DNA of 64,000 nt from a bacterium. Its GTDB lineage: Bacteria > UBA8248. The notes beneath the pieces are model-generated. The model did no database searches and was not told where the DNA came from. It was given only the letters and a program-made list of their open reading frames with translations. The position numbers were made by a program, and so were the translations under genes. The stretch is taken from NCBI GenBank assembly GCA_965203325.1, contig OZ241875.1, forward strand, positions 4,290,702 to 4,354,701, in the 5' to 3' direction. How positions within the stretch are numbered: position 1 is the stretch's first letter; each line of letters starts with the position of its first letter. Of the stretch, positions 1 through 64,000 are shown one piece after another.

Positions 1-1438
1 GTGCGAAATCGCGGTTGCGGTAGACGATGGGCCTGCCGTTCACGCCTTCGAGCGGGGGGCCGAGTTCCAGGTCTTTTTCGTTTCGGATGTGGCAACCCAG
101 GCAACCGACCTCTTCGAAGATGGATTTCCCTTGCTTGATCTGCGCGGCGTCATCGAGATTCGGGAACGCGGCCGGTTCCACCTTGCGCGGACCCTGCCGC
201 CAGACGTATGTGGCGATGTCCAGCGCTTCCTGGTCCGACAGGCTGAAATAGGGCATGCGGGTGCGCGGGTTGTAGTCTTTCGGCCTCTTGACCCAGGAGA
301 CGAGCCAGTCGGGCGCCACCTTCTCCTGGATTCTCGAGAGGTCCGGCCCCACCTTGCGCAGGCCTTCCGTGCCCGGAAGGGTGTGGCAGCCGTTACAGCC
401 CAACTCCCGGGTGAGGGAGATGCCGCGCGAGATTTGCGGCGCCTCGGGGATGTTGAATATCTCGGTGTGGCAGCTTCTGCACTTGGTTTGCGTTTCGCTG
501 CCGTGCAGAAGAGGGTCTTCCCAGAATTGCACGTGGCCGTGGGCCGTATTGAGGCTGGTGACGGCCGTTCCCTGACCGCCGTGGCAAAGCGTGCAACCGA
601 CCTTGTTGAATTCGTGCTTCGAGAGATAAAGACGCCTGTTGGGGTGCGTGCGGAAAGGTTGGGGCGCATCCTCGAAGCCCGCCCTGTTGATGCCCAGGTG
701 ACAGGTCTGGCACCGCTCCACCTTCATCACGGGTTCGTTGAAGTTGTTGCGCTCATATTCGCGCAGGACGAGCTGGCTGATCTCATAGGGACGGGCGGAG
801 ATGCCTTTCAGCCGCCGCTCCTGGGAGGAAATGTCGCCCGCCACTTTTCGCCGCGTCGCCTGGAGCGTTTTCAGCTCTTTTTCCTTGGCCTCAATCTTTG
901 CCTTTATCGCGTCTCTGTCGGCTTCGGCCTTCTCCGCGACGGGCGTTATCTCATCGAGGAGGGCCTTGGCCTCGTCGACTTCGGTTTGCTCGGCTTCTTT
1001 GTCATGTCCTTGCCGGATGGCTTCCTGAAGATAGAAGTAGGACTGATCGAAAAGCGCTTTTCTGAAGCCAAGCTCCTGCACTTTCTCGAAAGCGTCGAGT
1101 TCGCTCTTCGTGAGTTCTGCTTTCAGTTGCTTGAGTTCTTCGTCGCCCGCGAGTTTTTGTTCTTGCGCGGCGATTTTCTTGTCGAGTTCGGCGACCGCGG
1201 AGCCGGTGGTTTTCTTGAGTCTGTCGAGTTCTTTCTCTACCTGGGCTTTTTCATAGGCGTTGAACTGTTTCTGGTATTGTTTCCAGGGTCTGCGCGTGAA
1301 CGCCTCGTCCCAGACGGTCCAGAACGTCACCGCGACCATGAAGAGGCCCAGGATGAAAAACGGAATCGGACTGGTTTTTTCTTCCGGAGGTTTGAAGTCT
1401 CGGCCTTGCATCTTGAAAAAACGCTCCCCCACCGGCAT
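1..1438 (-). CDS. Membrane-anchored multiheme c-type cytochrome (3'-partial, continues beyond window start)
   Basis: Minus-strand frame opens after an in-frame TAG with ATG candidates at 1438 and 1411. N-terminal TM helix (PIPFFILGLFMVAVTFW), ~130-aa E/K/L-rich coiled-coil stalk, then at least 5 CxxCH heme motifs (CQTCH, CTLCH, CRSCH, CNGCH, CLGCH). The last two sit in class-I cytochrome c-like contexts (GPDLSRI...MPYFSLS...YVW; GPPLEGV). The frame runs off the window edge. Confidence 0.8.
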   Translation of the reverse strand, partial: MPVGERFFKMQGRDFKPPEEKTSPIPFFILGLFMVAVTFWTVWDEAFTRRPWKQYQKQFNAYEKAQVEKELDRLKKTTGSAVAELDKKIAAQEQKLAGDEELKQLKAELTKSELDAFEKVQELGFRKALFDQSYFYLQEAIRQGHDKEAEQTEVDEAKALLDEITPVAEKAEADRDAIKAKIEAKEKELKTLQATRRKVAGDISSQERRLKGISARPYEISQLVLREYERNNFNEPVMKVERCQTCHLGINRAGFEDAPQPFRTHPNRRLYLSKHEFNKVGCTLCHGGQGTAVTSLNTAHGHVQFWEDPLLHGSETQTKCRSCHTEIFNIPEAPQISRGISLTRELGCNGCHTLPGTEGLRKVGPDLSRIQEKVAPDWLVSWVKRPKDYNPRTRMPYFSLSDQEALDIATYVWRQGPRKVEPAAFPNLDDAAQIKQGKSIFEEVGCLGCHIRNEKDLELGPPLEGVNGRPIVYRNRDFA

Positions 1439-1479
1439 TTTGAGCGGAAATTCCGGGTTTCTTGGCTAAAATCCGGCTG

Positions 1480-1508
1480 ATTATAGGTACGGGCATGACG
1501 GGCGTCAA
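1480..1508 (-). promoter_or_regulatory. Sigma70-like promoter for the cytochrome gene (TTGACG-N17-TATAAT on minus strand)
   Basis: Minus-strand reading of 1508->1480 gives TTGACG (1508-1503), a 17-nt spacer, then TATAAT (1485-1480), about 40 nt upstream of ATG 1438. Direct sequence match to consensus. Confidence 0.5.
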
Positions 1509-1633
1509 CCGCAGAGCGGGTAGTTTTGACTTAAGATAATTCCGCCTGCATACGGGGAGAATATGCTGAAAACGCGAATCGCCTCCCGAAAGAGACGGCG
1601 GGTGTTCATGCCCCGCATTCGCCTCGCCTGAAG

Positions 1634-4600
1634 TTATTCGTTTTGGCTTCTGATGATGCCGGCGAGTTGGCCGATGATGGCGATGGAGATGGTCGGGTGC
1701 TCGTGAATCAGTTCGAGAAGGGGCTCTTTCTCGATACCCAGCAATGAGGTGTCCCGGCTGGCTCGCGCGCCTGCGCTTCTGCCCTCATCGCCGAAAAGCG
1801 CGATTTCCCCGAACGAGGTCGGGGGACCGAGCGTGGCCAGAATCCTCGGCGCCCCGTTCGCCTGGTTGAGGATGATTTCTATTTCCCCGTCCACGATGAC
1901 GTAGAGATAATCACAAGGGTCTCCCTGTTCGAAGAGAACCGTTCCCTCCGGTATCTGGATTTCCCTGGAAATGTTGCTCAGTATTTTCAACTCGTCCGCG
2001 CTCAACGTCTCGAACATGTTGACGCCTTTCAAGAACAGGGCTTTTTCGATGGTCGAGAGCATGAATTTCTCCTGTCCGTGTAGAATTTCGCCGACCGCGC
2101 CGTCTCGGGGGCGGTCCCGGCGCGTCTGGATGCGCACCAGTCGGCTTTCGTCATTCTCCATGGTTCTCAAGAACGCCTCAAGTTCGTCTTCGTCTTTCCC
2201 GATGATTCTCGTTGCGACGACCGCCGCCTCGCGGACGTAGGGGTCGCCCTCGGAGGCCCGCGCCTTGAATTGCGCGCGCCATTCGGCGGTCGCCTCATCC
2301 GGTTCGCTTTCGAGGTGTTTGCCCGCCGCGTCGACGGCGATGGCCTGGAGCCACGCGTTTTCGGAATCCATATAAGTCGTCAGCACCTCGTCAATCGATC
2401 CTTCGGGTATCTCCCAAAGTTTCCTGCCCTCGGAGACCTTGTCGGCGGTCGACCTGCCGAGCAGCAAAGGTTCGAGAGCCAGAATCAGGACTCTCGTATT
2501 GCCGGCCGAAGAGAAGTTCGAGAGCGTTTCGATGGCGATGGCTCTCGACGAGGAGCCGCCCCGTGCGAGGGATTCCGACACGGTATCCACCGTCTTCTCG
2601 TCTCCAATCACCCCCAATAGTTCCAGCAAAACCAGTTGTCTTTCCGCGACGACGTCTTCAAGCGCTTTTCTCAGCATCGTGAAGGCGGGTGCGTTTTCCC
2701 GGCGTTCGATGACGTGGAGGTGATTGATGACGCCGTAGACTTCCCGCAGGTGCTCCACGGCGAACCCCGAGAGGGAGTCCACGATTTCCTGCGCGCTCAT
2801 TTCGCGGGAGCCGTTTTCGGCGCTTCTGGACAAAAGCGGAGCAAGAAACGAAAGTACCCCGGAACCTTCGAGCGAGAGGGTTCCTTTTCGCTTCATGTTC
2901 TTGAGCGATTCGACGGCCTCTCGCCTCACCAGAAAATCGACGTCCGAGAGAGCGGTCAGGGCGCGTTCGAAACTCTCCCGCGAGCCTTTGTTGCCCAGTT
3001 GCCGGACGCCTCTGCGCCTGATGGCCGCGCTCTCATCCGAGGTGGTCACCCGGATGACTTCTTCCATGCTCTCCTCATCGACTCCCTGGTTCATGGCCAG
3101 AACTTCTATCGCCTCCAAGGCGGCTTCGCGGACTTTCTCCTCGTCCTGATAGAGATAGGGAATCAATCGTCTGATGAAGCGCGGGTTCTGAAGCTCTCCC
3201 ATGCACCTGAGGGCGCAGACCCTGGCCGCCGCGTCTTCTTCGTTCAGCATCCGGTGCAGGGTTTGCAGGCCGTTGGCGAGCCAGAACAGATCGTCCGAGC
3301 GGACGAGCAGCTCGACGGCACGGGCCCGGACTTCGGGGGAGCCGCTTTCCAGATTCTCGTGGACCAGTTCCGCCGTCTCCTCCGTCAGTCCGATGCTTTC
3401 CGCCGCATCCATGGCGGCGCACTGGAGGAGCGGCTCCTCGCAGGTGAGGTATTCCTCCAGCAGGGGCCGCATTTTCTCGCCCTCATCGGCTCCGGGAGCC
3501 CTGGCGAGAATTTTCAGCAACTCGGCCGCGGCCCCTCCTTTTCGCCGGGGGATTTCTTCGAGGATGATCCCGAAAATTTCGCTTCTGCCGCTTTCCGCCA
3601 TCATCTGCGCCGTGAAGACGCAAAGATCATCGTCCCCCTCGCGGATGTTCTTCCTGAGTATCGCCATGCTCTCATCGTCAACCGGGCCGAACCCTTCCTG
3701 CGCGTAGCGGAACAGGCCCAAGTTTCTCTCCTCGAGCATCCGGCGCAGGGCGGCGCCGTATTCATGACGCACGAAGAAGCCGACGGCCAGATAGGCGAAG
3801 GCGATGAACAAGGAGATGAGCGCCAATTGGCCTGCGCTCAAGGGGAAGAGGGCGAGACCGGTGGGCTTGATGATGAGCAGGGCGACGCCGCTGACGATGC
3901 TGGCCACGGCGACCACCTGGCCCGCGACGAACGCGCCGACTCTCGCGCGGATCGAGGGGGAGACGGCGTTATAGAGCAGGGCGTTGATGGCGTTTCGAAT
4001 CGATTCCTGGAGGTTCTTGTTGTTGAAGCGCAAGAAGACGGCGGAATAGAAGCCGGGCGAAATCGCCATGCCGGCGAGGCCGATGATGGTCGTGAGCGGG
4101 TAGAGGAGGTTCGCCGTTCCCAGGCCGAGCCGCTTGATGATGCGCGGGGTGATGAACGTCTGAACGAGCAGGGAGAAGGCGCTCCCGATGGCGGTGAAAT
4201 ACCCTAAAAACGAGGCGAGTTGCGCGCGGTCGGGAAAGACTTCGCGGAATACGAGGCTGTATTGGAAATCCTGAAAACTCCTGAGAATCACCACGATGAA
4301 GCTGAACAGGGCGAACGCGCAGACGTATCTGTTCGTCCGCATGAGCGCGAGATTGCCGCCTTTTGAGGCCGTCTTGGTTGTTTTGCGCTTTTTGGGGCCC
4401 GCATCGTCGATCAGGTGGTCTCTCAGCCGCCGTTCGGTGTATTGCACCACACCGACGCTTACGACGATGGCGCCGATCCATACATAGAGCAGATTCGAGA
4501 CGCTCCCCAGGATGGGGATGAGCAGCGGAATGGCGAGGCCGCCGACAATGCCGCCGTAGCGTCCCCCGGTCAGGATGATCGGAACCAGCCGTTTGGATTG

Positions 4601-5041
4601 CAGGACGTCGAGATACTGCCCGTAAAGGGCGCGGAAATTGTTCGGCAGCATGTTCGTGAACATGACGAACAGCGTGTGGAGAAGCGGGAATGCGATCGGC
4701 ATCGCGTAGGCGCGGAAATCCGCGAAGATGAGCAGTTTGATGCCGAAAACGAGCACGATGAAAAAAACCAGGACGGTCTTGAACATCGCCGGAATCGAGA
4801 GTTTTTCGGTCAGCGAGGAGTAGAAGGTGCTGATGAAGATGATCATCAGGGCGTTGAATATGTACATATAGGGGAGAAAACCCGGGCCGACTTCCGAGAG
4901 GAACAGGGCTTCGGATACGGTGAGCCCGATGGAGAACTGAATCCCGATCAGGAAATAGAAGAAAAAGAACACCGAGAAGACGAGCAACTCTTCTTCCTGG
5001 ATGTTGAAGACTTTTTTGAGGAGTTTCTTCATGCCGGTCAC
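1634..5041 (-). CDS. 1135-aa fusion: 12-TM transporter domain (ATP:ADP antiporter/TLC-Npt-like or MFS-like) + HEAT (PBS-lyase-type) repeat region + C-terminal CAP-type cyclic-nucleotide-binding domain
   Basis: GTG start at 5041 (ATG alternative at 5032). About 480 aa with ~12 hydrophobic helices. A central ~450 aa region has repeated E..VR..A...L / DE.AA.R..A.R.LG HEAT-like units. C-terminus has the cNMP-binding signature (LSADELKILSNI...FGEIALF...RSAGARA). The specific transporter family is recalled from memory and needs an HMM check. Confidence 0.7.
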   Translation of the reverse strand: MTGMKKLLKKVFNIQEEELLVFSVFFFFYFLIGIQFSIGLTVSEALFLSEVGPGFLPYMYIFNALMIIFISTFYSSLTEKLSIPAMFKTVLVFFIVLVFGIKLLIFADFRAYAMPIAFPLLHTLFVMFTNMLPNNFRALYGQYLDVLQSKRLVPIILTGGRYGGIVGGLAIPLLIPILGSVSNLLYVWIGAIVVSVGVVQYTERRLRDHLIDDAGPKKRKTTKTASKGGNLALMRTNRYVCAFALFSFIVVILRSFQDFQYSLVFREVFPDRAQLASFLGYFTAIGSAFSLLVQTFITPRIIKRLGLGTANLLYPLTTIIGLAGMAISPGFYSAVFLRFNNKNLQESIRNAINALLYNAVSPSIRARVGAFVAGQVVAVASIVSGVALLIIKPTGLALFPLSAGQLALISLFIAFAYLAVGFFVRHEYGAALRRMLEERNLGLFRYAQEGFGPVDDESMAILRKNIREGDDDLCVFTAQMMAESGRSEIFGIILEEIPRRKGGAAAELLKILARAPGADEGEKMRPLLEEYLTCEEPLLQCAAMDAAESIGLTEETAELVHENLESGSPEVRARAVELLVRSDDLFWLANGLQTLHRMLNEEDAAARVCALRCMGELQNPRFIRRLIPYLYQDEEKVREAALEAIEVLAMNQGVDEESMEEVIRVTTSDESAAIRRRGVRQLGNKGSRESFERALTALSDVDFLVRREAVESLKNMKRKGTLSLEGSGVLSFLAPLLSRSAENGSREMSAQEIVDSLSGFAVEHLREVYGVINHLHVIERRENAPAFTMLRKALEDVVAERQLVLLELLGVIGDEKTVDTVSESLARGGSSSRAIAIETLSNFSSAGNTRVLILALEPLLLGRSTADKVSEGRKLWEIPEGSIDEVLTTYMDSENAWLQAIAVDAAGKHLESEPDEATAEWRAQFKARASEGDPYVREAAVVATRIIGKDEDELEAFLRTMENDESRLVRIQTRRDRPRDGAVGEILHGQEKFMLSTIEKALFLKGVNMFETLSADELKILSNISREIQIPEGTVLFEQGDPCDYLYVIVDGEIEIILNQANGAPRILATLGPPTSFGEIALFGDEGRSAGARASRDTSLLGIEKEPLLELIHEHPTISIAIIGQLAGIIRSQNE

Positions 5042-5128
5042 TTATCAAGCGGTGGAGAGGATACTTCGTGAGATTATCGCCTCCCGGAAGCTCCGGAGTG
5101 GAAGCGAACTTGCGCTGTTGATTCTAGC

Positions 5129-6775
5129 CTAGGCTTTTTGAGATTTCCATGAGTAGAACGACAAGGCGTCCTCCGTCCACTGCGCGCAGTTCCGGCTGAA
5201 TCTATCCCATCGGCTGTTGGCGCATTGGGCGCGAACGGGGTCGGCGTTGCCCTCGGCAATGAGGCCGTTGAGCGGCGAGAGGTCGAATTCGGCCCGAACG
5301 GGCACTCTGCCGCGCTCCTCGGGGCCGAGGAGAGACAAAAAGCGCGCGAACGCGTCGAATGCGCCTCGAATCTTCTCGCACAGGTGCTCCGCGCCTCCCG
5401 CGTATGCGACCAGGGGTGGAACCAAAGGGGCGTAGCGGTTCAGTTCCATGCCACCCTCCGTGCGGTTCGTGATGCTGTCCACGCCGACGACCCCGACCGA
5501 ATCCTCCGAGAATTCCACCGGAAAGAGTCTGGCGTAAATCGTTTCCACGACCGGCCCTTCGCGGCTGAGCCTCAGATGAACGCGGACGCTGAACAGGCCG
5601 AAATCGATCCAGTCGCATATCAGCGGAAGGTAGCGCGCGTCGAACACCTGCTCGTAGTTCTCGATGGCGCTCGCCAGGAGGCGAATCGAATCCTCACGCG
5701 TGCGGGACGCTTCGCGCAGTTCGGATTCGAGTCTGGGCGCGCAGTTTTTGAGCATCTGCCCCAAAACGTCCGGGGAAGCGCCGCCTCCCGCCCTTCGGGT
5801 CTTGACGTAGGCTTTCGCGGTCGCCGGGCTTTCCTGGAAGCGGTGAACGAGCCAGTCCATCGCCTGGAGGTGATCGTGGTTTTCCGCGTCGAGAGACAAG
5901 GGGAGGGGAATCGCGTGGTCCGCCGCGACGCCGAGTCTGCTCAAATCCGGAAATCCGAACCCGTTGGGGTAGACGTCCAGCCGAAAGCATCCGCGTCCCC
6001 CGCCGCCTTCCTGCGGTTTGACGAAGAAAGTCCCCGTCCCCCGTTTTTGAGACAGGGCGGAGGCCCTCTCCAGAATGGCGGCGGCGGTCTCCGCAGGTCT
6101 TCCTCCGTTCAGTTCCACCACTTCATAGGCGGCCGTCAGGCGACGCTCGGGACCGCCCGCTTCGGGGTTTTCCGTGTCCGTCCCGTTTCCGTTCAGGAGT
6201 TCGTACGTGGTTTTCTTGTTGGAGAGCGGCCCGCCGGGGGCGGTGAGAGACCCCGGCGCGACGACGATTCCGCGGGCTTCCAGGACCTTGGCGAGGGTGG
6301 CGTCGTAGAGGCTTCTCTGGGCGGTCTGGCTGATGACGAGCAACTCTTTCGGCGCTCTGGCGGCGCGGGCCAGCAGTTCCTCCCGCCGGTTCAGGACCCT
6401 GACGGGGATGGACAACCCGAGTTGTTTCAGGTGCGCCCTCATCACCCGCGCCGTTTCCATGGTGAGGGGGAGCCGGCTCGGGGAGCCGTCCAGCAAAAGG
6501 ATTTCTCCCGGACGCCGAATGGGCGGCGCGTCTTCCAGAATGCGCAAGTCTGCGAAACGGGGTTCGCGCGACGCCCAGAGGTTGAGGCTTTCGATCAGCG
6601 TTTCGTTCAGATCGCCGTCAGGCGAGTCGAACTCCCGGCTCACGCGGTACAGGTCCCAGACGCCGCCGCTCGCATCGGGCGTGAGATTGTAGAGAGCGGG
6701 TTCCCGCGCGATGCGGGGATGGTTTGATGGTTTGCGCGAGGTCAAGGTTTCGTTCTCGATGCCTAAAACACCCAC
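5129..6775 (-). CDS. Hypothetical protein, possible ATP-grasp-like carboxylate-amine ligase
   Basis: 548-aa ORF whose start overlaps the stop of the upstream gene by 13 nt. Contains FFVKPQEGGGGRGCF (Lys + Gly-rich loop reminiscent of the ATP-grasp phosphate loop) and a downstream AEFDL...N stretch. No strong family match from memory. Confidence 0.45.
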   Translation of the reverse strand: MGVLGIENETLTSRKPSNHPRIAREPALYNLTPDASGGVWDLYRVSREFDSPDGDLNETLIESLNLWASREPRFADLRILEDAPPIRRPGEILLLDGSPSRLPLTMETARVMRAHLKQLGLSIPVRVLNRREELLARAARAPKELLVISQTAQRSLYDATLAKVLEARGIVVAPGSLTAPGGPLSNKKTTYELLNGNGTDTENPEAGGPERRLTAAYEVVELNGGRPAETAAAILERASALSQKRGTGTFFVKPQEGGGGRGCFRLDVYPNGFGFPDLSRLGVAADHAIPLPLSLDAENHDHLQAMDWLVHRFQESPATAKAYVKTRRAGGGASPDVLGQMLKNCAPRLESELREASRTREDSIRLLASAIENYEQVFDARYLPLICDWIDFGLFSVRVHLRLSREGPVVETIYARLFPVEFSEDSVGVVGVDSITNRTEGGMELNRYAPLVPPLVAYAGGAEHLCEKIRGAFDAFARFLSLLGPEERGRVPVRAEFDLSPLNGLIAEGNADPVRAQCANSRWDRFSRNCAQWTEDALSFYSWKSQKA

Positions 6776-7932
6776 TTGCGCTGGCGCATGAAGTGTTTGA
6801 TCACCCAGTCCGCAATGGCGCCGCCCACGGCATTGTCGGTCGCAAGGGAAGAGGGGTTCGGGGCGATGCAGCTCAGGGCGCGTATCCCCGTCATACGATA
6901 CGCCTCCTCGCGCGCGTGCGCTTCGTTGGCGAGCCTTCCGGAAATGAGCATGTTTTCCTCCTCCACCCCCAGGTGGCTTCGGATCCAGTGGACGATGAGC
7001 GTTGATTCCAGCGTATCACATGCGCAGACGATCAACCCTCTGCGCGAGAGCCAGTCTTTGACCCAGGGGTCGCTCGCCACGTGAAGGCTGGCGTCCGAGG
7101 AGGGAGAATCCGCCAGTTCCGCGATGACGATTTCCGCCTTGGCGCATGCGTGGCGTAGCAGGTTTTGGGCGCATCGCCTGACCTTGTGCCTGGAGACGCC
7201 GCACGTGGAGGCAAGGCCCGCATCGACGAAATCCCAGCCGAGTCTCGCGGAATCGAAAAACCCGAGCGGTCTTCCGTAGTTCACTTGCATGAGGTCCCGC
7301 ATCCGGCCGGTTCCCGTGAGTTTCACGTATGAAACGTGAATGCCCGAGGAGTGCAGGGCGGAGGCGAGCGAAGACGCGCAGGTCGTTTTGCCCACGTCCA
7401 TATCGGAGCCGGTGACCAGGATGATGGGAGCGCAGGGAACTCCCTCTTCATCCACGGGGCAGCGGGTATCGGGAATGACGGGGAGATGAGAAAGCAGAGC
7501 GGGTTCGCCTCGATGCGCGACGCCCCCTTTCACCTCTATTCTCACGCACGGCGTTTCGGGGTTCGTGCGGATCCCGCAGACGCCGCCGACATTCAACAGG
7601 TCGAGCACGGTTCCGGGTGCTGCGGGAGAGTCCGGCTCACGGCCCGAAACGCTGCGATTCGCATATCGCCCGCCGATCACAACGACCACGTTCATCTTTT
7701 CGCGCAATTTTGCTTCGCTCGTCATCCAGGCATCTTGCGTCCCCTGGAGGACTTCGAGTGTTTCCAGGCGATCGACGGGAGCGTTCTTCGGCGCTGCGAC
7801 GACTTCACCCAGCGCGATTCCGTTCGAGGGAACGGCCCTGGGGTCGGGCGTGAAATCCGCATCGAACGCATACGGGATTTCAGGCGACAGGAACAATCCT
7901 CGGGCGGTGGATGCGAAAAAGTCCGGTTTCAA
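6763..7932 (-). CDS. DUF1611-like protein (N-terminal Rossmann-like domain + P-loop NTPase-like domain)
   Basis: 389 aa with TTG start. Begins with NVVVVIGGRYA (Rossmann-like strand), then ILVTGSDMDVGKTTCASSLASAL (Walker-A-like GKTT). Architecture resembles DUF1611/COG3367; family assignment is from memory. Confidence 0.55.
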   Translation of the reverse strand: MKPDFFASTARGLFLSPEIPYAFDADFTPDPRAVPSNGIALGEVVAAPKNAPVDRLETLEVLQGTQDAWMTSEAKLREKMNVVVVIGGRYANRSVSGREPDSPAAPGTVLDLLNVGGVCGIRTNPETPCVRIEVKGGVAHRGEPALLSHLPVIPDTRCPVDEEGVPCAPIILVTGSDMDVGKTTCASSLASALHSSGIHVSYVKLTGTGRMRDLMQVNYGRPLGFFDSARLGWDFVDAGLASTCGVSRHKVRRCAQNLLRHACAKAEIVIAELADSPSSDASLHVASDPWVKDWLSRRGLIVCACDTLESTLIVHWIRSHLGVEEENMLISGRLANEAHAREEAYRMTGIRALSCIAPNPSSLATDNAVGGAIADWVIKHFMRQRKWVF

Positions 7933-7945
7933 TTTTCACCATGTC

Positions 7946-9436
7946 CTAAGCGGGAGAAAGAGCGAGACGGCGCGTGAATGTATCTATCATTTCCCGGGCG
8001 GCGGGGGATATCTGCTCTTCTCCCTCTTCATAATAGATGGATGAGACGCCCTCGAGCTTACAGAATGCTCCCCTCGGCTCTACTATGGTGCCTTTCGCCG
8101 GGGGAGAGCAAGTGACGAGCACCTCATCCTGGTCTTGAACGTCGCTCAGGCGATAACCCCGCCGGATGAATTCGGGCCTCCCGTTTTGGACGGTGTAGAT
8201 TCCGGGTTCCAGCGAATAACCGATTCGCGCTCTCGAAGGGCTCGTGTTTCGAATCAAAAGCTGAAAACCGGATAAATCCGATCGGCCGAGTTCGGCGAGC
8301 GAATCCCGGTGTGCGTCGAGAGCGGCGCCCGGCTTCAGGAATTCGGCCAGATGCCAGTAGGTGGTGGTGGGTGCGTCGCCGTGTATTTCCTCGAGCTCGG
8401 TCATCAGTTGCGTGGTTCCCAGCACGCGCGGGTTGAGTTCGAGGGCATAGGGTTCGTCCCGATGGACGATGAAATCGACGCCGTATATCCCCCGGTAGCC
8501 CGCACGGGCTATCCACTCTCCGATTTTCAGGGTGAATTCCTCGATTTTTCGCCGGCTCCTTTCGGAAACCAGCCGATACGCCGCATAGTCGCTTCCGGCA
8601 TAGTCGAAGCGGTGCATGGAGCAGCCGGGAATTCCCGTGAACATCACCGAAGGGTGGGACATCCGGGGTTTCCCGTCATAAATCAACCCCGCCGTTCCCA
8701 GGGCGGGGCCGCTCAGAAACGCGCTCACGATCACCGGCGCATCGGGGCCCAGTTTTTCGGTGAGTTCATCCCGTTTGTTCGCGAGCGCCTCGGATGAGTC
8801 GATGAGGTGCGTCTGGTTGCCCGAGGAGCCGATTCGCTCCGAAATGATCATGACCGGCCCGAATTGATCAAGTTGTTTGGGTCCGAGTTCGCCCAGGGCC
8901 ACCACGTCCCCCGGGGGAACGGCGAACCCCGCTTCGACCGCTTGGCGCCGGAACGCTATCTTGTCATCGAATCTCGTCTTGATTTCCACCGGGTTCGCCA
9001 GGATGTGGAGCCTGCCGTCGGCTTCTTCTGCGAGTTTGCCGAGGAATTCCGTGGAGCGGTAGGGGATGACGTATCGGGGAGCGTCCCCTTGTGAGAGAAA
9101 TTCCCGGATTTGAGAGCCCAGGGCGCCTTCATAGGCTTCTACGAGTGATGAATGGGTCCATACGATTCGTCTGTTCCGCCCGCGCTCCACGGCGAAATAG
9201 CGCAGGCGCCTGTCCCATTCGGGCCCGTCGAGACCGTAGTCACAGGCGATGAGGAAATCGAGGGGGACGATGTTTTCCACCGTGATCGAATCGACCGCGC
9301 GCAGCCCCTGAAAGCCGAACGTCGAGCCGTCCGGAACGGCGGAGGTCAGCGCTTCTTTGAAACTGTCTTTTGCATGACGAGACAAGGAAAAGCATCCTTC
9401 ATGGAGAATCAATGATGAATGTCCAGACGGCGCCAA
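7946..9436 (-). CDS. ATP-grasp family ligase with ~200-aa N-terminal extension
   Basis: 496 aa. The C-terminal motif GIYGVDFIVHRDEPYALELNPRVLG is the classic ATP-grasp Mg/ATP-binding E-x-N motif. Lies 13 nt upstream of the DUF1611-like gene on the same strand. Confidence 0.7.
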   Translation of the reverse strand: MAPSGHSSLILHEGCFSLSRHAKDSFKEALTSAVPDGSTFGFQGLRAVDSITVENIVPLDFLIACDYGLDGPEWDRRLRYFAVERGRNRRIVWTHSSLVEAYEGALGSQIREFLSQGDAPRYVIPYRSTEFLGKLAEEADGRLHILANPVEIKTRFDDKIAFRRQAVEAGFAVPPGDVVALGELGPKQLDQFGPVMIISERIGSSGNQTHLIDSSEALANKRDELTEKLGPDAPVIVSAFLSGPALGTAGLIYDGKPRMSHPSVMFTGIPGCSMHRFDYAGSDYAAYRLVSERSRRKIEEFTLKIGEWIARAGYRGIYGVDFIVHRDEPYALELNPRVLGTTQLMTELEEIHGDAPTTTYWHLAEFLKPGAALDAHRDSLAELGRSDLSGFQLLIRNTSPSRARIGYSLEPGIYTVQNGRPEFIRRGYRLSDVQDQDEVLVTCSPPAKGTIVEPRGAFCKLEGVSSIYYEEGEEQISPAAREMIDTFTRRLALSPA

Positions 9437-9663
9437 AATGAAAACAGGCGATTCTAATTCGATAGCCTCGCGGATATCAACATAATAATACGGCGTTTCG
9501 GAAAACGATCGGTGTCACTCCCGGGAGCTTCTGCAACGCGCAGCGCGCTATGCTAGGATACGGGGCGTTTCAGCCGAAAAATGACACACTCATGCGTGAG
9601 AGTGGATGTATGTCCGTAGAGAGAAACATGCCCGAATCGGCGTTGGATACCGATGAATACCCG

Positions 9664-10542
9664 ATGATGTCGGAATCGGAGCTCAGGTGGGAGAAATTCC
9701 GCCGGAGTTTGGTGCGCGCCAAACCGGCGATGCTCGGAGGCGTTTTTCTCATCCTGCTGGTGGTCGTTTCTCTTTCCGCCCCCCTCATCGCGCCGCAAGA
9801 CCCGAGCCTGGTGGACGTCAACCTGCGCCTGAAGCCTCCCGTGTGGGAGGAGGGCGGGAGCGTGAGCTACCCCCTGGGAACCGACGCGCTGGGCCGGGAC
9901 ATTCTGAGCCGGCTCATGTACGGGGGCCGCGTCTCCATTCTGGTGGGCTTGAGTTCGGTGGTGATTTCGGGGGTCATCGGCATCGTCCTGGGCCTTGTCT
10001 CGGGTTTTTTCGGCGGGAAAATCGACGATCTCATCAGCGGGTTTTCCGAAATCCAACTGGCGTTTCCCTTCATTCTGCTGGCCCTCACGATCATGGCGGT
10101 CGTCGGGCCGGGCCTGCTCAACATCATCGTGGTGCTGGGGATCAGCCGGTGGGTGGCGTACGGCCGCGTGGTGAGAGGACAGGTCATCTCGATAAGGGAG
10201 CGCGAATTCGTGGAGGCCACGCGCGCCCTGGGTTACCCTTTGTACCGCATATTGTTCATGCAGATTCTGCCCAACACCTTATCTCCGCTGATCGTCATCG
10301 CCACCTTCGCCGTGGCGGGGAACATCATTTCCGAATCCTCGCTGAGTTTCCTCGGGCTCGGCGTACCGCCCTCGGTCGTCACCTGGGGGGGCATGTTGTC
10401 CGAGGGACGCGAATATCTGAGAGGCGCGTGGTGGATGGCGACTTTTCCGGGTCTCGCCATCATGGCGACGGTTCTGAGCATCAACCTTATCGGCGACTGG
10501 CTGCGGGACTACATGGACCCCCGCCTCGGCGATGATATGTAG
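9664..10542 (+). CDS. ABC peptide/opine transporter permease, DppC/OppC type
   Basis: ISRWVAYGRVVRGQVISIREREFVEATRALGYPLYRILFMQILPNTLSPL matches the DppC/OppC EAA-loop region. In-frame alternative starts at 9610 and 9550; 9664 gives the typical ~290-aa length. Confidence 0.8.
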   Translation: MMSESELRWEKFRRSLVRAKPAMLGGVFLILLVVVSLSAPLIAPQDPSLVDVNLRLKPPVWEEGGSVSYPLGTDALGRDILSRLMYGGRVSILVGLSSVVISGVIGIVLGLVSGFFGGKIDDLISGFSEIQLAFPFILLALTIMAVVGPGLLNIIVVLGISRWVAYGRVVRGQVISIREREFVEATRALGYPLYRILFMQILPNTLSPLIVIATFAVAGNIISESSLSFLGLGVPPSVVTWGGMLSEGREYLRGAWWMATFPGLAIMATVLSINLIGDWLRDYMDPRLGDDM

Positions 10543-10563
10543 GTTTCTGAAGGGAATTCGTGC

Positions 10564-12111
10564 ATGAAAAGGGCCTTGTTGTGCGGATGTTGTCTGCTGC
10601 TCGTGGCGCTCGCCGCCTGCGGCCGCGAAGCGAAAGAGGGTCCCTTCACGGTTCTCCTCTCGGTGGAGGCCAATACGCTCGACCCCCATTTCGCGACGGC
10701 CACCATCGAGTGGAGCATATTGATGAACATGTTCGACCCGCTCATCGAACGGCGCGGCGATATGACGCTGGGCCCCGCCCTGGCCGAACGCTGGGAGGTG
10801 GACGAGACGAAAAAAATCTGGACGTTTCATCTTCGCAAAGGGGTGAAGTTTCATAACGGCGAACCTTTCGATGCGGAATCCGTGCGCTACACGTTCGAGC
10901 GCATGCGCGATAAAAAGCTCAAGCCCCGCATCACGGTTTACCGGAGGATTTTCCTGGACAGGGTGGAAAAAGTGGACTCCCACACCGTGAAGATTCATAC
11001 GAAGCGCCCGGTCGCCACCCTGCCGGTGTGGATGGTGAACGCGTTCATGCTGCCGCCCAAGTATTATTCGTCGACCCCGCCCAAGGAATTGTTGAAGAAA
11101 CCCGTGGGCTCGGGACCCTACAAGCTGGTGAAATGGGTCAAGGACGACCGCATCGAGATGGCGGCCAACGAGGGCTGGTGGCGGGGTGAGCCTGCGATAA
11201 AAAAAGCGGTCTGGCGGCCGGTGGCCGAGGCTTCGGCCCGCATAGGGGAGCTTGAGACGGGCGGGGCCGACGTCATCATGAATATCTCGCCCGATCAGTC
11301 GAAAACCATTCTGTCGAGAGAAGAGGGTCTCCAGCTTAAAGGTGCTCGGGGGGGACGCAGGATTTATCTGGGAATTCGCACGGATCACGGGGTGCTCGGC
11401 GATGCGCGCGTCCGCCGGGCGCTGAACCACGCGATTGATTTCGAGGCCGTCGTCAGGAACGTTTTTCTGGGCCATGGCTCGCGGATGCGCAGCATCGTCA
11501 ATCCCCCGAACGCCGCCCCGAACATCAAGGCGTACGCCTACGATCCCCCAAAGGCGAAAGCGCTCCTCGCCGAGGCCGGTCTCAAGGATACGAATGGGGA
11601 CGGTGTCCTGGAAGCGAATGGAAAGCCATTTGAGGTGAAACTTGAAGTACCCGCTTCCAGATATTTGAAAGGAAAGGAGATGGCGGAATTTATAGCAGCT
11701 TATTTCCGCGACGTGGGCGTCCACGTGGAAGTGATTCCCCTGGAGTGGTCCGTTTTCCTCGCCAGAAGGAGAAAAAAGACGCTGGCGCCCTTGTATTTTC
11801 ACGGGTTCAGTTCCGCCTTCAACGAAGAACTCGACCTGGGTGTATTGAGGCCGAACCTTTTCGCGAACCTCACCGCCTGGAGGAACCGGAAGTTTATTCA
11901 AAATTACAAGAAGTTGGGCCAGACGTTCGACCCCGCCGAGCGCAAGCGGATCAGCTACCGGATGCAGCGCATCGTTCACGAGGAAAGTCCGTGGGTGTTT
12001 CTCTGGAACCAGTATGATTTTTTCGGCCTGAGCGCGAGGACGCAGTGGACGCCGAGGCCGGATGAGAGAATCTACCTGCCCACGATTCGCTTGAAAGAGG
12101 CGAAAGAATAG
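10564..12111 (+). CDS. ABC transporter substrate-binding lipoprotein, family 5 (peptide/nickel/opine type)
   Basis: 515 aa with a lipoprotein signal (LLLVALAACG). Length and motifs are typical of DppA/OppA-family binding proteins. Confidence 0.85.
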   Translation: MKRALLCGCCLLLVALAACGREAKEGPFTVLLSVEANTLDPHFATATIEWSILMNMFDPLIERRGDMTLGPALAERWEVDETKKIWTFHLRKGVKFHNGEPFDAESVRYTFERMRDKKLKPRITVYRRIFLDRVEKVDSHTVKIHTKRPVATLPVWMVNAFMLPPKYYSSTPPKELLKKPVGSGPYKLVKWVKDDRIEMAANEGWWRGEPAIKKAVWRPVAEASARIGELETGGADVIMNISPDQSKTILSREEGLQLKGARGGRRIYLGIRTDHGVLGDARVRRALNHAIDFEAVVRNVFLGHGSRMRSIVNPPNAAPNIKAYAYDPPKAKALLAEAGLKDTNGDGVLEANGKPFEVKLEVPASRYLKGKEMAEFIAAYFRDVGVHVEVIPLEWSVFLARRRKKTLAPLYFHGFSSAFNEELDLGVLRPNLFANLTAWRNRKFIQNYKKLGQTFDPAERKRISYRMQRIVHEESPWVFLWNQYDFFGLSARTQWTPRPDERIYLPTIRLKEAKE

Positions 12112-12114
12112 ACG

Positions 12115-13032
12115 ATGAGCGCCTATCTTTTCAGACGATTTCTTCGGGCCGTCGTGGTCGTGGTCGGCGTGAGCTTCATCTCGTTCGCCGTCTTGTTCCT
12201 ATCGGGCGACCCGACCGACACCATGGTGGGCGAGGACTGGACGGTCGAGGAGGTACAGAAACTCAAAAAAGACTTGGGTCTGGACAAGCCCTGGTTCGTT
12301 CAATACACGCTCTACGTGGGCAGGGCGGTGCAGGGTGATTTCGGAGAAAGCCTGCGCTACCGCCAGCCCGCGTTCGAACTCATCATGGAGCGTCTGCCGG
12401 CGACGCTGGAACTCGCTCTCGTGGCGCTGGTTCTCTCGATTATCCTGGCGTTTCCGGTAGGAGTCATCAGCGCGACGAAACGCGGCTCTCCGTATGATCA
12501 CGGGGGGATGCTATTCGCGCTCCTGGGGCAGTCCATGCCCGTTTTCTGGCTCGGCTTGATGCTCATCCTCATCTTCGGGGTGGGTCTGCGGTGGCTGCCC
12601 GTCAGCGGAAGAAGCGGCTGGGAGCATCTGGTGCTGCCCGCCATCGCGCTTTCCACCTACTCGATTGCGAGAAACGCGCGGGTGGTCCGAAGCTCCATGC
12701 TCGAGGTTCTGCGGCATGAATACGTGAAGACCGCCCGGGCGAAGGGACTCTCCGAGTGGGTCGTCGTCAACCTGCACGTGCTCAGGAATTCCATGATTCC
12801 GGTGATCACCATCATCGGCCTCGAATTCGGGCATCTGCTGGGGGGTGCTGTGATCGTCGAGACGATTTTCTCCTGGCCGGGGGTGGGAAGGCTCCTGATC
12901 CAGGCCGTCTACGCCAAGGATTTCCCCCTGGTGCAGGCCTCGGTGACCATCACCGCTCTGATTTTCGTGTCATTGAACCTCATCGTTGACCTGATGTATT
13001 CCGTCCTCGACCCAAGGGTGAGACTCCATTGA
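12115..13032 (+). CDS. ABC peptide transporter permease, DppB/OppB type
   Basis: 305 aa with 6 TM helices. The N-terminus (MSAYLFRRFLRAVVVVVGVSFISF) and conserved loop are typical of DppB/OppB. Lies 3 nt after the binding-protein gene. Confidence 0.85.
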   Translation: MSAYLFRRFLRAVVVVVGVSFISFAVLFLSGDPTDTMVGEDWTVEEVQKLKKDLGLDKPWFVQYTLYVGRAVQGDFGESLRYRQPAFELIMERLPATLELALVALVLSIILAFPVGVISATKRGSPYDHGGMLFALLGQSMPVFWLGLMLILIFGVGLRWLPVSGRSGWEHLVLPAIALSTYSIARNARVVRSSMLEVLRHEYVKTARAKGLSEWVVVNLHVLRNSMIPVITIIGLEFGHLLGGAVIVETIFSWPGVGRLLIQAVYAKDFPLVQASVTITALIFVSLNLIVDLMYSVLDPRVRLH

Positions 13033-13967
13033 GCCGGACCGCGTATTTCTGGACACCCGAATCTCTCATGCACGACAACGGCCGGCATGTGGAGAACGTC
13101 GAGCGCGCCAAACGCCTGGCGCCCGAGAGAATACTCCCCCAAGTCCCGTCGCTCCGACACATGGAGATTACACCGCACGACGCTAAGGAGTGGGTTCTGA
13201 GGGTGCATGAGGAATCGCACCACCGCTTCGTGCGCGAAGCGTGTGACGGCGGCAGGTGTATTCTCGATGGCGGAGATACGCTGGCGGGTCCGGGAAGCTA
13301 TGAGGCCGCCCTCGCCGCTGTCGATGCGGCCCTGAGCGCGGCGGATGCCGTCGTGGGTGGGGAGGCCGATAACGCCTTTTGCGCCGCGAGGCCTCCGGGA
13401 CACCACGCCTTGCCCCATCAGTCGATGGGTTTTTGCCTGTTCGCTACCGCTTCCATCCTGGTTCGGTATCTGCAGGAAAAACACGGCCTCCGGAGAATCG
13501 CCGTGGTGGATTGGGACGTGCATCACGGAAACGGCACGCAGGATACCTTCTGGCGAGATCCGGATGTTTTTTTCGTCTCCTTGCATCAGCATCCCCACTA
13601 TCCGGGCACGGGGCTCTCGGGCGAGACGGGGGAGGGAGCGGGCGAGGGTGCGACGCTCAACATTCCCGTCGCGGCGAGAACGCCCGAGGAGGAATACTTG
13701 GCGAAATTTCAGGAAAGCGTTATCCTCGCCATCGAGGCGCACGCGCCCGAAGCGATCATCGTATCGGCGGGTTTCGACGCGCACCGCGACGACCCGCTCG
13801 GAGGGCTGATGATCACCGAAGCCGGGTTCGCCCGCCTGACCGGATGGGTGAAGACGCTTGCCGAAAGCCTCTGCGGGGGGCGGCTTATCTGTCTTCTCGA
13901 AGGCGGATACAACCTCGACGCATTGGAGCGCTCCGTCGTCGCGCACTTGCGAGAACTTTCGGGGTAA
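13029..13967 (+). CDS. Histone-deacetylase-superfamily amidohydrolase (acetylpolyamine aminohydrolase / HDAH / AcuC-like)
   Basis: TTG start overlapping the dppB stop (TTGA). Contains the AYFWTPESLMHDNG and DWDVHHGNGTQD motifs characteristic of bacterial HDAC-like amidohydrolases. Confidence 0.85.
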   Translation: MSRTAYFWTPESLMHDNGRHVENVERAKRLAPERILPQVPSLRHMEITPHDAKEWVLRVHEESHHRFVREACDGGRCILDGGDTLAGPGSYEAALAAVDAALSAADAVVGGEADNAFCAARPPGHHALPHQSMGFCLFATASILVRYLQEKHGLRRIAVVDWDVHHGNGTQDTFWRDPDVFFVSLHQHPHYPGTGLSGETGEGAGEGATLNIPVAARTPEEEYLAKFQESVILAIEAHAPEAIIVSAGFDAHRDDPLGGLMITEAGFARLTGWVKTLAESLCGGRLICLLEGGYNLDALERSVVAHLRELSG

Positions 13968-14004
13968 CGGATTTGCACACCGGGCTTACAGACAGCCCAA
14001 AAAT

Positions 14005-14038
14005 TTAGTTGACTAACTAACTAAAAAAGATTTATATT
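14005..14038 (+). promoter_or_regulatory. Inverted repeat TTAGTT-gact-AACTAA overlapping a putative -35/-10 (TTGACT ... TATATT) upstream of the TetR gene
   Basis: Inverted repeat at 14005-14020 with TTGACT at 14009-14014 and TATATT at about 14033-14038, inside an AT-rich intergenic island. Sits 75 nt upstream of the TetR start, a typical autoregulatory operator arrangement. Confidence 0.35.
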
Positions 14039-14113
14039 CCATATAGCTTGTGGAACTGGCTTCGGCGTATTGGTTCGATGAACTGGATTTTCAACTTACC
14101 GGGGGGAGAGGGT

Positions 14114-14746
14114 ATGGCAGTGGCAACGGCGACGCCCAAAGGCCTCAAGGCGTCCGCTACGAAACAGAAAATCATCGAAGCGGCCGCGCGGCTCGTCTAT
14201 CACAGAGGGTTTCACGCCACGTCGCTCGATATGGTGGCGCAGGCCGCCGGGGTGAACCGGGGGAGTCTGTACTATTTTTTCCGCTCCAAGAAGAACCTGG
14301 GACTCGCCGTCATCGATCACTACGAATCGCTTCTTCATCAAAACTATCTTTCCCCCTCATTTGACACAAGGGCGAAGGGAAGCGAGAAAATAAGGCGGCT
14401 GGCGGAATCCTACGCCCGCATGCCGATTCAGGATTCCCCGTGCTGCGGATGCCCTGTCGGGAACCTTTCGCTCGAACTCAGCGCCATAGATGAGGAGTTG
14501 CGCGTTCGGCTGAAAGGGGTGTGGGACGGGGTTTTCGAGAGGATCGCCCACGTATTGGCGCAGTCCAAAGAGGAAGGCGACCTTCCGGGGGAGCTTGAGC
14601 CGCTCGCCCATGCGCGTTCTTTTTTCTCCCAGATTCAGGGCGCGCATATCATCGCGCGGTGTTCGCAGGATGAGGCGTCTTTGCGCGGAGACTGCGAGCG
14701 CGCTTTCATGAGCCTGCCCTGGACGCGGAAAGGGGAGTCGGAATGA
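14114..14746 (+). CDS. TetR/AcrR-family transcriptional regulator
   Basis: N-terminal HTH (KQKIIEAAARLVYHRGFHATSLDMVAQAAGVNRGSLYYFF) is the canonical TetR signature. RBS GGGGGAGAGGG precedes ATG 14114. Stop overlaps the next gene start (ATGA). Confidence 0.8.
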   Translation: MAVATATPKGLKASATKQKIIEAAARLVYHRGFHATSLDMVAQAAGVNRGSLYYFFRSKKNLGLAVIDHYESLLHQNYLSPSFDTRAKGSEKIRRLAESYARMPIQDSPCCGCPVGNLSLELSAIDEELRVRLKGVWDGVFERIAHVLAQSKEEGDLPGELEPLAHARSFFSQIQGAHIIARCSQDEASLRGDCERAFMSLPWTRKGESE

Positions 14747-15891
14747 ACGGGGGAGGTCGTGAATTCAGGCGCGGTGGTCCCGTCTTTTCCAGCGGATGGG
14801 GATGGCTCGTCTGGTGTGTTTTCTTGCTGGGCGTCGTCCTCGCATGGCTGTTCGCAAGGGGCTATTTTGACAACCTCCACGATCCGGACGCCGTGCCCCG
14901 CGTCGTCACCCCGCGCGGGGACCTCGCCGCCGAGGAGAAATCCAACATCGAGCTTTTCCGCCTCTCCTCCCCGTCGGTCGTCTACATTACGCGGCTGGCG
15001 ATGAGGCGCGACAGGTTCAGCCTCAATTTGTTCGAGATTCCCCAAGGCACGGGTTCGGGCTTCGTCTGGAACGACCAGGGCCACGTCATCACGAATTTTC
15101 ACGTCATTCAGGGGGCGAGCGCCCTGCGCGTCACCCTGACGGATAATTCCGAGTGGGATGCGCGCGTGGTGGGCAGGGCGCCGGATCAGGATTTGGCGGT
15201 TCTCTTCATCAACGCGCCGAGGGATCGGTTGAAGCCTATCGCCATCGGGCAGTCCGCCAATTTACAAGTGGGCCAGCGGGTGTTCGCCATCGGCAACCCC
15301 TTCGGGCTGGACCAGACGCTCACGACGGGGATCATCAGCGCCCTGGGGAGGGAGATCAACGCCGTGTCGGGCCGCAAGATCAGCGGCGTCATCCAGACCG
15401 ACGCCGCGATCAATCCGGGCAATTCCGGAGGGCCTCTTTTGGACAGCGCAGGGCGCCTCATAGGCGTGAACACCGCCATTTTCAGCCCCTCGGGCTCCAA
15501 CGCAGGCATCGGCTTCGCGGTTCCCGTGGATACGGTGAACAGGGTCGTTCCCCAGTTGCTCCGCCATGGGCGCGTCATCCGGCCGGGTCTCGGCATCCAC
15601 GTGGCGGACAGGGGTACGGCGGAGCGCTTCGGAATACGGGGCGTTCTGATCATCCGTGTGCAGAAGGGCAGCGCGGCGGAAGGCGCTGGGTTGCGCGGCA
15701 CCGGGAGGAACCGGGAAGGCCGCCTCGTGCTCGGCGACGTGATTGTCGGCGTGGGAGAGCGCTCCATCACTTCGCTCAATGACTTGTTGGACGCCCTCGA
15801 TGCCCACAAAGTGGGCGACGTCGTGGAAGTGCGCCTGATGCGCGAGGGTAGCGAGATGAACGTAAGCGTAAAACTTCAGGCCCTGGGCTAG
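14743..15891 (+). CDS. HtrA/DegP-family periplasmic serine protease (S1C) with PDZ domain
   Basis: N-terminal TM/signal anchor, catalytic motifs GSGFVWNDQGHVITNFHV (His), D, and GNSGGPL (Ser), plus a C-terminal PDZ-like region. Confidence 0.85.
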   Translation: MNGGGREFRRGGPVFSSGWGWLVWCVFLLGVVLAWLFARGYFDNLHDPDAVPRVVTPRGDLAAEEKSNIELFRLSSPSVVYITRLAMRRDRFSLNLFEIPQGTGSGFVWNDQGHVITNFHVIQGASALRVTLTDNSEWDARVVGRAPDQDLAVLFINAPRDRLKPIAIGQSANLQVGQRVFAIGNPFGLDQTLTTGIISALGREINAVSGRKISGVIQTDAAINPGNSGGPLLDSAGRLIGVNTAIFSPSGSNAGIGFAVPVDTVNRVVPQLLRHGRVIRPGLGIHVADRGTAERFGIRGVLIIRVQKGSAAEGAGLRGTGRNREGRLVLGDVIVGVGERSITSLNDLLDALDAHKVGDVVEVRLMREGSEMNVSVKLQALG

Positions 15892-15900
15892 GAGTGTGGC

Positions 15901-18312
15901 ATGTCGATAAATTCCATTCCTGAAACATTGGAAATTCCGGTCGAGGGCATGTCGTGCGCGGCATGTTCCGCGCGGCTGGAAAAACGGCTTGGCGCGCTCG
16001 ACGGCGTATTGCGCGCGAACGTGAATCTGGCGCTCGCGCGCGCGCAGGTCGAGTTCGTTCCCGCCCAGGTCACGCCCGCCGACATCACCAAAAGAGTAGA
16101 GAAGACCGGGTTCCGCGTTCCGCATTCTCACGTCGAGTTCACGATAGAAGGGGTGGCGAGCGCGGCGGATGCCGTTGGCCTGGAGGAGCAATTAAGCGTG
16201 CTCGATGGCGTCGTCTCCGCTGGCGTGGACCTCTCGAAGGCCCAAGGCCGTGTCGAGTTCCAGCCGGCCATCACTCACGCCGATGAGATTTTGAATTATG
16301 TGGCCAGGGCGGGATATTCGACCCGCCCGGTGATGGATGAGGAACAGGATACGGAGAAACTGAAACGAGAGCGCGAATTCAGGAAAAGCGTACGTCTGCT
16401 CGTGCTCTCAGCGGTTTTGTCCGCACCGCTGCTCTTCCAGATGGCCGGGATGATACCGGGCGCCGGGGGCTGGGAGTTGCCCAGGTGGTGGCAGTTCGCG
16501 CTCGCCACGCCCGTGCAGTTCATCGTGGGCTGGCGGTTCTACCGGGGCGCGTATCATTCGCTCATGGGCGGCGGCGCGAACATGGACGTTCTCGTTGCTC
16601 TGGGTACGAGCGCGGCCTGGCTGCACAGCAGCGTGGTGACGCTAATGGGTTTGAGCGGGCATCATGTGTATTTCGAGGCGTCCGCGGTTCTGATCACGCT
16701 CATCGTGCTCGGAAAGGTGCTCGAAGAGCGTGCCATGGGACGAACTTCAGAGGCTATCAAGAAACTCATGGGCCTTCAGGCGAAGACGGCGCGGGTGCTC
16801 CGCGACGGAGAAGAGCGCGAGGTTCCCGTGGGCGAGGTTCGCGTGAACGACGTCGTGATGGTGCGCCCGGGTGAGAAATACCCCGTGGACGGTATCATCC
16901 TTGAGGGCATGACTTCCGCCGATGAATCCATGCTGACGGGCGAGAGCGTGCCCGTGGCGAAAGGTGTGGACGACGCGGTCACCGGGGCCACGCTCAACAT
17001 CGACGGGGCGGTGACGTTCCGGGCCACCAAGGTGGGAAAAGATACGGTGCTCGCGCAGATCATTCGCATGGTGGAGCAGGCGCAGGGCTCCAAGGCGCCG
17101 ATTCAGCGCACCGCGGACAGGGTTTCGGGCATATTCGTGCCCATCGTGCTGGGAATCGCCCTCGTCACATACATTCTTTGGGACTTTATGGGGCCGTTCA
17201 CGCCCGCGCTCATCAACGCCGTCGCCGTTTTGGTCATCGCCTGTCCGTGCGCCCTGGGATTAGCGACGCCGACAGCCATCATGGTGGGCACCGGGAAAGG
17301 AGCTGAGGCCGGGGTTTTGATCAAGGGCGGCGAATCTCTGGAGACGGCGCACAGGCTCGACGCCGTCATTTTGGATAAAACGGGCACGCTGACCAAGGGG
17401 TCGCCCGTGGTGACAGATATTTTGCCGCTGAGCGGACTCTCCCAAGAGGAGTTGCTCAGGCTCGCGGCGAGCGCGGAGCGGGGTTCTGAGCATCCGCTGG
17501 GCAAATCGATAGTCGATGAGGCGGGGGCGCGAGGCGTTGAATTGCTCGAGATGCGGGATTTTCGCGCTTTTCCGGGGCATGGCCTGGAAGCGGAGGTGGG
17601 AGGGCGGAAAATTTATCTGGGCAACGAGAAGTTCATGGCGGAGCGTGGTGTGGACGCGCCCGGGTCTGTCGATGAGATTCGCCGCTTCGAATCGGAGGGG
17701 AAAACAGTGGTCCTCGTCGCCGATGACGGGGGCCTGCTGGGCGTCATCGGCGTTGCCGATTCCTTGAGGGAAAACTCGGCGGAAGCGGTTGCGGCTCTTC
17801 AGGGCATGGGAATCGAGGTCTACATGTTGACGGGCGACAACGAGCGCACGGCGCAAACCATAGCGGCCGAAGCGGGCATTTCCCACGTGATGGCGGACGT
17901 GATGCCGGATGAAAAGGCGGCGATGGTGCAACAGCTTAAACGAGAAGGCAAAAAGGTGGGCATGGTGGGTGACGGCATCAACGACGCCCCGGCGTTGGCC
18001 GCCGCTGACGTGGGCTTCGCGATCGGCTCGGGCACGGATATCGCGATGGAGGCGTCGGACATCACGCTGATGCAGGGCGATCTGATGGGCGTCGTGGCGG
18101 GAATTCACCTCTCAAAGACCGTGTTGAGGAAAATTCGCCAGAACCTTTTCTGGGCGTTTTTCTACAACATTCTCGGCATTCCTCTCGCGGCGTTCGGATT
18201 CTTGAGCCCCATCGTCGCGGGGGCGGCCATGGCGTTCAGTTCCGTATCCGTCGTCTCGAACACCTTGTTGCTCAGAAACTGGAAGCCCGCTCGTTCGAGG
18301 AGTGCGGGCTAG
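15901..18312 (+). CDS. copA: Copper-translocating P1B-type ATPase
   Basis: 803 aa. N-terminal HMA domain with [14 protein letters not shown] second HMA-like domain lacks CxxC ([18 protein letters not shown]). TM CPC motif ([12 protein letters not shown]), [19 protein letters not shown]. Confidence 0.9.
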
Positions 18313-18368
18313 ATTCGGGGTGCAGGCTTAAGCCCTCAGTGACTCGATTTTTCTTGGAGAAACATGAA

Positions 18369-18575
18369 ATGGCCAAAATGGAGATAATCGTAGGTGGGAT
18401 GAGTTGCGGGATGTGCCAATCGGCAGTCCAGGAGGCGTTAAGTGGTGTGGAAGGTGTGGCCGAAGCCGCCGTCGATCTGGAAGGGGGCAGGGCGACTGTC
18501 GTTTTCGATGAGGGGAAGACAAACCTCGACGCAATGCGCGCCGCCGTTGAAGACGCCGGATTTGATGCAGAATAA
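18369..18575 (+). CDS. copZ: Copper chaperone, HMA domain
   Basis: MAKMEIIVGGMSCGMCQSAV... ferredoxin-like HMA fold with MxCxxC. RBS GGAGA lies 10 nt upstream of ATG 18369; the track ORF starts earlier at GTG 18339. Confidence 0.8.
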   Translation: MAKMEIIVGGMSCGMCQSAVQEALSGVEGVAEAAVDLEGGRATVVFDEGKTNLDAMRAAVEDAGFDAE

Positions 18576-18646
18576 GACGCTAATTAACAGTTAGTTATGT
18601 GCTGTATATCAAGTAGATTCTCGATTCATCTGCTTCACTCTCGGCC

Positions 18647-19282
18647 CTATCTAGGCTGTCCGTCCTGAAAACTTCTCTCCAGAAATTCCCCGAGCGTGCA
18701 CTGCCAAAAGCCGTTTAAGCGGCCGATGGGACCTAGTTTCTTCATGTCGATGTAGCCGCCCGTCATGATGTCCGGGTTGACGTGGAAATAAACGACTTCT
18801 CCAATCAGGAGGGGGTGCTTGTTCGGCCCGAGTTCGAAGACGTTGTGGGTCTTGCACTCGAAGTGAATGGGCGCGTCCTTGATGCGCGGCGCCTTTACCT
18901 TCCTGGCGGGTATCGGTTCGAGGCCGGTGGCGTCGAATTCGCTCTCCTCCGCCGGGATGCCGTTCGCCGTGTCCACCATCTGCTCCCAATGGCGGTGAGT
19001 GACGACGTTGAAGCAGAATTCCCCGGTTTCCTGCGCGTTGATGAGGGTGTGCTTCTTGGTGCCGTCGGGGTTTCTCGCCACAGTGAGCGATATCATCGGC
19101 GGCGCCACGCACACGCAGGTGAAGAAGCTGAAGGGCGCGATGTTGTGGACTCCCTCCTGGCTGATGGACGACGCCCAGCCGATAGGGCGCGGGACGATGG
19201 AGCCCGTGAGCAGGCGGTAAATCTCGCGTCTTTCTATCTCGTCGGGGTCGAATTCCAGGTATTCGCTCATCTGATTCCTCAA
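18647..19282 (-). CDS. Flavin reductase-like FMN-binding domain protein
   Basis: IVPRPIGWASSISQEGVHNIAPFSFFTCVCVAPPMISL matches the Flavin_Reduct split-barrel signature (PRP..w..t...dG..N.aPfS.f......PP). Confidence 0.65.
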   Translation of the reverse strand: MRNQMSEYLEFDPDEIERREIYRLLTGSIVPRPIGWASSISQEGVHNIAPFSFFTCVCVAPPMISLTVARNPDGTKKHTLINAQETGEFCFNVVTHRHWEQMVDTANGIPAEESEFDATGLEPIPARKVKAPRIKDAPIHFECKTHNVFELGPNKHPLLIGEVVYFHVNPDIMTGGYIDMKKLGPIGRLNGFWQCTLGEFLERSFQDGQPR

Positions 19283-19313
19283 AATGGCTTGAAGCGCGCA
19301 AGAATCACGTCAT

Positions 19314-20081
19314 TTACGACATGTAGCGTCCCGCGTTCACGGCGATGGTCTGGCCCGTGAGGTAGGCGGATTCGGGCGAGGCCAGCATGAGCACCCAGCC
19401 CACCATGTCGTCCACATCGGCGATGCGGCCCAGGAGCGTGCCTTTGCCGATCATCTCGCGCTGCTCTTCGGAACGCACCGCAATGACGCGCTCTGTCGCC
19501 GTCGTTCCGGGTGCGATGGCGTTCACGCGCACGTTGTATTGCCCAAGCTCGTAGGCGAGGACGCGGGTTAAGGCGTGGACGCCCGCCTTGGCCGCCGCGT
19601 AGGGCGGGGAAGACGGCTGGAGCGTGGTGATTCCCGACATGGAGCCCAGGTTGATCACGCAGCCGCCCTTTTGCTTCTCGAAAACGGGCGTGAGGTATTT
19701 AGAGGTCAGAAACACGCTTTTCAGGTTCCTGTCCACCACGGCGTCCCACTCGTCTTCCGACGTATCGCCCGTGGATAGCTGCTGGTGAAAGCCGCCGGCG
19801 GAGTTGACGAAAATATCGATAGCGCCCGCCTCGTTCACGATACGCTCTATCATCTGTTTCACGGCCACCGAGTCCGTGAGGTCGCAGTCGATGAAGGTGG
19901 CGTCACCCCCGTTCTCGCGGATGCCGGCGGCGGCCGCCTCGCCTGGTTCGACGTCGATATCGACGAGATAGGCCTTGGCGCCCGCCTCGGCGAACCGCTC
20001 CGCCGACCCCTTGCCGATGCCGCGCGACGCGCCCGTGACGACGGCGACCTGTCCGGAAAAATCAAAGTTCGTTTTGCCCAT
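19314..20081 (-). CDS. Short-chain dehydrogenase/reductase (SDR), FabG-like
   Basis: VAVVTGASRGIGKG (TGxxxGIG), NAG motif (VNSAGG), catalytic YxxxK (YAAAKAG). Confidence 0.85.
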   Translation of the reverse strand: MGKTNFDFSGQVAVVTGASRGIGKGSAERFAEAGAKAYLVDIDVEPGEAAAAGIRENGGDATFIDCDLTDSVAVKQMIERIVNEAGAIDIFVNSAGGFHQQLSTGDTSEDEWDAVVDRNLKSVFLTSKYLTPVFEKQKGGCVINLGSMSGITTLQPSSPPYAAAKAGVHALTRVLAYELGQYNVRVNAIAPGTTATERVIAVRSEEQREMIGKGTLLGRIADVDDMVGWVLMLASPESAYLTGQTIAVNAGRYMS

Positions 20082-20110
20082 GAAACACTCTCCTTAACGA
20101 TAATAAACCT

Positions 20111-20959
20111 TTACGCTCTCAGGAATTTCAGCACACGCTCGTTGAAAATACCGGGTTGCTCCCACTGTGCCATGTGTCCGGCGTCCAGAATAATCCCTAG
20201 TTCTGCATGGGGGGCGGCTTTTTGGCAAGCGCGCTGCCGTTCCTCCGGCGTGGGGAAGGCGATTACGTCGGCGTCTCCCCACAAGATGAGCAACGGCATG
20301 GAACACGCCGAAAGCAGGTCGGGCAGGTAGGGTTCCCGGTTCATGGCGTAGATGTTCATCCTCGAATTCTTGAGGTTCGTCCATGCTTGGGAGAGGTACG
20401 CCTCATCCGCACAGGCCGGATTTTTGAACATCAGCGCCTTTTGGTTGTGGACGAACACTTCGTATTTCTCTTGGGGGCTCATCTCCCTGGTGGCGCGGCG
20501 CTCGTCGCCGAGCCTGACGTCGCCCGTTATCCCTAGCCCTCCGGGCCCCAGCAAAACGAGTTTTTTGAACTTGGAGGCGTTTTCCCGGCAATACGTCACG
20601 CTCATGGTCGCACCGAACGAAAATGCCACGCAGGGGCACTCTTCGATTCCCAGCCCGTCGAGCAGGCGCCCGATGCCCTGCGTTACGGAGGCTGCCGTAT
20701 GCGGCTTGGGCGGCCGATAGCTTTCTCCGAAGGCGGGGAGATCCATCGCCAGGGTGCGGTAATGCTCGGCGAAGAAAGCCTGGTTCTTGAGCCAGTGGTT
20801 CGCCGCCCCGAAGCCGCCGTGCACGAGGAGCAGGGGTTCTTTATCGCCGTCCCCCGCCTCGGTATAGGCGAGCGGGCCGTCCGGGGTTCGCAGTGTTTTG
20901 GATTTGAGCCGGGCCACTGAGCATCCTTTGCCGTGTGACGATTTTGGGGAGGCTATCAC
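20111..20959 (-). CDS. Alpha/beta-fold hydrolase
   Basis: LLLVHGGFGAANHW (HGGxG oxyanion region), nucleophile-elbow-like VAFSFGAT, C-terminal His region; 282 aa. Confidence 0.75.
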   Translation of the reverse strand: MIASPKSSHGKGCSVARLKSKTLRTPDGPLAYTEAGDGDKEPLLLVHGGFGAANHWLKNQAFFAEHYRTLAMDLPAFGESYRPPKPHTAASVTQGIGRLLDGLGIEECPCVAFSFGATMSVTYCRENASKFKKLVLLGPGGLGITGDVRLGDERRATREMSPQEKYEVFVHNQKALMFKNPACADEAYLSQAWTNLKNSRMNIYAMNREPYLPDLLSACSMPLLILWGDADVIAFPTPEERQRACQKAAPHAELGIILDAGHMAQWEQPGIFNERVLKFLRA

Positions 20960-21125
20960 TTTTCGCCCGAAGCTGTGTAGCCGGCTCCGGGTTTTCTCTC
21001 ACTGGATGTTGTTTGTTCCGAATCCGTGATATGGAGATTTGCTCGGTTGCATTTGATACGTCGAATTTTTAAGGGAGATGCGGACTTCAGAAGATAGGAA
21101 GCACGACTCTCGGGCGCATGGCGTC

Positions 21126-21287
21126 TCAGCGGCCCCCATTGATGAGTTCGATGAAGGTGTCGATAATTCCGTTGTCATAGAGCGTCCACGCCGTTACCAC
21201 GACGACGAGCACGAGAACGCTCAGGAGCAGATATTCGAGAAGCCCGTGTTTGACGGCGGCGGGTTTTCTGGGATTTCTTTTCGCCAT
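21126..21287 (-). CDS. Possible small membrane protein (53 aa), hypothetical
   Basis: Minus-strand ORF MAKRNPRKPAAVKHGLLEYLLLSVLVLVVVVTAWTLYDNGIIDTFIELINGGR with one TM helix and GC3-rich codons. Shorter than the track threshold; no strong RBS. Confidence 0.25.
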   Translation of the reverse strand: MAKRNPRKPAAVKHGLLEYLLLSVLVLVVVVTAWTLYDNGIIDTFIELINGGR

Positions 21288-21474
21288 ACGTTGGTTTCTC
21301 GGCGCCTGGATGGAATGCGGGGCGAGTTTGTTGCTGAATTATAAACGCAATTCCCCGCTGGTGAAAGCCGAAATAAACGCGATGGAAGTTTGAATAGACA
21401 AGGGTGGGACATCCGTTTATGGTATACCGATCACGAGCCGTCTCATCATCGCATTGCGGAGTTTTACATCTCAC

Positions 21475-22053
21475 ATGGATTCTGCCAGACATAATTTCGG
21501 CGAAGTCGAAAAAATAAGAACCGAAGCGATAGGTGTCGCAGGAAAGAGGATTTTCCGCATTCTGATCGATTGCCCGACGAAGTCGGCCGCCACGCTTTGG
21601 CTGGAGAAGGAACAGGTCTATGGTCTTTCGATGGCGATGAAGAAGATGGTGGAGGCGAAAGGGCAGGAGGAACGTTCGAGCGAGGAGCCGGATTTTCCCG
21701 ATATCGCCGAGGTCGGCTCTGCTCCCGTGAGTTCCGGAGGGTTACTCGAATTCAAAGTGAGCCGATTGGGGCTGGCGTATGGTCCGGGCAAGAGCCGCGT
21801 TACGGTCTTTTTTTACGATGAACGAGATGAGGTCGCCTCCGAGGGGGAATCTTCCGAAGAAGAGGAATACGAAGAAGAAGCCGTCGGCCCCGCCGCTTTG
21901 CAGGTGAGTCTCGCGCATGCGCAGTTGGATGAATTCATCAACCAAAGCCTCAATGAATGTTCCTCCGGGCGGGGGACGGATGCACTCTCTCATCACGCCA
22001 TGGTGGCTACCGGCAAGGTCGACCCCAATACGAACGGGCATTTTCGTCATTAA
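21475..22053 (+). CDS. DUF3090-family protein
   Basis: HNFGEVEKIRTEAIGVAGKRIFRILIDCPT... followed by an acidic stretch (SEGESSEEEEYEEE). Resembles the conserved DUF3090 family that pairs with SCO1664-family genes; from memory. ATG 21475 is in frame with track ORF 21454. Confidence 0.6.
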   Translation: MDSARHNFGEVEKIRTEAIGVAGKRIFRILIDCPTKSAATLWLEKEQVYGLSMAMKKMVEAKGQEERSSEEPDFPDIAEVGSAPVSSGGLLEFKVSRLGLAYGPGKSRVTVFFYDERDEVASEGESSEEEEYEEEAVGPAALQVSLAHAQLDEFINQSLNECSSGRGTDALSHHAMVATGKVDPNTNGHFRH

Positions 22054-22085
22054 ATCGCCCTTTTTCTATTCGGCAGGAATATCTC

Positions 22086-22871
22086 GTGGCCCGGAAATTC
22101 TCTCCTCTTGAAGGCCCCGAAACGGTGGATGCGGCCGAATCGCAAGCCTATCGCTTCGAACCGGCGGAAATCGAAAATCTTTTGCTCAACTCGGAAATTC
22201 TGGGCGGTGAGTTGGTGCCGCAAGGCTCGAACTACACGTTCGCCGTGAGGATGAGTGCGGAGGATTTCCAGTTCTGGGGGATATACAAGCCTGCGAGCGG
22301 GGAGAGGCCATTATGGGATTTTCCTTACGGAACGCTCCATTTTCGTGAGAGGTGCTCTTTTCTGGTGAGTCATCATCTGGGATGGCACCTCGTTCCTCCG
22401 ACGGTGATCCGTGAAGGCCCGCACGGGGAGGGTTCCATGCAGTTGTGCGTGCCCTATGACGGAAAATCGAACTATTTCACGCTCCGCGCAGAGGAGCGTC
22501 CGGAACTGGTGCTGATCGCGGCCTTCGACATTATGGTGAACAATACGGATCGCAAGGGCGGCCATTGCTTCAAATCCGAAGACGGCCGCGTTTGGGGAAT
22601 CGATCACGGCCTCACGTTTCATGCGGAACCCAAGCTGCGAACCGTCATCTGGGACTATGCGGGCGTTTCCCTGCCCGAAGCGCAGTTGAACGACGTAAAA
22701 AGGCTGGAGGACAGCCTGCGCGATAGCGATAGCTCTTTAAGGCGTGAGATGGACGAACTTCTGGAGCCCGAGGAAGTGGAAATTTTTCTGGAAAGGGTGA
22801 TTCGCTTTCGAAAAAATCCGTGCCTGCCGACGCCCGAAGAGTACCGGCGTCTGCACTGGCATTTCGAATAG
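22086..22871 (+). CDS. SCO1664-family protein (PI3/PI4-kinase-like catalytic fold)
   Basis: GTG start with AGGAA RBS, 32 nt after the DUF3090 stop. Motifs DIMVNNTDRKGGHCF and GIDHGLTF resemble the catalytic/activation loops of PI3/4-kinase-like proteins. Confidence 0.6.
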   Translation: MARKFSPLEGPETVDAAESQAYRFEPAEIENLLLNSEILGGELVPQGSNYTFAVRMSAEDFQFWGIYKPASGERPLWDFPYGTLHFRERCSFLVSHHLGWHLVPPTVIREGPHGEGSMQLCVPYDGKSNYFTLRAEERPELVLIAAFDIMVNNTDRKGGHCFKSEDGRVWGIDHGLTFHAEPKLRTVIWDYAGVSLPEAQLNDVKRLEDSLRDSDSSLRREMDELLEPEEVEIFLERVIRFRKNPCLPTPEEYRRLHWHFE

Positions 22872-22916
22872 TTTTGAAAACGCCCGGGGAAATGGTGAGA
22901 CGCTGAGGTGTAGGCG

Positions 22917-24233
22917 ATGAGGACCCATACGAACCTGGCCGGGAATCGGTTGTTTTTCTTTCTTCTCTGCTTCATTCTCGGCTCGACGCTCGTCGGGTGC
23001 CCGGAGACTTCGCGCGTGCGCAGGAGGGCGCCGCGCGATGTGATGAACGAAAAACGCTGGTTTGTTCACGACAACCCCGATCATCCACAATCGAAGGTAT
23101 TTCTGGCGGAACTCGATGAGTTTGATTTTGAGCGGGCTACACGAAGGCACACGGCCCTCGCTTACAAAAAGTATCTCGAATATCATTTTACCGGCAAATA
23201 CTTTCGCCGGGCGCGCTATTGGCGGGAGCGGTTGCTGTATCAGGAAGCGCTCGAATCGAAAGAACCCGGCGCCCTCGAAGAGTTCCTGAAGCGCTTTCCT
23301 GAAGGCTGGTTCGAGACACCCTCCGGCGCAGATATCCAAAAGAGTGAGTATGAAGTACTGAGAGAAAAAGACGAGGTCGCATCCTACAGGGCGTTTATTG
23401 AAAAATACGAAAAGGCGCGGAGTGAGTGGACCGAAGCGGCGACCCAGCGCCTCGAAAGACTCCTGCTCGACGCGGCGAAAGCCTCAGGAAGTGTTCTCGG
23501 CCTCGAAAGGTTCGCTTTCGACAATCCCACCAGCCCGTATCTCGAAGAGGCGAAGGGCGCTTTGCGCGCGGTGAGGTTCGAGAGGGCGATGCGATCCGGG
23601 AAGGAGGTGGACTGGAAAGCCTTTGTTCGCAGATTCGAAGGCTCGAAAGAGGCCGCCCTCATGCGGCAGCACATGGAGACGCGGGCGCTCGAAGGGGCCG
23701 AGCGCTCGGGCCGCGTCGCTGCGCTCGAGCAATTTATCGTGCGCTATCCCGATTCGGTTCACAAAGAGCGAATCCTCTCCTCCATCAACAAGATGGCGCA
23801 GGAGAGGAATCAACAAGTCCATCGGTGGGTGCGCGTCGAGAGCGCCGAAGTCGAAGTGTTAAGGAAGCCCAGATGCAAATCGTGCAGGTCCTATCTGCGC
23901 GCCCAAGGCGTGTTGCTCAACACAGACCCCGATTTTTCCTTCGATGTGGGGCTGCAGGTCGAACTCATCCGAAACGGGAAAAAATGCTGCCGCACCAGGC
24001 ACTGGCTCAGAGGGTTGCGGCCCGGGGAGAGCCGCCCGTTTTCATTCCCGCTACGCGGAAAATCACCCAAAAGAGGCAGCCCCGCTCCCCGGTATGAATT
24101 CGAAGTGATATCCGGCTCTGCATATCGGAACCCGCAGGAGGAGCGGGTGATGGAAATCGAAGGTTTGGGTGGAAGAGGCAAGGGCCCCCAAAGCGATCGG
24201 TTCGCGCCCGTCCGGGTTCCCGATCTGAATTAG
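22917..24233 (+). CDS. Hypothetical lipoprotein
   Basis: Signal peptide with lipobox (ILGSTLVGC), 438 aa, charged helical regions and a C-terminal Cys-rich segment (CKSCRS...KKCCRTRHW). No family recognised. Confidence 0.55.
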   Translation: MRTHTNLAGNRLFFFLLCFILGSTLVGCPETSRVRRRAPRDVMNEKRWFVHDNPDHPQSKVFLAELDEFDFERATRRHTALAYKKYLEYHFTGKYFRRARYWRERLLYQEALESKEPGALEEFLKRFPEGWFETPSGADIQKSEYEVLREKDEVASYRAFIEKYEKARSEWTEAATQRLERLLLDAAKASGSVLGLERFAFDNPTSPYLEEAKGALRAVRFERAMRSGKEVDWKAFVRRFEGSKEAALMRQHMETRALEGAERSGRVAALEQFIVRYPDSVHKERILSSINKMAQERNQQVHRWVRVESAEVEVLRKPRCKSCRSYLRAQGVLLNTDPDFSFDVGLQVELIRNGKKCCRTRHWLRGLRPGESRPFSFPLRGKSPKRGSPAPRYEFEVISGSAYRNPQEERVMEIEGLGGRGKGPQSDRFAPVRVPDLN

Positions 24234-24309
24234 AATATCATATATATCAGTATGTTATAAATTTATCTTAAAGTAAAATAGAGATAATGGTCTCTGTTCC
24301 CAGAGGACG

Positions 24310-25212
24310 CTAGCGATTCTTGCGCCCGAGTCTGCGCCGGTTCACTTTCTTGATGTGTTTCGCGATGTAATTCACGAGGGCGGGGTTGCCGATAAGCAGT
24401 GATTGCCGCCATTTGCGCGCGGCGTCCAGGTCTTTGGGCGTGTTCTTCCCGGAGAAGAAGGTATCCAGCTCACGCCACTTGTTCGTGCGGTCGCGCCGGG
24501 CGAGCGTGATGCCCCCCGCTTCTTTCACGATGACGGCGCCCGCCGCCACGTCCCAGATGCTGGGAACGCCGAAGAGCGTATAGTGCAGGCCTCCGCGCGC
24601 TACGAGGGCCTGTTCGTAACACATGGAACCCGTGGCGCGCACTTCGCCCAGGTTCTTCTTGAGGGGTCCCGTGGGGCGGAATTGCGTCCAGTAGGAACCG
24701 GGAAGCGCGACGATGCGCTTTCCCGTGGGTTTCTCCTCTCCCGCCACCTCGATTCGGTGCTTGTTGCGATACGCGCCGCCCCCCTCGTAAGCGTGGTAGA
24801 TGGTGCCTTTGCCCTCCGGCGTGAATATGGCGCCCGCAATCGAACGGCCGCGCCTCAAGACTCCCACCGAACAGCCCCATACGTGCAGTCCGTTCAGGAA
24901 ATTTTTCGTGCCGTCCAGAGGGTCCAGGACCCACAGGTACTCGGGCACCTCGCGCGCGCCCTGTTCTTTGGCCTCTTCTTCGTCTTCGGGCTTCTCTTCG
25001 CCCAGGACGCCGTGCGCCGGAAATTTTTCGTTTATCGCTTTCGTGAGAAACTCCTGGCTCGCGCGGTCGGCTTCGCTCACCGGGTCGGTTTCGGCCTTGT
25101 TCTTGTAGTCCACCTCCACCTGCTTGCCGAAAAGCCCCATCAGGATCTCTCCCGCCTCGCGGGCGAATCTGGAAGCGGCTTCGGCCAATTCGTGAGGAGT
25201 AGGGTCGCTCAT
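24310..25212 (-). CDS. Inositol-monophosphatase-family phosphatase (SuhB/CysQ-like)
   Basis: EEKPEDEE...WVLDPLDGTKNF (DPxDGT metal-binding motif) and WDVAAG C-terminal motif. Overlaps the upstream gene by 4 nt. Confidence 0.8.
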   Translation of the reverse strand: MSDPTPHELAEAASRFAREAGEILMGLFGKQVEVDYKNKAETDPVSEADRASQEFLTKAINEKFPAHGVLGEEKPEDEEEAKEQGAREVPEYLWVLDPLDGTKNFLNGLHVWGCSVGVLRRGRSIAGAIFTPEGKGTIYHAYEGGGAYRNKHRIEVAGEEKPTGKRIVALPGSYWTQFRPTGPLKKNLGEVRATGSMCYEQALVARGGLHYTLFGVPSIWDVAAGAVIVKEAGGITLARRDRTNKWRELDTFFSGKNTPKDLDAARKWRQSLLIGNPALVNYIAKHIKKVNRRRLGRKNR

Positions 25213-26258
25213 TCTCCACGCTCCAGCGGAGGGAGGTCGAGCCTTTGGGCGATCTCATCGAGTTCCGCGAGCCGCTCGCTCGACAGCTCGAACCCGCTTT
25301 CCCGGCGTTCCATCTCGTTTTGATGCTCGATCTCTCCGGGCATGAAAATCGTCTCCACACCCGCCGCTTTCGGTGTGGTTTTGATGATGGAGATGAAGGC
25401 GCCGGCGGCGGCCTGGAATTGCGATACCGGAAGCAGCGCCTCGACGTTGATGGCGACGAAAACGCTTGTGACACGGCTTTTCCCGTGAAATTCGTTGATG
25501 CCCACGATCTCGTGGCTGTGGCCTCCGCCCGCGAGGGAACCCAGAATGGCGTCGATCGCGATGGAAAGCCCGCTGCCCTTGTAGCCCGCAATCGGGGAGA
25601 GGAGGGAGCTTTCGAGAACCTCGTGGGGGTCGGTGGTGGGTCTTCCCTCCTTGTCCAGCCCCCAGCCCTCGGGGATGAGTTCGCCCGCGCGCGCCGCCTC
25701 GATGATGTAGCCCCGGGCCACAACGGAGAGCGCCATGTCCAGCACCATGGGCGGGTCGCTCGGCAGGGCGATAGAGACGGGATTGTTGCCGATCCTGGGT
25801 TCCTTGCCTCCTGCAGGAGGCAGGACGCGCAGCGTGTTCGTCGTAACGAGGCCGACCATGCCGGCTTCGGGGGCCATGGCCGCGTACGTTGCGGCGGCGC
25901 CGAAATGGTTGCTCTCCTTGAGCAGGACGACGCCCACGTTATGGAGCCGCGCGCGGTCGATGGCCTCTTCCATCGCGAGCCTGGAGACCACCTGGCCCAT
26001 GCCGTTGTCGCCGTCTGCGAGCGCGAGTGCGCCTGCGTCTTTGACGACTTTGAAATTGGGAGCCGGATTCGCCAGATTGATTTCCAGGCGCCTGGCGTAG
26101 TGCGGCATGCGGATCACGCCGTGGCTGGTGACGCCGCGCAACTCGGCCGTCACGAGCGTATCCGCCGTCCATGCGGCGTCCTCATCCGGCATGCCCAGCT
26201 TGCTGAAGACTCGCTCTAAAAACACGTGGAGTTTATCGCCCGTCGTGTGTCCGCTCAT
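25209..26258 (-). CDS. Ldh2-family (malate/L-lactate/sulfolactate dehydrogenase type 2) oxidoreductase, paralog A
   Basis: 349 aa. TAELRGVTSHGVIRMPHY and SNHFGAAATYA match the Ldh_2 (Mdh/AllD/ComC) family. Confidence 0.8.
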   Translation of the reverse strand: MSGHTTGDKLHVFLERVFSKLGMPDEDAAWTADTLVTAELRGVTSHGVIRMPHYARRLEINLANPAPNFKVVKDAGALALADGDNGMGQVVSRLAMEEAIDRARLHNVGVVLLKESNHFGAAATYAAMAPEAGMVGLVTTNTLRVLPPAGGKEPRIGNNPVSIALPSDPPMVLDMALSVVARGYIIEAARAGELIPEGWGLDKEGRPTTDPHEVLESSLLSPIAGYKGSGLSIAIDAILGSLAGGGHSHEIVGINEFHGKSRVTSVFVAINVEALLPVSQFQAAAGAFISIIKTTPKAAGVETIFMPGEIEHQNEMERRESGFELSSERLAELDEIAQRLDLPPLERGE

Positions 26259-26873
26259 TCACTCCTCACGCGTGAACAGATAGGCCATCCCGTGCCGGAC
26301 GTGCGCACCCGAATCGACCTCGCTCAGAAAATCGACTCGCGAAACCGACCAGCGGTTCACTTCGCTCAACTCTCGCATGCTCCAACCGGGGGCGTCCCAC
26401 AGCGCTTCGCTCCCGGCATAGCCCGGCCCTTGCTGCACCACCGCCAGGTACCAGCGGATGCTCATCGCCTCCAATATCTGTCGTTCGGCGCCCGAATCGA
26501 ACGGCAGCCAGCAGGAGAACACGAAATCAGGCGCATGGGCGAGGAGCGCCTCCTGCGCGTCCAGGGCTTCGGTACCCTCGCCTCCGGCCGGGTCCGTGAG
26601 TCTCAGGTTCACGCCGCGCGCCTGAAGCGCTTTTCCGATCGTGCCGTCGCCGGCCCCCGCTTCCAGAGGCGCTTCGGGAGCTAACCCTAAGATTTCCTCT
26701 GCCAGTGCGTCCAGCCATTCGACCACGGGAAGCTGGTAGAGGTTTTTCCTCTCGCAGAATACGAGCCAGCCGTCCCCCCGTTCTTCTTCGGCGAGCTTAG
26801 CGATGGCCTCGGCGTAGGGGAGGGGTTTCACCGCCGAAAATCCCGGGCGAGAAACCGGGTCGCCTGCAAGCAA
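26259..26873 (-). CDS. Hypothetical protein, possible class-I SAM-dependent methyltransferase
   Basis: 204 aa with a Gly-rich LEAGAGDGTIGKAL motif (motif-I-like). Weak assignment. Confidence 0.4.
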   Translation of the reverse strand: MLAGDPVSRPGFSAVKPLPYAEAIAKLAEEERGDGWLVFCERKNLYQLPVVEWLDALAEEILGLAPEAPLEAGAGDGTIGKALQARGVNLRLTDPAGGEGTEALDAQEALLAHAPDFVFSCWLPFDSGAERQILEAMSIRWYLAVVQQGPGYAGSEALWDAPGWSMRELSEVNRWSVSRVDFLSEVDSGAHVRHGMAYLFTREE

Positions 26874-26942
26874 GAATTCACCCGCAACCCTGTAAGAAAC
26901 AAACCCCCGGAAATCATCTTCCGGGGGCTGGTGATGAATCTC

Positions 26943-28151
26943 CTAGACGCTGGGCCCATTCCTGTTGATGGCGAAGGCGTTGTCCTCATACAGGATTTCG
27001 GCTTTCGTCATCTTCCCGCTCGCGACTTCGAGCACCTCGTCGTAGACGCGACGTCCGGCCACCTCGATGGGCGCGCCCTCGAAGATGTCCGTCACATCCA
27101 CGTCGGTGGTGTCGGCCTGAAGCCTCGCTGAAAGCGGGTTGCCCGTGATGCGGATGGTGCTCATCAGGGGGTGGTTGATGGTATGGCCGCCGCCCGTGGA
27201 GAAGATGAGCACCTGAGAGCCGCCCGCCGCGATGCCGGTGATGGACTCGCCCCCGTGGCCGGGGGTGTCCATCACGTGGAGGCCGCTCCTGCGGTTCGCG
27301 CGCTTCGCCCAGGGGATCACGTCCACGATGGGGGCCGAGCCCGCCTTCTGGATGGCGCCCAGGGATTTCTCTTCGATCGTGGTCAGGCCGCCCTCCATGT
27401 TGTCGCCCGTGGGCTGGCTGCCCCTGAGATCCACGCCGCAGGCGAGGATGCGCTCTTCCATCTCCTCCACCATCCTCCAGATGCGCTTGCCCAGGGCCGG
27501 CCTCACGCATTTGGCGGCCAGTACGTCCTCGCCGCCCATCATCTCCGTGGTCTCGGCCAAAAGCACGCGTCCGCCCTGATTGACCACCTGGTCCGTCACC
27601 CAGCCGGTGGCCTTGTTGTGCGAGAGGCCCGAGGTAGTGTCCGACGTTCCGCAGTTGACCCCCAACAGGAGCTTGCTCACGGAAACTTCCTGGCGGCGTT
27701 CGTTCGTGAGTTCTCTCAGCATCTCCATGCCGATGCGCGTGGCCTTGGCGGTGGCGTCTATCGCGCCGCCGTCTTCGCGGATGTTGATCGCTTCCACGCG
27801 TTTCCCTGTTTTGGCGATTTCATGGGCGATCTCGTCCGCCGTGCAGCCTTCCTCGCGGTGGTGGTCGATGACAATGACGGCGCCTGCGTTGGCGTTCTGC
27901 CCGTGTCCGACGAGGGTTTCGAACGTGCGCTGAATGTCGGGGCCGATCTGACAGCGTCCCAGCGGGTGGGTGAGGGCGACGCTATGCCGAAGGGTTCTGG
28001 CTACACGCTCGCATGTGGAGTTCGCATAAAGCGTTCCGCTCAACAAGAGCAGGTAGTTTCTCGCGCCCACGTCGCCGTTCTCTCTGGGATATCCCCACCA
28101 GGTTTTTCTCAGACGTTTCGATCTTGCGCCGCTTCCGTTTCTTCTGGCCAT
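26943..28151 (-). CDS. UxaA/GarD-family dehydratase large subunit; SuyB-like ((2R)-sulfolactate sulfo-lyase large subunit candidate)
   Basis: 402 aa. YPRENGDVGARNYLLLLSGT at the N-terminus plus the C-terminal altronate/galactarate dehydratase-like domain. Size matches SuyB (~42 kDa). Confidence 0.7.
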   Translation of the reverse strand: MARRNGSGARSKRLRKTWWGYPRENGDVGARNYLLLLSGTLYANSTCERVARTLRHSVALTHPLGRCQIGPDIQRTFETLVGHGQNANAGAVIVIDHHREEGCTADEIAHEIAKTGKRVEAINIREDGGAIDATAKATRIGMEMLRELTNERRQEVSVSKLLLGVNCGTSDTTSGLSHNKATGWVTDQVVNQGGRVLLAETTEMMGGEDVLAAKCVRPALGKRIWRMVEEMEERILACGVDLRGSQPTGDNMEGGLTTIEEKSLGAIQKAGSAPIVDVIPWAKRANRRSGLHVMDTPGHGGESITGIAAGGSQVLIFSTGGGHTINHPLMSTIRITGNPLSARLQADTTDVDVTDIFEGAPIEVAGRRVYDEVLEVASGKMTKAEILYEDNAFAINRNGPSV

Positions 28152-28166
28152 GGTCGACCTCCTGTC

Positions 28167-28460
28167 TTAAGCGAGGTCGCCGCGGCCGCGGGCGCTCTCT
28201 ATGTTATGCACGTGAATGTAATCGCCCACCTCGATGTCCTTGCTCGCCACACCGATGGACAGGCCGTATTTCATGCAGTGCTCGCCCTTTTTCAGGGGCT
28301 TGATGCAGATTTTGTGGATGTAGGGGATCGCCTGATTCGCCTTGAGCGTCTTGCCCATCTTTCCGTTGAGCATGAGGCGAACGGAGCCCCCCTTCGCCAC
28401 CTTTTCGAGACAGGTGGCGACGTTGTCTCCCTTTTCGATGATCATGGCTGTTACCGGCAT
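28167..28460 (-). CDS. SAF-domain small subunit of split UxaA-family enzyme; SuyA-like
   Basis: 97 aa: MPVTAMIIEKGDNVATCLEKVAKGGSVRL... (SAF/AFP-like beta-clip). Strong RBS (AAGGAG). Lies 15 nt upstream of the large subunit. Confidence 0.65.
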   Translation of the reverse strand: MPVTAMIIEKGDNVATCLEKVAKGGSVRLMLNGKMGKTLKANQAIPYIHKICIKPLKKGEHCMKYGLSIGVASKDIEVGDYIHVHNIESARGRGDLA

Positions 28461-28595
28461 GTTTTCTCCTTCAAAAATTCAGGGCGCGAAAACGCCTCGC
28501 ACCCAGTCATGTGACGGATATATGAGGAACGTCCAATCAACAGCGCCATAAACCTAGCGCATGGGGGCCGACACTTCAACAAGGAGAGGCTTTTC

Positions 28596-29645
28596 TCAAC
28601 TCCCGTGCAACGGCGCCACGCCCACTTCTTCGGCTATCCGGTCCAAATCTTGTGCGAGGGCTTCTTTGATTGTGATGCCCTCGGTCAGGGCGGCCTGATA
28701 CCTGCGGTGCGCCCCTTCGCCGGGGATGCGGATTTCATCGAAGCCGGGCGCCAGGCCCGAGGCCTTGATGCGCGTCACGGCTTCATCCACCGCCGCCTCA
28801 TAGTCGCCGCCCAGGCATCTCTCCGGGTCAATCGCCATGGCGAACATCGGCAGGCCGAAGGGCTTGTCCGTCTCCAGCCAGTCGGGCTGGGCGGCGTCGA
28901 AGCCGTTGCCGGTAAGCGCTCCCGTCAGGAAGGTGAACATGAGCGCCAGGCCGTATCCCTTGTAATCGCCAAGTGGCAGCATGGTTCCCCTGGCGGCGAG
29001 CGTGGCGTCCGTGGTCGGGTTGCCCGAAGGGTCGAGCGCCCAGCCCTCGGGGATCGGCTCGCCCGTCCGGGCGGCCAGCAGCACGTAGCCTCTCGCCACC
29101 TTGGAGGTGGCGATGTCGAAGAGGATGGGATATTCCTGGTTCGAGGGAACCGCGAAAGCGACCGGGTTGTTCCCGATCATTCGCTCGTAACCGCCCCACG
29201 GGGCGAGGTTTCCCACCGCGCCGCTGATGACCACCCCGATCATCCCGTGTTCGAGCGCCATCGCGGCGAAATAGCCGATGTGGCCCGTGTGGGAGGACTT
29301 GCGGATAGCGGACGCCCCGATGCCGCCGACCTTCGCCTTCTCGATAGCGGCCTCCATGGCGCGACGCGCGACTACGGCGCTCATGCCGTAGTCCCCGTCC
29401 AGGAGCGTAAAAGCGGGCAGATCGGTGATGGTTCGCACACTGGGCTTCGGGTTCGCCGTCCCGTTTCTCAGGCGCTCCACGAAGACCCCGAAGCGAACGC
29501 ACCCGTGCGAACTCACGCCCCTCAGTTCGGCGTCCACAATCTGGGCCGCGCACGCATTGGCGTCCGCCTCGGGCAGGCCCAGTGCCTGGTAGACGCGCGC
29601 GAGATAGGCGTGAAGGTCTTTCGCGTGAACTTTGATGTCCGGCAT
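28596..29645 (-). CDS. Ldh2-family oxidoreductase, paralog B
   Basis: MPDIKVHAKDLHAYL..., DAELRGVSSHGCVRF, HTGHIGYFA. Start ATG 29645 with GGGAGA RBS; the track ORF extends to 29681. Confidence 0.8.
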   Translation of the reverse strand: MPDIKVHAKDLHAYLARVYQALGLPEADANACAAQIVDAELRGVSSHGCVRFGVFVERLRNGTANPKPSVRTITDLPAFTLLDGDYGMSAVVARRAMEAAIEKAKVGGIGASAIRKSSHTGHIGYFAAMALEHGMIGVVISGAVGNLAPWGGYERMIGNNPVAFAVPSNQEYPILFDIATSKVARGYVLLAARTGEPIPEGWALDPSGNPTTDATLAARGTMLPLGDYKGYGLALMFTFLTGALTGNGFDAAQPDWLETDKPFGLPMFAMAIDPERCLGGDYEAAVDEAVTRIKASGLAPGFDEIRIPGEGAHRRYQAALTEGITIKEALAQDLDRIAEEVGVAPLHGS

Positions 29646-29772
29646 GTTTTCTCCCGGCGCGGGCTTGAGGGCCGCGCGCAAACAAACCCACCGCCTTGTC
29701 TTGGCGGATGGGGAAAAGAGTGCTAAGAGCTATTGCGGTGAGTTTGCCTTTACACATGGAGGATTCGCAAGC

Positions 29773-30861
29773 ATGAAAGCGTGGCGTTTTTACGCCTTTG
29801 GCGATATGCGGTTGGATGAGGTGCCGGACCCCGAGGTGAAGCCGGGCTGGGCCGTGTGCAAGGTGCGGCGGGTGCAGCCGAGCATCACGGACGTGCAGAG
29901 GTCCTTGGGAATCGGAACCATCAATTCGGCGCTTTTGAGGGAAATGCTCGAAAAATATGCGCCCGTGCAGTTGCTGGGGCACGAGATGAGCGCGGAAGTC
30001 GTCGAGGTGGGCGATGGCGTCGAGCACTTAACTCCGGGCGACAGGGTATGCACCTCGGGCCACGTGCCGTGCCTCAATTGCAGTTTCTGCCGCGAGGGCC
30101 GGGAGATGTACTGCATCGACAAGCTGCACGTGGGCATCAACACGCCGGGCGCATTCGCCGAATACATCTCGCTTCCGGCGCACGGACTCGTCAGGCCGCC
30201 CCAGACGCTGGACGATTCATCCATCGCCTGTCTGCAGCCGCTTTCCTCCACGGTCGCCGCCATGCGCGATGCGAAGGTTCAGCCGGGCGAGACGGTGGCC
30301 ATCACCGGTCAGGGGGTCATGGGCCTCTATGCCTTACAGGCTGCGCGCACCTGCGGGGCGGGCGCCGTCTACGTGAGCGACGTGAAGGATGAAGCCCTTG
30401 CCTTGAGCCGCAAGTTCGGGGCGGATGAAGTGATCGACGCGCGGGTTGATGATCCCGTCGAGAGGGTGATGGAGATTACGGAGGGCAGGGGCGTCGACCT
30501 CGTCTTCGAGTGCGCGGGCGGGAACGCGGATCAGGGGCTTTCGGGCCACACCACCCTGCACCAGGCGACGCGCATGGTGCGCATCGGCGGGCGCGTCATC
30601 CAGGTCGCGGGTCTCATCGGAGATGTGAAATTCGACCCGGTCTTCATGCGCGCCCAGGGGGTTCAGTGGATTTACCCGGAAGGCCATGGCGCGGATACCG
30701 TGGCTCTGGGCGGAAAATGGGTGGCCAGTGGAAGGATCGACGTGAACTCTCTCATCACGCACGAGGAGCACGGCATCGAAAACCTGCCCCGCGTGATGGA
30801 GATCACCGACAAGAAGGCAGAGTACCGGGCCACGAACCCTTGCCAACTCGTTCTGGCTTAA
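29773..30861 (+). CDS. Zinc-dependent alcohol dehydrogenase (MDR superfamily)
   Basis: GHEMSAEVVEVG (catalytic Zn motif), structural Zn Cys4 (CTSGHVPCLNCSFCREGREMYC), GxGxxG (ITGQGVMG). RBS GGAGGA precedes ATG 29773. Confidence 0.85.
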   Translation: MKAWRFYAFGDMRLDEVPDPEVKPGWAVCKVRRVQPSITDVQRSLGIGTINSALLREMLEKYAPVQLLGHEMSAEVVEVGDGVEHLTPGDRVCTSGHVPCLNCSFCREGREMYCIDKLHVGINTPGAFAEYISLPAHGLVRPPQTLDDSSIACLQPLSSTVAAMRDAKVQPGETVAITGQGVMGLYALQAARTCGAGAVYVSDVKDEALALSRKFGADEVIDARVDDPVERVMEITEGRGVDLVFECAGGNADQGLSGHTTLHQATRMVRIGGRVIQVAGLIGDVKFDPVFMRAQGVQWIYPEGHGADTVALGGKWVASGRIDVNSLITHEEHGIENLPRVMEITDKKAEYRATNPCQLVLA

Positions 30862-30906
30862 GCAGCAGTATTTCTTCAGTTTTCATAATTTTCTAAGGAG
30901 AGAAAA

Positions 30907-31695
30907 ATGGACCTTGGGTTGAAGGGAAAGATCGCTATCGTGACGGGCGCGAGCCGGGGCATCGGACGTGAATGCGCGATCGCGCTGGCGAGAGAGGGCG
31001 CTCGCGTGTGCGTTACGGCGCGCGATGAGGCGCTTTTGGCTACGGCAGTGGAAGATGTGAACGCCGCAGGGGGCGAGGGAATGTCCGTCTCCTCCGATCT
31101 GAACTCTCTCGATGGCTGCAAGAAGGTGGTCGATGCGTGCGTCGCGAATTTCGGCGGCGTGGACATCCTCGTCAACAGCGCGGGCGCGGCGCGTGGCGGA
31201 GACATTCTTGAGCTCGACGCGGAGTTTATTACCGAGGCGCTCACGCTCAAGACATATGGGTATCTGCGCATGTCCCAGTTGGTGATCCCCCACATGAAGA
31301 AAAACGCCTGGGGCCGCATCGTGAACATCGCAGGCGGCGCGGGCACGAGCCCGGCGCGGGGGAACATCCCCACGAGTGCGGCGAACATCACGGTGCTCAA
31401 CAACACGAGGGCGCTCTCGGACGCCGTGGCGGGAGATGGGATTCAGGTGAATACCGTATGTCCGGGCATGACGAACACGCAGCGCGCGCGCGACCTCATG
31501 CAGGGACCCGCGGACAAGGCCGGCAAGGACGTGGAGGAGTTCTTGAAAGAAGTCGGCGCGAGGACGCCCGCCGGCAGAATCGCCGAGCCCGAGGAGGTGG
31601 CGAACGTCGCCGCGTTCCTGGCCTCCGCCGCGTGTTCTTACGTGAACGGCACTTCCCTCTACATGGACGGCGGCGGCCGCCGGGCGACGCCGTAG
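30907..31695 (+). CDS. SDR-family oxidoreductase
   Basis: KIAIVTGASRGIGRE, NSAG, YxxxK. RBS AAGGAGA. Confidence 0.85.
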   Translation: MDLGLKGKIAIVTGASRGIGRECAIALAREGARVCVTARDEALLATAVEDVNAAGGEGMSVSSDLNSLDGCKKVVDACVANFGGVDILVNSAGAARGGDILELDAEFITEALTLKTYGYLRMSQLVIPHMKKNAWGRIVNIAGGAGTSPARGNIPTSAANITVLNNTRALSDAVAGDGIQVNTVCPGMTNTQRARDLMQGPADKAGKDVEEFLKEVGARTPAGRIAEPEEVANVAAFLASAACSYVNGTSLYMDGGGRRATP

Positions 31696-31783
31696 GTAGG
31701 AACGGACTCGTTTTCTCCTCCGGGCGTGATTCTCAAGCGCCGCCCGGAGGATTTTTCTTGATATTTCGAGGGATTAGACAGAG

Positions 31784-32857
31784 ATGGCGAAACTTTTCGA
31801 TGAATTTTCTTTGCGGGGCGTGACGCTCAGGAACCGGATTTGCGTGTCCCCCATGTGCCAGTACAGCGCTGAGGACGGCAAGCTTACCGACTGGCATCTC
31901 GTGCACCTTGGCGCCCGCGCGGCAGGCGGCGCGGGCCTGGTGATGGTCGAGATGACGAACGTGGAGGCGCGGGGACGCATTACGCACGGTTGCTCCGGCA
32001 TTTGGTCGGATGAGCATGTTGAACCGCTGGCGCGGGTCGCGCGCTTCGTCGCCGGCCAGGGGGCCGTCGCCGGGATTCAGATAGGCCACGCAGGACGCAA
32101 GGGCAGCTGCGCGCCCACCTGGGAGGGCGGGGGCTATCTCTCCGATGAGGAGGGCGGATGGGAGATCGTGGCGCCGAGCGCGATCCCGTTTCACGAGAAG
32201 GCGCGCGTACCCAGGGCGTTGAACGTCGAGGAGATCGCCGTGATTCAGGAGGCGTTTCGCCAGGGCGCGAGACGAGCAGACGAAGCGGGTTTCGGGTGGC
32301 TCGAGATTCACGGCGCGCACGGGTATCTGTTCCACAGCTTCCATTCTCCGGTTTCGAATCACAGAGATGATAACTACGGCGGCAGCTTCGAGAACCGCAT
32401 CCGTTTCACGGTGGAGACGGTCCGGATTGTGAGGGAACAATGGCCGGAGGATAAACCGCTCGCCATACGCCTCTCGTGCACCGATTATTACGAGGGCGGC
32501 TGGACGCTCGATGAAACGGTTGAGTTGGCGAAAATCCTCAAAACCGAAGGAGTCGACCTCATCGATTGCAGTGGGGGCGGGGGAACGCCGCTGGCGAAGA
32601 TTCCTGTGGGTCCGGGCTATCAGGTGCCGCTATCGCAAGCCGTGCGTTCGGGAGCCGACATACCCACCGCCACCGTGGGCATGATCACCCAGGCGTGGCA
32701 GGCGGATCAGATTGTCCGAAACGGTGAGGCCGACCTCGTTTTCATGGCGCGCGAGATGCTGCGCGAGCCTTATTGGCCGCAAAAGGCGGCCGCCGCACTC
32801 GGCGTGATGGATGAGGCCTATGTCGCCGACCAATACCACCGCGCCCACGGCAGATGA
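31784..32857 (+). CDS. Old-Yellow-Enzyme-family NAD(P)H:flavin oxidoreductase (YqjM/NemA-like)
   Basis: ICVSPMCQYSA, HAGRKG, HGAHGYLFHSFHSPVSNHRDDNYGGSFENR are classic OYE motifs. Confidence 0.85.
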   Translation: MAKLFDEFSLRGVTLRNRICVSPMCQYSAEDGKLTDWHLVHLGARAAGGAGLVMVEMTNVEARGRITHGCSGIWSDEHVEPLARVARFVAGQGAVAGIQIGHAGRKGSCAPTWEGGGYLSDEEGGWEIVAPSAIPFHEKARVPRALNVEEIAVIQEAFRQGARRADEAGFGWLEIHGAHGYLFHSFHSPVSNHRDDNYGGSFENRIRFTVETVRIVREQWPEDKPLAIRLSCTDYYEGGWTLDETVELAKILKTEGVDLIDCSGGGGTPLAKIPVGPGYQVPLSQAVRSGADIPTATVGMITQAWQADQIVRNGEADLVFMAREMLREPYWPQKAAAALGVMDEAYVADQYHRAHGR

Positions 32858-33005
32858 CGCTCAAATCACCGCTCATCGTGATTTCTGCCGCGTCCTGTGG
32901 CCAGCTACCGCGCAAACATTGACAGGGCTCAAGGGGCCGTGTTGTAATTTCTGCACTCGCAAACAGTTGAATTTCTGAGTCCTTTTCCACACGGGAGAAA
33001 AGTCG

Positions 33006-34190
33006 ATGAACCACATTTTTTCGCGCGTCTTGAAACGCGCTACTTTCTGGGTTGCGTTCGTCGTAGCGATTGGTTTGTTGGGCGGCCCGCTCGTTGGTGA
33101 CGTGCCGGCGGCCAAGAAGAAACCGCTTCGCTTCGGGGTCGCCGACCCCCTGACGGGGCCTGCCGCGATTTTCGGCAAAGATCAGATGCAGGCGGTGCGC
33201 TGGGCGGTCGAGGACATCAACGCCAAGGGCGGCGTCAACGGCCATCCGCTCGAGGCCATCATTCTGGATCATCAGGCGAAGCCCGAGGTCGGCATCGCGG
33301 TGGTCAACCGCTTCGTCCACGTGGAGAAGGTCCCCGTGTACATCACCGCGTTCAGCAACGTGGTCAAGGCGGTCGCGCCCATCGCGAACCGCGAGAAGGT
33401 GCTGATGCTCAGCGTGGGCGCGAACGCGCCGGCCATCGCACGGCTGGGCGATTACGTCTATACGACTTTCCCGCTGGCCGACGTGGATATGAACGCCTTG
33501 GGCAAATACGCTTATCAGAAGATGGGCAAACGCCGCGCCGCCGTCTTGCACGTGAACCACGAGACGGGCCGGGACGGCGCCAAGGTTTTCAGCAACAGCT
33601 TCAAGAAGGCCGGCGGCAAAATCGTCGTCTATGAGTCCTATGAGCAGGAGCGGTCGGACTTCACCGGCCTGGTGCTCAAGGTGAAAGCGGCGAATCCCGA
33701 CATCATCCACATCCACAGCGTGATCCGCGATTTCACGGCCGTCGTCGCGCAGATGCGTCAGCTCGGTGTGAAGACCCAGATCACCAGCTACCAGACAGCC
33801 TTCAACCCAAAGATGATCCAGCAGTTGGGCAAGGGGGCCGAGGGCATCATCGTGACCGCGCTGGCTCCCAGCGTGGAGGACAACAAGAACCTGCCCGCCT
33901 ATATCGAGCGCTGGAAAAAGGCGTACAAGCGCATGCCCATCGGGCTGCCCTATACGCAGTATTTCTACGATGCGCCCTATATCGTTGCGGCGCTCTACAA
34001 ATGGGTGCTGGACAAGAAGCTGCCGATCACGGGCGAGAACATGCGCAAGGCGCTGGTGGCAATCAAGACGTTCGAGCAGCCCTTGACCAATACGGTGACG
34101 ATCAACGACGACCACACGGTCAAGAAACCGGTCTATTTCTGGCAGGTGAAGGGTGGTAAATTCACGTTAATCGGTTCCCAGAAGGACTGA
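33006..34190 (+). CDS. ABC branched-chain amino acid (LivK/LivJ-type) substrate-binding protein
   Basis: Signal peptide. LRFGVADPLTGPAAIFGKDQMQAVRWAVEDINAKGGVNGHPLE is typical of Peripla_BP_6 Leu/Ile/Val-binding proteins. Confidence 0.8.
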   Translation: MNHIFSRVLKRATFWVAFVVAIGLLGGPLVGDVPAAKKKPLRFGVADPLTGPAAIFGKDQMQAVRWAVEDINAKGGVNGHPLEAIILDHQAKPEVGIAVVNRFVHVEKVPVYITAFSNVVKAVAPIANREKVLMLSVGANAPAIARLGDYVYTTFPLADVDMNALGKYAYQKMGKRRAAVLHVNHETGRDGAKVFSNSFKKAGGKIVVYESYEQERSDFTGLVLKVKAANPDIIHIHSVIRDFTAVVAQMRQLGVKTQITSYQTAFNPKMIQQLGKGAEGIIVTALAPSVEDNKNLPAYIERWKKAYKRMPIGLPYTQYFYDAPYIVAALYKWVLDKKLPITGENMRKALVAIKTFEQPLTNTVTINDDHTVKKPVYFWQVKGGKFTLIGSQKD

Positions 34191-34209
34191 TCCCGAATGT
34201 TTCCTCTGC

Positions 34210-34245
34210 GTGGGCGCGCCGACGGGCGCGCCCACCGGGATTTTA
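34210..34245 (+). promoter_or_regulatory. Perfect 11-bp stem-loop (GTGGGCGCGCC-gacg-GGCGCGCCCAC) + TTTT between binding-protein and permease genes
   Basis: Seen directly: stem 34210-34220 / 34225-34235, TTTT at 34241-34244. Located 20 nt after the livK-like stop and 20 nt before livH. Candidate intra-operon attenuator. Confidence 0.4.
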
Positions 34246-34264
34246 CCGTGTGTGACGTCAAGCC

Positions 34265-35212
34265 ATGCTGACCTGGGGGATTTTGGGGCAGCTCCTGTGG
34301 ACGGGCTTCGCCGCCGCGACCTATTACTGCCTGTTCGCGGTCGCCTTCTCACTCGTCCTCAAAGTCAACAAGATATGGAACTTCGCCCAGGCGGGGGTGA
34401 TGGTGTTCGCCTACTACTCCCTGCTCGTGGCGTTCCGGCACTGGGGTTTACCGCTGGTTCCCGCCCTGGTTTTCGGGCTCCTGGTAACGCTTGGCGTATC
34501 GCTCGCCCTCGAGCGCTATGCCTTCATGGTTTTCCGCGACCGCAACTCCTCGATCCTGACCCTGTTCATCTTCACGATCGTGTTTTCTGAGTTCTCGGTC
34601 TACCTCATGGAACTGGTCTTCGGAACCGAACCGCAGACGCTTTACCCGAGCCTGTTGTGGCCCGTCGACTTATACGCCGGCATTGCGATCAGCCACTGGG
34701 ACTTGATGGCGATTGCGGTGACGGCGGTGCTGATGCTGCTCCTCTACCTGTTCATCCACCGCACGCGCTACGGCCGGTATCTGATTGCCGTCGCCGATAA
34801 CGAGAATCTGGCCGAAATATACGGTATCAGCCGAAAGCGCGCCTACGGCGTTTCGATCTCCATCGCTGCGGTGCTCATCACCGCCGGCATGTATCTCTTC
34901 GGGACCAAGGCGGCGCTGTTTCCCTCCACGCCGCTCCAGCATCTGTTGATCTTCGCCGTCATCGCGACGATTCTGGCCGGGATCGGCAACATCTTTCGCG
35001 CCGGAATCGCGGCGGTCGCGCTGAGCCTCATACAGGCTTTCAGCATTCTCGTCATCGCCTCCAAATGGCAGGCGTTGCTGGCCTATATTCTGATATTCGT
35101 CGTCATCATCTTCTTCCCGCGCGGTTTCGCCTTGCCGCGCAAGCTGAGCGGGCTGGTGAGACCATCGGGACGTTCCGCCGCCGTGGCGGTGGCCGACCCT
35201 GCGGGAGACTGA
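34265..35212 (+). CDS. Branched-chain amino acid ABC permease (LivH-like)
   Basis: 315 aa, ~8 TM; sequence and size match the LivH/BraD family. Confidence 0.8.
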   Translation: MLTWGILGQLLWTGFAAATYYCLFAVAFSLVLKVNKIWNFAQAGVMVFAYYSLLVAFRHWGLPLVPALVFGLLVTLGVSLALERYAFMVFRDRNSSILTLFIFTIVFSEFSVYLMELVFGTEPQTLYPSLLWPVDLYAGIAISHWDLMAIAVTAVLMLLLYLFIHRTRYGRYLIAVADNENLAEIYGISRKRAYGVSISIAAVLITAGMYLFGTKAALFPSTPLQHLLIFAVIATILAGIGNIFRAGIAAVALSLIQAFSILVIASKWQALLAYILIFVVIIFFPRGFALPRKLSGLVRPSGRSAAVAVADPAGD

Positions 35213-35219
35213 ACCGAAA

Positions 35220-36134
35220 ATGGAATATATCCTCACCGTCATGGTGCTCATCGGGATCAACGTGATCCTCGCTACGAGCTTCAACCTCATTCTGGGGTAC
35301 GGCGGGCTGATGAGCGTCGCCCATCCCATCTTCTATGCCATCGGGGCTTATTGCTCAGGACTTCTGGCGATTCACCTGCAGATTCCGGTTCCGCTCTCTA
35401 TCCTGATAGGAGCAGCAATCGCGATGGTGCTTTCGTTCGGCGTGTCTTTGCCCTCGCTTCGCGTGTCGGGCGATTACCTCGTCATCGCCAGCATCGGGTT
35501 TCAGTTGGGTATACTGCACGTTATCAACAACCTCGAATTCACCGGCGCGGCCGGCGGGCTGACCAACATTCCGGTGCTGAACGAAGGCCCCTCGAGAAGT
35601 CTCGTCTTCGTCCTGCTCATCGCGGTCGTCGCAGCCTGCGCGGTTATGCTTGTGGGCTGGATCGTCGAAGGCGATTACGGGCGGGCCATCACCGCCATGC
35701 GCAACGACGAGGAGGCCTTCAGCGCCCTGGGCCGTAACGCGATGAACATCAAGATCGTCTTGTTCGCCATCGGCTCGGGCATGGCCGGCCTGGCGGGCGC
35801 GCTCTATGCCCATTATTTCGCCTACGTCACGCCCGAGCAGTTTGGCATATTCACTTCCGCGGCCCTGTTGACGATGGTGGTCGTGGGCGGCGCCGCCACG
35901 ACGTGGGGACCCCTGGTGGGCGCGGTGCTCCTGACGACCCTTCCGCAAGCCATCACGTTTCTTGGTCTGCCCGTCTCCATCATGGCGCCGCTTCAGGGCG
36001 TCATCTACACGACGCTCGTTATTTCCTTCCTCTTCACGCGGCCCCAGGGCCTGACGGGAGGCACCAGGGGCGGTGGAGGGCTCGAGGCCTGGAGCGCGAG
36101 CGCGGCCTTCAGGGCGAGGAGGGATGCGGAGTGA
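35220..36134 (+). CDS. Branched-chain amino acid ABC permease (LivM-like)
   Basis: 304 aa, multi-TM. Sits between LivH and the ATPase genes. Confidence 0.8.
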   Translation: MEYILTVMVLIGINVILATSFNLILGYGGLMSVAHPIFYAIGAYCSGLLAIHLQIPVPLSILIGAAIAMVLSFGVSLPSLRVSGDYLVIASIGFQLGILHVINNLEFTGAAGGLTNIPVLNEGPSRSLVFVLLIAVVAACAVMLVGWIVEGDYGRAITAMRNDEEAFSALGRNAMNIKIVLFAIGSGMAGLAGALYAHYFAYVTPEQFGIFTSAALLTMVVVGGAATTWGPLVGAVLLTTLPQAITFLGLPVSIMAPLQGVIYTTLVISFLFTRPQGLTGGTRGGGGLEAWSASAAFRARRDAE

Positions 36135-36901
36135 GCGCAATCGTCAGGGTCGAGGATCTGCACAAGAGTTTCGGCGGAATCGTGGTGGCGGACGACGTCA
36201 ACCTGAGCTTCGAAGCGGGCGAGATCGTCGGCCTCATCGGTCCCAACGGCGCGGGCAAGACGTCTTTGTTCAACCTGATCTCGGGCGTCATTCCCCCCGA
36301 TGCGGGATCGATATTCGTGGAAAGCCATCGCGTGGATCAACTGCCCATGCACCACCGTGCGCGGATCGGCCTGGCCCGAACCTGGCAGAACACGCGCATG
36401 TTTCACTCCATGTCGGTGATAGACAACCTGCTGATAGCAACGCGGCGCTACCCCGGAGAATCGCTGGCGCGCATTCTGTTTCGTCGCCGCTCGGTCGACG
36501 CCTTCCGCCAGGAGGCGACGGAAAAAGCCATGGTGCTTCTCGAGCGGGTAGGGCTCGCGGACAAGATGCACGAGATGGCGATCGAGCTCTCCTACGGCCA
36601 GCAGAAGCGGATCGGCCTGGCCCGGGCGCTGATGAGCGACGCGGCGTGCCTGTTGCTGGACGAACCCATGGCGGGGGTCGAAGGGCAGGCGTATGAAACG
36701 ATCATCCGTGTGATCCGAGAAGAGGCCCAGGCCGGTCGCGCGGTCTGCGTGGTGGAGCACAACATCTCGTTTATCCGCGACATCAGCGATCGCACGGTTT
36801 TCATGTTCAACGGATGTGTTCTGGCCAGCGGATCCGTCGACGAACTGACGCGCGATTCGCAACTCACGGACCTGTACTTCGGCGGCGAACACCCGCAGTA
36901 A
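36131..36901 (+). CDS. Branched-chain amino acid ABC ATPase (LivG-like)
   Basis: GTG start overlapping the livM stop (GTGA). Walker A GPNGAGKTS, signature LSYGQQKR, Walker B LLLDEP. Confidence 0.85.
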   Translation: MSAIVRVEDLHKSFGGIVVADDVNLSFEAGEIVGLIGPNGAGKTSLFNLISGVIPPDAGSIFVESHRVDQLPMHHRARIGLARTWQNTRMFHSMSVIDNLLIATRRYPGESLARILFRRRSVDAFRQEATEKAMVLLERVGLADKMHEMAIELSYGQQKRIGLARALMSDAACLLLDEPMAGVEGQAYETIIRVIREEAQAGRAVCVVEHNISFIRDISDRTVFMFNGCVLASGSVDELTRDSQLTDLYFGGEHPQ

Positions 36902-36914
36902 TCGAGAGAGAGCG

Positions 36915-37598
36915 ATGTTCGAAATCCAAAACCTCACGGCCCGCTACGGGCCGCTTGTCGCCGTGAACGATGTGTCGCTGTCTTTCGATACCGGTGTGCG
37001 GATGGGAATTTTCGGTCACAACGGTTCGGGCAAGTCGACGCTCCTCAAATGCCTGGTCGGCGGTGTCAGGGATGTTTCCGGCGCCGTGGCTTTTGGTGGT
37101 TCGACTATCGTTCCCGATCAGGTTCACCGCAACGTCATGCTGGGAATCGGCTTCGTGCCGCAGGTCCAGAACGTTTTCCCGAATCTCACGGTCGAGCAGA
37201 ATCTCCACATTGCGGGTTCGAAATCAGACTCCTCGTTTCTCGATGAAGCCTATGCCCTTTTTCCGCTGCTGCGGGAACGCCAGGACCAGCTTGCAGGCGA
37301 CATGAGCGGTGGAGAGCAGCAGATGCTCGCCGTCGCGCTGGCCTTGATGACGAGGCCGCAAGTCCTCCTGCTCGACGAACCGACGGCAGGCCTCGCGCCC
37401 GCAATCGTGAAGAACGTGCTGGGCTCGCTCTCGCGCATCAACACGGAACTCGGTACCGGGCTGATCCTCGTCGAGCAGAACGTGCTTGCCGCCCTGGATG
37501 TCGTCGAGCGCGCCATCGTGCTCAAGGGCGGGCGCGTGGTATTCGACGGCGCGAGCGAAGAACTGCGCGCAAAGGAAGATTTGTGGGCCTGGTTCTGA
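36915..37598 (+). CDS. Branched-chain amino acid ABC ATPase (LivF-like)
   Basis: Walker A GHNGSGKST, signature MSGGEQQM, Walker B LLLDEP. Confidence 0.85.
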   Translation: MFEIQNLTARYGPLVAVNDVSLSFDTGVRMGIFGHNGSGKSTLLKCLVGGVRDVSGAVAFGGSTIVPDQVHRNVMLGIGFVPQVQNVFPNLTVEQNLHIAGSKSDSSFLDEAYALFPLLRERQDQLAGDMSGGEQQMLAVALALMTRPQVLLLDEPTAGLAPAIVKNVLGSLSRINTELGTGLILVEQNVLAALDVVERAIVLKGGRVVFDGASEELRAKEDLWAWF

Positions 37599-37605
37599 CT
37601 CCGTA

Positions 37606-37629
37606 AATCGTCGGTGCGATTGCTTTTTT
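37606..37629 (+). terminator. Weak intrinsic terminator after liv operon (AATCG-tcggtg-CGATT + GCTTTTTTATTTT)
   Basis: 5-bp stem followed by a T-tract, 8 nt after the livF stop. It overlaps the convergent gene's stop. Confidence 0.35.
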
Positions 37630-38998
37630 ATTTTACCCCGATGGCGTCAATCTGGACCAGCGCTTCCGCGACCGGGCCGGGGCCGTGCACTATCACGCAC
37701 TCGAACGCGGGCAGATCCTCGTCGATGAAAGTTTCGCGAACCGCCTCGTAGACCGCCAGGTCCGCCGGATCGGAGAGATACACCCGGGTCATGGCGATGT
37801 CTTCCAGTTCCATGCCCGCACCTGAAGCGCTTGCGCGCAACTGCTCCCACGCCATCCAGCATTGCGCGGCGAGACCTGGCCGCCGCTCTATATCTTCCAT
37901 AGGCAACACGGCGCGCCGACCCGCCTCGGGAAGGGTGTCCGTGCTCCGGACGATCTCTCCCGCCTCGTCGACGCCCACCATGCCCGAGAAGTAAACAACC
38001 GGCCCCGCCTGCGTGACGGCGGGAGCCGCGAAGGGCGCCTCCCCCGGCCAGGGGAACGATTGGCGGGCGAGTCCGCTTTTCCGATCCATGGCGGTGATTT
38101 CAATCTCGATGCGCGTGCCGCGGTGGCCCACCTCGTCAAATCCCACGACGCAAAGCGATGGCTGGACCTCCGGGAAGAAGTGGGTGTGCACCCGGTGGAA
38201 CGTGGAGAAATCGCGCAGGTCGCCCAGGAAAATCGACACGTTCACGACATCTTCCATATCCATGCCGTTGCCTGTCAGCGTACGGCGCAATTCGTTGTAA
38301 ACGTACCAGGTCTGGGATGCGATCGGACCGTGGCGGCTATCGGGATGGCTGCGCCCCGTCGAGAGGAAACGACCTTCCTCCGGCACGTCGTCATAAGAGT
38401 TGACCAGCGGCTTTCCGGGTTCTGCCGTCTTGATCGGGATGTGCCCGGCGAAGAAGGCGAACGGGCCCGAGCGTATTGCCTGACAGTAATGTGAGGCCGC
38501 GGGCAGGTCGGCGTCGTAGACGTCGGTCATCACCTGACGCTCGCCGAACACGCCGCCGGCTTCCGTGCAGGCGGCGATGGCGTCGACCCCGATCCAGTGT
38601 CTGCCGCGTCCGATCACGTCCGCAACTCCCAGTCCGCTGCTGGGAGCGGGCGTCGGCTGCCAATGCACCCGGACGTGTTCGTAGCTGGGGAAATAACGCT
38701 TGTCGCGCTGCCAGATGTGCTGGCGCAGCACCTGATCGGAGGGCGTTCCCGCCGCATGGAGAACTTTTTCGAGGCTGTCGTGTACCGCCCAGGAGTCGGC
38801 GACAACCCTGCCCTCGGTGAGGTCTGCGAGCGGATAGCCCTGCATTTGCTCGCGTCCCGCCTCGGGCAGGTCCGCGAACCCCGCCGGAACGTCGGGCCTT
38901 AAGCCTGAGACGAACAAAAGTTCGCCGGCCTTGACCGCCACCGGGTAGGGCGGGAAAGCGGGGCTGACATCCTCACAAACGATAGGAGTCTTCTTCAT
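37628..38998 (-). CDS. Triple tandem RidA/YjgF/TdcF-like domain protein (456 aa)
   Basis: Three ~150-aa repeats, each with the RidA-like core (AVKAGELLFVSG; AIRSGPFAFFAGHIP; VTQAGPVVYFSGMVG) and the C-terminal ...IEI.A motif. Confidence 0.7.
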   Translation of the reverse strand: MKKTPIVCEDVSPAFPPYPVAVKAGELLFVSGLRPDVPAGFADLPEAGREQMQGYPLADLTEGRVVADSWAVHDSLEKVLHAAGTPSDQVLRQHIWQRDKRYFPSYEHVRVHWQPTPAPSSGLGVADVIGRGRHWIGVDAIAACTEAGGVFGERQVMTDVYDADLPAASHYCQAIRSGPFAFFAGHIPIKTAEPGKPLVNSYDDVPEEGRFLSTGRSHPDSRHGPIASQTWYVYNELRRTLTGNGMDMEDVVNVSIFLGDLRDFSTFHRVHTHFFPEVQPSLCVVGFDEVGHRGTRIEIEITAMDRKSGLARQSFPWPGEAPFAAPAVTQAGPVVYFSGMVGVDEAGEIVRSTDTLPEAGRRAVLPMEDIERRPGLAAQCWMAWEQLRASASGAGMELEDIAMTRVYLSDPADLAVYEAVRETFIDEDLPAFECVIVHGPGPVAEALVQIDAIGVK

Positions 38999-39083
38999 CG
39001 CTCAATACACCTCCGTGGGTCGGCAAATCGTGCCGCCATGGTTCGAGGCAAGGTTTTCTCCATTGCCCGATGATTTGAATCGC

Positions 39084-39845
39084 CTACATCGCCAAAGTGC
39101 CGCCGTCACACGATATGAAGGCGCCGTTCATGAAATCATTCTCGTCCGAGGCCATGAAGAGCGAGACCTCCGCCATCTCCTCGGGAGTCGCAAAGCGGTT
39201 CACGGGTATCCGGGGCAGTTTCGCCCTGGCGCGCTCCGGGTCGTTGATGTGAATCTCTTTCACGCGTTCGCTCTCGGTGGTGCCCGGCATGAGGCAATTG
39301 ACGCGCAGCCCCAGAGGGCCGAGTTCCACGGCGAGGGCGCGCGTCAGGTTGTGCATGGAGGTCTTCGTGGCGCAGTAGAGGGCGTTGCCGGGCACCCCGC
39401 GCTCGCCGTCGATGGAGCCGATCATCAGTATCTTGCCCTTGCCCTGGGGCGCCATAAGCCTGGCCGCCTCGCGCGTGGCGATGAAAACGGATTTCGCATT
39501 CACCTCATACAACTCGTCGATCTGCTCGTCTGTGAACTCCAAAAAACTCTTGTGTGCCCGCATGGCGGCGCAGTTCACCATGATGTCGAGACCGCCGAGG
39601 AACTGCGCGCCGTCACTCATCACGTCGTTCGCTTTGCGCGCATCCCTCAGGTCGTAGCATCGTCCATCGATTTTAACGCCTCCCGCGCTGCAATCGGCGA
39701 TGATTCCGTCGAGGCGCGCCTGGTTGAAACCGCCCGCCGCCCAGATGGATGCGCCCTCCGCGCTGAATCTGCGTGTGATGGCCGCGCCGATGCCCGATGA
39801 GGCGCCCGTGACGATGACTCTTTTTCCTTCCAGCTTGCCCGGCAT
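39084..39845 (-). CDS. SDR-family oxidoreductase
   Basis: KRVIVTGASSGIGAA, NCAA, YCATKTS (YxxxK). Confidence 0.85.
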   Translation of the reverse strand: MPGKLEGKRVIVTGASSGIGAAITRRFSAEGASIWAAGGFNQARLDGIIADCSAGGVKIDGRCYDLRDARKANDVMSDGAQFLGGLDIMVNCAAMRAHKSFLEFTDEQIDELYEVNAKSVFIATREAARLMAPQGKGKILMIGSIDGERGVPGNALYCATKTSMHNLTRALAVELGPLGLRVNCLMPGTTESERVKEIHINDPERARAKLPRIPVNRFATPEEMAEVSLFMASDENDFMNGAFISCDGGTLAM

Positions 39846-39869
39846 ATCTCGCTCCTTGACGTGAAAAAA

Positions 39870-40754
39870 CTATTCCTCATCCGGCAGAAGCGCGGATTCT
39901 CCCATCGAAAGCGGGTCGCGCATCGGCCAGCGCCCGGCGTCCACCTCGGTGATGAACTCGAGAACGACCCGGTTGAACATGGCGGGTTCTTCGAGGTTGA
40001 TGAGGTGGCCGGCGTTGGGGAAGGTGACGAGGGCAGCCGTCTGAATGTTGCGCTTCATGAACAGCCCTGGTTCCAGGCAGGGGAAATCTTCATCCCCCGT
40101 GAGGACGAGCGTGGGCACGGAGCAGTTCTTCATCTGCTCTCCGAGTTCGTAGACCGAGGGTCTTACGCTTTGCACCCCGCGCATCGTGTTGGCGCAGCCC
40201 AGGGGGGAATGGCTCATGAAGTGATCGATGAATTTCTGATAGCCGATGGCGTCTTTTCGTTTGAGCTGCATTCTTGTGGGACCGGCGGTGTAGACCGGGC
40301 CGAACTTCTCCATGCCCTCGTTCAGGAACCGGTCGGCCACGGCTTCAGCGTCTTTTTGGAATCGTTCACGCTGATCCATGTCGGAGCCGTAACCGCAGCC
40401 TGCCACAACGATGGAGCGGGTAAGTTCCGGGTGGCGGAGGCCTAAATGGAGGGTCGCATAGCCGCCCATCGAAAGTCCCACGACATGGGCGGGTGCGAGG
40501 TCCAGATCCCTGATGAGGCCGGCCAGATCGTTTGCGGCGATGTCCTGGCTGTATTGTGATGCGTCTTCGGGCACCTCGGAGGGCGGGAATCCTCTCGCGT
40601 TGTAGGTGATGACCCTGTATCTGCGGTTGAAATAGCGGACCTGATCCTCCCAACTGCGGCAGTCGCCCGCGAATTCATGAACGAAGACGATGGGCGCGCC
40701 CTCGCCGCTGGTTTCGTAATACAGACTGACGCCGTTTGTTCTCACTTCGGGCAT
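39870..40754 (-). CDS. Alpha/beta-fold hydrolase
   Basis: IVFVHEFAGD, nucleophile elbow VVGLSMGGY (GxSxG), 294 aa. Confidence 0.8.
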   Translation of the reverse strand: MPEVRTNGVSLYYETSGEGAPIVFVHEFAGDCRSWEDQVRYFNRRYRVITYNARGFPPSEVPEDASQYSQDIAANDLAGLIRDLDLAPAHVVGLSMGGYATLHLGLRHPELTRSIVVAGCGYGSDMDQRERFQKDAEAVADRFLNEGMEKFGPVYTAGPTRMQLKRKDAIGYQKFIDHFMSHSPLGCANTMRGVQSVRPSVYELGEQMKNCSVPTLVLTGDEDFPCLEPGLFMKRNIQTAALVTFPNAGHLINLEEPAMFNRVVLEFITEVDAGRWPMRDPLSMGESALLPDEE

Positions 40755-41060
40755 GGTGTTCTCCTCGCAGGATGACGTGTGGTTATGAAATTCGTTTCTT
40801 ACGGGAGAATCGGCGAAATGACAACGTGGAAGAGCGAATTCTCACTTATTTTCAGGCGTCGCGTCCCTATGGTCGGCGTTGCTGAAGATTTGGTAAAGGT
40901 TCGTCGTCAGTGAGGTTGATTTCTTTTTGGAGGGCTTGATTTCTGCGGCGGTCTGGCTCATGATAACCACGATTCACCACAGTGTTCGAGGTTGACAAGA
41001 AATTGACTTGGCACATCGCCCAATCACATCAAAATTGAAACTTCGGGATTCCCTGAAAGA

Positions 41061-42497
41061 TTGTTCAAGAATGGGAGAAAGAACTTGTCTACGGCGCCGG
41101 AGAAGCCAAGGCTCGCGATTCACAGAAAATCTGAAAGGAAGTTGCAGTGGGAGACAATCTTCGTCATCGGGATGATTCATCTTCTCGCCCTCATGGCATT
41201 TGACCTGGATTATTTCAGCGTTTCCGGCCTCGTGGTGGGAATCGTGATGTATTTCGTCGCCGGAATGGTGGGCGTGACGATGTCCTACCACAGACTCCTG
41301 ACGCACAGGAGTTTCCAGACGTATAAGCCGGTGGAGTATTTCCTGACTTTCTGCGCTTGCCAGGCGCTTCAGAGCGGCCCAATCGAGTGGGTAGCGATGC
41401 ACCGCATTCACCACAAGGAATCGGACGAGGAGCCGGATCCGCATTCCCCGCTCGTGAATTTCCTGTGGGCGCACGCCGGGTGGCTTTTCGTCAGCCTGCC
41501 GGACGCGCACACCTACAATGAGTATTCTCGCTTCGCGAAGGATTTGCACCGCGACAAGTGGCAGCGCTTTTTCGACATGTTCTTTTTCCCCATCTATGTC
41601 TTGACCGCGGTGGCCATTTACTTCGCCGGGGAGGTGTACGGCGGCCTGGGCATGTCCTGGCTCGTCTGGGGCGTGTTCGTGCGCACGGTCGTTTTGTGGC
41701 ACTGCACCTGGGCAGTGAATTCGGTAACGCACACCTTCGGCTACCGCAATTACAATACGGATGAGGAGAGCACCAACAACTGGCTCGTCGCAATTTTCTC
41801 CTTCGGCGAGGGTTGGCACAACAACCATCATGCGGACCAGCGCTCGGCCGCTCACGGCCAGCGGTGGTTCGAGGTGGACATCACCTACCGGCTTATCAAG
41901 ATCATGGAACTCTTCGGGCTTGTCTGGGGGGTGAGAGAGCCGAGCCAGCGGGTCGTGGCGAAAAGACTCGACATCATGGTGGATGAAGAGGGCTTGCGCG
42001 CCTCCGAGGCGAGAAGGTTGGATACAGAGGACGCCCGCTCCGAAGTGCTCCACACGATGACCGACCCCACGATGCCGCTGGAAGTCCCCCGTATGCCCTC
42101 ACTGACCGAAGCGAGCGAGGCGGCGATGAAATCGGCCCGAAAGGCCATGGAATCGGTCAACACGGCGCTCGCGCACGCTTCTCACGCGCTTCGACACAAA
42201 GAGAAAGAGGATAATGCCGACCAAGCCGTTCGCCAGGTGCTGGAAAAGGGCAAGGATACGGCGATGGCGGCCATCGAGCAGGCAAAATACGCCGCGGCGG
42301 AAGCCGCGGAGTTCTCCGCACAGGCGAGCGCATTTCTGGCGGATGCGAAAGACAAGGCGACGGAATCCGCCCATCAGGCGGCTGAAAGAGCGAAGTCGCT
42401 CGCACAGGAAGCAAGCGATGCGGCTTCGAAAGCCGCCGATGAAATTGCAGTCGCGTTCAAGGGAATCGACAGGCCGGTCATCACCTCCGCGATATAA
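41061..42497 (+). CDS. Acyl-CoA/acyl-lipid delta-9 desaturase with ~170-aa C-terminal Ala/Glu/Lys-rich helical extension
   Basis: Histidine boxes HRLLTHRSF, HRIHHKESD, and NNHHADQRSAAHG. The C-terminal tail is low-complexity and amphipathic (AAIEQAKYAAAEAAEFSAQASAFLADAKDKATESAHQAAERAKSLAQEASDAASKAADE). TTG start as in the track; true start uncertain. Confidence 0.8.
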   Translation: MFKNGRKNLSTAPEKPRLAIHRKSERKLQWETIFVIGMIHLLALMAFDLDYFSVSGLVVGIVMYFVAGMVGVTMSYHRLLTHRSFQTYKPVEYFLTFCACQALQSGPIEWVAMHRIHHKESDEEPDPHSPLVNFLWAHAGWLFVSLPDAHTYNEYSRFAKDLHRDKWQRFFDMFFFPIYVLTAVAIYFAGEVYGGLGMSWLVWGVFVRTVVLWHCTWAVNSVTHTFGYRNYNTDEESTNNWLVAIFSFGEGWHNNHHADQRSAAHGQRWFEVDITYRLIKIMELFGLVWGVREPSQRVVAKRLDIMVDEEGLRASEARRLDTEDARSEVLHTMTDPTMPLEVPRMPSLTEASEAAMKSARKAMESVNTALAHASHALRHKEKEDNADQAVRQVLEKGKDTAMAAIEQAKYAAAEAAEFSAQASAFLADAKDKATESAHQAAERAKSLAQEASDAASKAADEIAVAFKGIDRPVITSAI

Positions 42498-42513
42498 TAA
42501 CGAATTCTAACAA

Positions 42514-42541
42514 AGCCGGGGCGAATTGCTCCGGCTGTTTT
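42514..42541 (+). terminator. Rho-independent terminator after desaturase (AGCCGG-loop-CCGGCT + GTTTT)
   Basis: 6-bp GC stem at 42514-42519 / 42531-42536 and T-run at 42537-42541, 17 nt after the stop codon. Confidence 0.6.
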
Positions 42542-42666
42542 GCGCTTTGGTGAGGAGAAGAACGCTCCCGCCGGAGTTCGGACGCTGTTCTCGCGGGATT
42601 TTCGAGGGGTCGGGCGAGAGAGGAATCGGGTGCCCTTGGAATTTGCGGCCCGATGCCCGGAGCGCC

Positions 42667-42695
42667 TTGACGCTCCCGCTTCCGGCTCCTAGATT
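42667..42695 (+). promoter_or_regulatory. Sigma70-like promoter TTGACG-N17-TAGATT upstream of ilvC
   Basis: -35 at 42667-42672, 17-nt spacer, -10 at 42690-42695. This leaves a ~115-nt leader before the ilvC ATG. Confidence 0.5.
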
Positions 42696-42814
42696 ATGGT
42701 CTCTTTTTCGGCGGGGTTTCCTTCGAGTAGCCGAATTTTTTCGACAGGTGGTTTTTCGACCGATGTGAATCGTTTTTGGGTGGCGCGGCGAGGGCTGCGA
42801 ATCTTGGAGGGCCA

Positions 42815-43858
42815 ATGGCCATGAGTGAAGTGAATGAAGAACAATTATTAAAAGACCTGAAAATTTACTATGACGCCGATGCGGACCTGAATCTGCTGCA
42901 GAACAGAAAAATCGCCGTCATCGGCTACGGAAGCCAGGGGCGCGCTCATGCGCTGAATGCGCAGGACAGCGGCGCGGACGTCGTCGTGGGTCTCAGGAAA
43001 TCCTCCCCGCGCTGGAAACAGGCGGAAGACGACGGCCTCGAGGTGATGGAGACGGCCGAGGCGGCCCAGGCGGGCGACATGGTGGTCATCCTGACGCAGG
43101 ATCATCTTCAGCCCGCCATCTGGAATGCGGATATCGAACCCAACATGAAAGACGGCGACGCCTTGGTGGTTGCGCATGGCTTCAACCTGAATTACGGACA
43201 AATCATTCCTCCGGACAACATCGACGTCGTGATGATAGCGCCCAAAAGCCCGGGCCATACCATGCGGTTCCAATACGAGGACGGACGCGGCGTGCCGGGT
43301 CTGGTGGCCGTTTTCCAGGACGCTACGGGCAAGGCGAAGGAGTACGCCCTGGCGTACGGCAAGGCGGTGGGCTGCGCCCGCGCCGGCATCATCGAGACGA
43401 CCATCGAGGAGGAGACCGAGACGGACCTCTTCGGCGAGCAGGCGGTGCTGTGCGGCGGCATCACCGAGTTGATTCGCGTCGCGTTCGAGACGCTCGTGGA
43501 GGCCGGCTATCAGCCCGCACTGGCGTATTTCGAGTGTTTGCACGAGGTGAAGCTGATCACCGACCTGATCTACCAGGGCGGCATCACCATGATGCGCTAT
43601 TCGGTTTCCGATACGGCCGAATACGGAGACATCACGCGGGGTAAGGTCGTGATCGACGATGCGACGCGCGAGCGGATGCGCGGAATCCTGCGTGACATCC
43701 AGACCGGCAAATTCGCCAGCGAGTGGATCAACGAGAACATGGTGAACCGGCCGACGTTCAACACCGTGGTGCGCAAGGAGAAAGAGCACGACATCGAGGT
43801 GGTCGGCCGGCGTCTGCGCGCGATGATGCCCTGGATTGAGGAGCGCGAGGTGAAATAA
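42815..43858 (+). CDS. ilvC: Ketol-acid reductoisomerase (class I KARI)
   Basis: [22 protein letters not shown] (NADPH-binding GxGxxG), with length and motifs typical of bacterial class I IlvC. RBS GGAGGG. Confidence 0.9.
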
Positions 43859-43881
43859 GGGGGAATTGGGAGACATCCCGA

Positions 43882-43917
43882 CCGGCGGAGTTCGTGCGGC
43901 TCCGCCGGTTTTTCTTT
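43882..43917 (+). terminator. Rho-independent terminator after ilvC (CCGGCGGAG-loop-CTCCGCCGG + TTTTTCTTT)
   Basis: Perfect 9-bp GC-rich stem at 43882-43890 / 43900-43908, T-tract at 43909-43917, 24 nt after the stop. Confidence 0.7.
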
Positions 43918-44020
43918 GAAAAATGTTGAATTATTTAGGGGTTATGTACTCCCCGCTTGAAAGAAAAGAGAGAGCGTCGTATTCTTGAAAGACGCTGTTT
44001 TCGGCCGCCGAGAGGTAGTG

Positions 44021-44497
44021 ATGAGCGTTCAGAAAATAAAATTTCTCATCGCGGGCATGGTCATCGTGAGCGCTTTCGCCTATCTGGCCATTTCAGGGTT
44101 CCAGAGCGAGAACCTGGTGTATTTTCTGACCGTGGATGAGGTGTCCCAAAAGGCGCCGACTCTGGGCGGCCGGGGCATCAGGGTGCAGGGCAAGATCGTG
44201 CCCCGGACGCTTCAGAAAAATCCCGACGCCATGTTGCTCGCCTTCCATATTCAGGGCGAGAAGGGGACTTTGCCCGTCAGCTACAAGGGGGTTCCCCCCG
44301 ATTTGCTCGAAAACGGGTTTCCGGTCATCGCCGAGGGAAAGCTCAACGGCAAGGGGGTCTTGGTAGCGAAGAACCTGATGGTGGCATGTCCCTCGAAATT
44401 CGAGGAAATGAAAGAAGCGGGTGAGAGCATACCGACGGATCACGAAGCCTTGATGAAAGAAGCCGTGAAGCGCAGGCAAATCTCGGAAGCTAAGTAA
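44021..44497 (+). CDS. ccmE: Cytochrome c maturation heme chaperone CcmE, cysteine-type variant
   Basis: N-terminal membrane anchor, OB-fold core (LVYFLTVDEV...GIRVQGKIVP...FHIQG...LPVSYKGVPPDLLENGFPVIAEGKL). Heme-attachment region reads LMVACPSKFEE where canonical CcmE has LAKHDENY, so Cys replaces His. Confidence 0.85.
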   Translation: MSVQKIKFLIAGMVIVSAFAYLAISGFQSENLVYFLTVDEVSQKAPTLGGRGIRVQGKIVPRTLQKNPDAMLLAFHIQGEKGTLPVSYKGVPPDLLENGFPVIAEGKLNGKGVLVAKNLMVACPSKFEEMKEAGESIPTDHEALMKEAVKRRQISEAK

Positions 44498-44569
44498 CCG
44501 CTCGCCCGCAGTAATGGCCCTTGTCTCTCGTATTGTCTTAAAAATCCGCTCCATCCCGGGAGTTTTCAG

Positions 44570-46534
44570 TTGATCGCCATTCAGTTCGGACACTACAGCT
44601 TGCTGGCATCTCTCGTCCTGGCGGTGTTCGGAATAGGGGCCTGCATCCTCGGCGCGATAAAGCGCAGGGCCGACCTCATCGCGGCAGGTAGAAACGCCGC
44701 CGTCGGTGTTTTCTGGCTGGTGAGCGGCGCGAGCGCGTGTCTCGTCTATTTGCTCATGGTGCGCGACTACCGCGTGGAGTACGTGGCCGGGCACGTGAAC
44801 AACACGCTGAACGGGTTTTACCGCTTCAGCGCGTTCTGGGGGGGGCAGGAGGGGAGCCTGCTGATGTGGCTCCTGCTCTTGTGCGTGTATGCGTTCGTCG
44901 TCATCCTGCAAAACCGCGACAGAAATCTGGAGCTGATGCCCTACGTGACGGCCACGCTGATGGCCACGGCGCTGTTCTTTCTCGTAATTCTCAATTTCGT
45001 CACCCCGCCCTTCGATACGCTCCCCGCCCCGCCTGCGGACGGACGCGGCCTGAACCCGCTCCTTCAGGACTGGGGGATGGTGATCCACCCGCCCAACCTG
45101 TACCTGGGCTATGTGGGTTTCGCCGTTCCATTCGCCTTTTGCATCGGTGCTCTGGCGAGCGGAAAGCTCGACACCGACTGGATCACCTCGACGCGGCGCT
45201 GGACGCTGTTCGCATGGTTCTTCAACGGGGTCGGCATTCTGCTCGGCGGCGCATGGGCCTACAAGGAGCTGGGTTGGGGCGGATACTGGGCGTGGGATCC
45301 GGTGGAGAACGCGAGCCTCATGCCCTGGCTCGTGGGAACCGCTTTTCTTCACTCGGTGATGATCCAGGAAAAACGCGGGATGCTCAAGGTCTGGAACGTC
45401 TCGCTCATCATCATCACATACGCCCTCACGATATTCGGCACTTTCCTCACGAGAAGCGGCATCATCTCGAGCGTACACGCCTTTGCGAACTCATCGTTCG
45501 GCTGGGCGTTTCTGGTCTACTTGCTGGTGGCGCTCGTCATATCCTTTAGCCTGATGATCTGGCGTCTGCCCCAGCTTCAAAGCGAGCACGAGATGGAGAG
45601 CTTCTTCTCGCGCGAGGCGAGCTTTCTGCTCAACAACGTCGTGCTCGTCGGCATCACGTTCGCCGTCTTCTGGGGGACGATTTTCCCGGTCGTCTCGGAA
45701 GCCGTGAAAGGGGTGAAGGTCACCGTGGGGCCGCCGTTCTTCAATCAGGTGAACGTGCCGATAGGGCTTTTGCTCATTTTGCTTTGCGGCGCGGGGCCTC
45801 TTTTCGCTTGGCGGAGGACATCGCGAAAACAGATGAACAGGAGTTTCGTCTATCCCTCCGTGGTGGCGTTGGGCGCCCTGCTCGTCCTGGTGCTCTTCGG
45901 CGTTCACCACGTCTACGCGGCGCTCGCGTTCGGGCTCAGCGCGTTCGTGGTGGGGACGATCGTTTTGGAGTATTGGCGGGGAATTTCTTCGCGCGTGCGT
46001 CACCAGGGAGAGCGCATCGTCCAGGCGGCGTGGGAGCTCACCATGCGCAACAAGAGGCGCTTCGGTGGCTATATCGTCCACCTGGGGATGGCGATCTTGT
46101 TCGTGGGCGTGGCAGCGTCCTCGGCCTATCAGGAGGTAGGCGAGGTGCGCCTTCGCCTGGGCGAGAGTTTTGCGCTAAACGGCGTGCGGATGCGCTATGA
46201 AGGGATTCGCGAGAGCGCGACGCCGCAATACCGCTCCGCCTTCGCGCGCCTGGGGGTCTACCGGGCGGGATACCGCATCGGGGAGGTGGAACCGGAAAAA
46301 AGGCTCTATTTCACGCCGCCGCAACCGACGACGGAGCCCGGCATCCGCCGGGGCGCGCGTTCGGATATCTACGCCGTCTTCGCCGAGGCGGACCCGGACG
46401 GCACGGCCACGTTCAAGTTCATGGTCAACCCGCTGGTGAACTGGGTATGGGCGGGCGGTATCGTCTTTACGCTCGGCTCGGTCGTTTGCTTCTTGCCGGA
46501 GCGTTGGGGCAGGCGAAGAAAAAAGCAGGCTTAA
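44570..46534 (+). CDS. ccmF: Cytochrome c-type biogenesis heme lyase component CcmF
   Basis: 654 aa, ~13 TM, WGGxxGxxxMWxL WWD-domain motif (FWGGQEGSLLMWLLL). TTG start 44570 with GGGAG RBS. Confidence 0.9.
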   Translation: MIAIQFGHYSLLASLVLAVFGIGACILGAIKRRADLIAAGRNAAVGVFWLVSGASACLVYLLMVRDYRVEYVAGHVNNTLNGFYRFSAFWGGQEGSLLMWLLLLCVYAFVVILQNRDRNLELMPYVTATLMATALFFLVILNFVTPPFDTLPAPPADGRGLNPLLQDWGMVIHPPNLYLGYVGFAVPFAFCIGALASGKLDTDWITSTRRWTLFAWFFNGVGILLGGAWAYKELGWGGYWAWDPVENASLMPWLVGTAFLHSVMIQEKRGMLKVWNVSLIIITYALTIFGTFLTRSGIISSVHAFANSSFGWAFLVYLLVALVISFSLMIWRLPQLQSEHEMESFFSREASFLLNNVVLVGITFAVFWGTIFPVVSEAVKGVKVTVGPPFFNQVNVPIGLLLILLCGAGPLFAWRRTSRKQMNRSFVYPSVVALGALLVLVLFGVHHVYAALAFGLSAFVVGTIVLEYWRGISSRVRHQGERIVQAAWELTMRNKRRFGGYIVHLGMAILFVGVAASSAYQEVGEVRLRLGESFALNGVRMRYEGIRESATPQYRSAFARLGVYRAGYRIGEVEPEKRLYFTPPQPTTEPGIRRGARSDIYAVFAEADPDGTATFKFMVNPLVNWVWAGGIVFTLGSVVCFLPERWGRRRKKQA

Positions 46535-46537
46535 AGC

Positions 46538-47146
46538 ATGGAGATTCTCGGCGTCATCATCGCTTGCGGGGCGGTCGGCGCGGCTTTTTTCTACACCCTT
46601 TGGCCCATCATGCGCCCTCAGACGGCCCAGGGCGTCTTGCCGGATGAGGATAGCGCGCAGCCGCTTTCGAACCGCGAGTTGACACGGCTGTTGATGGAAC
46701 GCGAGCAGGCCTACAAGAACATCATGGATATCGAGTTCGACAAGGAAATGGGCAAGCTCTCTGATGAAGACTACGCCCAGATGATGGCGCCCGCCCGAGC
46801 ACAGGCGGTGGAGGTGCTGAGGCGCCTCGACGCCCGGGGGGTGAAGGAGGGGATGACGCCCCTGCAGATGAACGAGCGCGAGGCGGCGCAGGCGGCGGCC
46901 CGGCTCGAAACAAAACGCCCACCTTCCGAGAAAATCGCAGTCGAGAAACCCCCCTCGCTGGATGAGCGTCTGGAAGCGGAAATCCTGCGCTACAGGAAAA
47001 GTGCGAGCGAATCGCAAGATGAATCTGCCGATTCTTCATCGGATGAGCAAGAGAAAAGTATGAAACCCCGGTTTTGCGCTTCTTGCGGAAACGCCGTGGA
47101 TGAAGCGGATAACTTCTGCGCCGCCTGTGGGCGCCGGCTAACTTGA
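46538..47146 (+). CDS. Hypothetical membrane-anchored protein with C-terminal zinc-ribbon (CxxC...CxxC)
   Basis: N-terminal TM (ILGVIIACGAVGAAFFYTLW), charged helical middle, C-terminal FCASCGNAVDEADNFCAACGRRL. Sits inside the ccm cluster between ccmF and ccmA. Confidence 0.5.
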   Translation: MEILGVIIACGAVGAAFFYTLWPIMRPQTAQGVLPDEDSAQPLSNRELTRLLMEREQAYKNIMDIEFDKEMGKLSDEDYAQMMAPARAQAVEVLRRLDARGVKEGMTPLQMNEREAAQAAARLETKRPPSEKIAVEKPPSLDERLEAEILRYRKSASESQDESADSSSDEQEKSMKPRFCASCGNAVDEADNFCAACGRRLT

Positions 47147-48045
47147 AACGCATCGGGCCCGCTCGACCCCTTGTATTTCTATGCCTGTTTCTTGTCTGCT
47201 CCTCACCCGTCCTTTCATACGCAGGGCCGGCGAAGCTCCAGGCTGCGCCGCCCAAGGCGAAGGTTCAAACCTCCGGTCCCACGACGACGGACCTCTCCCG
47301 GCTCAGGCTCAAGCGCAACATCCTCACCATCCGGCTCGAAAAGGGTTTTTTCGAGTTCGTGGAGATGATGGATTTCGAGAACGAGGGCAGCGCCACCATC
47401 GTCTCGAAAGGCGGCGCTCCCACGCTGCGCTTCGTTCTGCCGAAGAGCAGCAACATCAGAAACCCCCGCGCGCGCTGGGGCGCAGCGCCCGCAGGACTCG
47501 ACCCCAAGTTCCTCACTACGGTGGAGGATGAGATCCGGACGACCGAGCCTTTCCCGCCGGGGCGGAAGTTCGTCGTCCTGCTCTATCGCCTGGAGGATGA
47601 GTTCGGCGGGATCAGGGTGGAGAAGCCCATCATTTACGACACGCCGAGTTTGGCCGTCCTGCCCGAGAAAGACCGCGTGCAGGCGCAGGCTCTTGGCCTT
47701 TCCGCACAGCCCGCCGTCAAGTTTCAGAACAGGGAATACAACCGTTTCGTGGGGACAGCCAGAGCGGGTACGCTGGTGCGCATCGACGTGCAGGCGCCCG
47801 ATTCGATGGGTGGCCTCGGGGTATTCTACGTCGTGGGAGGCGTCGTGGTCGTCTTGAGTCTGGGGCTTGGGCTTTACATCCGCAAAAGAAGGAACACGGC
47901 CTACTCCGCTCAGGTGGAGCGCGAGGAGATATTGCGCGCCATCGCTATACTCGATGACAGGCTCGCGACGGGGGAGATATCCGCCGATGAGCACGCCCGC
48001 GAACGCACCCCGCGCTTCGAGCGCCTGAAAGAACTCTCGGACTAA
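47143..48045 (+). CDS. Hypothetical exported protein with C-terminal TM and SHOCT-like tail
   Basis: Signal peptide (VFLCLFLVCSSPVLSYA), ~200-aa periplasmic domain, TM (GGLGVFYVVGGVVVVLSLGLGLYI), cytoplasmic tail LATGEISADEHARER. Embedded in the ccm cluster. Confidence 0.5.
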   Translation: MKRIGPARPLVFLCLFLVCSSPVLSYAGPAKLQAAPPKAKVQTSGPTTTDLSRLRLKRNILTIRLEKGFFEFVEMMDFENEGSATIVSKGGAPTLRFVLPKSSNIRNPRARWGAAPAGLDPKFLTTVEDEIRTTEPFPPGRKFVVLLYRLEDEFGGIRVEKPIIYDTPSLAVLPEKDRVQAQALGLSAQPAVKFQNREYNRFVGTARAGTLVRIDVQAPDSMGGLGVFYVVGGVVVVLSLGLGLYIRKRRNTAYSAQVEREEILRAIAILDDRLATGEISADEHARERTPRFERLKELSD

Positions 48046-48058
48046 GAGGGCGGATGCC

Positions 48059-48763
48059 ATGCTGGAGGCTTTTGGGGTATCCAGACGCTACGGATGGAGA
48101 TGGGCGCTCAGGAATTTGTCCATTGCCGTCTCCCCCGGCGAGGCGCTCGCTCTTCTCGGCAAGAACGGATCGGGCAAGACCACGCTTCTCAAATCTTTTG
48201 CAGGTCTGCTCAGGCCGACCGAAGGGGTGGTTCAACTAAGCGGCGAGCCGCTCTCCCGCGAGGCGAAGGGCAGAATCGGCCTGCTCTCGCACGAGCCCAT
48301 GCTTTATGCGGGTTTGACGATACGTGACAACCTCGGTTATTTCGCCAGGCTCTTTGGCATGGAAAGCGGAGATATACCGGTACGGGTGAGTCTTCTGGCG
48401 GAGATGCTCGACATACGGGAGCGTCTCGACGAACCCGTGCGCGTCTTGAGCCAGGGTCTCAGGCAGCGCGCAGCACTTGCGCGCGCGCTTATACACGACC
48501 CCGAGGTCGTATTGCTCGATGAGCCTTTCTCCGGCCTCGACCCGGATGCCGCCGAACGCCTGGAAAACGTCGTGCGCGCCCTTTGCGAGGGCCGAGAACG
48601 AATCGTGGTGTTCACGACGCACGACCTGTCAAAAGCCTTCGATATGGCGGGCAAAATCGCCGTTCTGGCCGGGGGCGGGCTTGTCTATGAGGGGAGTGCT
48701 GAAAATTCAAGCGAAGAAGAAGTGCTGGCCGCGTTCGATGAATCCCCTGGAGGCGCGGCATGA
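48059..48763 (+). CDS. ccmA: Heme exporter ABC ATPase CcmA
   Basis: Walker A GKNGSGKTT, signature SQGLRQRAA, Walker B VLLDEP; small (~234 aa) as typical for CcmA. RBS AGAGGG. Confidence 0.8.
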   Translation: MLEAFGVSRRYGWRWALRNLSIAVSPGEALALLGKNGSGKTTLLKSFAGLLRPTEGVVQLSGEPLSREAKGRIGLLSHEPMLYAGLTIRDNLGYFARLFGMESGDIPVRVSLLAEMLDIRERLDEPVRVLSQGLRQRAALARALIHDPEVVLLDEPFSGLDPDAAERLENVVRALCEGRERIVVFTTHDLSKAFDMAGKIAVLAGGGLVYEGSAENSSEEEVLAAFDESPGGAA

Positions 48764-49449
48764 GGCGCTTTTTCTCCGTGCTCTCAGCGGTGGTCGAAAA
48801 AGATTTGCGCCTCGAATGGCGGACGAAGGAAAGCCTCCTCGTCATGGTGGTTTTCGCACTGCTTGTGCTCACGCTGTTCAGCTTCGCCTTCGGCCCCGGA
48901 GGCGGAAGCGGGGAGAACGCCCGCGCCGTGCAGGCGGGCATCTTGTGGATATCGTTTTTATTCGCCTGTGTCATCGGGCTGTCCCGCACCATGGGCGTGG
49001 AGCGTGAGAGCGCGGGTTTTTCTGCCATGCACGCGAGTCCGGCGGACCCTTCCGCTTTGTATCTGGGCAAAGTGGTGTCCGCGGCCGTTTTGATGGGAAT
49101 CATGGAGTTGGTGGGCTTCGCCGTTTTGACGGTTCTCTATCAGGTGGATGTGTGGAAATCGGCCGGTGCGCTGGCGCTCATCGCCATCTCCGCCACGCTT
49201 GGAATCGCGGCCGCCGGTGCCCTGTTCGCCGCCATGAGCGCGCGTACGCGAACGCGAGAGGTCTTGCTGCCCGTATTGATGTTTCCCGTTCTTGTGCCTG
49301 TTCTGATCGCCGCCGTCAAGGCGACCGAAGCCCATCTCGGCGGCGGCGGATGGGCGGATTCGAAGGATTGGATTCGCTTGATGTTGGTGTATGATGTGAT
49401 ATTCTTGGTAGCCGCCTCTTTGCTCTTTGAATATATATTAGAGGAATAA
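48760..49449 (+). CDS. ccmB: Heme exporter permease CcmB
   Basis: 229 aa, 6 TM, N-terminus FSVLSAVVEKDLRLEWRTKESL is typical of CcmB. Overlaps the ccmA stop. Confidence 0.8.
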   Translation: MRRFFSVLSAVVEKDLRLEWRTKESLLVMVVFALLVLTLFSFAFGPGGGSGENARAVQAGILWISFLFACVIGLSRTMGVERESAGFSAMHASPADPSALYLGKVVSAAVLMGIMELVGFAVLTVLYQVDVWKSAGALALIAISATLGIAAAGALFAAMSARTRTREVLLPVLMFPVLVPVLIAAVKATEAHLGGGGWADSKDWIRLMLVYDVIFLVAASLLFEYILEE

Positions 49450-49527
49450 TATCAATGGGTTATATTCATATATCTATGAAATACTTTATGCTCTGCCGCC
49501 GCTCCGAATCGCCGGGGAGGTTGCCTG

Positions 49528-50223
49528 ATGGGCCATGACGAGCGGAGAGCGTTCGGGTGGTTGCCGGTTGTAGCCTTGTGCGTCCTTGCCTTCGCTATTT
49601 TTGCGGATTTCTTCATCGCGGGAACCGACAGGCTCCAGGGGCCGCCGCAGCGGATTTTCTACATACACGTGCCATCGGCCTGGGTGGCGTTTTTCGCCTT
49701 TTTCCTGGTGTTCATCTTCTCGATCAAATATCTGGCGAAAAGGAATCCGGACGACGACATCCGAGCGCACGCCTGCGCGGAGGCGGGAGTCGTTTTCTGC
49801 ACGCTGGTGCTCATCACCGGGCCCATCTGGGCGCGTCCGGTCTGGGGCGTATGGTGGACGTGGGACGCGCGGCTCACCACCACGCTCATCCTGTGGATGA
49901 TTTACGTGGGCTATCTCATGCTGCGCGCCTACATGACGGAACCCGGGCAAAGGGCGCGATTCGCCGCCGTGATGGGGATCATCGGCTTCCTGAACGTACC
50001 CATCGTGCATATGTCGGTGGAATGGTGGCGTACGCTCCATCCCAAACCCGTAGTGATGCGCTCGGGCGGGTTAAGGGAGCTGCCCGATTCCATGCACGTG
50101 GCCTTATGGAGTTCCCTGCTGGCCTTTATGCTCCTGTTCGCCTGTTTCGCCAGAAAGCGCGCGCAAATCGAGCGTCTGAGCGCGCGGGTGGAAGAGGCGC
50201 GCGCCGCGCGGGAGGGAGGGTGA
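49528..50223 (+). CDS. ccmC: Heme exporter / heme-handling protein CcmC
   Basis: WWD domain WGVWWTWDARLTT, conserved His residues, 231 aa. Confidence 0.85.
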   Translation: MGHDERRAFGWLPVVALCVLAFAIFADFFIAGTDRLQGPPQRIFYIHVPSAWVAFFAFFLVFIFSIKYLAKRNPDDDIRAHACAEAGVVFCTLVLITGPIWARPVWGVWWTWDARLTTTLILWMIYVGYLMLRAYMTEPGQRARFAAVMGIIGFLNVPIVHMSVEWWRTLHPKPVVMRSGGLRELPDSMHVALWSSLLAFMLLFACFARKRAQIERLSARVEEARAAREGG

Positions 50224-50354
50224 TGGGCTACGTGGCGGCGGCGTACATCGTCGTTCTGGGTGGATTTGCGCTTTATTGGTGGACTCTCAAGGCGCGGATG
50301 GATATTTTGGTGGAGGAGGAGAAAAAACTGAACCCCAGGAGAGATCCTCCATGA
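50223..50354 (+). CDS. ccmD: CcmD-like small membrane protein (43 aa)
   Basis: MGYVAAAYIVVLGGFALYWWTLKARMDILVEEEKKL: single TM + charged tail. Start overlaps the ccmC stop (TGATG) and its stop overlaps the next gene's ATG. Not in the supplied ORF list because it is too short. Confidence 0.5.
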   Translation: MGYVAAAYIVVLGGFALYWWTLKARMDILVEEEKKLNPRRDPP

Positions 50355-50839
50355 TGCGTTTTGGGCTCGCCTTGTGCCTGCTGGTCGCCTTGTGTCTCTA
50401 TTCAGTAGCTCAGGCCGCGTCGCCGGGAGCCAAGACCACATTCTCAGAAGTGGCGGGCGCCCTCATGAGTCCGGTGTGTCCCGGGAAACTGCTGCACGAT
50501 TGCCCCAGCAGCGAGGGCGCTCAACTCCGCGAACTCGTGCGCCGCAAGATATTCGCCGGGGAGTCGAAAGAGCAGATTGTCCGGTATTTCGTCGAGGTAT
50601 ACGGCAGAGACGTTTTGCCCAAGCCTCCGGCGGAGGGCTTTTATCTCACCGCCTGGCTTCTTCCTTTCGGGGGGGTGTTGGCGGGTTTCGGCGTGGTCTT
50701 CGTTCTGGTGAGGTCGTGGACGAGGCGCCCCGAAGATGCCGGACATGGTGAAGGGCAACGTGAAGTCTCGCAAAAGGCCGCCTCGGACGACCCGCTGGAA
50801 AATCGCTTACAGCGCGAGCTTGGTGATTTCGAGGGTTGA
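50351..50839 (+). CDS. ccmH: CcmH/NrfF-family protein with atypical C-x6-C motif
   Basis: Signal peptide, then VCPGKLLHDC (canonical is LRCxxC). Followed by the conserved CcmH helix region (QLRELVRRKIFAGESKEQIVRYFVEVYGRDVL) and a C-terminal TM. Confidence 0.6.
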   Translation: MMRFGLALCLLVALCLYSVAQAASPGAKTTFSEVAGALMSPVCPGKLLHDCPSSEGAQLRELVRRKIFAGESKEQIVRYFVEVYGRDVLPKPPAEGFYLTAWLLPFGGVLAGFGVVFVLVRSWTRRPEDAGHGEGQREVSQKAASDDPLENRLQRELGDFEG

Positions 50840-50870
50840 GCCGCCATACTCCGCAAGTCGAGAGTTTTCA

Positions 50871-51554
50871 ATGAACTATGATCCCAAGAGTGAACTTGCC
50901 AGAAATCTCGATGGCTTCTCCCCGCACCGCCGGAGCATCAAGTGGCGGTTGATTGGGATGGTCATCAGCCTGATCCTGGTTGTCTGGATGATCGTGTATT
51001 TCGGCAATCAGGCAGAGCAGCCGGCGCAGGAGGCGGAGAGAAAGCAGGCGCAGCTGGCGCCGAAGGAGAGTGAAGGGGATGACGCCGGCTTGTACCGCGA
51101 CATGATTTTTCTCAAACAGGTCAAGCGCACCGATGCCCCGGGTGTATTGCTCAAGACCCTGGACGGGCAGAATCACTCTCTCGCGCAGCATGCGGGAAAG
51201 CTCGTCCTGGTGAATTTCTGGGCGACGTGGTGCCAGCCGTGCATCCGGGAAATGCCCTCGATGGAGCGGCTTTATGCGAAATACAAGCCGAGTGGTCTCG
51301 AGATCGTGGCGATATCGCTGGATCAGGGGAATGAAGATGATGTGCGCGAGTTCGTCGCGAAGCTGAAACTGACTTTCCCCATCGTCCTCGACCCTGAGCA
51401 CAAGGCGAAGGCGCTCTACAAGGTGCGGGGGCTGCCGACGACGTATCTCCTGGACAGGCAAGGCCAGGTAGCCGGCTACGGCGTGGGACCCCGCGAATGG
51501 GACAGCGAGGCCGCCTTCGCTCTTGTAGGTCATTTGCTTGATGAGAAAAGCTGA
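50871..51554 (+). CDS. ccmG: Thiol:disulfide oxidoreductase CcmG/DsbE/TlpA-like (thioredoxin fold)
   Basis: N-terminal TM anchor, WATWCQPC active site, TlpA/ResA-like fold. ATG 50871 is in frame with the longer track ORF 50736. Confidence 0.75.
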   Translation: MNYDPKSELARNLDGFSPHRRSIKWRLIGMVISLILVVWMIVYFGNQAEQPAQEAERKQAQLAPKESEGDDAGLYRDMIFLKQVKRTDAPGVLLKTLDGQNHSLAQHAGKLVLVNFWATWCQPCIREMPSMERLYAKYKPSGLEIVAISLDQGNEDDVREFVAKLKLTFPIVLDPEHKAKALYKVRGLPTTYLLDRQGQVAGYGVGPREWDSEAAFALVGHLLDEKS

Positions 51555-52146
51555 AGGTATGGAAGCGTCAAAAAGCTCGAGTCCCGACCAGCGAAAGGCC
51601 AAGCGGCTGGCCCTTTCGTTCATCCTGGCCCCGGTGCTGCTGACGCTGCTCTGGGCGGTGGGCGAGCGCCTGACGACAGAACGTGCCGAAGAAGCGCCCG
51701 TGACCAGTCTGGAGATCGGTGCTCAGGTTCCCCCTTTTGAATACCCGCTTCTGGGCGGTGGGAGCGCCTCTCTTGTAAGCCGGAAGAACAAGGTAGTGCT
51801 CATCAACGTGTGGGCCACGTGGTGCGTTCCGTGCCTGGATGAGATGCCGGATTTGCAGCGCCTCTACGCCCGGATGAAAAAAGACGGCGCGCCATTCGAG
51901 ATACTGGCGGTGAGCATCGACGCCCTGGGAGCGGACGCCGTCCGGAGATTCGTCGATCGCTTCGGCCTCACGTTCCCGATTCTGCTCGACCCGCGCGGGA
52001 GCATCAAGAAGCTCTACCGCACGACCGGCGTGCCGGAGACGTTCATCGTGGATCGCCAGGGCCGTCTCCTGCAGAAGATCATCGGCGCCCGCAAATGGGA
52101 TGCGCCTGCGATTGTCCAATACCTAAAACAAGCCGCCGGCTCCTAG
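51541..52146 (+). CDS. Second TlpA/DsbE-family thioredoxin-like protein
   Basis: TM anchor, WATWCVPC, same fold as the preceding gene; a paralog. Start overlaps the ccmG stop. Confidence 0.75.
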   Translation: MRKAEGMEASKSSSPDQRKAKRLALSFILAPVLLTLLWAVGERLTTERAEEAPVTSLEIGAQVPPFEYPLLGGGSASLVSRKNKVVLINVWATWCVPCLDEMPDLQRLYARMKKDGAPFEILAVSIDALGADAVRRFVDRFGLTFPILLDPRGSIKKLYRTTGVPETFIVDRQGRLLQKIIGARKWDAPAIVQYLKQAAGS

Positions 52147-52227
52147 GTGGATATCCTGAAGCGTCCAATCTTCGACATCCGGATTTCGCATTCAAGCATG
52201 GCAATATGACGATCAACAACGAACTAC

Positions 52228-52298
52228 GGGCGGACACACGGGTCCGCCCCTACGGGGTACGCGAATGGTTTCGTAGGGGAGAACCTGTGTGTTCTCCC
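52228..52298. repeat. Three contiguous palindromic stem-loops in convergent intergenic region
   Basis: GGGCGGAC-acacg-GTCCGCCC (52228-52249), CCCCTACG-loop-CGTAGGGG (52247-52279), GGGAGAAC-ctgtgt-GTTCTCCC (52277-52298). No T-tracts follow, so they are not classical terminators. Confidence 0.4.
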
Positions 52299-52320
52299 GC
52301 ATTCGCTTCCATGAAGCGCT

Positions 52321-53424
52321 TCAAAGCTCGAAACCGAGTTCGAGTTCCTCGTTCAGCCTTTGCATCTGCTCCAGAACGGCAGGGGTGATGGGCACGCCGA
52401 TGCGCCTGTTCTCCTCTTCGGCGATCGCCTCCGGTTCGCCGTGAATGTAGATGCGGTCGTGTCCCGGCGCCTTCTTCGCGCCCCGGATGGTCTCGAAGAG
52501 TTTTCCCATGTCGCCGAACATGGCGGATAAGTCCCTGAATCCCGACATCTTGATCGCGCCCATGAAGTGGCCCGTGGCGGATTTCGCCGTACCCGCAGCA
52601 CCCGCCATGCGGCTCTCCAGGCCCGCGCCCGAGAGCACGCCGCACAGAAGCTCGATCATGAGCTGGAGGCCATAGCCCTTGTGGCCGCCGTTCTCGTCAC
52701 CTTCGCCGCCCAGGGGCGCGAGCGGCACCTCGTAGTTCAGGATGCTCTTCTCGTTGAGCGTCGGCGTTCCCATCGAGGAGAGCACCCAGCCTTTGGGGAC
52801 TTCACGGCCTTCGCGCAGGGCCGTCTCGATTTTGCCCACGGCCGTCACGGCGGTGGCCATGTCGAGGTGAAAGTCCGTGCCGCCCGGTCCGCCGGGTATC
52901 GCCACGCTCATCGGGTTGGTGCCGAAAAGCGCCTCCCCCCCGAATGTGGGGGCGGTGCGGCGTCCGCCGTTCGTCATGCTGATGCCGATGAAGCCCGCCT
53001 CCATCGCCTTTTGGGCCCAATAGCCCGCGTAGCCGAAGTGGCTGCTGTTGCGCACGGTCACGAAGCCGGAACCGTGCCTTTCCGCCATGGCGAGAGCCTC
53101 GTCCATCGCGCGGTTTGAGGCGACGATGCCGATGGCGTCGTCCGCGTCGAGAAGGCCGGTGGTGTCGCTTCCTTTGTGGAACTTCATGTCGGGCCTATTG
53201 TTGAGCACGCCGTTTTCGAGGCGGACCATGAAAAACGTCAGCCGTGCGGCCCCGTGGCTGCGGATGCCTCTCAAATCGGCACTGACCAATACTTTCGCCA
53301 CGAGGCGGGCGTCGTCCTCGGGCACGTCCTTGCTGCGGAATATGGTGTAGACGAACTCTTCGATGACTTCTGCGGGAAAGCGCACCGTGCCTTCGGGCAG
53401 GGGACCGGACTCGACCATGAGCAT
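52321..53424 (-). CDS. Ldh2-family oxidoreductase, paralog C
   Basis: SADLRGIRSHGAARL and SSHFGYAGYWA match the Ldh_2 family; 367 aa. Confidence 0.8.
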   Translation of the reverse strand: MLMVESGPLPEGTVRFPAEVIEEFVYTIFRSKDVPEDDARLVAKVLVSADLRGIRSHGAARLTFFMVRLENGVLNNRPDMKFHKGSDTTGLLDADDAIGIVASNRAMDEALAMAERHGSGFVTVRNSSHFGYAGYWAQKAMEAGFIGISMTNGGRRTAPTFGGEALFGTNPMSVAIPGGPGGTDFHLDMATAVTAVGKIETALREGREVPKGWVLSSMGTPTLNEKSILNYEVPLAPLGGEGDENGGHKGYGLQLMIELLCGVLSGAGLESRMAGAAGTAKSATGHFMGAIKMSGFRDLSAMFGDMGKLFETIRGAKKAPGHDRIYIHGEPEAIAEEENRRIGVPITPAVLEQMQRLNEELELGFEL

Positions 53425-53589
53425 CTCCTAAGAAAATGTTGATTTGGCACTGCGAGAAAGTTGCGCCATCTTAGCCCGTCTTTGCGCTTTTCGGGAAGTC
53501 GCGCCGGGGTGCGGTTCGCCTTGCGGGTTGCGCTTTTGTTTTGTCAAAATGCGCTTCTTTTCGGGAATGCTGTCTGGAACAGGGGAGAG

Positions 53590-54645
53590 ATGAACGTGGC
53601 TCGCATAGCGGTGGTGCGCGGAGACGGAATAGCGAACGAGGTCATGCCCGAGGCGGAGGAGACGCTGCGGGCGGCGGCCGGGGCGGCCTCGTTTCCGGTG
53701 GAGTTCGAGTACTTCGACTGGGGGAGCGATCGGTATCTGGAACAGGGCAGGGGGATGCCCGAAGACGGCTGCGATACCCTTCGCGCAAGTTTCGACGCCG
53801 TGTTTCAAGGGGCCATCGGCGACCCGAGGGTTCCCGGTTCGATCGTGCAGGAGGAGGTGATTCTGGGGGTGCGCTTCGGGCTGGACTTATACGCCAACAT
53901 CCGGCCTTGCAGGCTCTACCATGAGGATTTGACGCCGCTCAAGAATAAAGGGGCGGGCGACATCGACCACGTCGTGGTGCGCGAGAACACCGAGGGCCTG
54001 TTCGTGAACGTGGGCGGGTTTTTCAAGCAGGGGACGAAAGACGAGGTTGCCCTGCAGGAAGAGGTTCATACCTACAAGGGGGTGGAGCGCGTCATCCGGG
54101 CGTCGTTCGAGTTCGCGAGGCGCCACAAGCGCAAAAAAGTCACCATGGCGGACAAGGCGAGCGGGCTTCGCTACGCAGGCGGAATATGGCGGCGCGTGTT
54201 CGACGAGGTGCGGGCGGATTTCGGGGATATCGAGTCCGAAGCCAAGCACATCGACGCGGTGGCGATGGAGGTGATTCAGCACCCGGCGGAATTCGACGTC
54301 ATCGTCACCAACAACATGTTCGGCGACATTATGAGCGATATCACCTCGGGTCTCGTGGGCGGGCTGGGCCTGGCGCCTTCCGCGAACGTGAATCTCGAGG
54401 GGGTCTCGATGTTCGAGCCGGTGCACGGCACAGCGCCCGACATCTACGGGCGCGGTATTGCCAACCCGATGGCGGCCATTTTGACGGGCGCTTTGTTGCT
54501 GGATCATCTGGGCTGCGGGGCGGGTGGAGCCTCTATCCGGCGCGCCGTGGAAGAGGCCATCGCGCACGGGGAGCGCACGGCGGACATCGGAGGGAGTTTG
54601 AGCACGAAAGAATGCGGTGATGCCGTGAGGAATAGATTGAGATAG
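53590..54645 (+). CDS. Isocitrate/isopropylmalate-dehydrogenase-family enzyme, tartrate/D-malate dehydrogenase-like
   Basis: IAVVRGDGIANEV..., RENTEGLF, NMFGDIMSD are signature motifs of the Iso_dh family. RBS AGGGGAGAGA before ATG 53590. Confidence 0.8.
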   Translation: MNVARIAVVRGDGIANEVMPEAEETLRAAAGAASFPVEFEYFDWGSDRYLEQGRGMPEDGCDTLRASFDAVFQGAIGDPRVPGSIVQEEVILGVRFGLDLYANIRPCRLYHEDLTPLKNKGAGDIDHVVVRENTEGLFVNVGGFFKQGTKDEVALQEEVHTYKGVERVIRASFEFARRHKRKKVTMADKASGLRYAGGIWRRVFDEVRADFGDIESEAKHIDAVAMEVIQHPAEFDVIVTNNMFGDIMSDITSGLVGGLGLAPSANVNLEGVSMFEPVHGTAPDIYGRGIANPMAAILTGALLLDHLGCGAGGASIRRAVEEAIAHGERTADIGGSLSTKECGDAVRNRLR

Positions 54646-54689
54646 AAATACTTACATGGAATTATTCAAGTAGAATATAGGAGATGAAA

Positions 54690-55049
54690 ATGCCGGAGAA
54701 ATCAGTAGTGGACGTTCAGAAAGCGGCCTTCAAACCCGTGGATTGGGGGCAGACGAAAATTCTGGTCAGCCCGACCGTGAACGGCTCCGAACACGTGCGC
54801 GTGGGGCTCACCGAGTACGACCCGGCGACTCCGCATGAGCCGCACGCGCACCCCGGGCAGGAGGAAGTCATCTGGGTGCTGAGCGGGCGAGGCTATACGG
54901 AGACGCACGGCGAGAAAATCGACCTCTACCCGGGGGCGGTGGCGTTTATCCCCGCGGGGATGGAGCACAAGACGGCAGCCGTGGGTGAGAAGATGCAGGC
55001 CATCATCATCAAGGGACCGGTTCGCGACGCTGACGGGGTGTTGAGTTAG
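54690..55049 (+). CDS. Cupin-domain protein
   Basis: HAHPGQEEVIWVLSGRG...AFIPAGMEH gives the two-His cupin motifs. AGGAG RBS lies 7 nt before ATG 54690. Confidence 0.65.
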   Translation: MPEKSVVDVQKAAFKPVDWGQTKILVSPTVNGSEHVRVGLTEYDPATPHEPHAHPGQEEVIWVLSGRGYTETHGEKIDLYPGAVAFIPAGMEHKTAAVGEKMQAIIIKGPVRDADGVLS

Positions 55050-55131
55050 GAGAATCCCGGAAAACCGGGTTTCGTGTGGGTCGGTCGATTTGGAGCAGGT
55101 GAGAGTGGTGTGTCCTTGAAGTAATGGCGTT

Positions 55132-56178
55132 TTATGGCGCGGATATCAAAACCCGCTCGCCTTGAACTTCCAGTTTCGTTCCGAAGGGCTCGTTAAGAGC
55201 TTCCATGACGCCCGTGATTCGGCGGCCCTCGCCCCGATTTGAGGAATGGAGCCTGGGCTTGGAGAATACACCGGCCGTCACGGGGATCAGGTAGGGTTCT
55301 CTCACTCCATTTTTGGTCAGCGCGCACCCGAAAAGGAAGGTGTCGTGCGTTTCGTCGGTGAAGAAGGGGATATCGAAGTCGAAAATCAGGTTCCCCATGC
55401 TGTAGACGATGGGCGCGCCCTTGTGGAATTCGATAGCCTGGAGAACGTGCGGGTGGCCGCCCAAGACGAGATCGGCGCCCGCGTCGACGCTCGCGTGGGC
55501 GATTTCGCGCTCAAAGTCCATTACCTCGTGCGTCATGCTGGTGCCCCAGTGGTGGTTTACAACTACACAATCTGCTTTTTTCTTCAAATTCCTGATGTCG
55601 CGCTTCATGCGCGCGAGATGGGCGGGTTCCGCCCAGGTGTCGATCCGGGGCGGGGTGCCCGGATATTCGGAGAGGTCACGCCAGGGGCGATAGGCCGTGT
55701 GGGCGCGTATGGGGTTCACGCCGGGATCACCCGCTGTGGCCTCGAAACCCCTCGGAATGACGGAGCAATACGCAAGAAAACCTATCGTCAGATTTCCGCG
55801 TTCGATGAGAACCGGCTTTCTGGCCTGCGCGAGATTCATGCCGCCGCCCACGAGCGCAACGCCCAGAGAATCCATGAGCGACATGGTTTCCGCAAAGGCG
55901 TCTTCCCCGTAATCGAGCACGTGGTTGTTCGCAAAGGCCATGACGTCGAAGCCCGCCTCGGTGAGGGCGCCTGCCATTTCCGGCGCGCCGCGCAGAAGGA
56001 TTTTCTCGGGCGCGGGTTTTCCGTCGTGAGAAAGGGGTAGTTCCAGGTTGGCGAAAGAGACGTCCGCTTCCCTGAGCAGGGGAATCAGCCTTCCGAAAGC
56101 GCCTTTCGCCTCCGGGCGGTTGATGGCGATGTCTCCTCCCGCCAGTAGTCTGGGGCTATCTTTAGCGCGGGGAGGCAT
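55132..56178 (-). CDS. CapA-family metallophosphoesterase (poly-gamma-glutamate CapA-like)
   Basis: FANLELPLS, ANNHVLDYG, GGHPHV motifs match the PGA_cap/CapA family. Confidence 0.75.
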   Translation of the reverse strand: MPPRAKDSPRLLAGGDIAINRPEAKGAFGRLIPLLREADVSFANLELPLSHDGKPAPEKILLRGAPEMAGALTEAGFDVMAFANNHVLDYGEDAFAETMSLMDSLGVALVGGGMNLAQARKPVLIERGNLTIGFLAYCSVIPRGFEATAGDPGVNPIRAHTAYRPWRDLSEYPGTPPRIDTWAEPAHLARMKRDIRNLKKKADCVVVNHHWGTSMTHEVMDFEREIAHASVDAGADLVLGGHPHVLQAIEFHKGAPIVYSMGNLIFDFDIPFFTDETHDTFLFGCALTKNGVREPYLIPVTAGVFSKPRLHSSNRGEGRRITGVMEALNEPFGTKLEVQGERVLISAP

Positions 56179-56182
56179 GGGG

Positions 56183-57280
56183 CTATTCGGTGAGACAAAG
56201 ACCGTGGTCGGGCGTGAAGGAGAGATACACCTTCTGGCCGGTGTCCAGTTCCTCGAAGTGGTCGATTTGCACGCCCACCTCGTGCGGGCCGACCTGGACC
56301 TGGCAGTCGAGGAAGTTGCCCAGATACACGGTGTCGATCACTTCGCCTTCGATGAGGTTCATCGTCTCGGCCGGTTTCTCGAGGTGCAGCAGGATGTCCT
56401 CCGGACGGATGCTCAGGATGATTTTCGCCCCTACGGGCGCTCCCTCCGCGCCGGTGGCCCTGAGGCGGATGGGGGCGCTGCCGTCGCCCAGGGGGATTTC
56501 CAGGTCCGTCAGTTCCCCGTCGTGGCCGAGCAGCTTGCCTTCCATAAGGTTGGCCACGCCGATGAAATTCGCCACGAACGCGTTCGTGGGTTCGGCGTAG
56601 ATGCTTTCGGGATCGCCGATTTGCTGAATCACGCCCTTGTCCATCACCACGACCCTGTCGCTCATGACGAGCGCTTCGGTCTGATCGTGCGTGACGTAGA
56701 TCGAGGTGATGCCCACGTCGTGCTGCAGGCGGGTGAGTTCGATGCGCATCTGCTCGCGCAGCTTGGCGTCGAGGTTGCTCAGGGGTTCGTCGAAGAGCAC
56801 GACCTTGGGGTTGTAGACGATGGCGCGGGCGAGGGCGACGCGCTGGCGCTGCCCGCCGGAGAGCTTGGTGGCGTATCGCTCGGCGAGATGGCCCAGACCC
56901 ACGAGGTCGAGCGCCTTCGTCGTTTTCTCCTTGATAGCGGCCCTGGTTTCGCGCCGGATCCTCAGGCCATAGGCCACGTTGTCGAAGACCGTCATGTGCG
57001 GCCAGACGGCGTAGCTCTGGAACACCATGCCCAGGTTTCTCTCTTCGGGCGTCAGAAAGACCTCGTTCGCCACGGAGGTGACGTAGTCGCCCTCGATTTG
57101 GATGTCGCCGCTGTCGGGATGTTCGAGGCCGGCGATGCACCTGAGCGTCGTGGTTTTGCCGCAGCCCGAAGGCCCCAGCAGGGTGACGAACTCACCCTGT
57201 TCGACGGAGAGGTCGACTCCCGCCACGGCCACTTCGGGCCCGAATGATTTAACCAGTTTTGAGATTTCGACGAATGACAC
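56183..57280 (-). CDS. ABC importer ATPase (PotA/FbpC/MalK type with C-terminal TOBE-like domain), copy 1
   Basis: GPSGCGKTT, LSGGQRQRVALARA, VLFDEPLSNLD, HDQTEA; 365 aa. Confidence 0.9.
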   Translation of the reverse strand: MSFVEISKLVKSFGPEVAVAGVDLSVEQGEFVTLLGPSGCGKTTTLRCIAGLEHPDSGDIQIEGDYVTSVANEVFLTPEERNLGMVFQSYAVWPHMTVFDNVAYGLRIRRETRAAIKEKTTKALDLVGLGHLAERYATKLSGGQRQRVALARAIVYNPKVVLFDEPLSNLDAKLREQMRIELTRLQHDVGITSIYVTHDQTEALVMSDRVVVMDKGVIQQIGDPESIYAEPTNAFVANFIGVANLMEGKLLGHDGELTDLEIPLGDGSAPIRLRATGAEGAPVGAKIILSIRPEDILLHLEKPAETMNLIEGEVIDTVYLGNFLDCQVQVGPHEVGVQIDHFEELDTGQKVYLSFTPDHGLCLTE

Positions 57281-57292
57281 TCTGTTTATCCT

Positions 57293-58390
57293 CTAGGGTC
57301 TGACGGCCAGCGTATGGTCGGGGTCGAGGCGCACGTACACCTTTTCGCCCACGCGCAGGCGCTCTCTCGAATGCGCCAACACCTTCCACTCGAATTCTCC
57401 CCACTTCACGCGGCAGTCGAGGCAGTTGCCCAGAAAGACGGACTGAATCACCTCGCCCTCGATCCTGGGGCCGTCCATGGGCTCGCGCGATGCGTCCACG
57501 TTCTCGGGGCGAACGGAGAGATAGGCCTCGTCGCCCTCCGAGAGGCCGTCGGCGAGCAGGCAGGGGAGTTGCACGTTGTCATCGCCCTGGGAGATTTCGA
57601 TGGTACCGGCGCCCCCGCCGCCGTTTCCGACGATGCGGCCTTCGGTCAGGTTCGCCACGCCGATGAAATTGCTCACGAACTTGTTGACGGGCCGCGCGTA
57701 GATGTTATGGGGGCCGCCGGTTTGTTCGATGTGTCCCTTGCTCATCACAATAATCTCATCGCTCATCACGAGGGCTTCCGCCTGGTCGTGCGTCACGTAG
57801 ATCGAGGTGATGCCGATTTCGTGCTGGATACGCTTGAGTTCGACGCGCATCTGCTCCCTGAGTTTCAGGTCCAGGTTGCTGAGCGGCTCGTCGAAGAGCA
57901 GAAGGCGCGGCCGGAAGACCATCGCGCGCGCGAGGGCCGCCCTTTGCTGCTGGCCGCCCGAGAGCTGCGTGGCGTTTTTGTCCGCCATGTCGGTGAGGCC
58001 GACGATCTTGAGCGCCTCGGCGACGCGATCGTCGATCTCGGATTGCGCCATGTTGCGTATCTCGAGCGGGTAGGCCACGTTCTGGGTCACGTCCATGTGC
58101 GGCCAGATGGCGTAGCTTTGGAACACCATGCCGATGTTGCGCTTCTCCGGCGCGGTGTTGACGCGTTTTTCTATCGAGGTGACCGGTTCCGAACCGATGC
58201 GAATCTCGCCCGCATCCGGTTTGTGGAGGCCGGCGATGCACATGAGCGTCGTGGTCTTCCCGCAGCCCGAGGGACCGAGCAGGGTGAGGAATTTCCCCTC
58301 CGGAATGCCGAAGGAAATGCCGTCCACGGCGCGGTCGTCGCCGAAGTATTTGACGAGATGGTCGACCTGGAGATAGTTGTTTTCGCTCAT
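57293..58390 (-). CDS. ABC importer ATPase (PotA/FbpC type), copy 2 (close paralog of copy 1)
   Basis: Same motifs. Long identical blocks with copy 1 (LTLLGPSGCGKTTTL.CIAGL, GMVFQSYA.WPHM, REQMR.EL.R.QH..GITSIYVTHDQ.EALVMSD). Confidence 0.9.
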   Translation of the reverse strand: MSENNYLQVDHLVKYFGDDRAVDGISFGIPEGKFLTLLGPSGCGKTTTLMCIAGLHKPDAGEIRIGSEPVTSIEKRVNTAPEKRNIGMVFQSYAIWPHMDVTQNVAYPLEIRNMAQSEIDDRVAEALKIVGLTDMADKNATQLSGGQQQRAALARAMVFRPRLLLFDEPLSNLDLKLREQMRVELKRIQHEIGITSIYVTHDQAEALVMSDEIIVMSKGHIEQTGGPHNIYARPVNKFVSNFIGVANLTEGRIVGNGGGGAGTIEISQGDDNVQLPCLLADGLSEGDEAYLSVRPENVDASREPMDGPRIEGEVIQSVFLGNCLDCRVKWGEFEWKVLAHSRERLRVGEKVYVRLDPDHTLAVRP

Positions 58391-58394
58391 CGTC

Positions 58395-60143
58395 TTATGC
58401 TGTCAGCGCCTCTTTGCCGGCGACTTTCCTGAAGAGCACGACGCAGATCAGCAGCGCGACCGTCTGCGCGATGGAAAGGGCCGACGTCATGGGTTCGTTC
58501 TCGAAGTTCGAGAGATAATACACACCGACGGAGAGCGTCTCCGTTCCGGCGGAATACAGTATGATGGAGATGGAGAGTTCCCTTAAGAAAATGACGAACA
58601 GCAGAATCCACCCGGCGAAGATGCCCGGTTTGAGCAGCGGGATGGTGATTCTCCTGAGCGTTGTGAGCCACGTAGCCCCAGCCATGCGAGAACTCTGGTC
58701 GAGTTCCTCGGATACGGCCATCATGATGGAGGAGATGTTCCGCTGCCCGTAGGGGAAAAAGCGCGTGATGTAGCCGAGCAGCAGAATCCACAGCGTGGCG
58801 TAGATGGGTGTCCTGATGTAGGTGACGAGAACGCCCATCGCCAGCACGATGCCGGGGAAGCCGATGGGAATCACGCTCAGGAAATCGAGCACCCGCGCGC
58901 CGTAGCCCTTGGTGCGGTGGATCATGTAGCTCACGATGATGGCCACCACCATGGCGATGGAGGCGCCGCCGAACGCGAGGATGAAGCTGTTGATGATGCC
59001 GTTGGTGGCCGCCTGGATGCTCTCGGGCCACCAGAAGAAGAGCACCTTCTGGTAGTTCCAGAACGTGAGTTCCGACCAGATGATCCTCCCCGACCATATC
59101 TTGTGCAGGCTCACGAAGAAAAGGCAGATGGTGGGGAAAACCACGGCGACGCACACGTATAATACGTTGTATCCGAATGCGAGCCACCGCCATCCGCCCA
59201 GGTCGATGAGATTCGGCCGGAAGCCCTTGCCGGTCACCGTCGTATAGGAACGCGGCGCGATGATTCTGTGCTGAACCCAGATGAAAAACGCCGTCACCAC
59301 GCCCACCACCATGCTCATCGCGGCGCCGAGGTAGTGGTTCGCGTCGTCTCCCACCGCTTTCGTGAATATCTGCGTCGTCAGCGTCTCCCAGCCGAAGGGT
59401 GCGGAGAGTTTGAAGGGGACGCCGAACTCCCCTGCCGTCGTCACGAACACGATGATGGCGCCCGAGAGAATCGCGGGCGTCACTAGGGGCAGTGTGATGG
59501 TAAATGTGGTTCGCAAGAGGCCCGCTCCCGTCGTGCGCGCGCTGTCTTCCAGCGATGGGTCCATGCGCCTGAGCGAGCCCACCACGAACAGGTAGACGAG
59601 GGGGGCGAAGAAAATGCCCGTCACCCAGATGACGCCCCACAGGTTGTTGACGTTGAACAGCGGGAAAGAAATGCCAAATACGGATTTCGCCATGTTGTTC
59701 AGCAGGCCGACTTTCGGGGAGGCCAGATTGTGCCAGGCGATGGCGCCCACGAAAGGACTCAGGAAGAAGGGGATGAGGTTGAAGGGTTCGAGTTGCTCCC
59801 GGAACGGGCAGTTGGTTCTTGCGTTGATCCACGCGAGCGAAACGCCGAGCAACGTAGCCAGAATGGTGCAGCCCGTGCTGATGATGGCGGTATTGATGAG
59901 GGCTTTTCTGATGACGCGGCCCTGGAATACCTCCCTGTAGTTCTGAAGCCCCCACTCGGTGTCGAACCCCAGGTCGTCGAGCACCAGAAAGCTGTTGATG
60001 ACGAGCGCGACCAGCGGCACGATGACCGCCACCGCCACGATGAGGCCGACGATGGTCGTGATGATGTTTTCCTGCGTGAACCAGGTGCGCCAGCCGCGCG
60101 GTGGAGCGACGTCGATTTGGGGTGCTGCGGTATCCGTAGCCAT
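58395..60143 (-). CDS. Fused double-domain ABC permease (FbpB/ThiP-like, two MetI-type domains)
   Basis: 582 aa, ~12 TM, two EAA-like loop regions. The size is typical of iron(III)/thiamine-type fused permeases. Confidence 0.85.
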   Translation of the reverse strand: MATDTAAPQIDVAPPRGWRTWFTQENIITTIVGLIVAVAVIVPLVALVINSFLVLDDLGFDTEWGLQNYREVFQGRVIRKALINTAIISTGCTILATLLGVSLAWINARTNCPFREQLEPFNLIPFFLSPFVGAIAWHNLASPKVGLLNNMAKSVFGISFPLFNVNNLWGVIWVTGIFFAPLVYLFVVGSLRRMDPSLEDSARTTGAGLLRTTFTITLPLVTPAILSGAIIVFVTTAGEFGVPFKLSAPFGWETLTTQIFTKAVGDDANHYLGAAMSMVVGVVTAFFIWVQHRIIAPRSYTTVTGKGFRPNLIDLGGWRWLAFGYNVLYVCVAVVFPTICLFFVSLHKIWSGRIIWSELTFWNYQKVLFFWWPESIQAATNGIINSFILAFGGASIAMVVAIIVSYMIHRTKGYGARVLDFLSVIPIGFPGIVLAMGVLVTYIRTPIYATLWILLLGYITRFFPYGQRNISSIMMAVSEELDQSSRMAGATWLTTLRRITIPLLKPGIFAGWILLFVIFLRELSISIILYSAGTETLSVGVYYLSNFENEPMTSALSIAQTVALLICVVLFRKVAGKEALTA

Positions 60144-60404
60144 AATGTTATTGATGCAACCTTTCCTGCGAACGCAAGTCTTTTCGGGAATACGAACAAA
60201 AGAATATAAAGAAGGTCGTTTTCAAAAGCAACACGCCCCGCGATCCGTCACGTAGATTCGCAGGGGAGTTCGTCTTCTGAAAAATGCTCACTGCGCGTTA
60301 CATCGCGAAGGCTCTGCCACGCCGGCGACGGCATAGCGATTCCGGCCAAGCTCTCGCGGCGTAACGCGCCGCTGATGTTCTTGGTTCGTTGCTTCATGCA
60401 AGAA

Positions 60405-60433
60405 GGGTGGGAGTCCAAAAAGGACTCCCACCC
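60405..60433 (-). promoter_or_regulatory. Perfect 12-bp stem-loop GGGTGGGAGTCC-aaaaa-GGACTCCCACCC between binding-protein and permease genes
   Basis: Seen directly. On the minus strand it lies 27 nt after the binding-protein stop and is followed by TTCTTGC. Candidate partial terminator/attenuator. Confidence 0.45.
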
Positions 60434-60459
60434 TATCGAGCAACAATTAATAAAGCGTC

Positions 60460-61581
60460 CTACTTGAAGCGCTTGATGAATTCGGCGCGTGTCGCCTTGA
60501 ACTTCTTCTGCGCTGCCACCCAGTCCTTGAGACCCAGCAGCTTGTGCTTGCTCAGGTCGAGAAGATAGGGAGCCACAGCCTTGGGCGGCTTGTAGCCGGC
60601 GCGGAAGCTGTAGACGGCCTCGCCTTCCACGTATACGTCGGTGCCCTCTTTGGTGAGGAGGAATTCAACCAGCAGTTTGGCCGCGTTGGGATTCGGCGCG
60701 CCTTTAAGAGCGACCGCCTGGTTGCCCAGCATGACCTGGCCTTCTTTGTAGTAGCCGGTCCTGAGGACTTTGGCGAGGTCGGGTTTCTTGAGGACGTTCT
60801 GATACACACGGCCCGTAATGTTCCAGGGGTCGAGGCCGCGCTCGCAGTTGATGAGCACCTGCATCTTGGGCTCTGTGCGGAACATGACGACGGGCTTCGT
60901 GGCTTTCAGGGCGTCCCAGTACTTGTTCATGTCCATGCCGTTTTCGATGAGCGAGATGACGGTGTTGGTGTAGGTGAAGCTCTTGGTGATGTCGCCGGCG
61001 ATGGTCTGACCCATCACCTTTTTGGAGATCGTGTCGGCGTAGGACGTGACGTTGAGGTCCTTCATGCCCTTGCAGGCGGTGTTCCACACCGGCTGGAAGG
61101 TGTAGGCCAGAGGGGTCACGACGTAGGGGTAGTTCGCGTACTGGCCGGCTTTCTTGATCACATCCGCGAAGTTTTTGTTCCACTCGGCGCTGTCGAGCTT
61201 CTGGAATGCGCCGCGCTTATGGGCCGCTGCGAAGAAGCCGGGCGCGCTCACTACGTGGACGTCGACGGTGAATTTGTTGGCCTTGATCTCCTGGGTCACC
61301 TGGGCGACGGTGGAGCCGGTGCCCTTGCGCAGGTTGCGGAACTTGAAGCCGTCGCCCAAGCCGTAATACTTGGCGAAGGCCGGGCCCATGCGCTTGGCCG
61401 TGCGGTCGCTGAACAGCGGGTTGATGATGGTGACGGCGCCCTCTTTTTTGGCCGCGCGTACGAGTTCTTTCTGGTTTTTCATCATCGCTTCGGATACGAG
61501 CACGCCCGATGCGAAGACGGCCAGAGCCGCGACGGCGGCAACGAAGTAACGGATACGGGATTTCATCGAAAATCTCCTCAT
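60460..61581 (-). CDS. ABC transporter periplasmic substrate-binding protein (family 1; iron(III)/thiamine/polyamine type)
   Basis: Signal peptide (VAAVAALAVFASG), 373 aa. First gene of a binding protein-permease-ATPase-ATPase operon. Confidence 0.8.
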   Translation of the reverse strand: MRRFSMKSRIRYFVAAVAALAVFASGVLVSEAMMKNQKELVRAAKKEGAVTIINPLFSDRTAKRMGPAFAKYYGLGDGFKFRNLRKGTGSTVAQVTQEIKANKFTVDVHVVSAPGFFAAAHKRGAFQKLDSAEWNKNFADVIKKAGQYANYPYVVTPLAYTFQPVWNTACKGMKDLNVTSYADTISKKVMGQTIAGDITKSFTYTNTVISLIENGMDMNKYWDALKATKPVVMFRTEPKMQVLINCERGLDPWNITGRVYQNVLKKPDLAKVLRTGYYKEGQVMLGNQAVALKGAPNPNAAKLLVEFLLTKEGTDVYVEGEAVYSFRAGYKPPKAVAPYLLDLSKHKLLGLKDWVAAQKKFKATRAEFIKRFK

Positions 61582-61939
61582 GCTGGGATAGAGTGGAGGC
61601 CAAGCCCCCGGTTAATTTAAAAAGATTCGCTTAATTCGCATTCACCAGCAAACTCTCAGAAAGTAAAGAAAACGACGCAATAACCGCTTGCTTTGTTTAC
61701 TGTCTGCGAATTTTTGTGTTAGGGAAGATAGCAGATTCACAATGTCTGTCAAATGCCGTTTTTTGTTCCGGCAGGCGAAAACCCGTGTCGATTATTCGCA
61801 CATCCCGGTCAAGAGGCGAGGGAAGGGAAGCGCCTTACCCGCAACTGGCGCGGGCAAGAGTACTCCGGCGCTTCATCGAGCCGCGTCCCCGTATGGTTTT
61901 CCATCGCAGGTTGGGATTTCGAGAGAGGATTTTTTGAAC

Positions 61940-62764
61940 GTGAAATCGACCGCATCACATCTTATTCAGAGCCACAGGCTGGTAGCCCCTCAGGGTTCGT
62001 TCATGGAACATGTGGAGGTGATCCTCATCGGGGATGGACCTTACGTTCTCTTCGATGCGGGCTACCGCGAGTGTATTCCCGAGTTGCTCTCCTGGGTGGA
62101 AGCGCGCGCCGGGGATGCGCTGGAGAAACTCGTCCTGACGCACCACCACTTCGACCATTCCGGCGGCGCCGAGGCGGTTTGCGAGCGATTCAATGTTCCG
62201 GCCTACGCCCATCCCCTGGAGATGCGATTGCTCGAAGAGGAACAGCCGGGTCTATCGGTTTCTCCGATCAGGGAAGGGGAATTCGTCGAGTTGGGAGGCA
62301 TGCGCCTGGAAGCCGTTCTCACGCCGGGCCATTCTCCCGGACACCTTTCTTTCTGGTGGGAGGAGGAAAGGATTCTTTTGGGAGGCGACAATGTTTTGCT
62401 ACCCTCCACGACGGCGGTGACCGCGCCCAAGGGGAATCTGGGGGATTACCTCGAATCTCTGGAGAAGGTAAAGAAACTCGCGCCTCGCCTCATCTACCCC
62501 GGCCACGGCCCGGTGATCGAAGACCCGATTGGCCGCATCGACGAACTCATCGAACACCGCAAGATGCGCGATGAGCAGTATCTCGAAGCCTTGGAAGAGG
62601 GCCACGACACGCCGGCCAAGATAGCGGAACTGATATATAAGGACTTGCCGGAGCCCCAGAGAGACCTGGGCGCCCGCGTAATAGAACTGCATCTCGAAAG
62701 ATTCGTAAAATCCGGAGAAGTCGCTTGCGCCGACGGGCGCTATTCATTGACGGGTTCGATTTAG
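61940..62764 (+). CDS. MBL-fold metallo-hydrolase
   Basis: THHHFDHSGG (HxHxDH), downstream His/Asp ligands (TPGHSPGH, HGP). GTG 61940 is preceded by GAGAGAGGA; alternative ATG at 62003. Confidence 0.75.
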   Translation: MKSTASHLIQSHRLVAPQGSFMEHVEVILIGDGPYVLFDAGYRECIPELLSWVEARAGDALEKLVLTHHHFDHSGGAEAVCERFNVPAYAHPLEMRLLEEEQPGLSVSPIREGEFVELGGMRLEAVLTPGHSPGHLSFWWEEERILLGGDNVLLPSTTAVTAPKGNLGDYLESLEKVKKLAPRLIYPGHGPVIEDPIGRIDELIEHRKMRDEQYLEALEEGHDTPAKIAELIYKDLPEPQRDLGARVIELHLERFVKSGEVACADGRYSLTGSI

Positions 62765-62776
62765 GGGAGAGGGCTT

Positions 62777-63586
62777 TTGCTCACCAACTGTCACACGCTG
62801 GTTCTGCGGGCGCTGCTGGAGCGCCACCCCGAGATGCCTCATCCCGGGGATGACGCCTACGTCTACAACGTGGCGCCCGACTCCCTGCCCCTCTCGGGGG
62901 AATTCAAGCCCCGGGACACCCACCGCTTCGCCCCGCCTGAGGGCGTGATGGAGCGATTCCCGAAACTCTTGTGGGTGAAATGCCATCTGGTGGTCGACAA
63001 CCTGTGTCACTACGGGAGCGTCGCCAAGAAAAAGAGCGGATTGTCTCCCTCTCAAAAACAGGGTTACACCTACCGCAAGGGGGTTGAACTCATCCCATTG
63101 ATGCGCGAATTCACGCAAGAATTGGGCGTTGCGCCCGATGAGGCGAGTCTCCACTATCTTGCGCACGTTTTGGTCGAAATCGCAGTCGACTACGCCATCC
63201 ATCTCGACGACGGGACCGTGGGAGAGCAGCTTCGCGATGCGCAGGACGCGATGACGGAAGCGCAAAAACGCGACTACGCCGAGGGTCTCGGCGCCTTGTA
63301 TGGCTGTAAGCCTGAGAAAGTCGCGCGCGCGCGCGGCGCTCCCCGTAAGTTCTATGGAGATTGGCACGACGTGGAGCATCTCTTCGTGAATGGACGGACG
63401 AAAATCGTCCTGAGGAAGCTCGGGTTGCCCTTCAGCGAGGAGAACACGGAGCGGACGTGCCGCCTCATCGAAGAGGGGGCGCGGTTGACGAGCGATTACA
63501 TGGATTTCATCGATGAGTCCGTGGATGCGCTCTCGGATTGGGCGGCCTGGGAAGGAGAGGTCGCCATAGAGGGCGCGGGTTTTTGA
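62777..63586 (+). CDS. Hypothetical protein
   Basis: 269-aa ORF with TTG start preceded by GGGGAGAGGG. GC3-rich, no recognised family. Confidence 0.45.
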   Translation: MLTNCHTLVLRALLERHPEMPHPGDDAYVYNVAPDSLPLSGEFKPRDTHRFAPPEGVMERFPKLLWVKCHLVVDNLCHYGSVAKKKSGLSPSQKQGYTYRKGVELIPLMREFTQELGVAPDEASLHYLAHVLVEIAVDYAIHLDDGTVGEQLRDAQDAMTEAQKRDYAEGLGALYGCKPEKVARARGAPRKFYGDWHDVEHLFVNGRTKIVLRKLGLPFSEENTERTCRLIEEGARLTSDYMDFIDESVDALSDWAAWEGEVAIEGAGF

Positions 63587-63749
63587 CTTCGCGCACATCG
63601 CCGGTTAAACATTATGGAAATTATCCGTCCGTCTGCATGAGGACTTTGCCGGGCATTAGCCGGGCATTAGAAAAGGGGCATCCGGGCGAGGTAGACTGCC
63701 CCTGCGTTCGAGTGAGTATTTTTTCCGAGGGAAGCGGGGTGACGGGTGG

Positions 63750-63917
63750 TCAATCCTGGGCTGGCGGGCGTGGCGACAGCCAGCCTTCCATCACGCCTTC
63801 GATGTGTGATATCCGCGCATCGAGTCCGCTTATTTTTCGCCACAGGGAAAACCAGCCCAGTCCGAACAGGATGATCATCGGGAAGTTGGATTGATCCAGT
63901 AATGTGACCCAGTTCAT
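63750..63917 (-). CDS. Possible small membrane protein (55 aa), hypothetical
   Basis: MNWVTLLDQSNFPMIILFGLGWFSLWRKISGLDARISHIEGVMEGWLSPRPPAQD: one TM, AAGGA RBS 9 nt upstream. Below the track length cutoff. Confidence 0.25.
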   Translation of the reverse strand: MNWVTLLDQSNFPMIILFGLGWFSLWRKISGLDARISHIEGVMEGWLSPRPPAQD

Positions 63918-64000
63918 TGTATTCTATCCTTATAAAAGAAATGTAACTGGGTCCCCAGATACAATTAAGTCCTAGCACATATGTTCAAGGACATCAATTC

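Follow-up and report, generated by a model that had tools for sequence, protein, structure and literature searches.

The window analysed here (64,000 nucleotides of a bacterial contig) contains a Nitrospinota gene cluster of four adjacent minus-strand genes, which an initial annotation had described as a co-directional operon and each of which was found at the positions given below. In the direction of transcription they are G1, an ATP-grasp ligase of the CPSase/biotin-carboxylase type (7946-9436; maximal ORF 496 aa); G2, a protein with a predicted all-beta N-terminal domain and a BioD/CTP-synthase/DUF1611(DgcN)-like P-loop domain (6763-7932; 389 aa); G3, a sequence-orphan ATP-grasp ligase that is RimK/LysX/ArgX/DcsG/Ddl/GshB-like by predicted fold (5129-6775; 548 aa); and G4, a transporter-HEAT-cNMP fusion (1634-5041; 1135 aa). 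The motifs ELNPR, FFVKPQEGGGGRGCF and GKTT were each located in these proteins. Dozens of conserved homologues were found for every one of the four, which indicates that they are real genes and not chance ORFs, whereas the long plus-strand ORFs overlapping them (2636-4207 and 5225-6727) had no comparable homologue support. On the basis of homologue lengths and alignments, G1 probably starts at TTG 9385 (479 aa), behind a conserved GAAGGA, and G4 at ATG 5032, and G3 possibly starts at TTG 6745.

The stop codon of G1 (TAG, 7948-7946) and the start of G2 (TTG, 7932) are separated by the 13-nt gap that had been proposed. The 13-nt overlap between G2 and G3 (6763-6775) holds if G3 begins at GTG 6775, and is replaced by an 18-nt gap if it begins at TTG 6745. 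Upstream of G1, inside a divergent intergenic region of 113 nt, a consensus scan detected a putative sigma-70-like promoter on the minus strand (P1, TTGATA-18-TAGAAT, 9451-9480; 10/12 consensus matches), both hexamers of which were kept across 11 aligned related genomes (71-97% protein identity). The tight junctions and the conservation of P1 support G1-G2-G3 as a single transcription unit. The same scan placed a second minus-strand sigma-70-like site upstream of G4 (P2, TGGAAA-17-TAGAAT, 5121-5149; 9/12 matches), which spans the G3 stop and lies in part in the 87-nt G3-G4 spacer. Its non-coding -10 box, TAGAAT, is shared by all but one of 15 aligned loci, even at identities as low as 54-65%; therefore, G4 is probably not simply the final cistron of a single transcript and, judging from the sequence, appears to have its own promoter.

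On the other side of the intergenic region, a plus-strand operon (9550-13967), linked to the cluster in Nitrospinota, comprises four genes that were assigned by Pfam to an OppC-like permease (9550-10542), a family-5 solute-binding protein (10564-12111), an OppB/NikB-like permease (12115-13032) and an HDAC-type amidohydrolase (13029-13967), and contains no ATPase gene. The 4-nt overlap between the last two genes suggests translational coupling. The best NCBIfam matches of the ABC components were Opp4C, Opp2B/NikB, Gsi and Dpp, all under cutoff, and these components scored similarly against nickel/metallophore and peptide importers. The HDAC-type protein resembles HDAC6 and bacterial HDAH/lysine deacylases.

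The assignment of G1 as an ATP-grasp ligase was confirmed by Pfam (ATP-grasp_3, 29.1 bits; cutoff 23.2) and by conservation of the metal- and phosphate-binding residues (Asp/Gln ... Glu-x-Asn-x-Arg): D304, E316, N318 and R320 (479-aa numbering) were invariant in 23 sequences from both lineages and align to the NVQFAV...EVNPR motif of Escherichia coli CPSase. The G1 family profile matched CPSase at an E value of 3e-9 and biotin or pyruvate carboxylases at 1e-6 to 1e-7; NCBIfam PRK06524 was matched at 1e-17, which is under that model's cutoff.

The situation of G3 is different, as its kinship is visible only by fold. No ATP-grasp match could be found in Pfam and NCBIfam at E <= 0.1, no match was obtained in the PDB with either the single sequence or a 29-sequence profile, and hhalign gave only a 0.6% probability for a relationship with the G1 family. 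Nevertheless, the predicted model of the 548-aa protein, whose structure had been put forward for checking, shows the three-domain ATP-grasp fold, RimK/LysX-like, with ArgX, LysX/ArgX and RimK as the first three of the nearest structures. Candidates for the catalytic Lys, the Gly-rich loop and the Asp/Glu-x-Asn metal ligands are K253, G257-G260, D498, E508 and N510, which were invariant and which the predicted model places on its strands 249-254, 494-499 and 506-511. Compared with the RimK/LysX/ArgX branch (also DcsG, Ddl and GshB), the fold is alike but identity is only 11-14%; G3 is almost double the length of the branch enzymes, and the model adds an N-terminal helical region and a helical insert of ~80 residues at 300-378. 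Since it has no sequence-level match to any curated ATP-grasp family, G3 would, if the model holds, represent a new, sequence-invisible ligase family within the ATP-grasp superfamily. Membership of the LysW/ArgX amino-group-carrier pathway was rejected: no LysW-type carrier lies nearby, none of the small ORFs in the whole window ends in [DE]W[GAS][DE], and the neighbours are Opp-like, HDAC, TetR, HtrA and Cu-ATPase genes, with no Lys/Arg pathway genes (LysZ/Y/J/K).

G2 had been described as an NTPase-like protein with a GKTT P-loop behind a Rossmann-like domain. The P-loop part was retained: residues ~168-389 form a BioD/DUF1611-type domain with GSDMDVGKTT and K204-x-T-G. In contrast, the N-terminal domain (residues ~1-165), which has no Pfam match, is all-beta in the predicted model (pLDDT 91), with seven beta-strands and no alternating beta-alpha pattern. 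Pfam DUF1611_C, Pfam AAA_26 and NCBIfam bioD all remained under cutoff. G2 was not assigned to DUF1611/DgcN, as the DUF1611_C match is sub-threshold and the N-domain is not the Rossmann-like DUF1611_N (~200 of the 339-342 residues of DUF1611 structures 2g0t and 2obn align), or to the dethiobiotin synthetase BioD, as TIGR00347 scored 26.9 bits against a cutoff of 83.3, over the P-loop region only, and no bio genes lie nearby. G2 resembles DgcN, a D-glutamate N-acetyltransferase, as well as DUF1611 structures, and its full-length distant relatives (25-35% identity) are located upstream of argC-argB-argD, the place expected for an enzyme that forms N-acetylglutamate, or beside M20 ArgE/DapE-type deacylases. 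On these grounds an N-acyltransferase-type enzyme is more likely than a generic NTPase, and the plain NTPase label was given up; just as well, G2 may be an ATP-dependent enzyme of the BioD/CTP-synthase type.

The architecture reported for G4, with a ~12-TM transporter, HEAT repeats and a cNMP-binding domain in one polypeptide, was upheld. A hydropathy profile showed 11-12 TM segments in a 6+6 layout (residues 1-~450, 3686-5041), followed by HEAT repeats (residues ~480-1000; HEAT_2, 5e-24) and the cNMP-binding domain (residues 1029-1115, 1697-1957; PF00027, 4e-21, 75.3 bits against a cutoff of 27.5), whose phosphate-binding cassette (FGEIALF..GRSA; FGEIALFGDEGRSAGA) is intact and follows the pattern G-E-x-A ... 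R-[ST]-A. The suggested TLC identity was not borne out, because the TM domain had no TLC or MFS match even at E <= 10; when used alone, it matched nothing in Pfam or the PDB. An exhaustive HMMER search recovered 5222 clusters at 50% identity, mostly of 870-1250 aa, in many unrelated contexts, so that the family is not operon-specific. In the relatives sampled (26-32% identity), HEAT domains were present, often together with cNMP domains; the TM parts passed the TLC cutoff in 3 of 10 cases (24.5-27.5 bits vs 21) or matched MFS_1 below cutoff. As G4 itself does not pass, its relationship to TLC is indirect: the domain layout is that of TLC (ATP/ADP translocase)/MFS fusions with HEAT and cNMP domains, but the TM domain matches no Pfam model. 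No characterised member of this family of more than 5000 clusters was found, and the cluster, if our model of it holds, would give these cNMP-binding transporter fusions a first candidate substrate context.

Comparison across genomes separated a widespread core from lineage-specific additions. Across 74 distinct related loci (75 locus ids), whose MAGs bear at least four different phylum names, every G3 homologue is accompanied by a co-directional G1 homologue; the latter is immediately upstream, except that in Nitrospinota G2 lies between the two. G2, G4 and the divergent OppC/SBP/OppB/HDAC operon are confined to the Nitrospinota/Tectomicrobia group, where the linkage is kept in every locus as far as contig flanks allow; one locus (L005, ~40% identity, 5.9-kb contig) keeps it with just the OppC end of the divergent operon present. 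About 40 Omnitrophota-type genomes carry G1 and G3 without G2 or G4, usually with a junction of a few nucleotides. In these, a MATCAP/DUF1704 carboxypeptidase (PF08014; TIGR02421, QEGLA-like metallopeptidase) precedes the ligase pair in 24 of 30 informative loci, and a CstA transporter occurs in 21 of ~33. Accordingly, the expected linkage of DUF1611, ATP-grasp and transporter genes is conserved within the Nitrospinota group, but elsewhere only the ligase pair recurs, and by this comparison of gene orders the conserved functional unit is G1 and G3 alone. In Nitrospinota synteny extends over the entire neighbourhood, with TetR, HtrA, a Cu-ATPase and a multihaem cytochrome among the genes shared; therefore, the linkage of G4 and the Opp/HDAC operon may partly be inherited gene order and not shared function.

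Starting from these families, catalytic motifs and gene linkages, we infer that the cluster encodes two sequential ATP-grasp ligations, which would yield a small peptide-like metabolite that may be N-acylated, and that its transport and hydrolysis are linked to them; we give this reading a probability of about 0.5. G1 and G3 would each activate a carboxylate as an acyl-phosphate and couple it to an amine, and the two ligations in succession would assemble a small peptide or peptide-like conjugate. The Nitrospinota lineage would have inserted G2 between the ligases, where its most likely role would be N-acylation (acetylation) of the starting amino acid or of the product, and placed the cNMP-regulated, TLC/MFS-like G4 downstream, which would carry either the product or a precursor through the membrane. 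The divergent ABC permease/binding-protein components and the HDAC-type amidohydrolase could then recapture the compound and deacylate or hydrolyse it. Omnitrophota-type loci, with the ligase pair, the metallocarboxypeptidase and CstA, have the same general plan, in which genes for a hydrolase and a transporter flank two ligases. The fact that two independent lineages add a transporter and a hydrolase of unrelated families to the same pair argues for a transported, turned-over small molecule. The 'nucleotide-linked' product previously considered found no support in any evidence gathered.

Known pathways offer partial parallels. Glutathione is made in two steps, the second by the ATP-grasp enzyme GshB; N-acetylated di- and tripeptides arise from an N-acetyltransferase and RimK-like ATP-grasp ligase(s), as in NAAG (N-acetyl-Asp-Glu, from NAT8L and RIMKLA/B) and NAGGN (Ngg and AsnO). 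By analogy, the cluster would share the NAAG/NAGGN design, with a putative N-acyltransferase-type G2, ligases G1 and G3 and a deacetylase-family hydrolase nearby. However, G2 belongs to the P-loop DUF1611/BioD type and is no GNAT, an AsnO-type amidotransferase is lacking, and each of the two separate ligases represents a different branch of the ATP-grasp enzymes; the resemblance, known here from genes, is one of design and not of membership. In agreement with the initial annotation, no description of such a pathway was found in the literature.

Among the alternatives, reversible protein tagging is unlikely but the most credible: G1 and/or G3 would modify a specific protein encoded elsewhere with amino acids, at its C-terminus or on a side chain, and the MATCAP-type carboxypeptidase of Omnitrophota would remove them. 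RimK acts on S6, LysX/ArgX on LysW and TTL/TTLL on tubulin, and the enzymes nearest to G3 (ArgX, LysX/ArgX and RimK) modify the C-terminal Glu of a protein and not a free metabolite, which speaks against the metabolite reading. Moreover, both the eukaryotic tubulin tyrosine ligase/MATCAP cycle and the Omnitrophota-type loci pair an ATP-grasp ligase with a MATCAP-family carboxypeptidase. It is a rather long shot that the latter represent a prokaryotic counterpart, possibly an evolutionary relative, of that cycle for reversible C-terminal tagging of a protein with amino acids, and that Nitrospinota rewired it by adding an N-acyltransferase-like enzyme and a transporter gated by cyclic nucleotides.

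We consider it improbable that the ligases alternate two residues on a cyanophycin- or poly-Glu-like storage or structural chain, with the peptidase or amidohydrolase depolymerising it and the transporters handling di- or oligopeptides. Glutamate can be polymerised by RimK-type enzymes, and ligases accompanied by an exopeptidase (MATCAP) and peptide-type transporters (CstA, Opp-like) would suit such a cycle of synthesis and mobilisation. Cyanophycin synthetase itself was rejected, as no Mur-ligase or S51 peptidase domain was present in cluster proteins or conserved neighbours.

Quite doubtful is a metallophore or metal-buffering peptide, in which the ligases would make a chelating peptide, G4 would export it and the Nik/Opp2/Cnt-like ABC components would re-import the metal complex. 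The permease reached 340 bits with Opp2B, a nickel permease (cutoff 350), NikA and CntA were matched by the binding protein about as well as Opp/Gsi/Dpp, an HMA-domain Cu-type P-type ATPase is encoded 2 kb past the operon and is syntenic in relatives, and a NikR_C gene adjoins MATCAP-G1-G3 in one related Elusimicrobiota-labelled contig. However, the sub-cutoff NCBIfam matches do not discriminate substrates, synteny throughout the lineage confounds the linkage of the Cu-ATPase, most Omnitrophota-type loci have no metal-related gene beside the pair, and no known opine or NIS metallophore enzyme is present.

Least credible is macrocyclisation of a ribosomal precursor peptide by G1 and G3, as catalysed by MdnB and MdnC: the Nitrospinota operon spacers (13 nt, overlap, 87 nt and 113 nt) are too small for a precursor gene and none adjoins the ligases there, so that membership of the graspetide/microviridin clusters was rejected; no conserved small ORF was seen, with systematic clustering in the Omnitrophota-type loci restricted to ORFs of at least 80 aa; graspetide ligases score far under RimK/LysX/DcsG/Ddl enzymes as G3 matches; and G1 is CPSase/biotin-carboxylase-like, not MdnC-like.

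If the two-ligation model holds, G1-G3 would define a pathway of two ligase steps that has gone unrecognised; the MAGs carrying it are labelled Nitrospinota, Tectomicrobia, Omnitrophota, Elusimicrobia and others, and nearly all that is known of these lineages comes from metagenomes. What the pathway makes might prove to be a new compatible solute, signal, metal ligand or protein tag. The G2 relatives beside argC-argB-argD suggest, in addition, an unrecognised type of N-acetylglutamate-forming enzyme. Sponge-associated and marine MAGs are among the close Nitrospinota relatives.

All four co-directional ORFs proposed in the initial annotation were present on the minus strand: an ATP-grasp ligase (G1, 7946-9436, 496 aa), a two-domain P-loop protein (G2, 6763-7932, 389 aa), a predicted second ATP-grasp ligase (G3, 5129-6775, 548 aa) and a transporter-HEAT-cNMP fusion (G4, 1634-5041, 1135 aa). 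The motifs quoted from them (ELNPR, FFVKPQEGGGGRGCF and GKTT) could all be found in the ORFs. Opposite-strand ORFs also arise by chance in this 60% G+C sequence; however, dozens of conserved homologs were identified for each of the four, and they should therefore be considered genuine genes. Homolog lengths and alignments suggest that the true products are slightly shorter than the maximal ORFs. G1 probably starts at TTG 9385, which is preceded by a conserved GAAGGA (most G1 homologs are 478-487 aa long), and G4 probably at ATG 5032, whereas G3 may start at TTG 6745 because most of its homologs have 538 aa. The gap between the G1 stop and the G2 start was 13 nt, as originally described; the 13-nt overlap of G2 and G3 holds if G3 starts at GTG 6775, but not with the alternative start TTG 6745. 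An 87-nt spacer lies between G3 and G4. The tight packing of the genes is unaffected by the revised starts.

In a collection of 5.8 billion proteins, nearly all homologs of G1, G2 and G3 belonged to MAGs labelled Nitrospinota, Nitrospinae or 'Tectomicrobia', which places the window in this lineage. A pattern scan based on the G3 alignment, with one genome per species, yielded 69 loci; including those found earlier there were 75 locus identifiers, of which 74 were distinct (L001 and L072 are one contig). These comprised a Nitrospinota group of ~30 species (53-97% identity) and ~40 MAGs labelled Omnitrophota, Planctomycetia, Elusimicrobia or Deltaproteobacteria (31-36% identity; Omnitrophota-type loci). 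All cluster proteins were then run by tblastn against the 75 identifiers, and the pattern was unambiguous. G1 preceded G3, in the same orientation, in all 74 distinct loci, and in the Omnitrophota-type loci the two genes were directly adjacent, often overlapping or 3-4 nt apart. G2, G4 and the divergent OppC/SBP/OppB/HDAC operon next to G1 (Opp/HDAC) were found in every Nitrospinota-group locus with sufficient contig reach, and a deep-branching locus on a 5.9-kb contig (L005, 37-41% identity) retains all four genes G1-G4 and, of the divergent operon, the OppC end. None of these additional genes could be detected by tblastn in any Omnitrophota-type locus. Thus, the expected neighborhood linkage was kept across phyla for the G1-G3 pair, whereas that of G2, G4 and Opp/HDAC was confined to the Nitrospinota group.

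Clustering of the genes neighboring the Omnitrophota-type pairs revealed two conserved partners: a MATCAP/DUF1704 metallocarboxypeptidase (PF08014, E 2e-49; TIGR02421-like), whose gene immediately precedes G1 in 24 of the 30 informative loci, and a CstA transporter (PF02554, E 4e-143), whose gene immediately follows G3 in 21 of ~33. Since the pair occurs in all loci and its flanking partners are lineage-specific, the G1-G3 ligase pair is the ancestral unit, around which two lineages have independently placed a hydrolase and at least one transporter from unrelated families. It should be noted that synteny in the Nitrospinota group spans the whole neighborhood, including TetR, HtrA, Cu-ATPase and downstream multihaem cytochrome genes; shared function is therefore less strongly supported for G4 and Opp/HDAC, by their conserved adjacency, than for the pair, which is conserved across phyla. 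In Omnitrophota-type loci (L036-L075; for example, L040 4347-13200, L061 and L048), genes in the same orientation upstream of MATCAP-G1-G3-CstA also encode a spore-photoproduct-lyase-like (SPL-type) radical-SAM protein, in 20 loci, and a member of the nitroreductase family, in 14, and NAD synthase, GH130 phosphorylase and other genes were observed further downstream; these genes may be part of the module or may only reflect lineage synteny. Neither the window nor any Nitrospinota locus contained homologs of MATCAP, CstA, the radical-SAM protein or the nitroreductase. A CobA-like P-loop protein at the G2 position (Elusimicrobiota-labelled contig) is unrelated to G2 and was rejected as its analog because it was found in only 4 loci.

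With regard to the ligases themselves, G1 could be assigned as a bona fide ATP-grasp enzyme, as first proposed, on the basis of an above-threshold match to Pfam ATP-grasp_3. A profile of 23 family members matched the second ATP-grasp module of carbamoyl-phosphate synthetase (CPSase; E 3e-9) as well as biotin and pyruvate carboxylases, and the metal and phosphate ligands of CPSase align with the invariant D304, E316, N318 and R320 of G1. No sequence-level membership test placed G3: the single sequence had no match in Pfam, NCBIfam or PDB sequences, its 29-sequence profile had none in the PDB, and a profile-profile comparison with G1 revealed no similarity. Only structure prediction placed it. 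The AlphaFold2 model from the family alignment was confident (pLDDT 85, pTM 0.88), and the invariant residues (K253-P254, G257-G260, D498 and E508-x-N510) sit on model strands at the probable sites of the ATP-binding Lys, flexible Gly loop and Mg ligands of ATP-grasp enzymes. Hence the earlier assignment from a Lys/Gly loop was probably correct, and G3 is predicted to be a new sequence-orphan family inside the ATP-grasp superfamily. It is almost twice as long as RimK or LysX, due to an N-terminal helical region and a helical insert of ~80 residues. The cluster is solidly real and conserved across phyla, with a structurally hidden enzyme family at its core; its folds, motifs and linkage are what the analysis shows.

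The model of G2 (pLDDT 91) contains two domains, and residues 1-165 are all-beta, which is inconsistent with the Rossmann-like N-terminal domain suggested previously. Sequence-level matches were confined to the P-loop and the following K-x-T-G segment, and included BioD (profile E 2e-5). The proposed DUF1611 relationship was partly borne out, in that DUF1611_C and AAA_26 were matched, but the window protein scored under both Pfam cutoffs. With its C-terminal domain under threshold and a different N-terminal domain, G2 lies outside DUF1611; it also lies outside BioD, and represents a sister family. Scanning metagenomes with the G2 alignment identified many relatives at 25-35% identity, several of which align across both domains (residues ~5-360); none of them adjoins G1 or G3. 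Some immediately precede argC (TIGR01850, above cutoff) in a run with an argB-like amino-acid kinase gene and argD, the place where a glutamate N-acylating enzyme is expected, and others immediately follow genes for a flavin reductase and an M20 ArgE/DapE/glutamate-carboxypeptidase-type deacylase; no LysW-like ORF was found in these loci. The structurally related DgcN N-acetylates D-glutamate (PDB 7xrj title; PMC12363236), a chemistry that matches the argC-side position. Considering this position and the DgcN chemistry, we favor an amino-acid or peptide N-acyltransferase role for G2; an ATP-dependent reaction of the BioD/CTP-synthase type is a possible alternative. The DUF1611 sister family formed by the G2 relatives is widespread (~330-350 aa; L092-L155 on metagenome contigs, such as L093 958-4943, L095 1801-4603, L097 429-2380, L121, L124, L131 and L140) and has no curated model; it may be an unrecognized type of N-acetylglutamate-forming enzyme.

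In agreement with the ~12-TM fusion described at the outset, the hydrophobic segments of G4 number 11-12 and are arranged as 6+6; the protein also has an extended region of HEAT repeats, and the cNMP-binding domain at its C-terminus retains the FGE...RSA cassette intact. A match of its own membrane domain to TLC was not obtained; this domain matched no Pfam model and no PDB entry, and could be placed only through relatives. An exhaustive HMMER search (E < 1e-3) retrieved 5222 clusters at 50% identity, most of 870-1250 aa, and sampled relatives contain HEAT repeats, often a cNMP domain, and membrane parts matching TLC (three above cutoff) or MFS_1. Based on these relatives, G4 is a member of a very large uncharacterized fusion family distantly related to TLC and MFS, and the fusion type is not specific to the G1-G3 operon. 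The transporter-HEAT(-cNMP) architecture is extremely common (G4 and P0170-P0319), with no characterized member apparent, and an alkaline-phosphatase domain is also present in one relative, the 1655-aa P0220.

Transcription signals suggest that the proposed four-gene operon is divided. Upstream of G1, a sigma-70-like site (P1, minus strand, 9480->9451, TTGATA-18-TAGAAT) has both hexamers kept in 11 related genomes. A second site (P2, minus strand, 5149->5121, TGGAAA-17-TAGAAT) lies across the G3 stop codon, and 14 of the 15 loci aligned keep its non-coding -10 box, even where protein identity is as low as 54%. Given this conservation, we read G1-G2-G3 as one unit from P1 and G4 as being expressed at least partly independently from P2, rather than as a simple operon member. 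Searches of the entire window for Rfam families (gathering thresholds) and for tRNAs returned nothing, so a riboswitch of known type was not detected upstream of either operon; no convincing intrinsic terminator was found in the intergenic spacers, and the divergent promoter region contained only one weak palindrome. The plus-strand Opp/Nik-like importer operon (9550-13967) encodes two permeases, a binding protein and, last, an HDAC-type amidohydrolase, but no ATPase subunit, and this order is kept in Nitrospinota-group loci with contigs reaching that far. The amidohydrolase start overlaps the importer permease stop by 4 nt, suggesting translational coupling, and this deacetylase-family enzyme and G2 fit an acylation/deacylation pair. 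A permease scored 340 bits against the nickel permease Opp2B (cutoff 350), and both peptides and metal chelates are thus kept as candidate substrates. Further 3' on the plus strand (14048-18312) are a TetR-family regulator, an HtrA-type protease and an HMA-domain P-type (Cu-type) ATPase, all syntenic in close relatives; in more distant Nitrospinota-group loci TetR and the ATPase are still syntenic, and HtrA gave no match there. A candidate for regulating the divergent promoters is TetR, although no operator-like inverted repeat was found in the 113-nt divergent intergenic region.

Taken as a whole, we assign a probability of about 0.5 to a model of two-step ligation to a small peptide-like compound, with acylation, transport and recovery or hydrolysis. 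G1 and G3 would each convert a carboxylate into an acyl-phosphate and couple it to an amine. In Nitrospinota, G2 would add an N-acyl group and G4, controlled by cyclic nucleotides, would transport the compound or its precursor, while recovery and breakdown would fall to the Opp-like importer and HDAC-type hydrolase; in Omnitrophota, MATCAP would take the hydrolase role and CstA that of the transporter. Substrates, reaction order and transport direction are what we infer in this model. The main rival, reversible protein C-terminal tagging by the ligases, is considerably less probable: the three solved structures closest to G3 are protein C-terminus ligases and MATCAP acts as a protein carboxypeptidase in eukaryotes, but transporters are attached to the pair in both lineages and no target gene is linked. 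Synthesis of a metallophore receives lower weight, although the ABC parts score about equally against Nik/Opp2/Cnt and peptide systems and the Cu-ATPase is syntenic; a storage polymer is likewise given lower weight. A graspetide RiPP is also of lower weight, as the operon leaves no room for a precursor gene; neither a RiPP precursor nor a LysW-like carrier was found in the window or in the arg-type loci with G2 relatives.

The proposed two-step ligation to a peptide-like compound has its closest design analogs in the NAAG and NAGGN pathways, which combine an acetyltransferase with a RimK-like ligase, and in two-step glutathione synthesis; the cluster is a member of none of these. Its enzymes belong to known superfamilies (ATP-grasp, BioD/DUF1611 P-loop, TLC/MFS and HDAC), and clusters that combine a ligase, a transporter and a hydrolase follow a generally familiar logic. 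The view that the pathway is undescribed found support: neither the isolated G1-G3 pair nor either of its four-gene arrangements was found described in the literature covered, which did not include the survey of Iyer et al. (2009), and searches on DUF1611, DUF1704, MATCAP with ATP-grasp, HEAT/cNMP transporters and Nitrospin* ATP-grasp found nothing relevant. The cluster idea is directly testable.

Finally, at window positions 1-1560 the minus strand codes for the N-terminal portion of a multihaem c-type cytochrome with five CxxCH motifs, which runs off the window start. A plus-strand ORF at 89-1480 (463 aa, no Pfam match) is probably spurious. The cytochrome corresponds to one of ~960 aa that is encoded downstream of G4 in related loci, and its gene in the window is preceded by a strong promoter-like site (TTGACG-17-TATAAT, 1508->1480).

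Follow-up and report, generated by a model that had tools for sequence, protein, structure and literature searches.

A putative cyclic-nucleotide-regulated NTT-type carrier with a HEAT-repeat arm and a CRP-type sensor domain in an uncultured Nitrospinota bacterium

The 64-kb window considered here (the whole stretch of DNA that was analyzed) comes from an uncultured Nitrospinota lineage and carries a gene whose product is, on balance, probably an inner-membrane secondary carrier of the NTT type, equipped with an arm and a CRP-type sensor, regulated by a cyclic nucleotide (cNMP), most likely cAMP, and acting on a nonclassical substrate. This three-part design has been known since 2017 and is very widespread, and the gene is one more orthologue. 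NTT-HEAT-cNBD fusions were described by Major, Embley and Williams (2017, Genome Biol Evol 9:480; PMC5381601), who proposed cyclic-nucleotide control for them; in the accessible part of that paper, the NTT, HEAT (PF13646/PF02985), and cNBD (PF00027) domains follow one another in the identical order on one polypeptide, and Nitrospinota is not among the taxa named. The protein shows full-length homology, with 22 to 25% identity over 97 to 100% of the query, to proteins with the domains PF03219, PF13646, and PF00027, and this end-to-end relationship to many proteins of the same architecture bears on the question of a single monophyletic NTT-HEAT clade. The Nitrospinota clade differs from the family described in having a membrane domain that has moved past detection by the Pfam TLC model and in having also lost the acidic residue equivalent to E245 of AtNTT1.

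A single open reading frame of 1135 aa had been claimed from the sequence alone, and a GTG-started frame of 1135 codons was found at 1634..5041, on the minus strand; the plus-strand translation of the same interval is full of stops. The ATG at 5030-5032, which lies three codons within this frame, is most likely where translation truly begins, because the close homologues are all 1132 to 1133 aa long and begin with MAKLLKK or MKKLLKK. The coding sequence would then span 1634..5032 on the minus strand, with its stop codon at 1634-1636, and encode 1132 aa. Retrieval of 99 homologues, together with dN/dS values of 0.06 to 0.28 across the folded domains, shows that this is not a chance frame. Long antisense frames, such as that of 523 aa at 2636..4207 on the plus strand, were rejected as genes and taken as by-products of a G+C content of about 60%. 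Rfam and tRNA scans of the whole 64-kb window gave no match. A consensus scan revealed a promoter-like element, TGGAAA-N17-TAGAAT, at 5121..5149 on the minus strand, in overlap with the upstream gene's stop codon. When the spacers of 17 orthologous loci were aligned, the −10-like box and the spacing recurred in orthologues down to about 57% identity; the −35-like part is only weak evidence, since it is coding sequence of the upstream gene.

The membrane part (residues 1 to 435; 3728..5032, minus strand) is a predicted TLC/NTT-type carrier with an MFS fold. Hydropathy gave 12 hydrophobic helices in a 6+6 arrangement, and the AlphaFold (AF2) model placed 12 long helices within residues 13 to 434. 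The central cytoplasmic loop (approximately residues 203 to 234) is rich in K and R, as is the N terminus. A direct Pfam scan of this domain returned no PF03219 (TLC) or PF07690 (MFS_1) match even at E≤10, and a direct NCBIfam scan returned none either. The family profile matched the solved structures of CpNTT1 (9j3n; E=5.8e-30) and AtNTT1 (9j3j; E=1e-22) over almost the full length, and the top PDB matches of the AF2 model in Foldseek were 9j3l, 9j3n, and 9j3m, with target TM-scores of 0.71 to 0.76. After AtNTT1 and CpNTT1, the best fold matches of the model were sensor domains (CRP, GlxR, and PKG) and then PP2A-A/alphaRep solenoids. Among 38 full-length relatives, Pfam TLC (PF03219, E≤0.01) was matched by 18 and MFS_1 by 17, and all 38 matched HEAT_2 and cNMP_binding. 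The sequence-only reading had proposed a 12-TM transporter of the TLC/Npt or MFS type, and hydropathy, AlphaFold, the profile, and Foldseek agree on it; profile and fold both point to NTTs rather than to a membrane domain that is no transporter. With CpNTT1 (9j3n) and AtNTT1 (9j3j, 9j3l, 9j3m), both of PF03219, the protein has in common the 12-helix fold, the AKR motif, the R/K-x-G loop motif, and D255 as the equivalent of E385. Identity to these carriers is 14 to 16%, several extracytoplasmic loops are shorter here, and the C-terminal extension of about 700 residues is lacking in canonical NTTs.

The comparison of exchange residues used four positions defined by mutagenesis of AtNTT1. [quoted passage not shown] They correspond here to Y57, V123, D255, and a deletion, i.e., one of the four is kept, and the HMMER alignment agrees. 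Across the 38 aligned members of the fusion family, Y or F takes the place of K155 and the K527 loop is missing; in the Nitrospinota clade, E245 is replaced by Val. With three of the four essential charged residues absent, classical ATP4−/ADP3− antiport appears unlikely, and a solute or a transport mode other than that of ATP/ADP antiport would be more likely. This argument is inconclusive, because in some microsporidian NTTs three of these positions are substituted and compensating residues reportedly lie 3 to 4 positions away (PMC4256464). It could also be that the membrane domain, without these canonical charges, transports nothing any longer.

Major et al. (2017) hypothesized a classical nucleotide transporter (for ATP/ADP or NTPs), with cAMP adjusting its uptake rate to cellular energy status, a reading that we consider to have a small but real chance of being correct. 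It draws on the profile and fold homology to ATP/ADP translocators, on two motifs that the protein shares with CpNTT1 and AtNTT1, namely, AKR where TM5 begins (K147-R148) and the R301-x-G303 loop motif, and on the synthesis of cAMP from ATP, in addition to being a published idea. However, the family-wide replacement of K155, the deleted K527 loop, and the Val of the Nitrospinota clade at E245 weigh against it, as does the host: apparently a chemolithoautotroph, either free-living or associated with sponges, it has a genome of about 4.3 Mb and no obvious external source of ATP. Of the transporter with a nucleotide substrate implied by the sequence-only reading, the carrier fold thus stands and the substrate is weakened. 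The residue comparison is also a testable warning against annotating the fusion family as ATP/ADP translocases.

The carrier domain is followed by a helical arm. Its HEAT repeats, anticipated from the sequence, were confirmed by Pfam HEAT_2, which matched several stretches above the Pfam cutoffs (E=4.8e-24), and the arm is longer than the roughly 450 aa first estimated, with about 535 aa (residues 436 to 972) that the AlphaFold model divides into two blocks with a disordered stretch of about 30 residues between them. Block A (residues 436 to 716; 2885..3727, minus strand) is delimited by HEAT_2, by alphaRep matches in the PDB, and by the AF2 model, and has about 17 helices of the PBS-lyase/alphaRep type. 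The linker (residues 717 to 746; 2795..2884, minus strand) has pLDDT values below 50 at residues 720 to 743 and lower identity among orthologues. Block B (residues 747 to 972; 2117..2794, minus strand), defined by the AF2 model, invariant columns, and dN/dS (0.12 to 0.28), starts with two long helices, continues with about 10 HEAT-like ones, and holds the family-invariant E835. A flexible tether to the sensor (residues 973 to 993; 2054..2116, minus strand) was recognized from pLDDT values below 50 at residues 975 to 989 and from a near-neutral dN/dS of about 0.3 to 2. The PP2A scaffold subunit A, alphaRep, NblB, and CpcE have the identical repeat type and solenoid shape; the PP2A-A and PBS-lyase HEAT proteins are soluble scaffolds or lyase subunits, whereas the solenoid of this protein links a carrier to a sensor.

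The C-terminal domain (residues 994 to 1132; 1637..2053, minus strand) was assigned to the CAP/CRP type of cyclic-nucleotide-binding domain from Pfam, PDB, and Foldseek matches. Pfam cNMP_binding (PF00027) covers residues 1029 to 1115 of the 1135-aa form with E=3.7e-21 and 75.3 bits against a cutoff of 27.5; PDB sequence matches were to PKG, CRP, and PKA-R, and Foldseek superimposed the domain on CRP, GlxR, and PKG with an rmsd of approximately 2 to 3 Å, the value for CRP and GlxR being about 2 Å. The domain ends with the C-helix, directly after which the protein terminates. The phosphate-binding cassette, FGEIALFGDEGRSAGARA, occupies residues 1074 to 1091 of the 1132-aa form (1760..1813, minus strand), where BLASTP aligned G1075-E1076 and R1085-S1086-A1087 with G71-E72 and R82-S83-A84 of Escherichia coli CRP. 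In the 38 family members, G1075, E1076, and R1085 do not vary, and conservation of A1087 is 90% or higher. Judged from this alignment, the cassette is intact, with the CRP-type Gly-Glu and Arg-Ser-Ala ligand contacts kept. The CAP-type domain with an FGEIALF...RSAGARA signature that had been read from the sequence was therefore recovered, and the Pfam scan detected both HEAT_2 and a cNMP-binding fold.

In two relatives of 2.1 kaa, P0108 and P0113, the cNBD is immediately followed by a class III adenylate/guanylate cyclase domain; this supports a putatively real cNMP link of the family and offers a natural system for testing it. The signaling modules added in some relatives include cyclase, AAA_16, and TPR. 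The type of cyclic nucleotide is not readable from the sequence. It is very unlikely that the domain, despite its cNMP fold, senses another ligand or none, as CRP/FNR sensors that respond to haem, to 2-oxoglutarate, or to no ligand do. The CRP/FNR fold does serve many ligands, and the NCBIfam scan gave CRP and FtrB matches that were only subthreshold; nevertheless, the Glu that contacts the ribose and the Arg-Ser-Ala that contacts the phosphate show little or no variation among 38 divergent relatives, and fusions to class III cyclase exist among them.

For the cAMP-controlled carrier that we favor, a working mechanism can be proposed. Given 12 helices and the positive-inside rule, the N and C termini are both predicted to lie in the cytoplasm. 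There, a cyclic nucleotide, most likely cAMP, would bind the cassette, with Glu1076 contacting the ribose and Arg1085 and Ser1086 the phosphate, and would reposition the terminal C-helix. This shift may alter the docking of the sensor and the arm on the cytoplasmic face of the carrier, which would in turn accelerate or block the carrier's cycle of alternating access. In this scheme the HEAT arm would be a lever or a surface for docking, and perhaps also a platform to which a partner protein binds, and we infer that cyclic-nucleotide control would be exerted allosterically through this helical scaffold. The contacts between sensor, arm, and carrier are putative only, because the pTM of the AF2 model is only 0.55, at a mean pLDDT of 80.4.

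In close orthologue pairs, dN/dS was 0.06 to 0.14 for the membrane domain, 0.07 to 0.18 for HEAT block A, 0.12 to 0.28 for block B, and 0.07 to 0.19 for the cNBD. All three domains are under purifying selection, and conservation is highest in the membrane domain, with 85 to 99% identity. This bears on a rather unlikely reading in which the membrane domain is a nontransporting anchor and the protein a cNMP-responsive scaffold, or "transceptor," whose HEAT arm recruits partners. The loss of three of the four catalytic charged residues is in line with such a role, as are the binding of proteins that is typical of HEAT solenoids (cf. the PP2A-A match) and the modules added in some relatives. On the other hand, a mere anchor needs no complete 12-helix carrier fold, and the strongest conservation falls on the membrane domain, in which gating-type motifs are kept family-wide.

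The upstream neighbors of the gene encode two ATP-grasp-like proteins and a P-loop-like protein, beyond which lie divergent genes for an Opp transporter; the downstream neighbor encodes a multihaem cytochrome. This synteny, including the Opp genes and the cytochrome, is kept across all full-length Nitrospinota loci, and distant homologues are not associated with the upstream ATP-grasp cluster. Operon linkage with the cluster was rejected as functional evidence, given that the whole neighborhood is syntenic, that distant homologues lack it, and that the gene has a promoter-like box of its own. The adjacent set, composed of two ATP-grasp-like ligases and the P-loop protein beside an oligopeptide-type ABC importer, is always colocated.

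We regard it as quite unlikely, though worth stating, that the Nitrospinota NTT-like domain has left nucleotide transport and moves another solute under cAMP control, possibly in connection with the adjacent ATP-grasp/P-loop gene set near the Opp importer. If true, the NTT fold would be a cyclic-nucleotide-gated carrier for a nonnucleotide substrate.

The locus also decides on a reading as a Pycsar-type antiphage effector, in which a cNBD activated by cCMP or cUMP is joined to a membrane-disrupting part. PADLOC gave weak matches of the cNBD to PycTIR/TIR effectors (E=7e-8 to 1.5e-5), but these cover the generic sensor domain only, and the protein has a complete carrier fold instead of a few pore-forming helices. 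The three upstream neighbors had neither a Pfam cyclase match nor a PADLOC match, and the locus is core chromosome, with the synteny described above. This reading is extremely unlikely and, because of the locus context, effectively refuted.

The NTT family is known above all for its "energy-parasitism" carriers, found in Chlamydia, Rickettsia, microsporidia, and plastids. Far larger than this characterized branch is the fused NTT-HEAT-cNBD branch, which comprises thousands of sequence clusters and occurs in free-living bacteria: the membrane-domain profile retrieved 7,252 cluster representatives at E≤1e-30, and most of the best ones are 900 to 1250 aa long. Searches of the literature turned up no assay of transport or binding for any of these fusion proteins, among them the NTT-HEAT fusion protein of Chlamydia trachomatis, which is without a cNBD (PMC5381601); this agrees with the functionally uncharacterized status ascribed to such fusions at the outset. 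Knowledge of the solute and of the cyclic-nucleotide control would define a new regulatory mode for bacterial MFS-type carriers.

The sperm Na+/H+ exchanger SLC9C1 (8pd8, 8otx), which was among the fold matches, is likewise a secondary transporter with an attached regulatory cytoplasmic cNBD. It differs in its unrelated, NhaA-type transporter fold, its voltage-sensor domain, and the lack of a HEAT arm, and the match is through the cNBD only, with a TM-score of about 0.1. In the prokaryotic cyclic-nucleotide-gated channels MloK1 and SthK, a C-terminal CRP-type cNBD also gates membrane transport; both are tetrameric ion channels whose C-linker is short, in contrast to a monomeric carrier with a 535-residue solenoid.

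The protein encoded at 1634-5041 belongs, as an orthologue, to a fusion family that has already been published, is very widespread, and is still uncharacterized. [quoted passage not shown] They describe the NTT-HEAT clade as monophyletic, broadly spread in bacteria, transferred to oomycetes, and of unknown function. The sequence-only reading had likewise taken such fusions to be functionally uncharacterized; no functional study was found in the literature searched, where the later papers found only cite Major et al.

The gene had been read as an open reading frame of 1135 codons. This frame is uninterrupted, but it lies on the minus strand: the plus-strand translation contains many stops, and the minus-strand translation is clean. 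The start context is GTG ACC GGC ATG AAG AAA..., and the GTG at 5041 gave way to the ATG at 5030-5032 (minus), from which 1132 residues are numbered, because the close homologues (1132 to 1133 residues) begin at the equivalent methionine. The long open reading frames antisense to the gene are explained by a G+C content of ∼60% in this region.

A Pfam scan of the window protein detected HEAT_2 in several stretches (E = 4.8e-24) and cNMP_binding (E = 3.7e-21), both far over the cutoff, which bears out the proposed HEAT repeats and C-terminal cyclic-nucleotide-binding domain. The first 460 residues gave no Pfam match even at E ≤ 10, and the NCBIfam matches, to CRP/FtrB and NblB/CpcE-type HEAT, were all subthreshold. 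Hydropathy reveals ∼12 hydrophobic segments, arranged as 6+6. Given the 11 Lys/Arg residues in the central loop (residues 200 to 238) and the Lys-rich N terminus, the positive-inside rule predicts that both ends and the entire C-terminal extension should be cytoplasmic. An AlphaFold2 model built with a 38-sequence alignment (mean pLDDT 80.4, pTM 0.55) comprises 12 long helices (residues 13 to 434), in agreement with a 12-TM membrane part, followed by a 17-helix solenoid (438 to 715), a low-confidence linker (720 to 743), a second helical block of 12 helices (747 to 971), a second low-confidence tether (975 to 989), and a β-roll with flanking helices (994 to 1131). The HEAT arm, first estimated at ∼450 residues, therefore spans ∼535 in two blocks. 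The original observation is confirmed with strand, start codon, and arm length corrected.

Nei-Gojobori comparison with 21 orthologues, with ranges taken from close pairs, gave dN/dS values of 0.06 to 0.14 for the membrane domain, the most conserved part (85 to 99% identity), 0.07 to 0.18 for HEAT block A, 0.12 to 0.28 for helical block B, and 0.07 to 0.19 for the cNBD. These low values indicate that all three folded modules are maintained, with flexible linkers between them. The tether at residues 973 to 993 is essentially unconstrained (∼0.3 to 2), and the flexible linkers fall where the model has low confidence.

When the N-terminal domains of 16 relatives were combined into a profile, it matched, over almost their full length, the solved ATP/ADP translocators CpNTT1 of Chlamydia pneumoniae (9j3n; E = 5.8e-30) and AtNTT1 of Arabidopsis (9j3j; E = 1e-22). 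The top three PDB matches of the whole model in Foldseek were also AtNTT1 and CpNTT1 (9j3l, 9j3n, and 9j3m), with target TM-scores of 0.71 to 0.76 over 482 to 488 columns. Pfam TLC is matched by 18 of the 38 full-length relatives and MFS_1 by 17 (E ≤ 0.01), and NCBI names one 39%-identical relative “Npt1/Npt2 family nucleotide transporter.” Together, these matches place the membrane domain, in diverged form, within the NTT/TLC branch of the MFS superfamily, and hence give it a transporter fold, as had been proposed.

[quoted passage not shown] 2000). They were located in the 9j3j chain by sequence context (chain numbering plus 84), and both solved NTTs were aligned with 38 family members. The window protein has Y57, V123, and D255 at the first three positions and a deletion at the fourth, equivalents on which the HMMER alignment of the N-terminal profile with the solved NTTs agrees. 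The K155 position is Tyr, Phe, Leu, or Ile, and the GKSG loop bearing K527 is absent, in all 38 members; the acid at E245 is kept in most distant members, but the Nitrospinota clade has Val, Thr, or Met there. What the window protein shares with canonical NTTs lies on the cytoplasmic face: an “AKR” motif (K147-R148) preceding TM5, an LLYN.VP motif, and R301-x-G303 between TM8 and TM9. The analogy with MFS motifs suggests gating or structural roles for them rather than substrate contacts. With the K155, E245, and K527 equivalents lost, annotation of the window protein as an ATP/ADP translocase is unsafe, with the caveat that some microsporidian NTTs substituted at three of these positions are reported with compensating residues nearby (PMC4256464). 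A classical ATP/ADP carrier tuned by cAMP, which the fold matches would suit and these losses would not, is the likeliest of the rival explanations. Next in likelihood is a nontransporting scaffold or transceptor, with the same losses in its favor and the strong conservation of the membrane domain against it.

The C-terminal domain resembles PKG, PKA-R, and CRP-family structures (sequence E values down to ∼1e-18; fold rmsd ∼2 to 3 Å). BLASTP against Escherichia coli CRP (31% identity, E = 2e-12) aligns G71-E72 and R82-S83-A84, which in CRP are the ribose and phosphate contacts for cAMP, with G1075-E1076 and R1085-S1086-A1087. The cassette is intact: among 38 relatives of only 19 to 25% overall identity, G1075, E1076, and R1085 do not vary, and conservation of A1087 is at least 90%. 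The protein stops directly after the C-helix, without a further output domain, so whatever signal arises has to travel back to the arm or the carrier.

Among 1.84 billion cluster representatives, the membrane-domain profile matches 17,979 at E ≤ 1e-3, 13,224 at E ≤ 1e-10, and 7,252 at E ≤ 1e-30; 118 of the 150 best matches have at least 890 residues and are fusion-sized. Sampled top matches carried HEAT_2 in 14 of 14 cases and cNMP_binding in 13, the exception being the homologue P0191; two others, P0221 and P0060, have tandem cNBDs. In P0108 (2129 residues) and P0113 (2154 residues), the cNBD is followed by a class III adenylate/guanylate cyclase catalytic domain (PF00211), an AAA_16 STAND-type ATPase, and MalT-type TPRs, a five-module architecture not seen among the six of Major et al. 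(2017, PMC5381601). These cyclase fusions, evidence of the Rosetta-stone type, suggest that the family's sensor does operate with a cyclic nucleotide made by a cyclase. We favor cAMP as the probable ligand, since bacterial class III cyclases commonly produce it; a sensor domain that takes another ligand ranks third among the rivals.

The protein is most likely an inner-membrane NTT-fold carrier with an alternating-access cycle that a cytoplasmic cyclic nucleotide would modulate. Once the ligand has bound to the C-terminal CRP-type domain, movement of the C-helix and hinge would alter how sensor and HEAT arm dock, either on the carrier's cytoplasmic face or on a partner protein that the arm holds. 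Topology, allosteric coupling, direction of regulation, and ligand identity are the parts of this mechanism that we infer. The earlier interpretation is thus partly supported; its mechanistic idea is reasonable and not new, since Major et al. (2017, PMC5381601) already speculate that bound cAMP could tune ATP uptake by the NTT, the HEAT arm relaying a conformational change. For the function of the family, the new leads from this analysis are the residue losses and the cyclase fusions.

A 4.39-Mb NCBI contig encodes an identical protein, and the named relatives belong to Nitrospinae/Nitrospinota and “Tectomicrobia” MAGs. Scanning a single genome for each GTDB species gave 30 loci, one from Verrucomicrobia (24% identity) and the remainder Nitrospinota-type where the record names a phylum (many read only “MAG: bacterium”). 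Every full-length Nitrospinota locus has the same gene order: Opp-type ABC (divergent), ATP-grasp, ∼390-residue P-loop-like, ∼548-residue, NTT-HEAT-cNBD, and ∼970-residue multiheme cytochrome c. Even at the locus of the 39%-identical homologue, the 548-residue gene lies upstream and the cytochrome lies downstream; the neighbors of distant homologues, in Chloroflexi and other phyla, are unrelated. Since synteny extends over the whole block, inherited gene order is the best reading, and the arrangement does not prove a functional unit.

Upstream of the fusion gene, on the minus strand, lie a 496-residue ATP-grasp_3 protein (7946-9436), a 389-residue protein whose sole match, weak and N-terminal, is P-loop/dethiobiotin-synthase-like (6763-7932), and a 548-residue protein with no family match and an ATP-grasp-like FFVKPQEGGGGRG motif (5129-6775). 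These frames overlap or abut, the trio precedes the fusion gene in every full-length Nitrospinota locus examined, and it possibly encodes a small-peptide or amide ligase pathway. PADLOC returned only generic domain matches for the fusion protein and none for the trio. A defense role is not supported, and a Pycsar-like effector is the least likely rival.

A promoter-like TGGAAA-N17-TAGAAT (5121-5149, minus) lies in the ∼96-nt spacer upstream of the fusion gene. The spacer measures ∼90 to 105 nt in all orthologous loci (L006-L032), its leader sequence is poorly conserved, and the TAGAAT-like −10 box at its start and the spacing recur down to ∼57% identity. This suggests, weakly because the −35-like TGGAAA falls within the last codons of the upstream gene, that the fusion gene has its own promoter with a long 5′ leader.

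Downstream, the window edge cuts the multiheme cytochrome c gene, conserved in this place in all Nitrospinota loci, leaving its 5′ part (1-1465, minus; 488 codons, five CxxCH). A strong promoter-like site, TTGACG-17-TATAAT, lies beside it at 1480-1508, and the plus-strand frame at 89-1480 (463 residues, no Pfam match) is probably a spurious antisense one. On the other side, the divergent oligopeptide/dipeptide-type ABC importer (9550-13032, plus), syntenic with the cluster throughout Nitrospinota, comprises an OppC-like permease, a family-5 solute-binding protein, and a second permease. Housekeeping genes at 14674-20998 encode an HtrA-like trypsin/PDZ protease, a heavy-metal P-type ATPase with an HMA domain, a flavin reductase, a short-chain dehydrogenase, and an alpha/beta hydrolase. 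Frames of 350 to 550 residues at 12909-13985, 22914-24233, 24470-26113, and 27132-28514 have no Pfam match, and the window holds no Rfam families or tRNAs. The MAG bins of several of the closest orthologues (L006-L034) are named SB0662_bin, RHO1_bin, and COS4_bin, resembling names from sponge-microbiome studies; going by these names only, the organism may belong to a sponge-associated Nitrospinota lineage.

Follow-up and report, generated by a model that had tools for sequence, protein, structure and literature searches.

A 64-kb stretch of DNA (the window, meaning the whole stretch that was analysed) carries two adjacent genes that an initial annotation, made from the sequence, had described as the DUF3090 and SCO1664-family pair of Actinobacteria, outside its usual context and possibly acquired horizontally. 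The question is whether the pair is foreign to the lineage in which it is found, and what the two proteins may do together.

The gene pair and its neighbourhood

The window DNA belongs to a Nitrospinota MAG lineage. The two open reading frames, here called A and B, are present as annotated, on the same strand and with an intergenic gap of 32 nt (22054-22085). With the two genes that follow them they are:

21475..22053, + strand: gene A, DUF3090 protein, 192 aa, from an ATG at 21475 to a stop ending at 22053
22086..22871, + strand: gene B, SCO1664-family atypical kinase, 261 aa, start GTG with AGGA 8 nt upstream
22917..24233, + strand: 438-aa lipoprotein-like repeat protein, directly 3' of B
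24310..25212, - strand: inositol-monophosphatase (IMPase)-family phosphatase (PF00459 163.9 bits, Pfam), convergent to the A-B unit

The chosen starts agree with orthologues of the same length (P0121, 192 aa, for A and P0001, 261 aa, for B). Between 15.9 and 28.1 kb the genes encode a Cu-ATPase, CopZ, a flavin reductase, an SDR, an alpha/beta-hydrolase, A, B, the lipoprotein, the IMPase-family protein, Ldh_2 and a UxaA-like protein. No mshC-like or other thiol-biosynthesis gene is found in this interval, and the mycothiol link described for the pair in Actinobacteria was not seen at the locus. The pair has no mobile-element neighbours. WWD-type CcmF-like and CcmC-like motifs at ~45.3 kb and ~49.8 kb make the Ccm context that had been described for the genome plausible.

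In 22 Nitrospinota loci and on a marine contig (L081) the 438-aa gene comes next to B in the same orientation, and it is probably co-transcribed with B. Its product gave zero matches in Pfam, NCBIfam or the PDB; beyond a small number of orthologous clusters it resembles only repeat-containing proteins. A scan showed no terminator in the A-B gap or downstream of B, the promoter and terminator scans being no better than in shuffled sequence, and no regulatory RNA was found in 20.0-25.5 kb at E <= 0.1.

Gene B

The SCO1664-family assignment of B is established by a TIGR03843 match of 252 bits, E 5.6e-75 (NCBIfam; cut-off 172.4). The DRKGGHCF and DHG motifs pointed out in the initial annotation are retained, in the segments NNTDRKGGHCF and GIDHGLTF, and the catalytic residues are conserved: K68, D155, R156, K157, H160, D173 and G175 do not vary among 72 homologues, and the window protein has them all. 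In alignment, the YKPxxGERP and NNxDRKGGH...DHG segments correspond to the catalytic loop of Fam20 and to the PI4KII region. A PF00454 match covers the catalytic loop only and stays under the gathering score (13.5 bits against 27.1, E 0.07); precomputed PF00454 matches exist on some of the homologues.

The modelled fold of B (AF2, pLDDT 88, pTM 0.87) is like that of type II PI 4-kinase and Fam20, with the catalytic residues kept. The best Foldseek match is PI4KII-alpha (4hne, E 1.6e-8, probability 1.00, TMq 0.59-0.60), followed by Fam20A/C and CtkA, while FAM20A is the top sequence match when a profile of B is compared with the PDB (E 0.0045, over the catalytic loop and C-terminal helices). 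Like PI4KII-alpha and -beta (4hne, 4wtv), B has an FKP/YKP ATP-lysine strand, an NxDRxxx[NH] loop and a D[NH]G metal-binding motif. Unlike them it is smaller by ~100 residues, is without palmitoylation or membrane insertion, falls under the PF00454 gathering score and has an obligate-looking small partner gene; the identity is 17-18%. Fam20 is matched by Foldseek at TM 0.55-0.58 and recalls the pair in that a non-catalytic partner activates Fam20C and that one member, Fam20B, phosphorylates a sugar. In contrast to Fam20A/B/C, B is cytosolic and bacterial, without signal peptide or disulfides, and its partner A is no pseudokinase.

Gene A

Gene A matches PF11290 (DUF3090, Pfam) with 61.7 bits against a gathering score of 27 (E 1e-16), in agreement with the initial annotation, but its TIGR03847 score (NCBIfam) of 54 bits is under the curated cut-off of 117.25. 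The TIGR03847 scores separate by subfamily, canonical DUF3090 proteins of Chloroflexota scoring 125-168 and a Cys-less (zinc-free) clade of Nitrospinota and Tectomicrobia, to which A belongs, 45-60. The protein is highly diverged and yet conserved inside its own clade.

DUF3090 has been described as a 'CxxC..HxC putative metal-binding protein' (PMC9425974), a description from which A differs in having no such knuckle near its C-terminus. Where canonical DUF3090 proteins have GRPxCPLCxxPxxPxGHxCPRxNGH the window protein carries GRGTDALSHHAMVATGKVDPNTNGH, and where the alignment has Cys-Cys-His-Cys, the window protein and its whole clade have Asp, Ser, Lys and Asp. Among 83 loci carrying B, A is Cys-less in 23, knuckle-deleted in 24 and of the zinc type in 19, with 16 more having no A nearby. 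The knuckle has been lost at least 2 times and therefore cannot be the essential feature of DUF3090. Screening B for co-variation with this loss gave 17 clade-specific positions, which are scattered and unclustered.

The invariant residues of A are G20, G23, R25, F27, A39, W42, E44, K45, G165 and R166, and no Ser, Thr, Tyr or His is invariant in the alignment. The predicted topology (AF2, pLDDT 77.6) is bbbba + bb(a)ba, and an internal repeat relating the b4-a1 and b-a2 segments gave a weak signal with hhalign (E 0.0015, 17% probability). PUR-repeat-like folds are weak Foldseek matches, the most consistent being PURA repeat I-II (TM 0.4-0.52, non-significant at E 0.1-1.4). The two bbbba-type units of the model resemble the Whirly-like bbbba repeat of PUR-alpha; unlike PUR-alpha, A is acidic and not basic, and has no signs of nucleic-acid binding.

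Distribution and inheritance

A genome scan found 237 relatives, and 80 loci were kept. The 22 closest are Nitrospinota-type species-level MAGs with 77-99% identity and the same syntenic block, and the kept loci beyond these are mostly from Chloroflexota, with two Pleurocapsa cyanobacteria. Protein searches extend the pair to Tectomicrobia and Nitrospinaceae, where NCBI names ('SCO1664 family protein', 'DUF3090 family protein') are already in place. The view that the pair stands outside its usual context finds no support, since the same block recurs in the 22 Nitrospinota-type genomes and the pair is common in Chloroflexota and Tectomicrobia and present in some cyanobacteria. In each of the 24 Nitrospinota-type loci, and in most of the other loci, A sits 0-100 nt upstream of B in the same orientation; B is without A in 16 of the 83 loci. 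The family matches and motifs of the pair are not due to chance.

The pair is an inherited cassette, widespread in Nitrospinota, Chloroflexota and other phyla, and not an actinobacterial oddity; within the window the two are ordinary, vertically inherited genes. Gene order is kept over ~14 kb on the marine contig, in which B is 57-59% identical. The Nitrospinota sequences form a single clade in a neighbour-joining tree, the nearest outgroups being Chloroflexota at 40-54% identity and not Actinobacteria. The GC content of the pair, 0.565, lies inside the range of the window (0.563-0.640). The horizontal acquisition suggested earlier therefore gives way to vertical inheritance in a broad clade, on the evidence of synteny, tree and GC content. 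Recent transfer of a mycothiol-linked pair from Actinobacteria could be argued from the TIGRFAM models, which were built on Actinobacteria, from the link of SCO1664 to mshC in the literature (PMC4255298), and from one Tectimicrobiota locus with an MshB/Mca-like deacetylase 3.5 kb from the B homologue. It is very improbable given that Nitrospinota synteny is kept down to 57% identity, that A is highly diverged in its clade yet conserved there, and that no thiol-biosynthesis genes lie nearby. With the clade structure and the normal GC content, this was reason to reject it.

Phosphatase genes adjoining the pair

The actinobacterial cassette has the order TIGR03848 (MSMEG_4193 histidine phosphatase) - TIGR03847 (DUF3090) - TIGR03843 (SCO1664 family). 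In M. tuberculosis we take it to be Rv2135c-Rv2134c-Rv2133c, adjoining cysQ and mshC, with Rv2135c presumably the TIGR03848 member. Rv2135c is an acid phosphatase with weak activity on small phosphoesters (PMC3866925). The window resembles this cassette in that B is above the TIGR03843 cut-off, the DUF3090 gene is directly 5' on the same strand and a phosphatase gene is adjacent. It differs in having a convergent IMPase-family gene instead of TIGR03848, an A protein without the Cys-Cys-His-Cys knuckle and under the TIGR03847 cut-off, no mshC nearby (15.9-28.1 kb) and an extra lipoprotein gene 3' of B. The window pair is a zinc-free form of a widespread cassette with a different phosphatase neighbour.

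No TIGR03848 histidine phosphatase was found in the 64-kb window by tblastn with 24 cassette phosphatases, nor in any of the 24 Nitrospinota-type loci, whereas the histidine phosphatase of the Chloroflexota cassette is above the TIGR03848 cut-off (216 bits against 203.85). The window IMPase-family protein scores under the cut-offs of the HisN, CysQ and SuhB-type models (NCBIfam). Its gene overlaps the downstream Ldh_2 gene by 4 nt and lies on the strand opposite to A-B, which indicates that it is transcribed with another operon. Homologues convergent beside B occur in Nitrospinota and Chloroflexota as well as at four more metagenome loci, and these B-adjacent genes form a subfamily of their own with 35-51% mutual identity.

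The two phosphatases exclude each other at the loci. In 58 loci from outside Nitrospinota the IMPase gene is present in 8 of the 25 that lack the histidine phosphatase and in 0 of the 33 that carry it (Fisher p = 5.6e-4). Seven independent loci divide into 4 with the IMPase only and 3 with the histidine phosphatase only, and the two were never found together at one locus among those examined. The exclusivity tracks the phylogeny of B and so reflects only few independent events. At some loci (e.g. L057, L060, L062, L063, L067, L073) A-B has neither phosphatase within reach. The IMPase-family gene is proposed to be a functional replacement for the TIGR03848 histidine phosphatase. Further genes that overlap or abut the pair at homologous loci encode PRPP synthetase, a DUF1537 D-threonate-kinase-like protein and a class V aminotransferase, all metabolic enzymes.

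Possible function of the cassette

The literature searched establishes no function for the pair, in line with the initial annotation: the searches yielded no functional study of A or B, and for the DUF3090/SCO1664 cassette only screen listings and the paper on the Rv2135c phosphatase. We infer kinase activity of B, a complex of A with B and the class of substrate from the comparisons above. The reading that we favour, tentatively, is that of an ancient vertical cassette in which B is an active kinase, A its non-catalytic partner and the substrate a metabolite or head group, with a phosphatase encoded next to them. The window pair would be the Nitrospinota version of this multi-phylum cassette, handed down vertically, and B an active ATP-dependent phosphotransferase with a minimal PI4KII/Fam20-like fold. 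A would be co-translated with it and would bind or activate the kinase or present the substrate, without being a Ser/Thr/Tyr substrate of B itself; its zinc knuckle would be dispensable, polar residues having taken its place in the Nitrospinota clade. The product of B would most likely be a small molecule or lipid head group that carries the phosphate on, for example, an inositol-, sugar- or ribosyl-type hydroxyl. The dedicated phosphatase beside the pair, of the TIGR03848 type in Actinobacteria and most Chloroflexota and of the IMPase family in the Nitrospinota clade, would hydrolyse this product or a later compound. Several points weigh against this reading. If kinase and phosphatase shared one metabolite, the result would be a futile cycle; the substrate of the phosphatase may therefore be a later intermediate, or the role of the pair may be regulatory. 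Metabolite kinases rarely have an obligate small protein partner, an arrangement commoner in regulation at the protein level. The opposite strand of the IMPase-family gene, the loci with neither phosphatase, those with B but no A, and the few independent events behind the exclusivity count on the same side.

A switch based on protein phosphorylation, in which B would be a protein kinase with A as its substrate, adaptor or inhibitor and the adjacent phosphatase would reset the state, is possible but somewhat doubtful. The histidine-phosphatase superfamily includes some protein phosphatases, and the protein kinases Fam20C, CtkA, RIO and PRPK, which work with small partners, are among the structural neighbours of B. 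The tight A-B linkage would suit such a switch, with HipS-HipT and Fam20A-Fam20C as analogous partnerships, as would the invariant Trp of A in LWLEKEQ and the acidic Ser-rich loop SEGESSEEEEYEEE of the window protein. This loop is, however, variable in length and frequently without hydroxyl residues, and none of the invariant residues of A is Ser, Thr, Tyr or His. IMPase-family enzymes are small-molecule phosphatases, the operon partners are metabolic enzymes rather than signalling proteins, and the 16 of 83 loci with B but no A likewise speak against a switch. A related reading of the structural matches makes B a lipid kinase for a phosphatidylinositol- or polyprenol-type head group and A a lipid- or membrane-targeting subunit. 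PI4KII-alpha and PI4KII-beta are the top matches (E 1.6e-8, TM up to 0.60), the PF00454 signal, if weak, points the same way, and an inositol-monophosphatase-family neighbour suits an inositol theme. This reading is nevertheless decidedly unlikely, because B has no membrane-binding segment, its similarity to Fam20 and CtkA is nearly equal, and inositol lipids are not known to be general in Nitrospinota or Chloroflexota. In its favour, the mycobacterial cassette phosphatase is associated with the membrane and its gene adjoins that of the undecaprenyl-pyrophosphate phosphatase (PMC3866925).

B shares the atypical kinase fold of HipA/HipT-HipS and CtkA. The small gene 5' of a kinase gene and the HipA-like CtkA among the structural neighbours of B could suggest a HipA-type toxin-antitoxin or defence module of kinase toxin and antitoxin. 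B has no HipA match in Pfam or NCBIfam, the strongest PADLOC match is 14 bits (E 0.0045), and B is a conserved core gene, not part of a mobile toxin module; the pair is chromosomal, syntenic across the phylum, vertically inherited and without mobile-element neighbours. A role of this kind is hardly credible and was rejected.

For the favoured cassette of kinase, partner and phosphatase, the spread beyond Actinobacteria, the loss of the knuckle and the occurrence of either phosphatase argue against a role specific to mycothiol and towards a phospho-metabolite or head-group substrate. A more specific form is speculative and on balance unlikely: a two-subunit kinase and an interchangeable dedicated phosphatase would add and remove phosphate on a metabolite or lipid head group of inositol-, ribosyl- or sugar-type, and the system would be the prokaryotic relative of the eukaryotic PI4KII enzymes. 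If it were true, the Nitrospinota form, zinc-free and paired with an IMPase, would narrow the candidate substrates, and the cassette would give a handle on the function of Rv2133c-Rv2135c in M. tuberculosis. The pair belongs to a conserved 'signature' cassette of Actinobacteria, including M. tuberculosis. Useful to experimenters are its occurrence outside Actinobacteria, the repeated loss of the DUF3090 zinc knuckle, and the two kinds of phosphatase that go with it, a CobC-like histidine phosphatase at some loci and a dedicated enzyme of the IMPase family at others.

Gene pair, distribution and inheritance

The pair of genes described in the initial annotation is confirmed far above chance level: two adjacent open reading frames lie on the same strand, separated by 32 nt, with AGGA 8 nt upstream of the GTG of gene B.

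Genes A and B and their neighbours in the window
15901-18575, + strand: copper-translocating P-type ATPase of 803 aa with two CxxC metal-binding domains at the N-terminus, then 78-aa CopZ-like metallochaperone
21127-21288, - strand: previously unlisted 53-aa ORF (MAKRNPRKPAAVKHGLLEYLLLSVLVLVVVVTAWTLYDNGIIDTFIELINGGR), basic N-terminus, one predicted transmembrane helix, divergent from A
21475-22053, + strand: gene A, DUF3090, ATG start to stop, 192 aa
22086-22871, + strand: gene B, SCO1664 family, GTG start to stop, 261 aa
22917-24233, + strand: 438-aa protein, lipoprotein-like N-terminus (…LGSTLVGC), internal TPR-like repeats
24310-25212, - strand: inositol-monophosphatase (IMPase)-family gene, PF00459 163.9 bits, downstream of and convergent to B
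25209-26258, - strand: Ldh_2-family dehydrogenase gene, overlapping the IMPase-family gene by 4 nt
between the Ldh_2 and UxaA/GD_AH genes, - strand: 204-aa gene
26943-28151, - strand: UxaA/GD_AH-type dehydratase gene

The proposed families hold, as A scores 61.7 bits against Pfam DUF3090 (PF11290, gathering score 27) and B 252 bits against TIGR03843 'SCO1664 family protein' (cut-off 172.4). Against NCBIfam TIGR03847, A scores 54 bits, under the cut-off of 117.25.

Relatives of B numbered 237 in a scan with one genome per species. The best 22 (77-99% identity) come from MAGs labelled Nitrospinota, Nitrospinaceae or just 'bacterium', several of them sponge-associated going by isolate names, and the other loci kept (40-54%) from Chloroflexota (Anaerolineae, Dehalococcoidia, Chloroflexia) and two Pleurocapsa cyanobacteria. 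At least 7,953 clusters (90% identity) in the protein database are related to B, and relatives in Nitrospinota, Nitrospinaceae, Tectomicrobia and Chloroflexota already carry the NCBI name 'SCO1664 family protein'. DUF3090 has the same distribution in protein searches.

All 22 Nitrospinota-type loci share the gene order SDR, alpha/beta-hydrolase, A, B, 438-aa protein and, on the opposite strand, the IMPase-family gene. In a marine metagenome contig with B 57-59% identical the order is kept over about 14 kb, including Ldh_2 and UxaA-like genes past the IMPase gene. The Nitrospinota sequences form one clade in the neighbour-joining tree of B (no bootstrap), with a few Chloroflexota loci of the same architecture as sister, and the GC of the pair, 0.565, is inside the range of the window. 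Given this synteny, single clade and GC, the pair is vertically inherited within a widely distributed clade, an outcome named beforehand as one that would refute the suggestion that it sits outside its usual context by horizontal acquisition. Horizontal transfer is essentially excluded.

The 438-aa protein, without matches in Pfam, NCBIfam or PDB, is limited to this Nitrospinota group and always found directly 3' of B; apart from a few orthologous clusters, its only matches are repeat-containing proteins. A tblastn search places the 53-aa ORF identically in 21 Nitrospinota loci (70-98% identity) and also detects it, at 50% over 34 aa, in two marine contigs, L081 and L082. Longer ORFs had been listed at 21127-21288 on either strand; they are probably shadows of this small one. 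Proteins with WWD motifs, as is typical of CcmF and CcmC in System I cytochrome c maturation, occur at about 45275 and 49843 on the + strand, in agreement with the Ccm context first noted. A simple pattern search for the CcmE motif HDExY gave no match.

Predicted structure and conserved residues

The AlphaFold2 model of B is confident (pLDDT 88, pTM 0.87). Its top Foldseek match in PDB is human type II PI 4-kinase alpha (4hne; E 1.6e-8, TM 0.59-0.60), followed by PI4KII-beta, Fam20A and Fam20C, and then by the HipA-like kinase CtkA, VPS34, RIO and PRPK. Searching PDB sequences with a profile gave FAM20A (E 0.0045) and PI4K2B (E 0.048), aligned across the catalytic loop and DHG segment, and B alone reaches only 13.5 bits against PF00454. 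The DRKGGHCF and DHG motifs reported earlier are present, as NNTDRKGGHCF and GIDHGLTF; K68 (in IYKP), D155, R156, K157, H160, D173 and G175 are invariant in 72 homologues. From the fold matches and the intact lysine, catalytic aspartate and metal-binding aspartate, B is read as a minimal atypical kinase, putatively active.

The model of A (pLDDT 77.6) has two units, each of four strands and a helix, and a low-confidence tail. The only consistent structural match is a PUR-alpha repeat pair, with non-significant E-values, and the repeat signal between its halves in hhalign is weak. Invariant across 77 diverse DUF3090 proteins are G20, G23, R25, F27, A39, W42, E44, K45, G165 and R166. The published description of DUF3090, 'CxxC..HxC, putative metal-binding' (PMC9425974), fits only part of the family.

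State of gene A in 83 loci containing gene B (one locus, L021, with truncated A, unclassified)
19 loci: A next to B, canonical knuckle GRPxCPLCxxPxxPxGHxCPRxNGH
24 loci (Anaerolineae and cyanobacteria): A next to B, knuckle deleted (GRPD-PKQNGRLVYYWT)
23 loci: A next to B, Nitrospinota form GRGTDALSRxAMVATGKVDPNxNGHFxH
16 loci: B without A within reach

The Nitrospinota form has Asp, Ser, Lys and Asp for Cys, Cys, His and Cys, and is strongly conserved from the clade of the window through Tectomicrobia to marine Nitrospinaceae. Because it lacks these cysteines it scores 45-60 bits against TIGR03847, versus 125-168 for canonical Chloroflexota proteins. A frameshift or assembly error is the probable cause of the split or truncated DUF3090 gene in L021 (7402-7731; two HMM hits, 109-aa product), which comes from a Nitrospinota MAG.

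Phosphatase partners and neighbouring genes

Most Chloroflexota loci have an operon of histidine phosphatase, A and B. Since the phosphatase passes TIGR03848 'MSMEG_4193 family' (216 bits, cut-off 203.85), these loci have the same three-gene cassette as described for Actinobacteria. No TIGR03848-type gene was found in the 64-kb window or in any Nitrospinota locus.

An IMPase gene is convergent to B at 25-131 nt in six Chloroflexota loci (L024, L030, L039, L053, L076 and L078) and lies 1.3-2.5 kb away in L032 and L048. Outside Nitrospinota it is found in 0/33 loci with the histidine phosphatase versus 8/25 without (Fisher p = 5.6e-4). Seven more loci from other assemblies have either the IMPase gene only (four) or the histidine phosphatase only (three). 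The two never occur together across the loci compared, and several loci have neither within reach of the pair. This swap tracks the B tree, and so represents few independent events. The link is further qualified by the IMPase gene being encoded on the strand opposite B and, in the window, sharing 4 nt with Ldh_2.

The B-adjacent IMPase genes are 35-51% identical to that of the window over their full length, while the latter matches structures of characterised enzymes (IMPase, SuhB, HisN and CysQ) at E 1e-14 to 5e-26 only; the B-adjacent genes therefore form a dedicated subfamily. Their downstream neighbours differ (Ldh_2 in the window, PfkB in L089, transglutaminase in L086 and L088, none in L085), and their adjacency to B is what stays constant. 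The genes at 24310-28151 look like a sugar-acid type operon, which is kept in L081.

In other lineages, the genes that overlap or directly adjoin the pair have metabolic roles. One for PRPP synthetase overlaps A at its start in L085. NUDIX, metallophosphoesterase and 5'-nucleotidase genes are often found near the pair in Anaerolineae. In two Chloroflexota loci without DUF3090 (L032 8711-9979, L048 8690-10027) the stop of B is overlapped by a DUF1537-type gene, four-carbon acid-sugar kinase-like and similar to D-threonate kinase, the best NCBIfam match in L032 (166 bits, under cut-off). In a Tectimicrobiota contig (L083, JBFWSV010000052.1, 786-7777) B, also without DUF3090, follows a class V aminotransferase gene by 13 nt. 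An MshB/Mca-like PIG-L deacetylase lies 3.5 kb away (TIGR03445 225 bits, cut-off 224), and a two-domain GNAT gene and an actinobacterial-type HIT ATP adenylyltransferase-like gene within 5 kb; together these genes give a hint of a mycothiol-like thiol pathway beyond Actinobacteria.

Possible function

Rv2135c, which we take to be the TIGR03848 member of the actinobacterial cassette, is the only characterised protein linkable to it. Its acid phosphatase activity is weak and non-specific, and it has no phosphoglycerate mutase activity (PMC3866925). In the literature searched, the sole remark on SCO1664 is that it is always linked to mshC in Actinobacteria (PMC4255298). The literature searched gives no functional assignment for DUF3090 or SCO1664 proteins, in line with the initial annotation.

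We tentatively propose, as the most likely reading and at slightly less than even probability for the whole, that B would be an active ATP-dependent phosphotransferase with A as non-catalytic partner in a complex, that its substrate would not be a protein but a small molecule or a lipid head group, and that the product, or a phospho-intermediate further along, would be acted on by the adjacent histidine- or IMPase-type phosphatase. The strongest competitor is a switch based on protein phosphorylation, in which A would serve as adaptor, inhibitor or substrate, and is rather unlikely; the 77 DUF3090 proteins have no conserved Ser, Thr, Tyr or His, which argues against A as a conventional site-specific phospho-acceptor. 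That B is specifically a lipid kinase, a narrower case, is improbable, and a toxin-antitoxin module is essentially excluded.

The locus genuinely belongs to a known, uncharacterised family already recognised in the phylum by public annotation, and its presence there is unsurprising to a specialist. The variant in the window has a DUF3090 of the zinc-free subfamily and a dedicated, convergent gene of the IMPase family; it has lost the TIGR03848 phosphatase and gained a lipoprotein gene. This comparative pattern is useful for designing work on the actinobacterial cassette, including that of M. tuberculosis.
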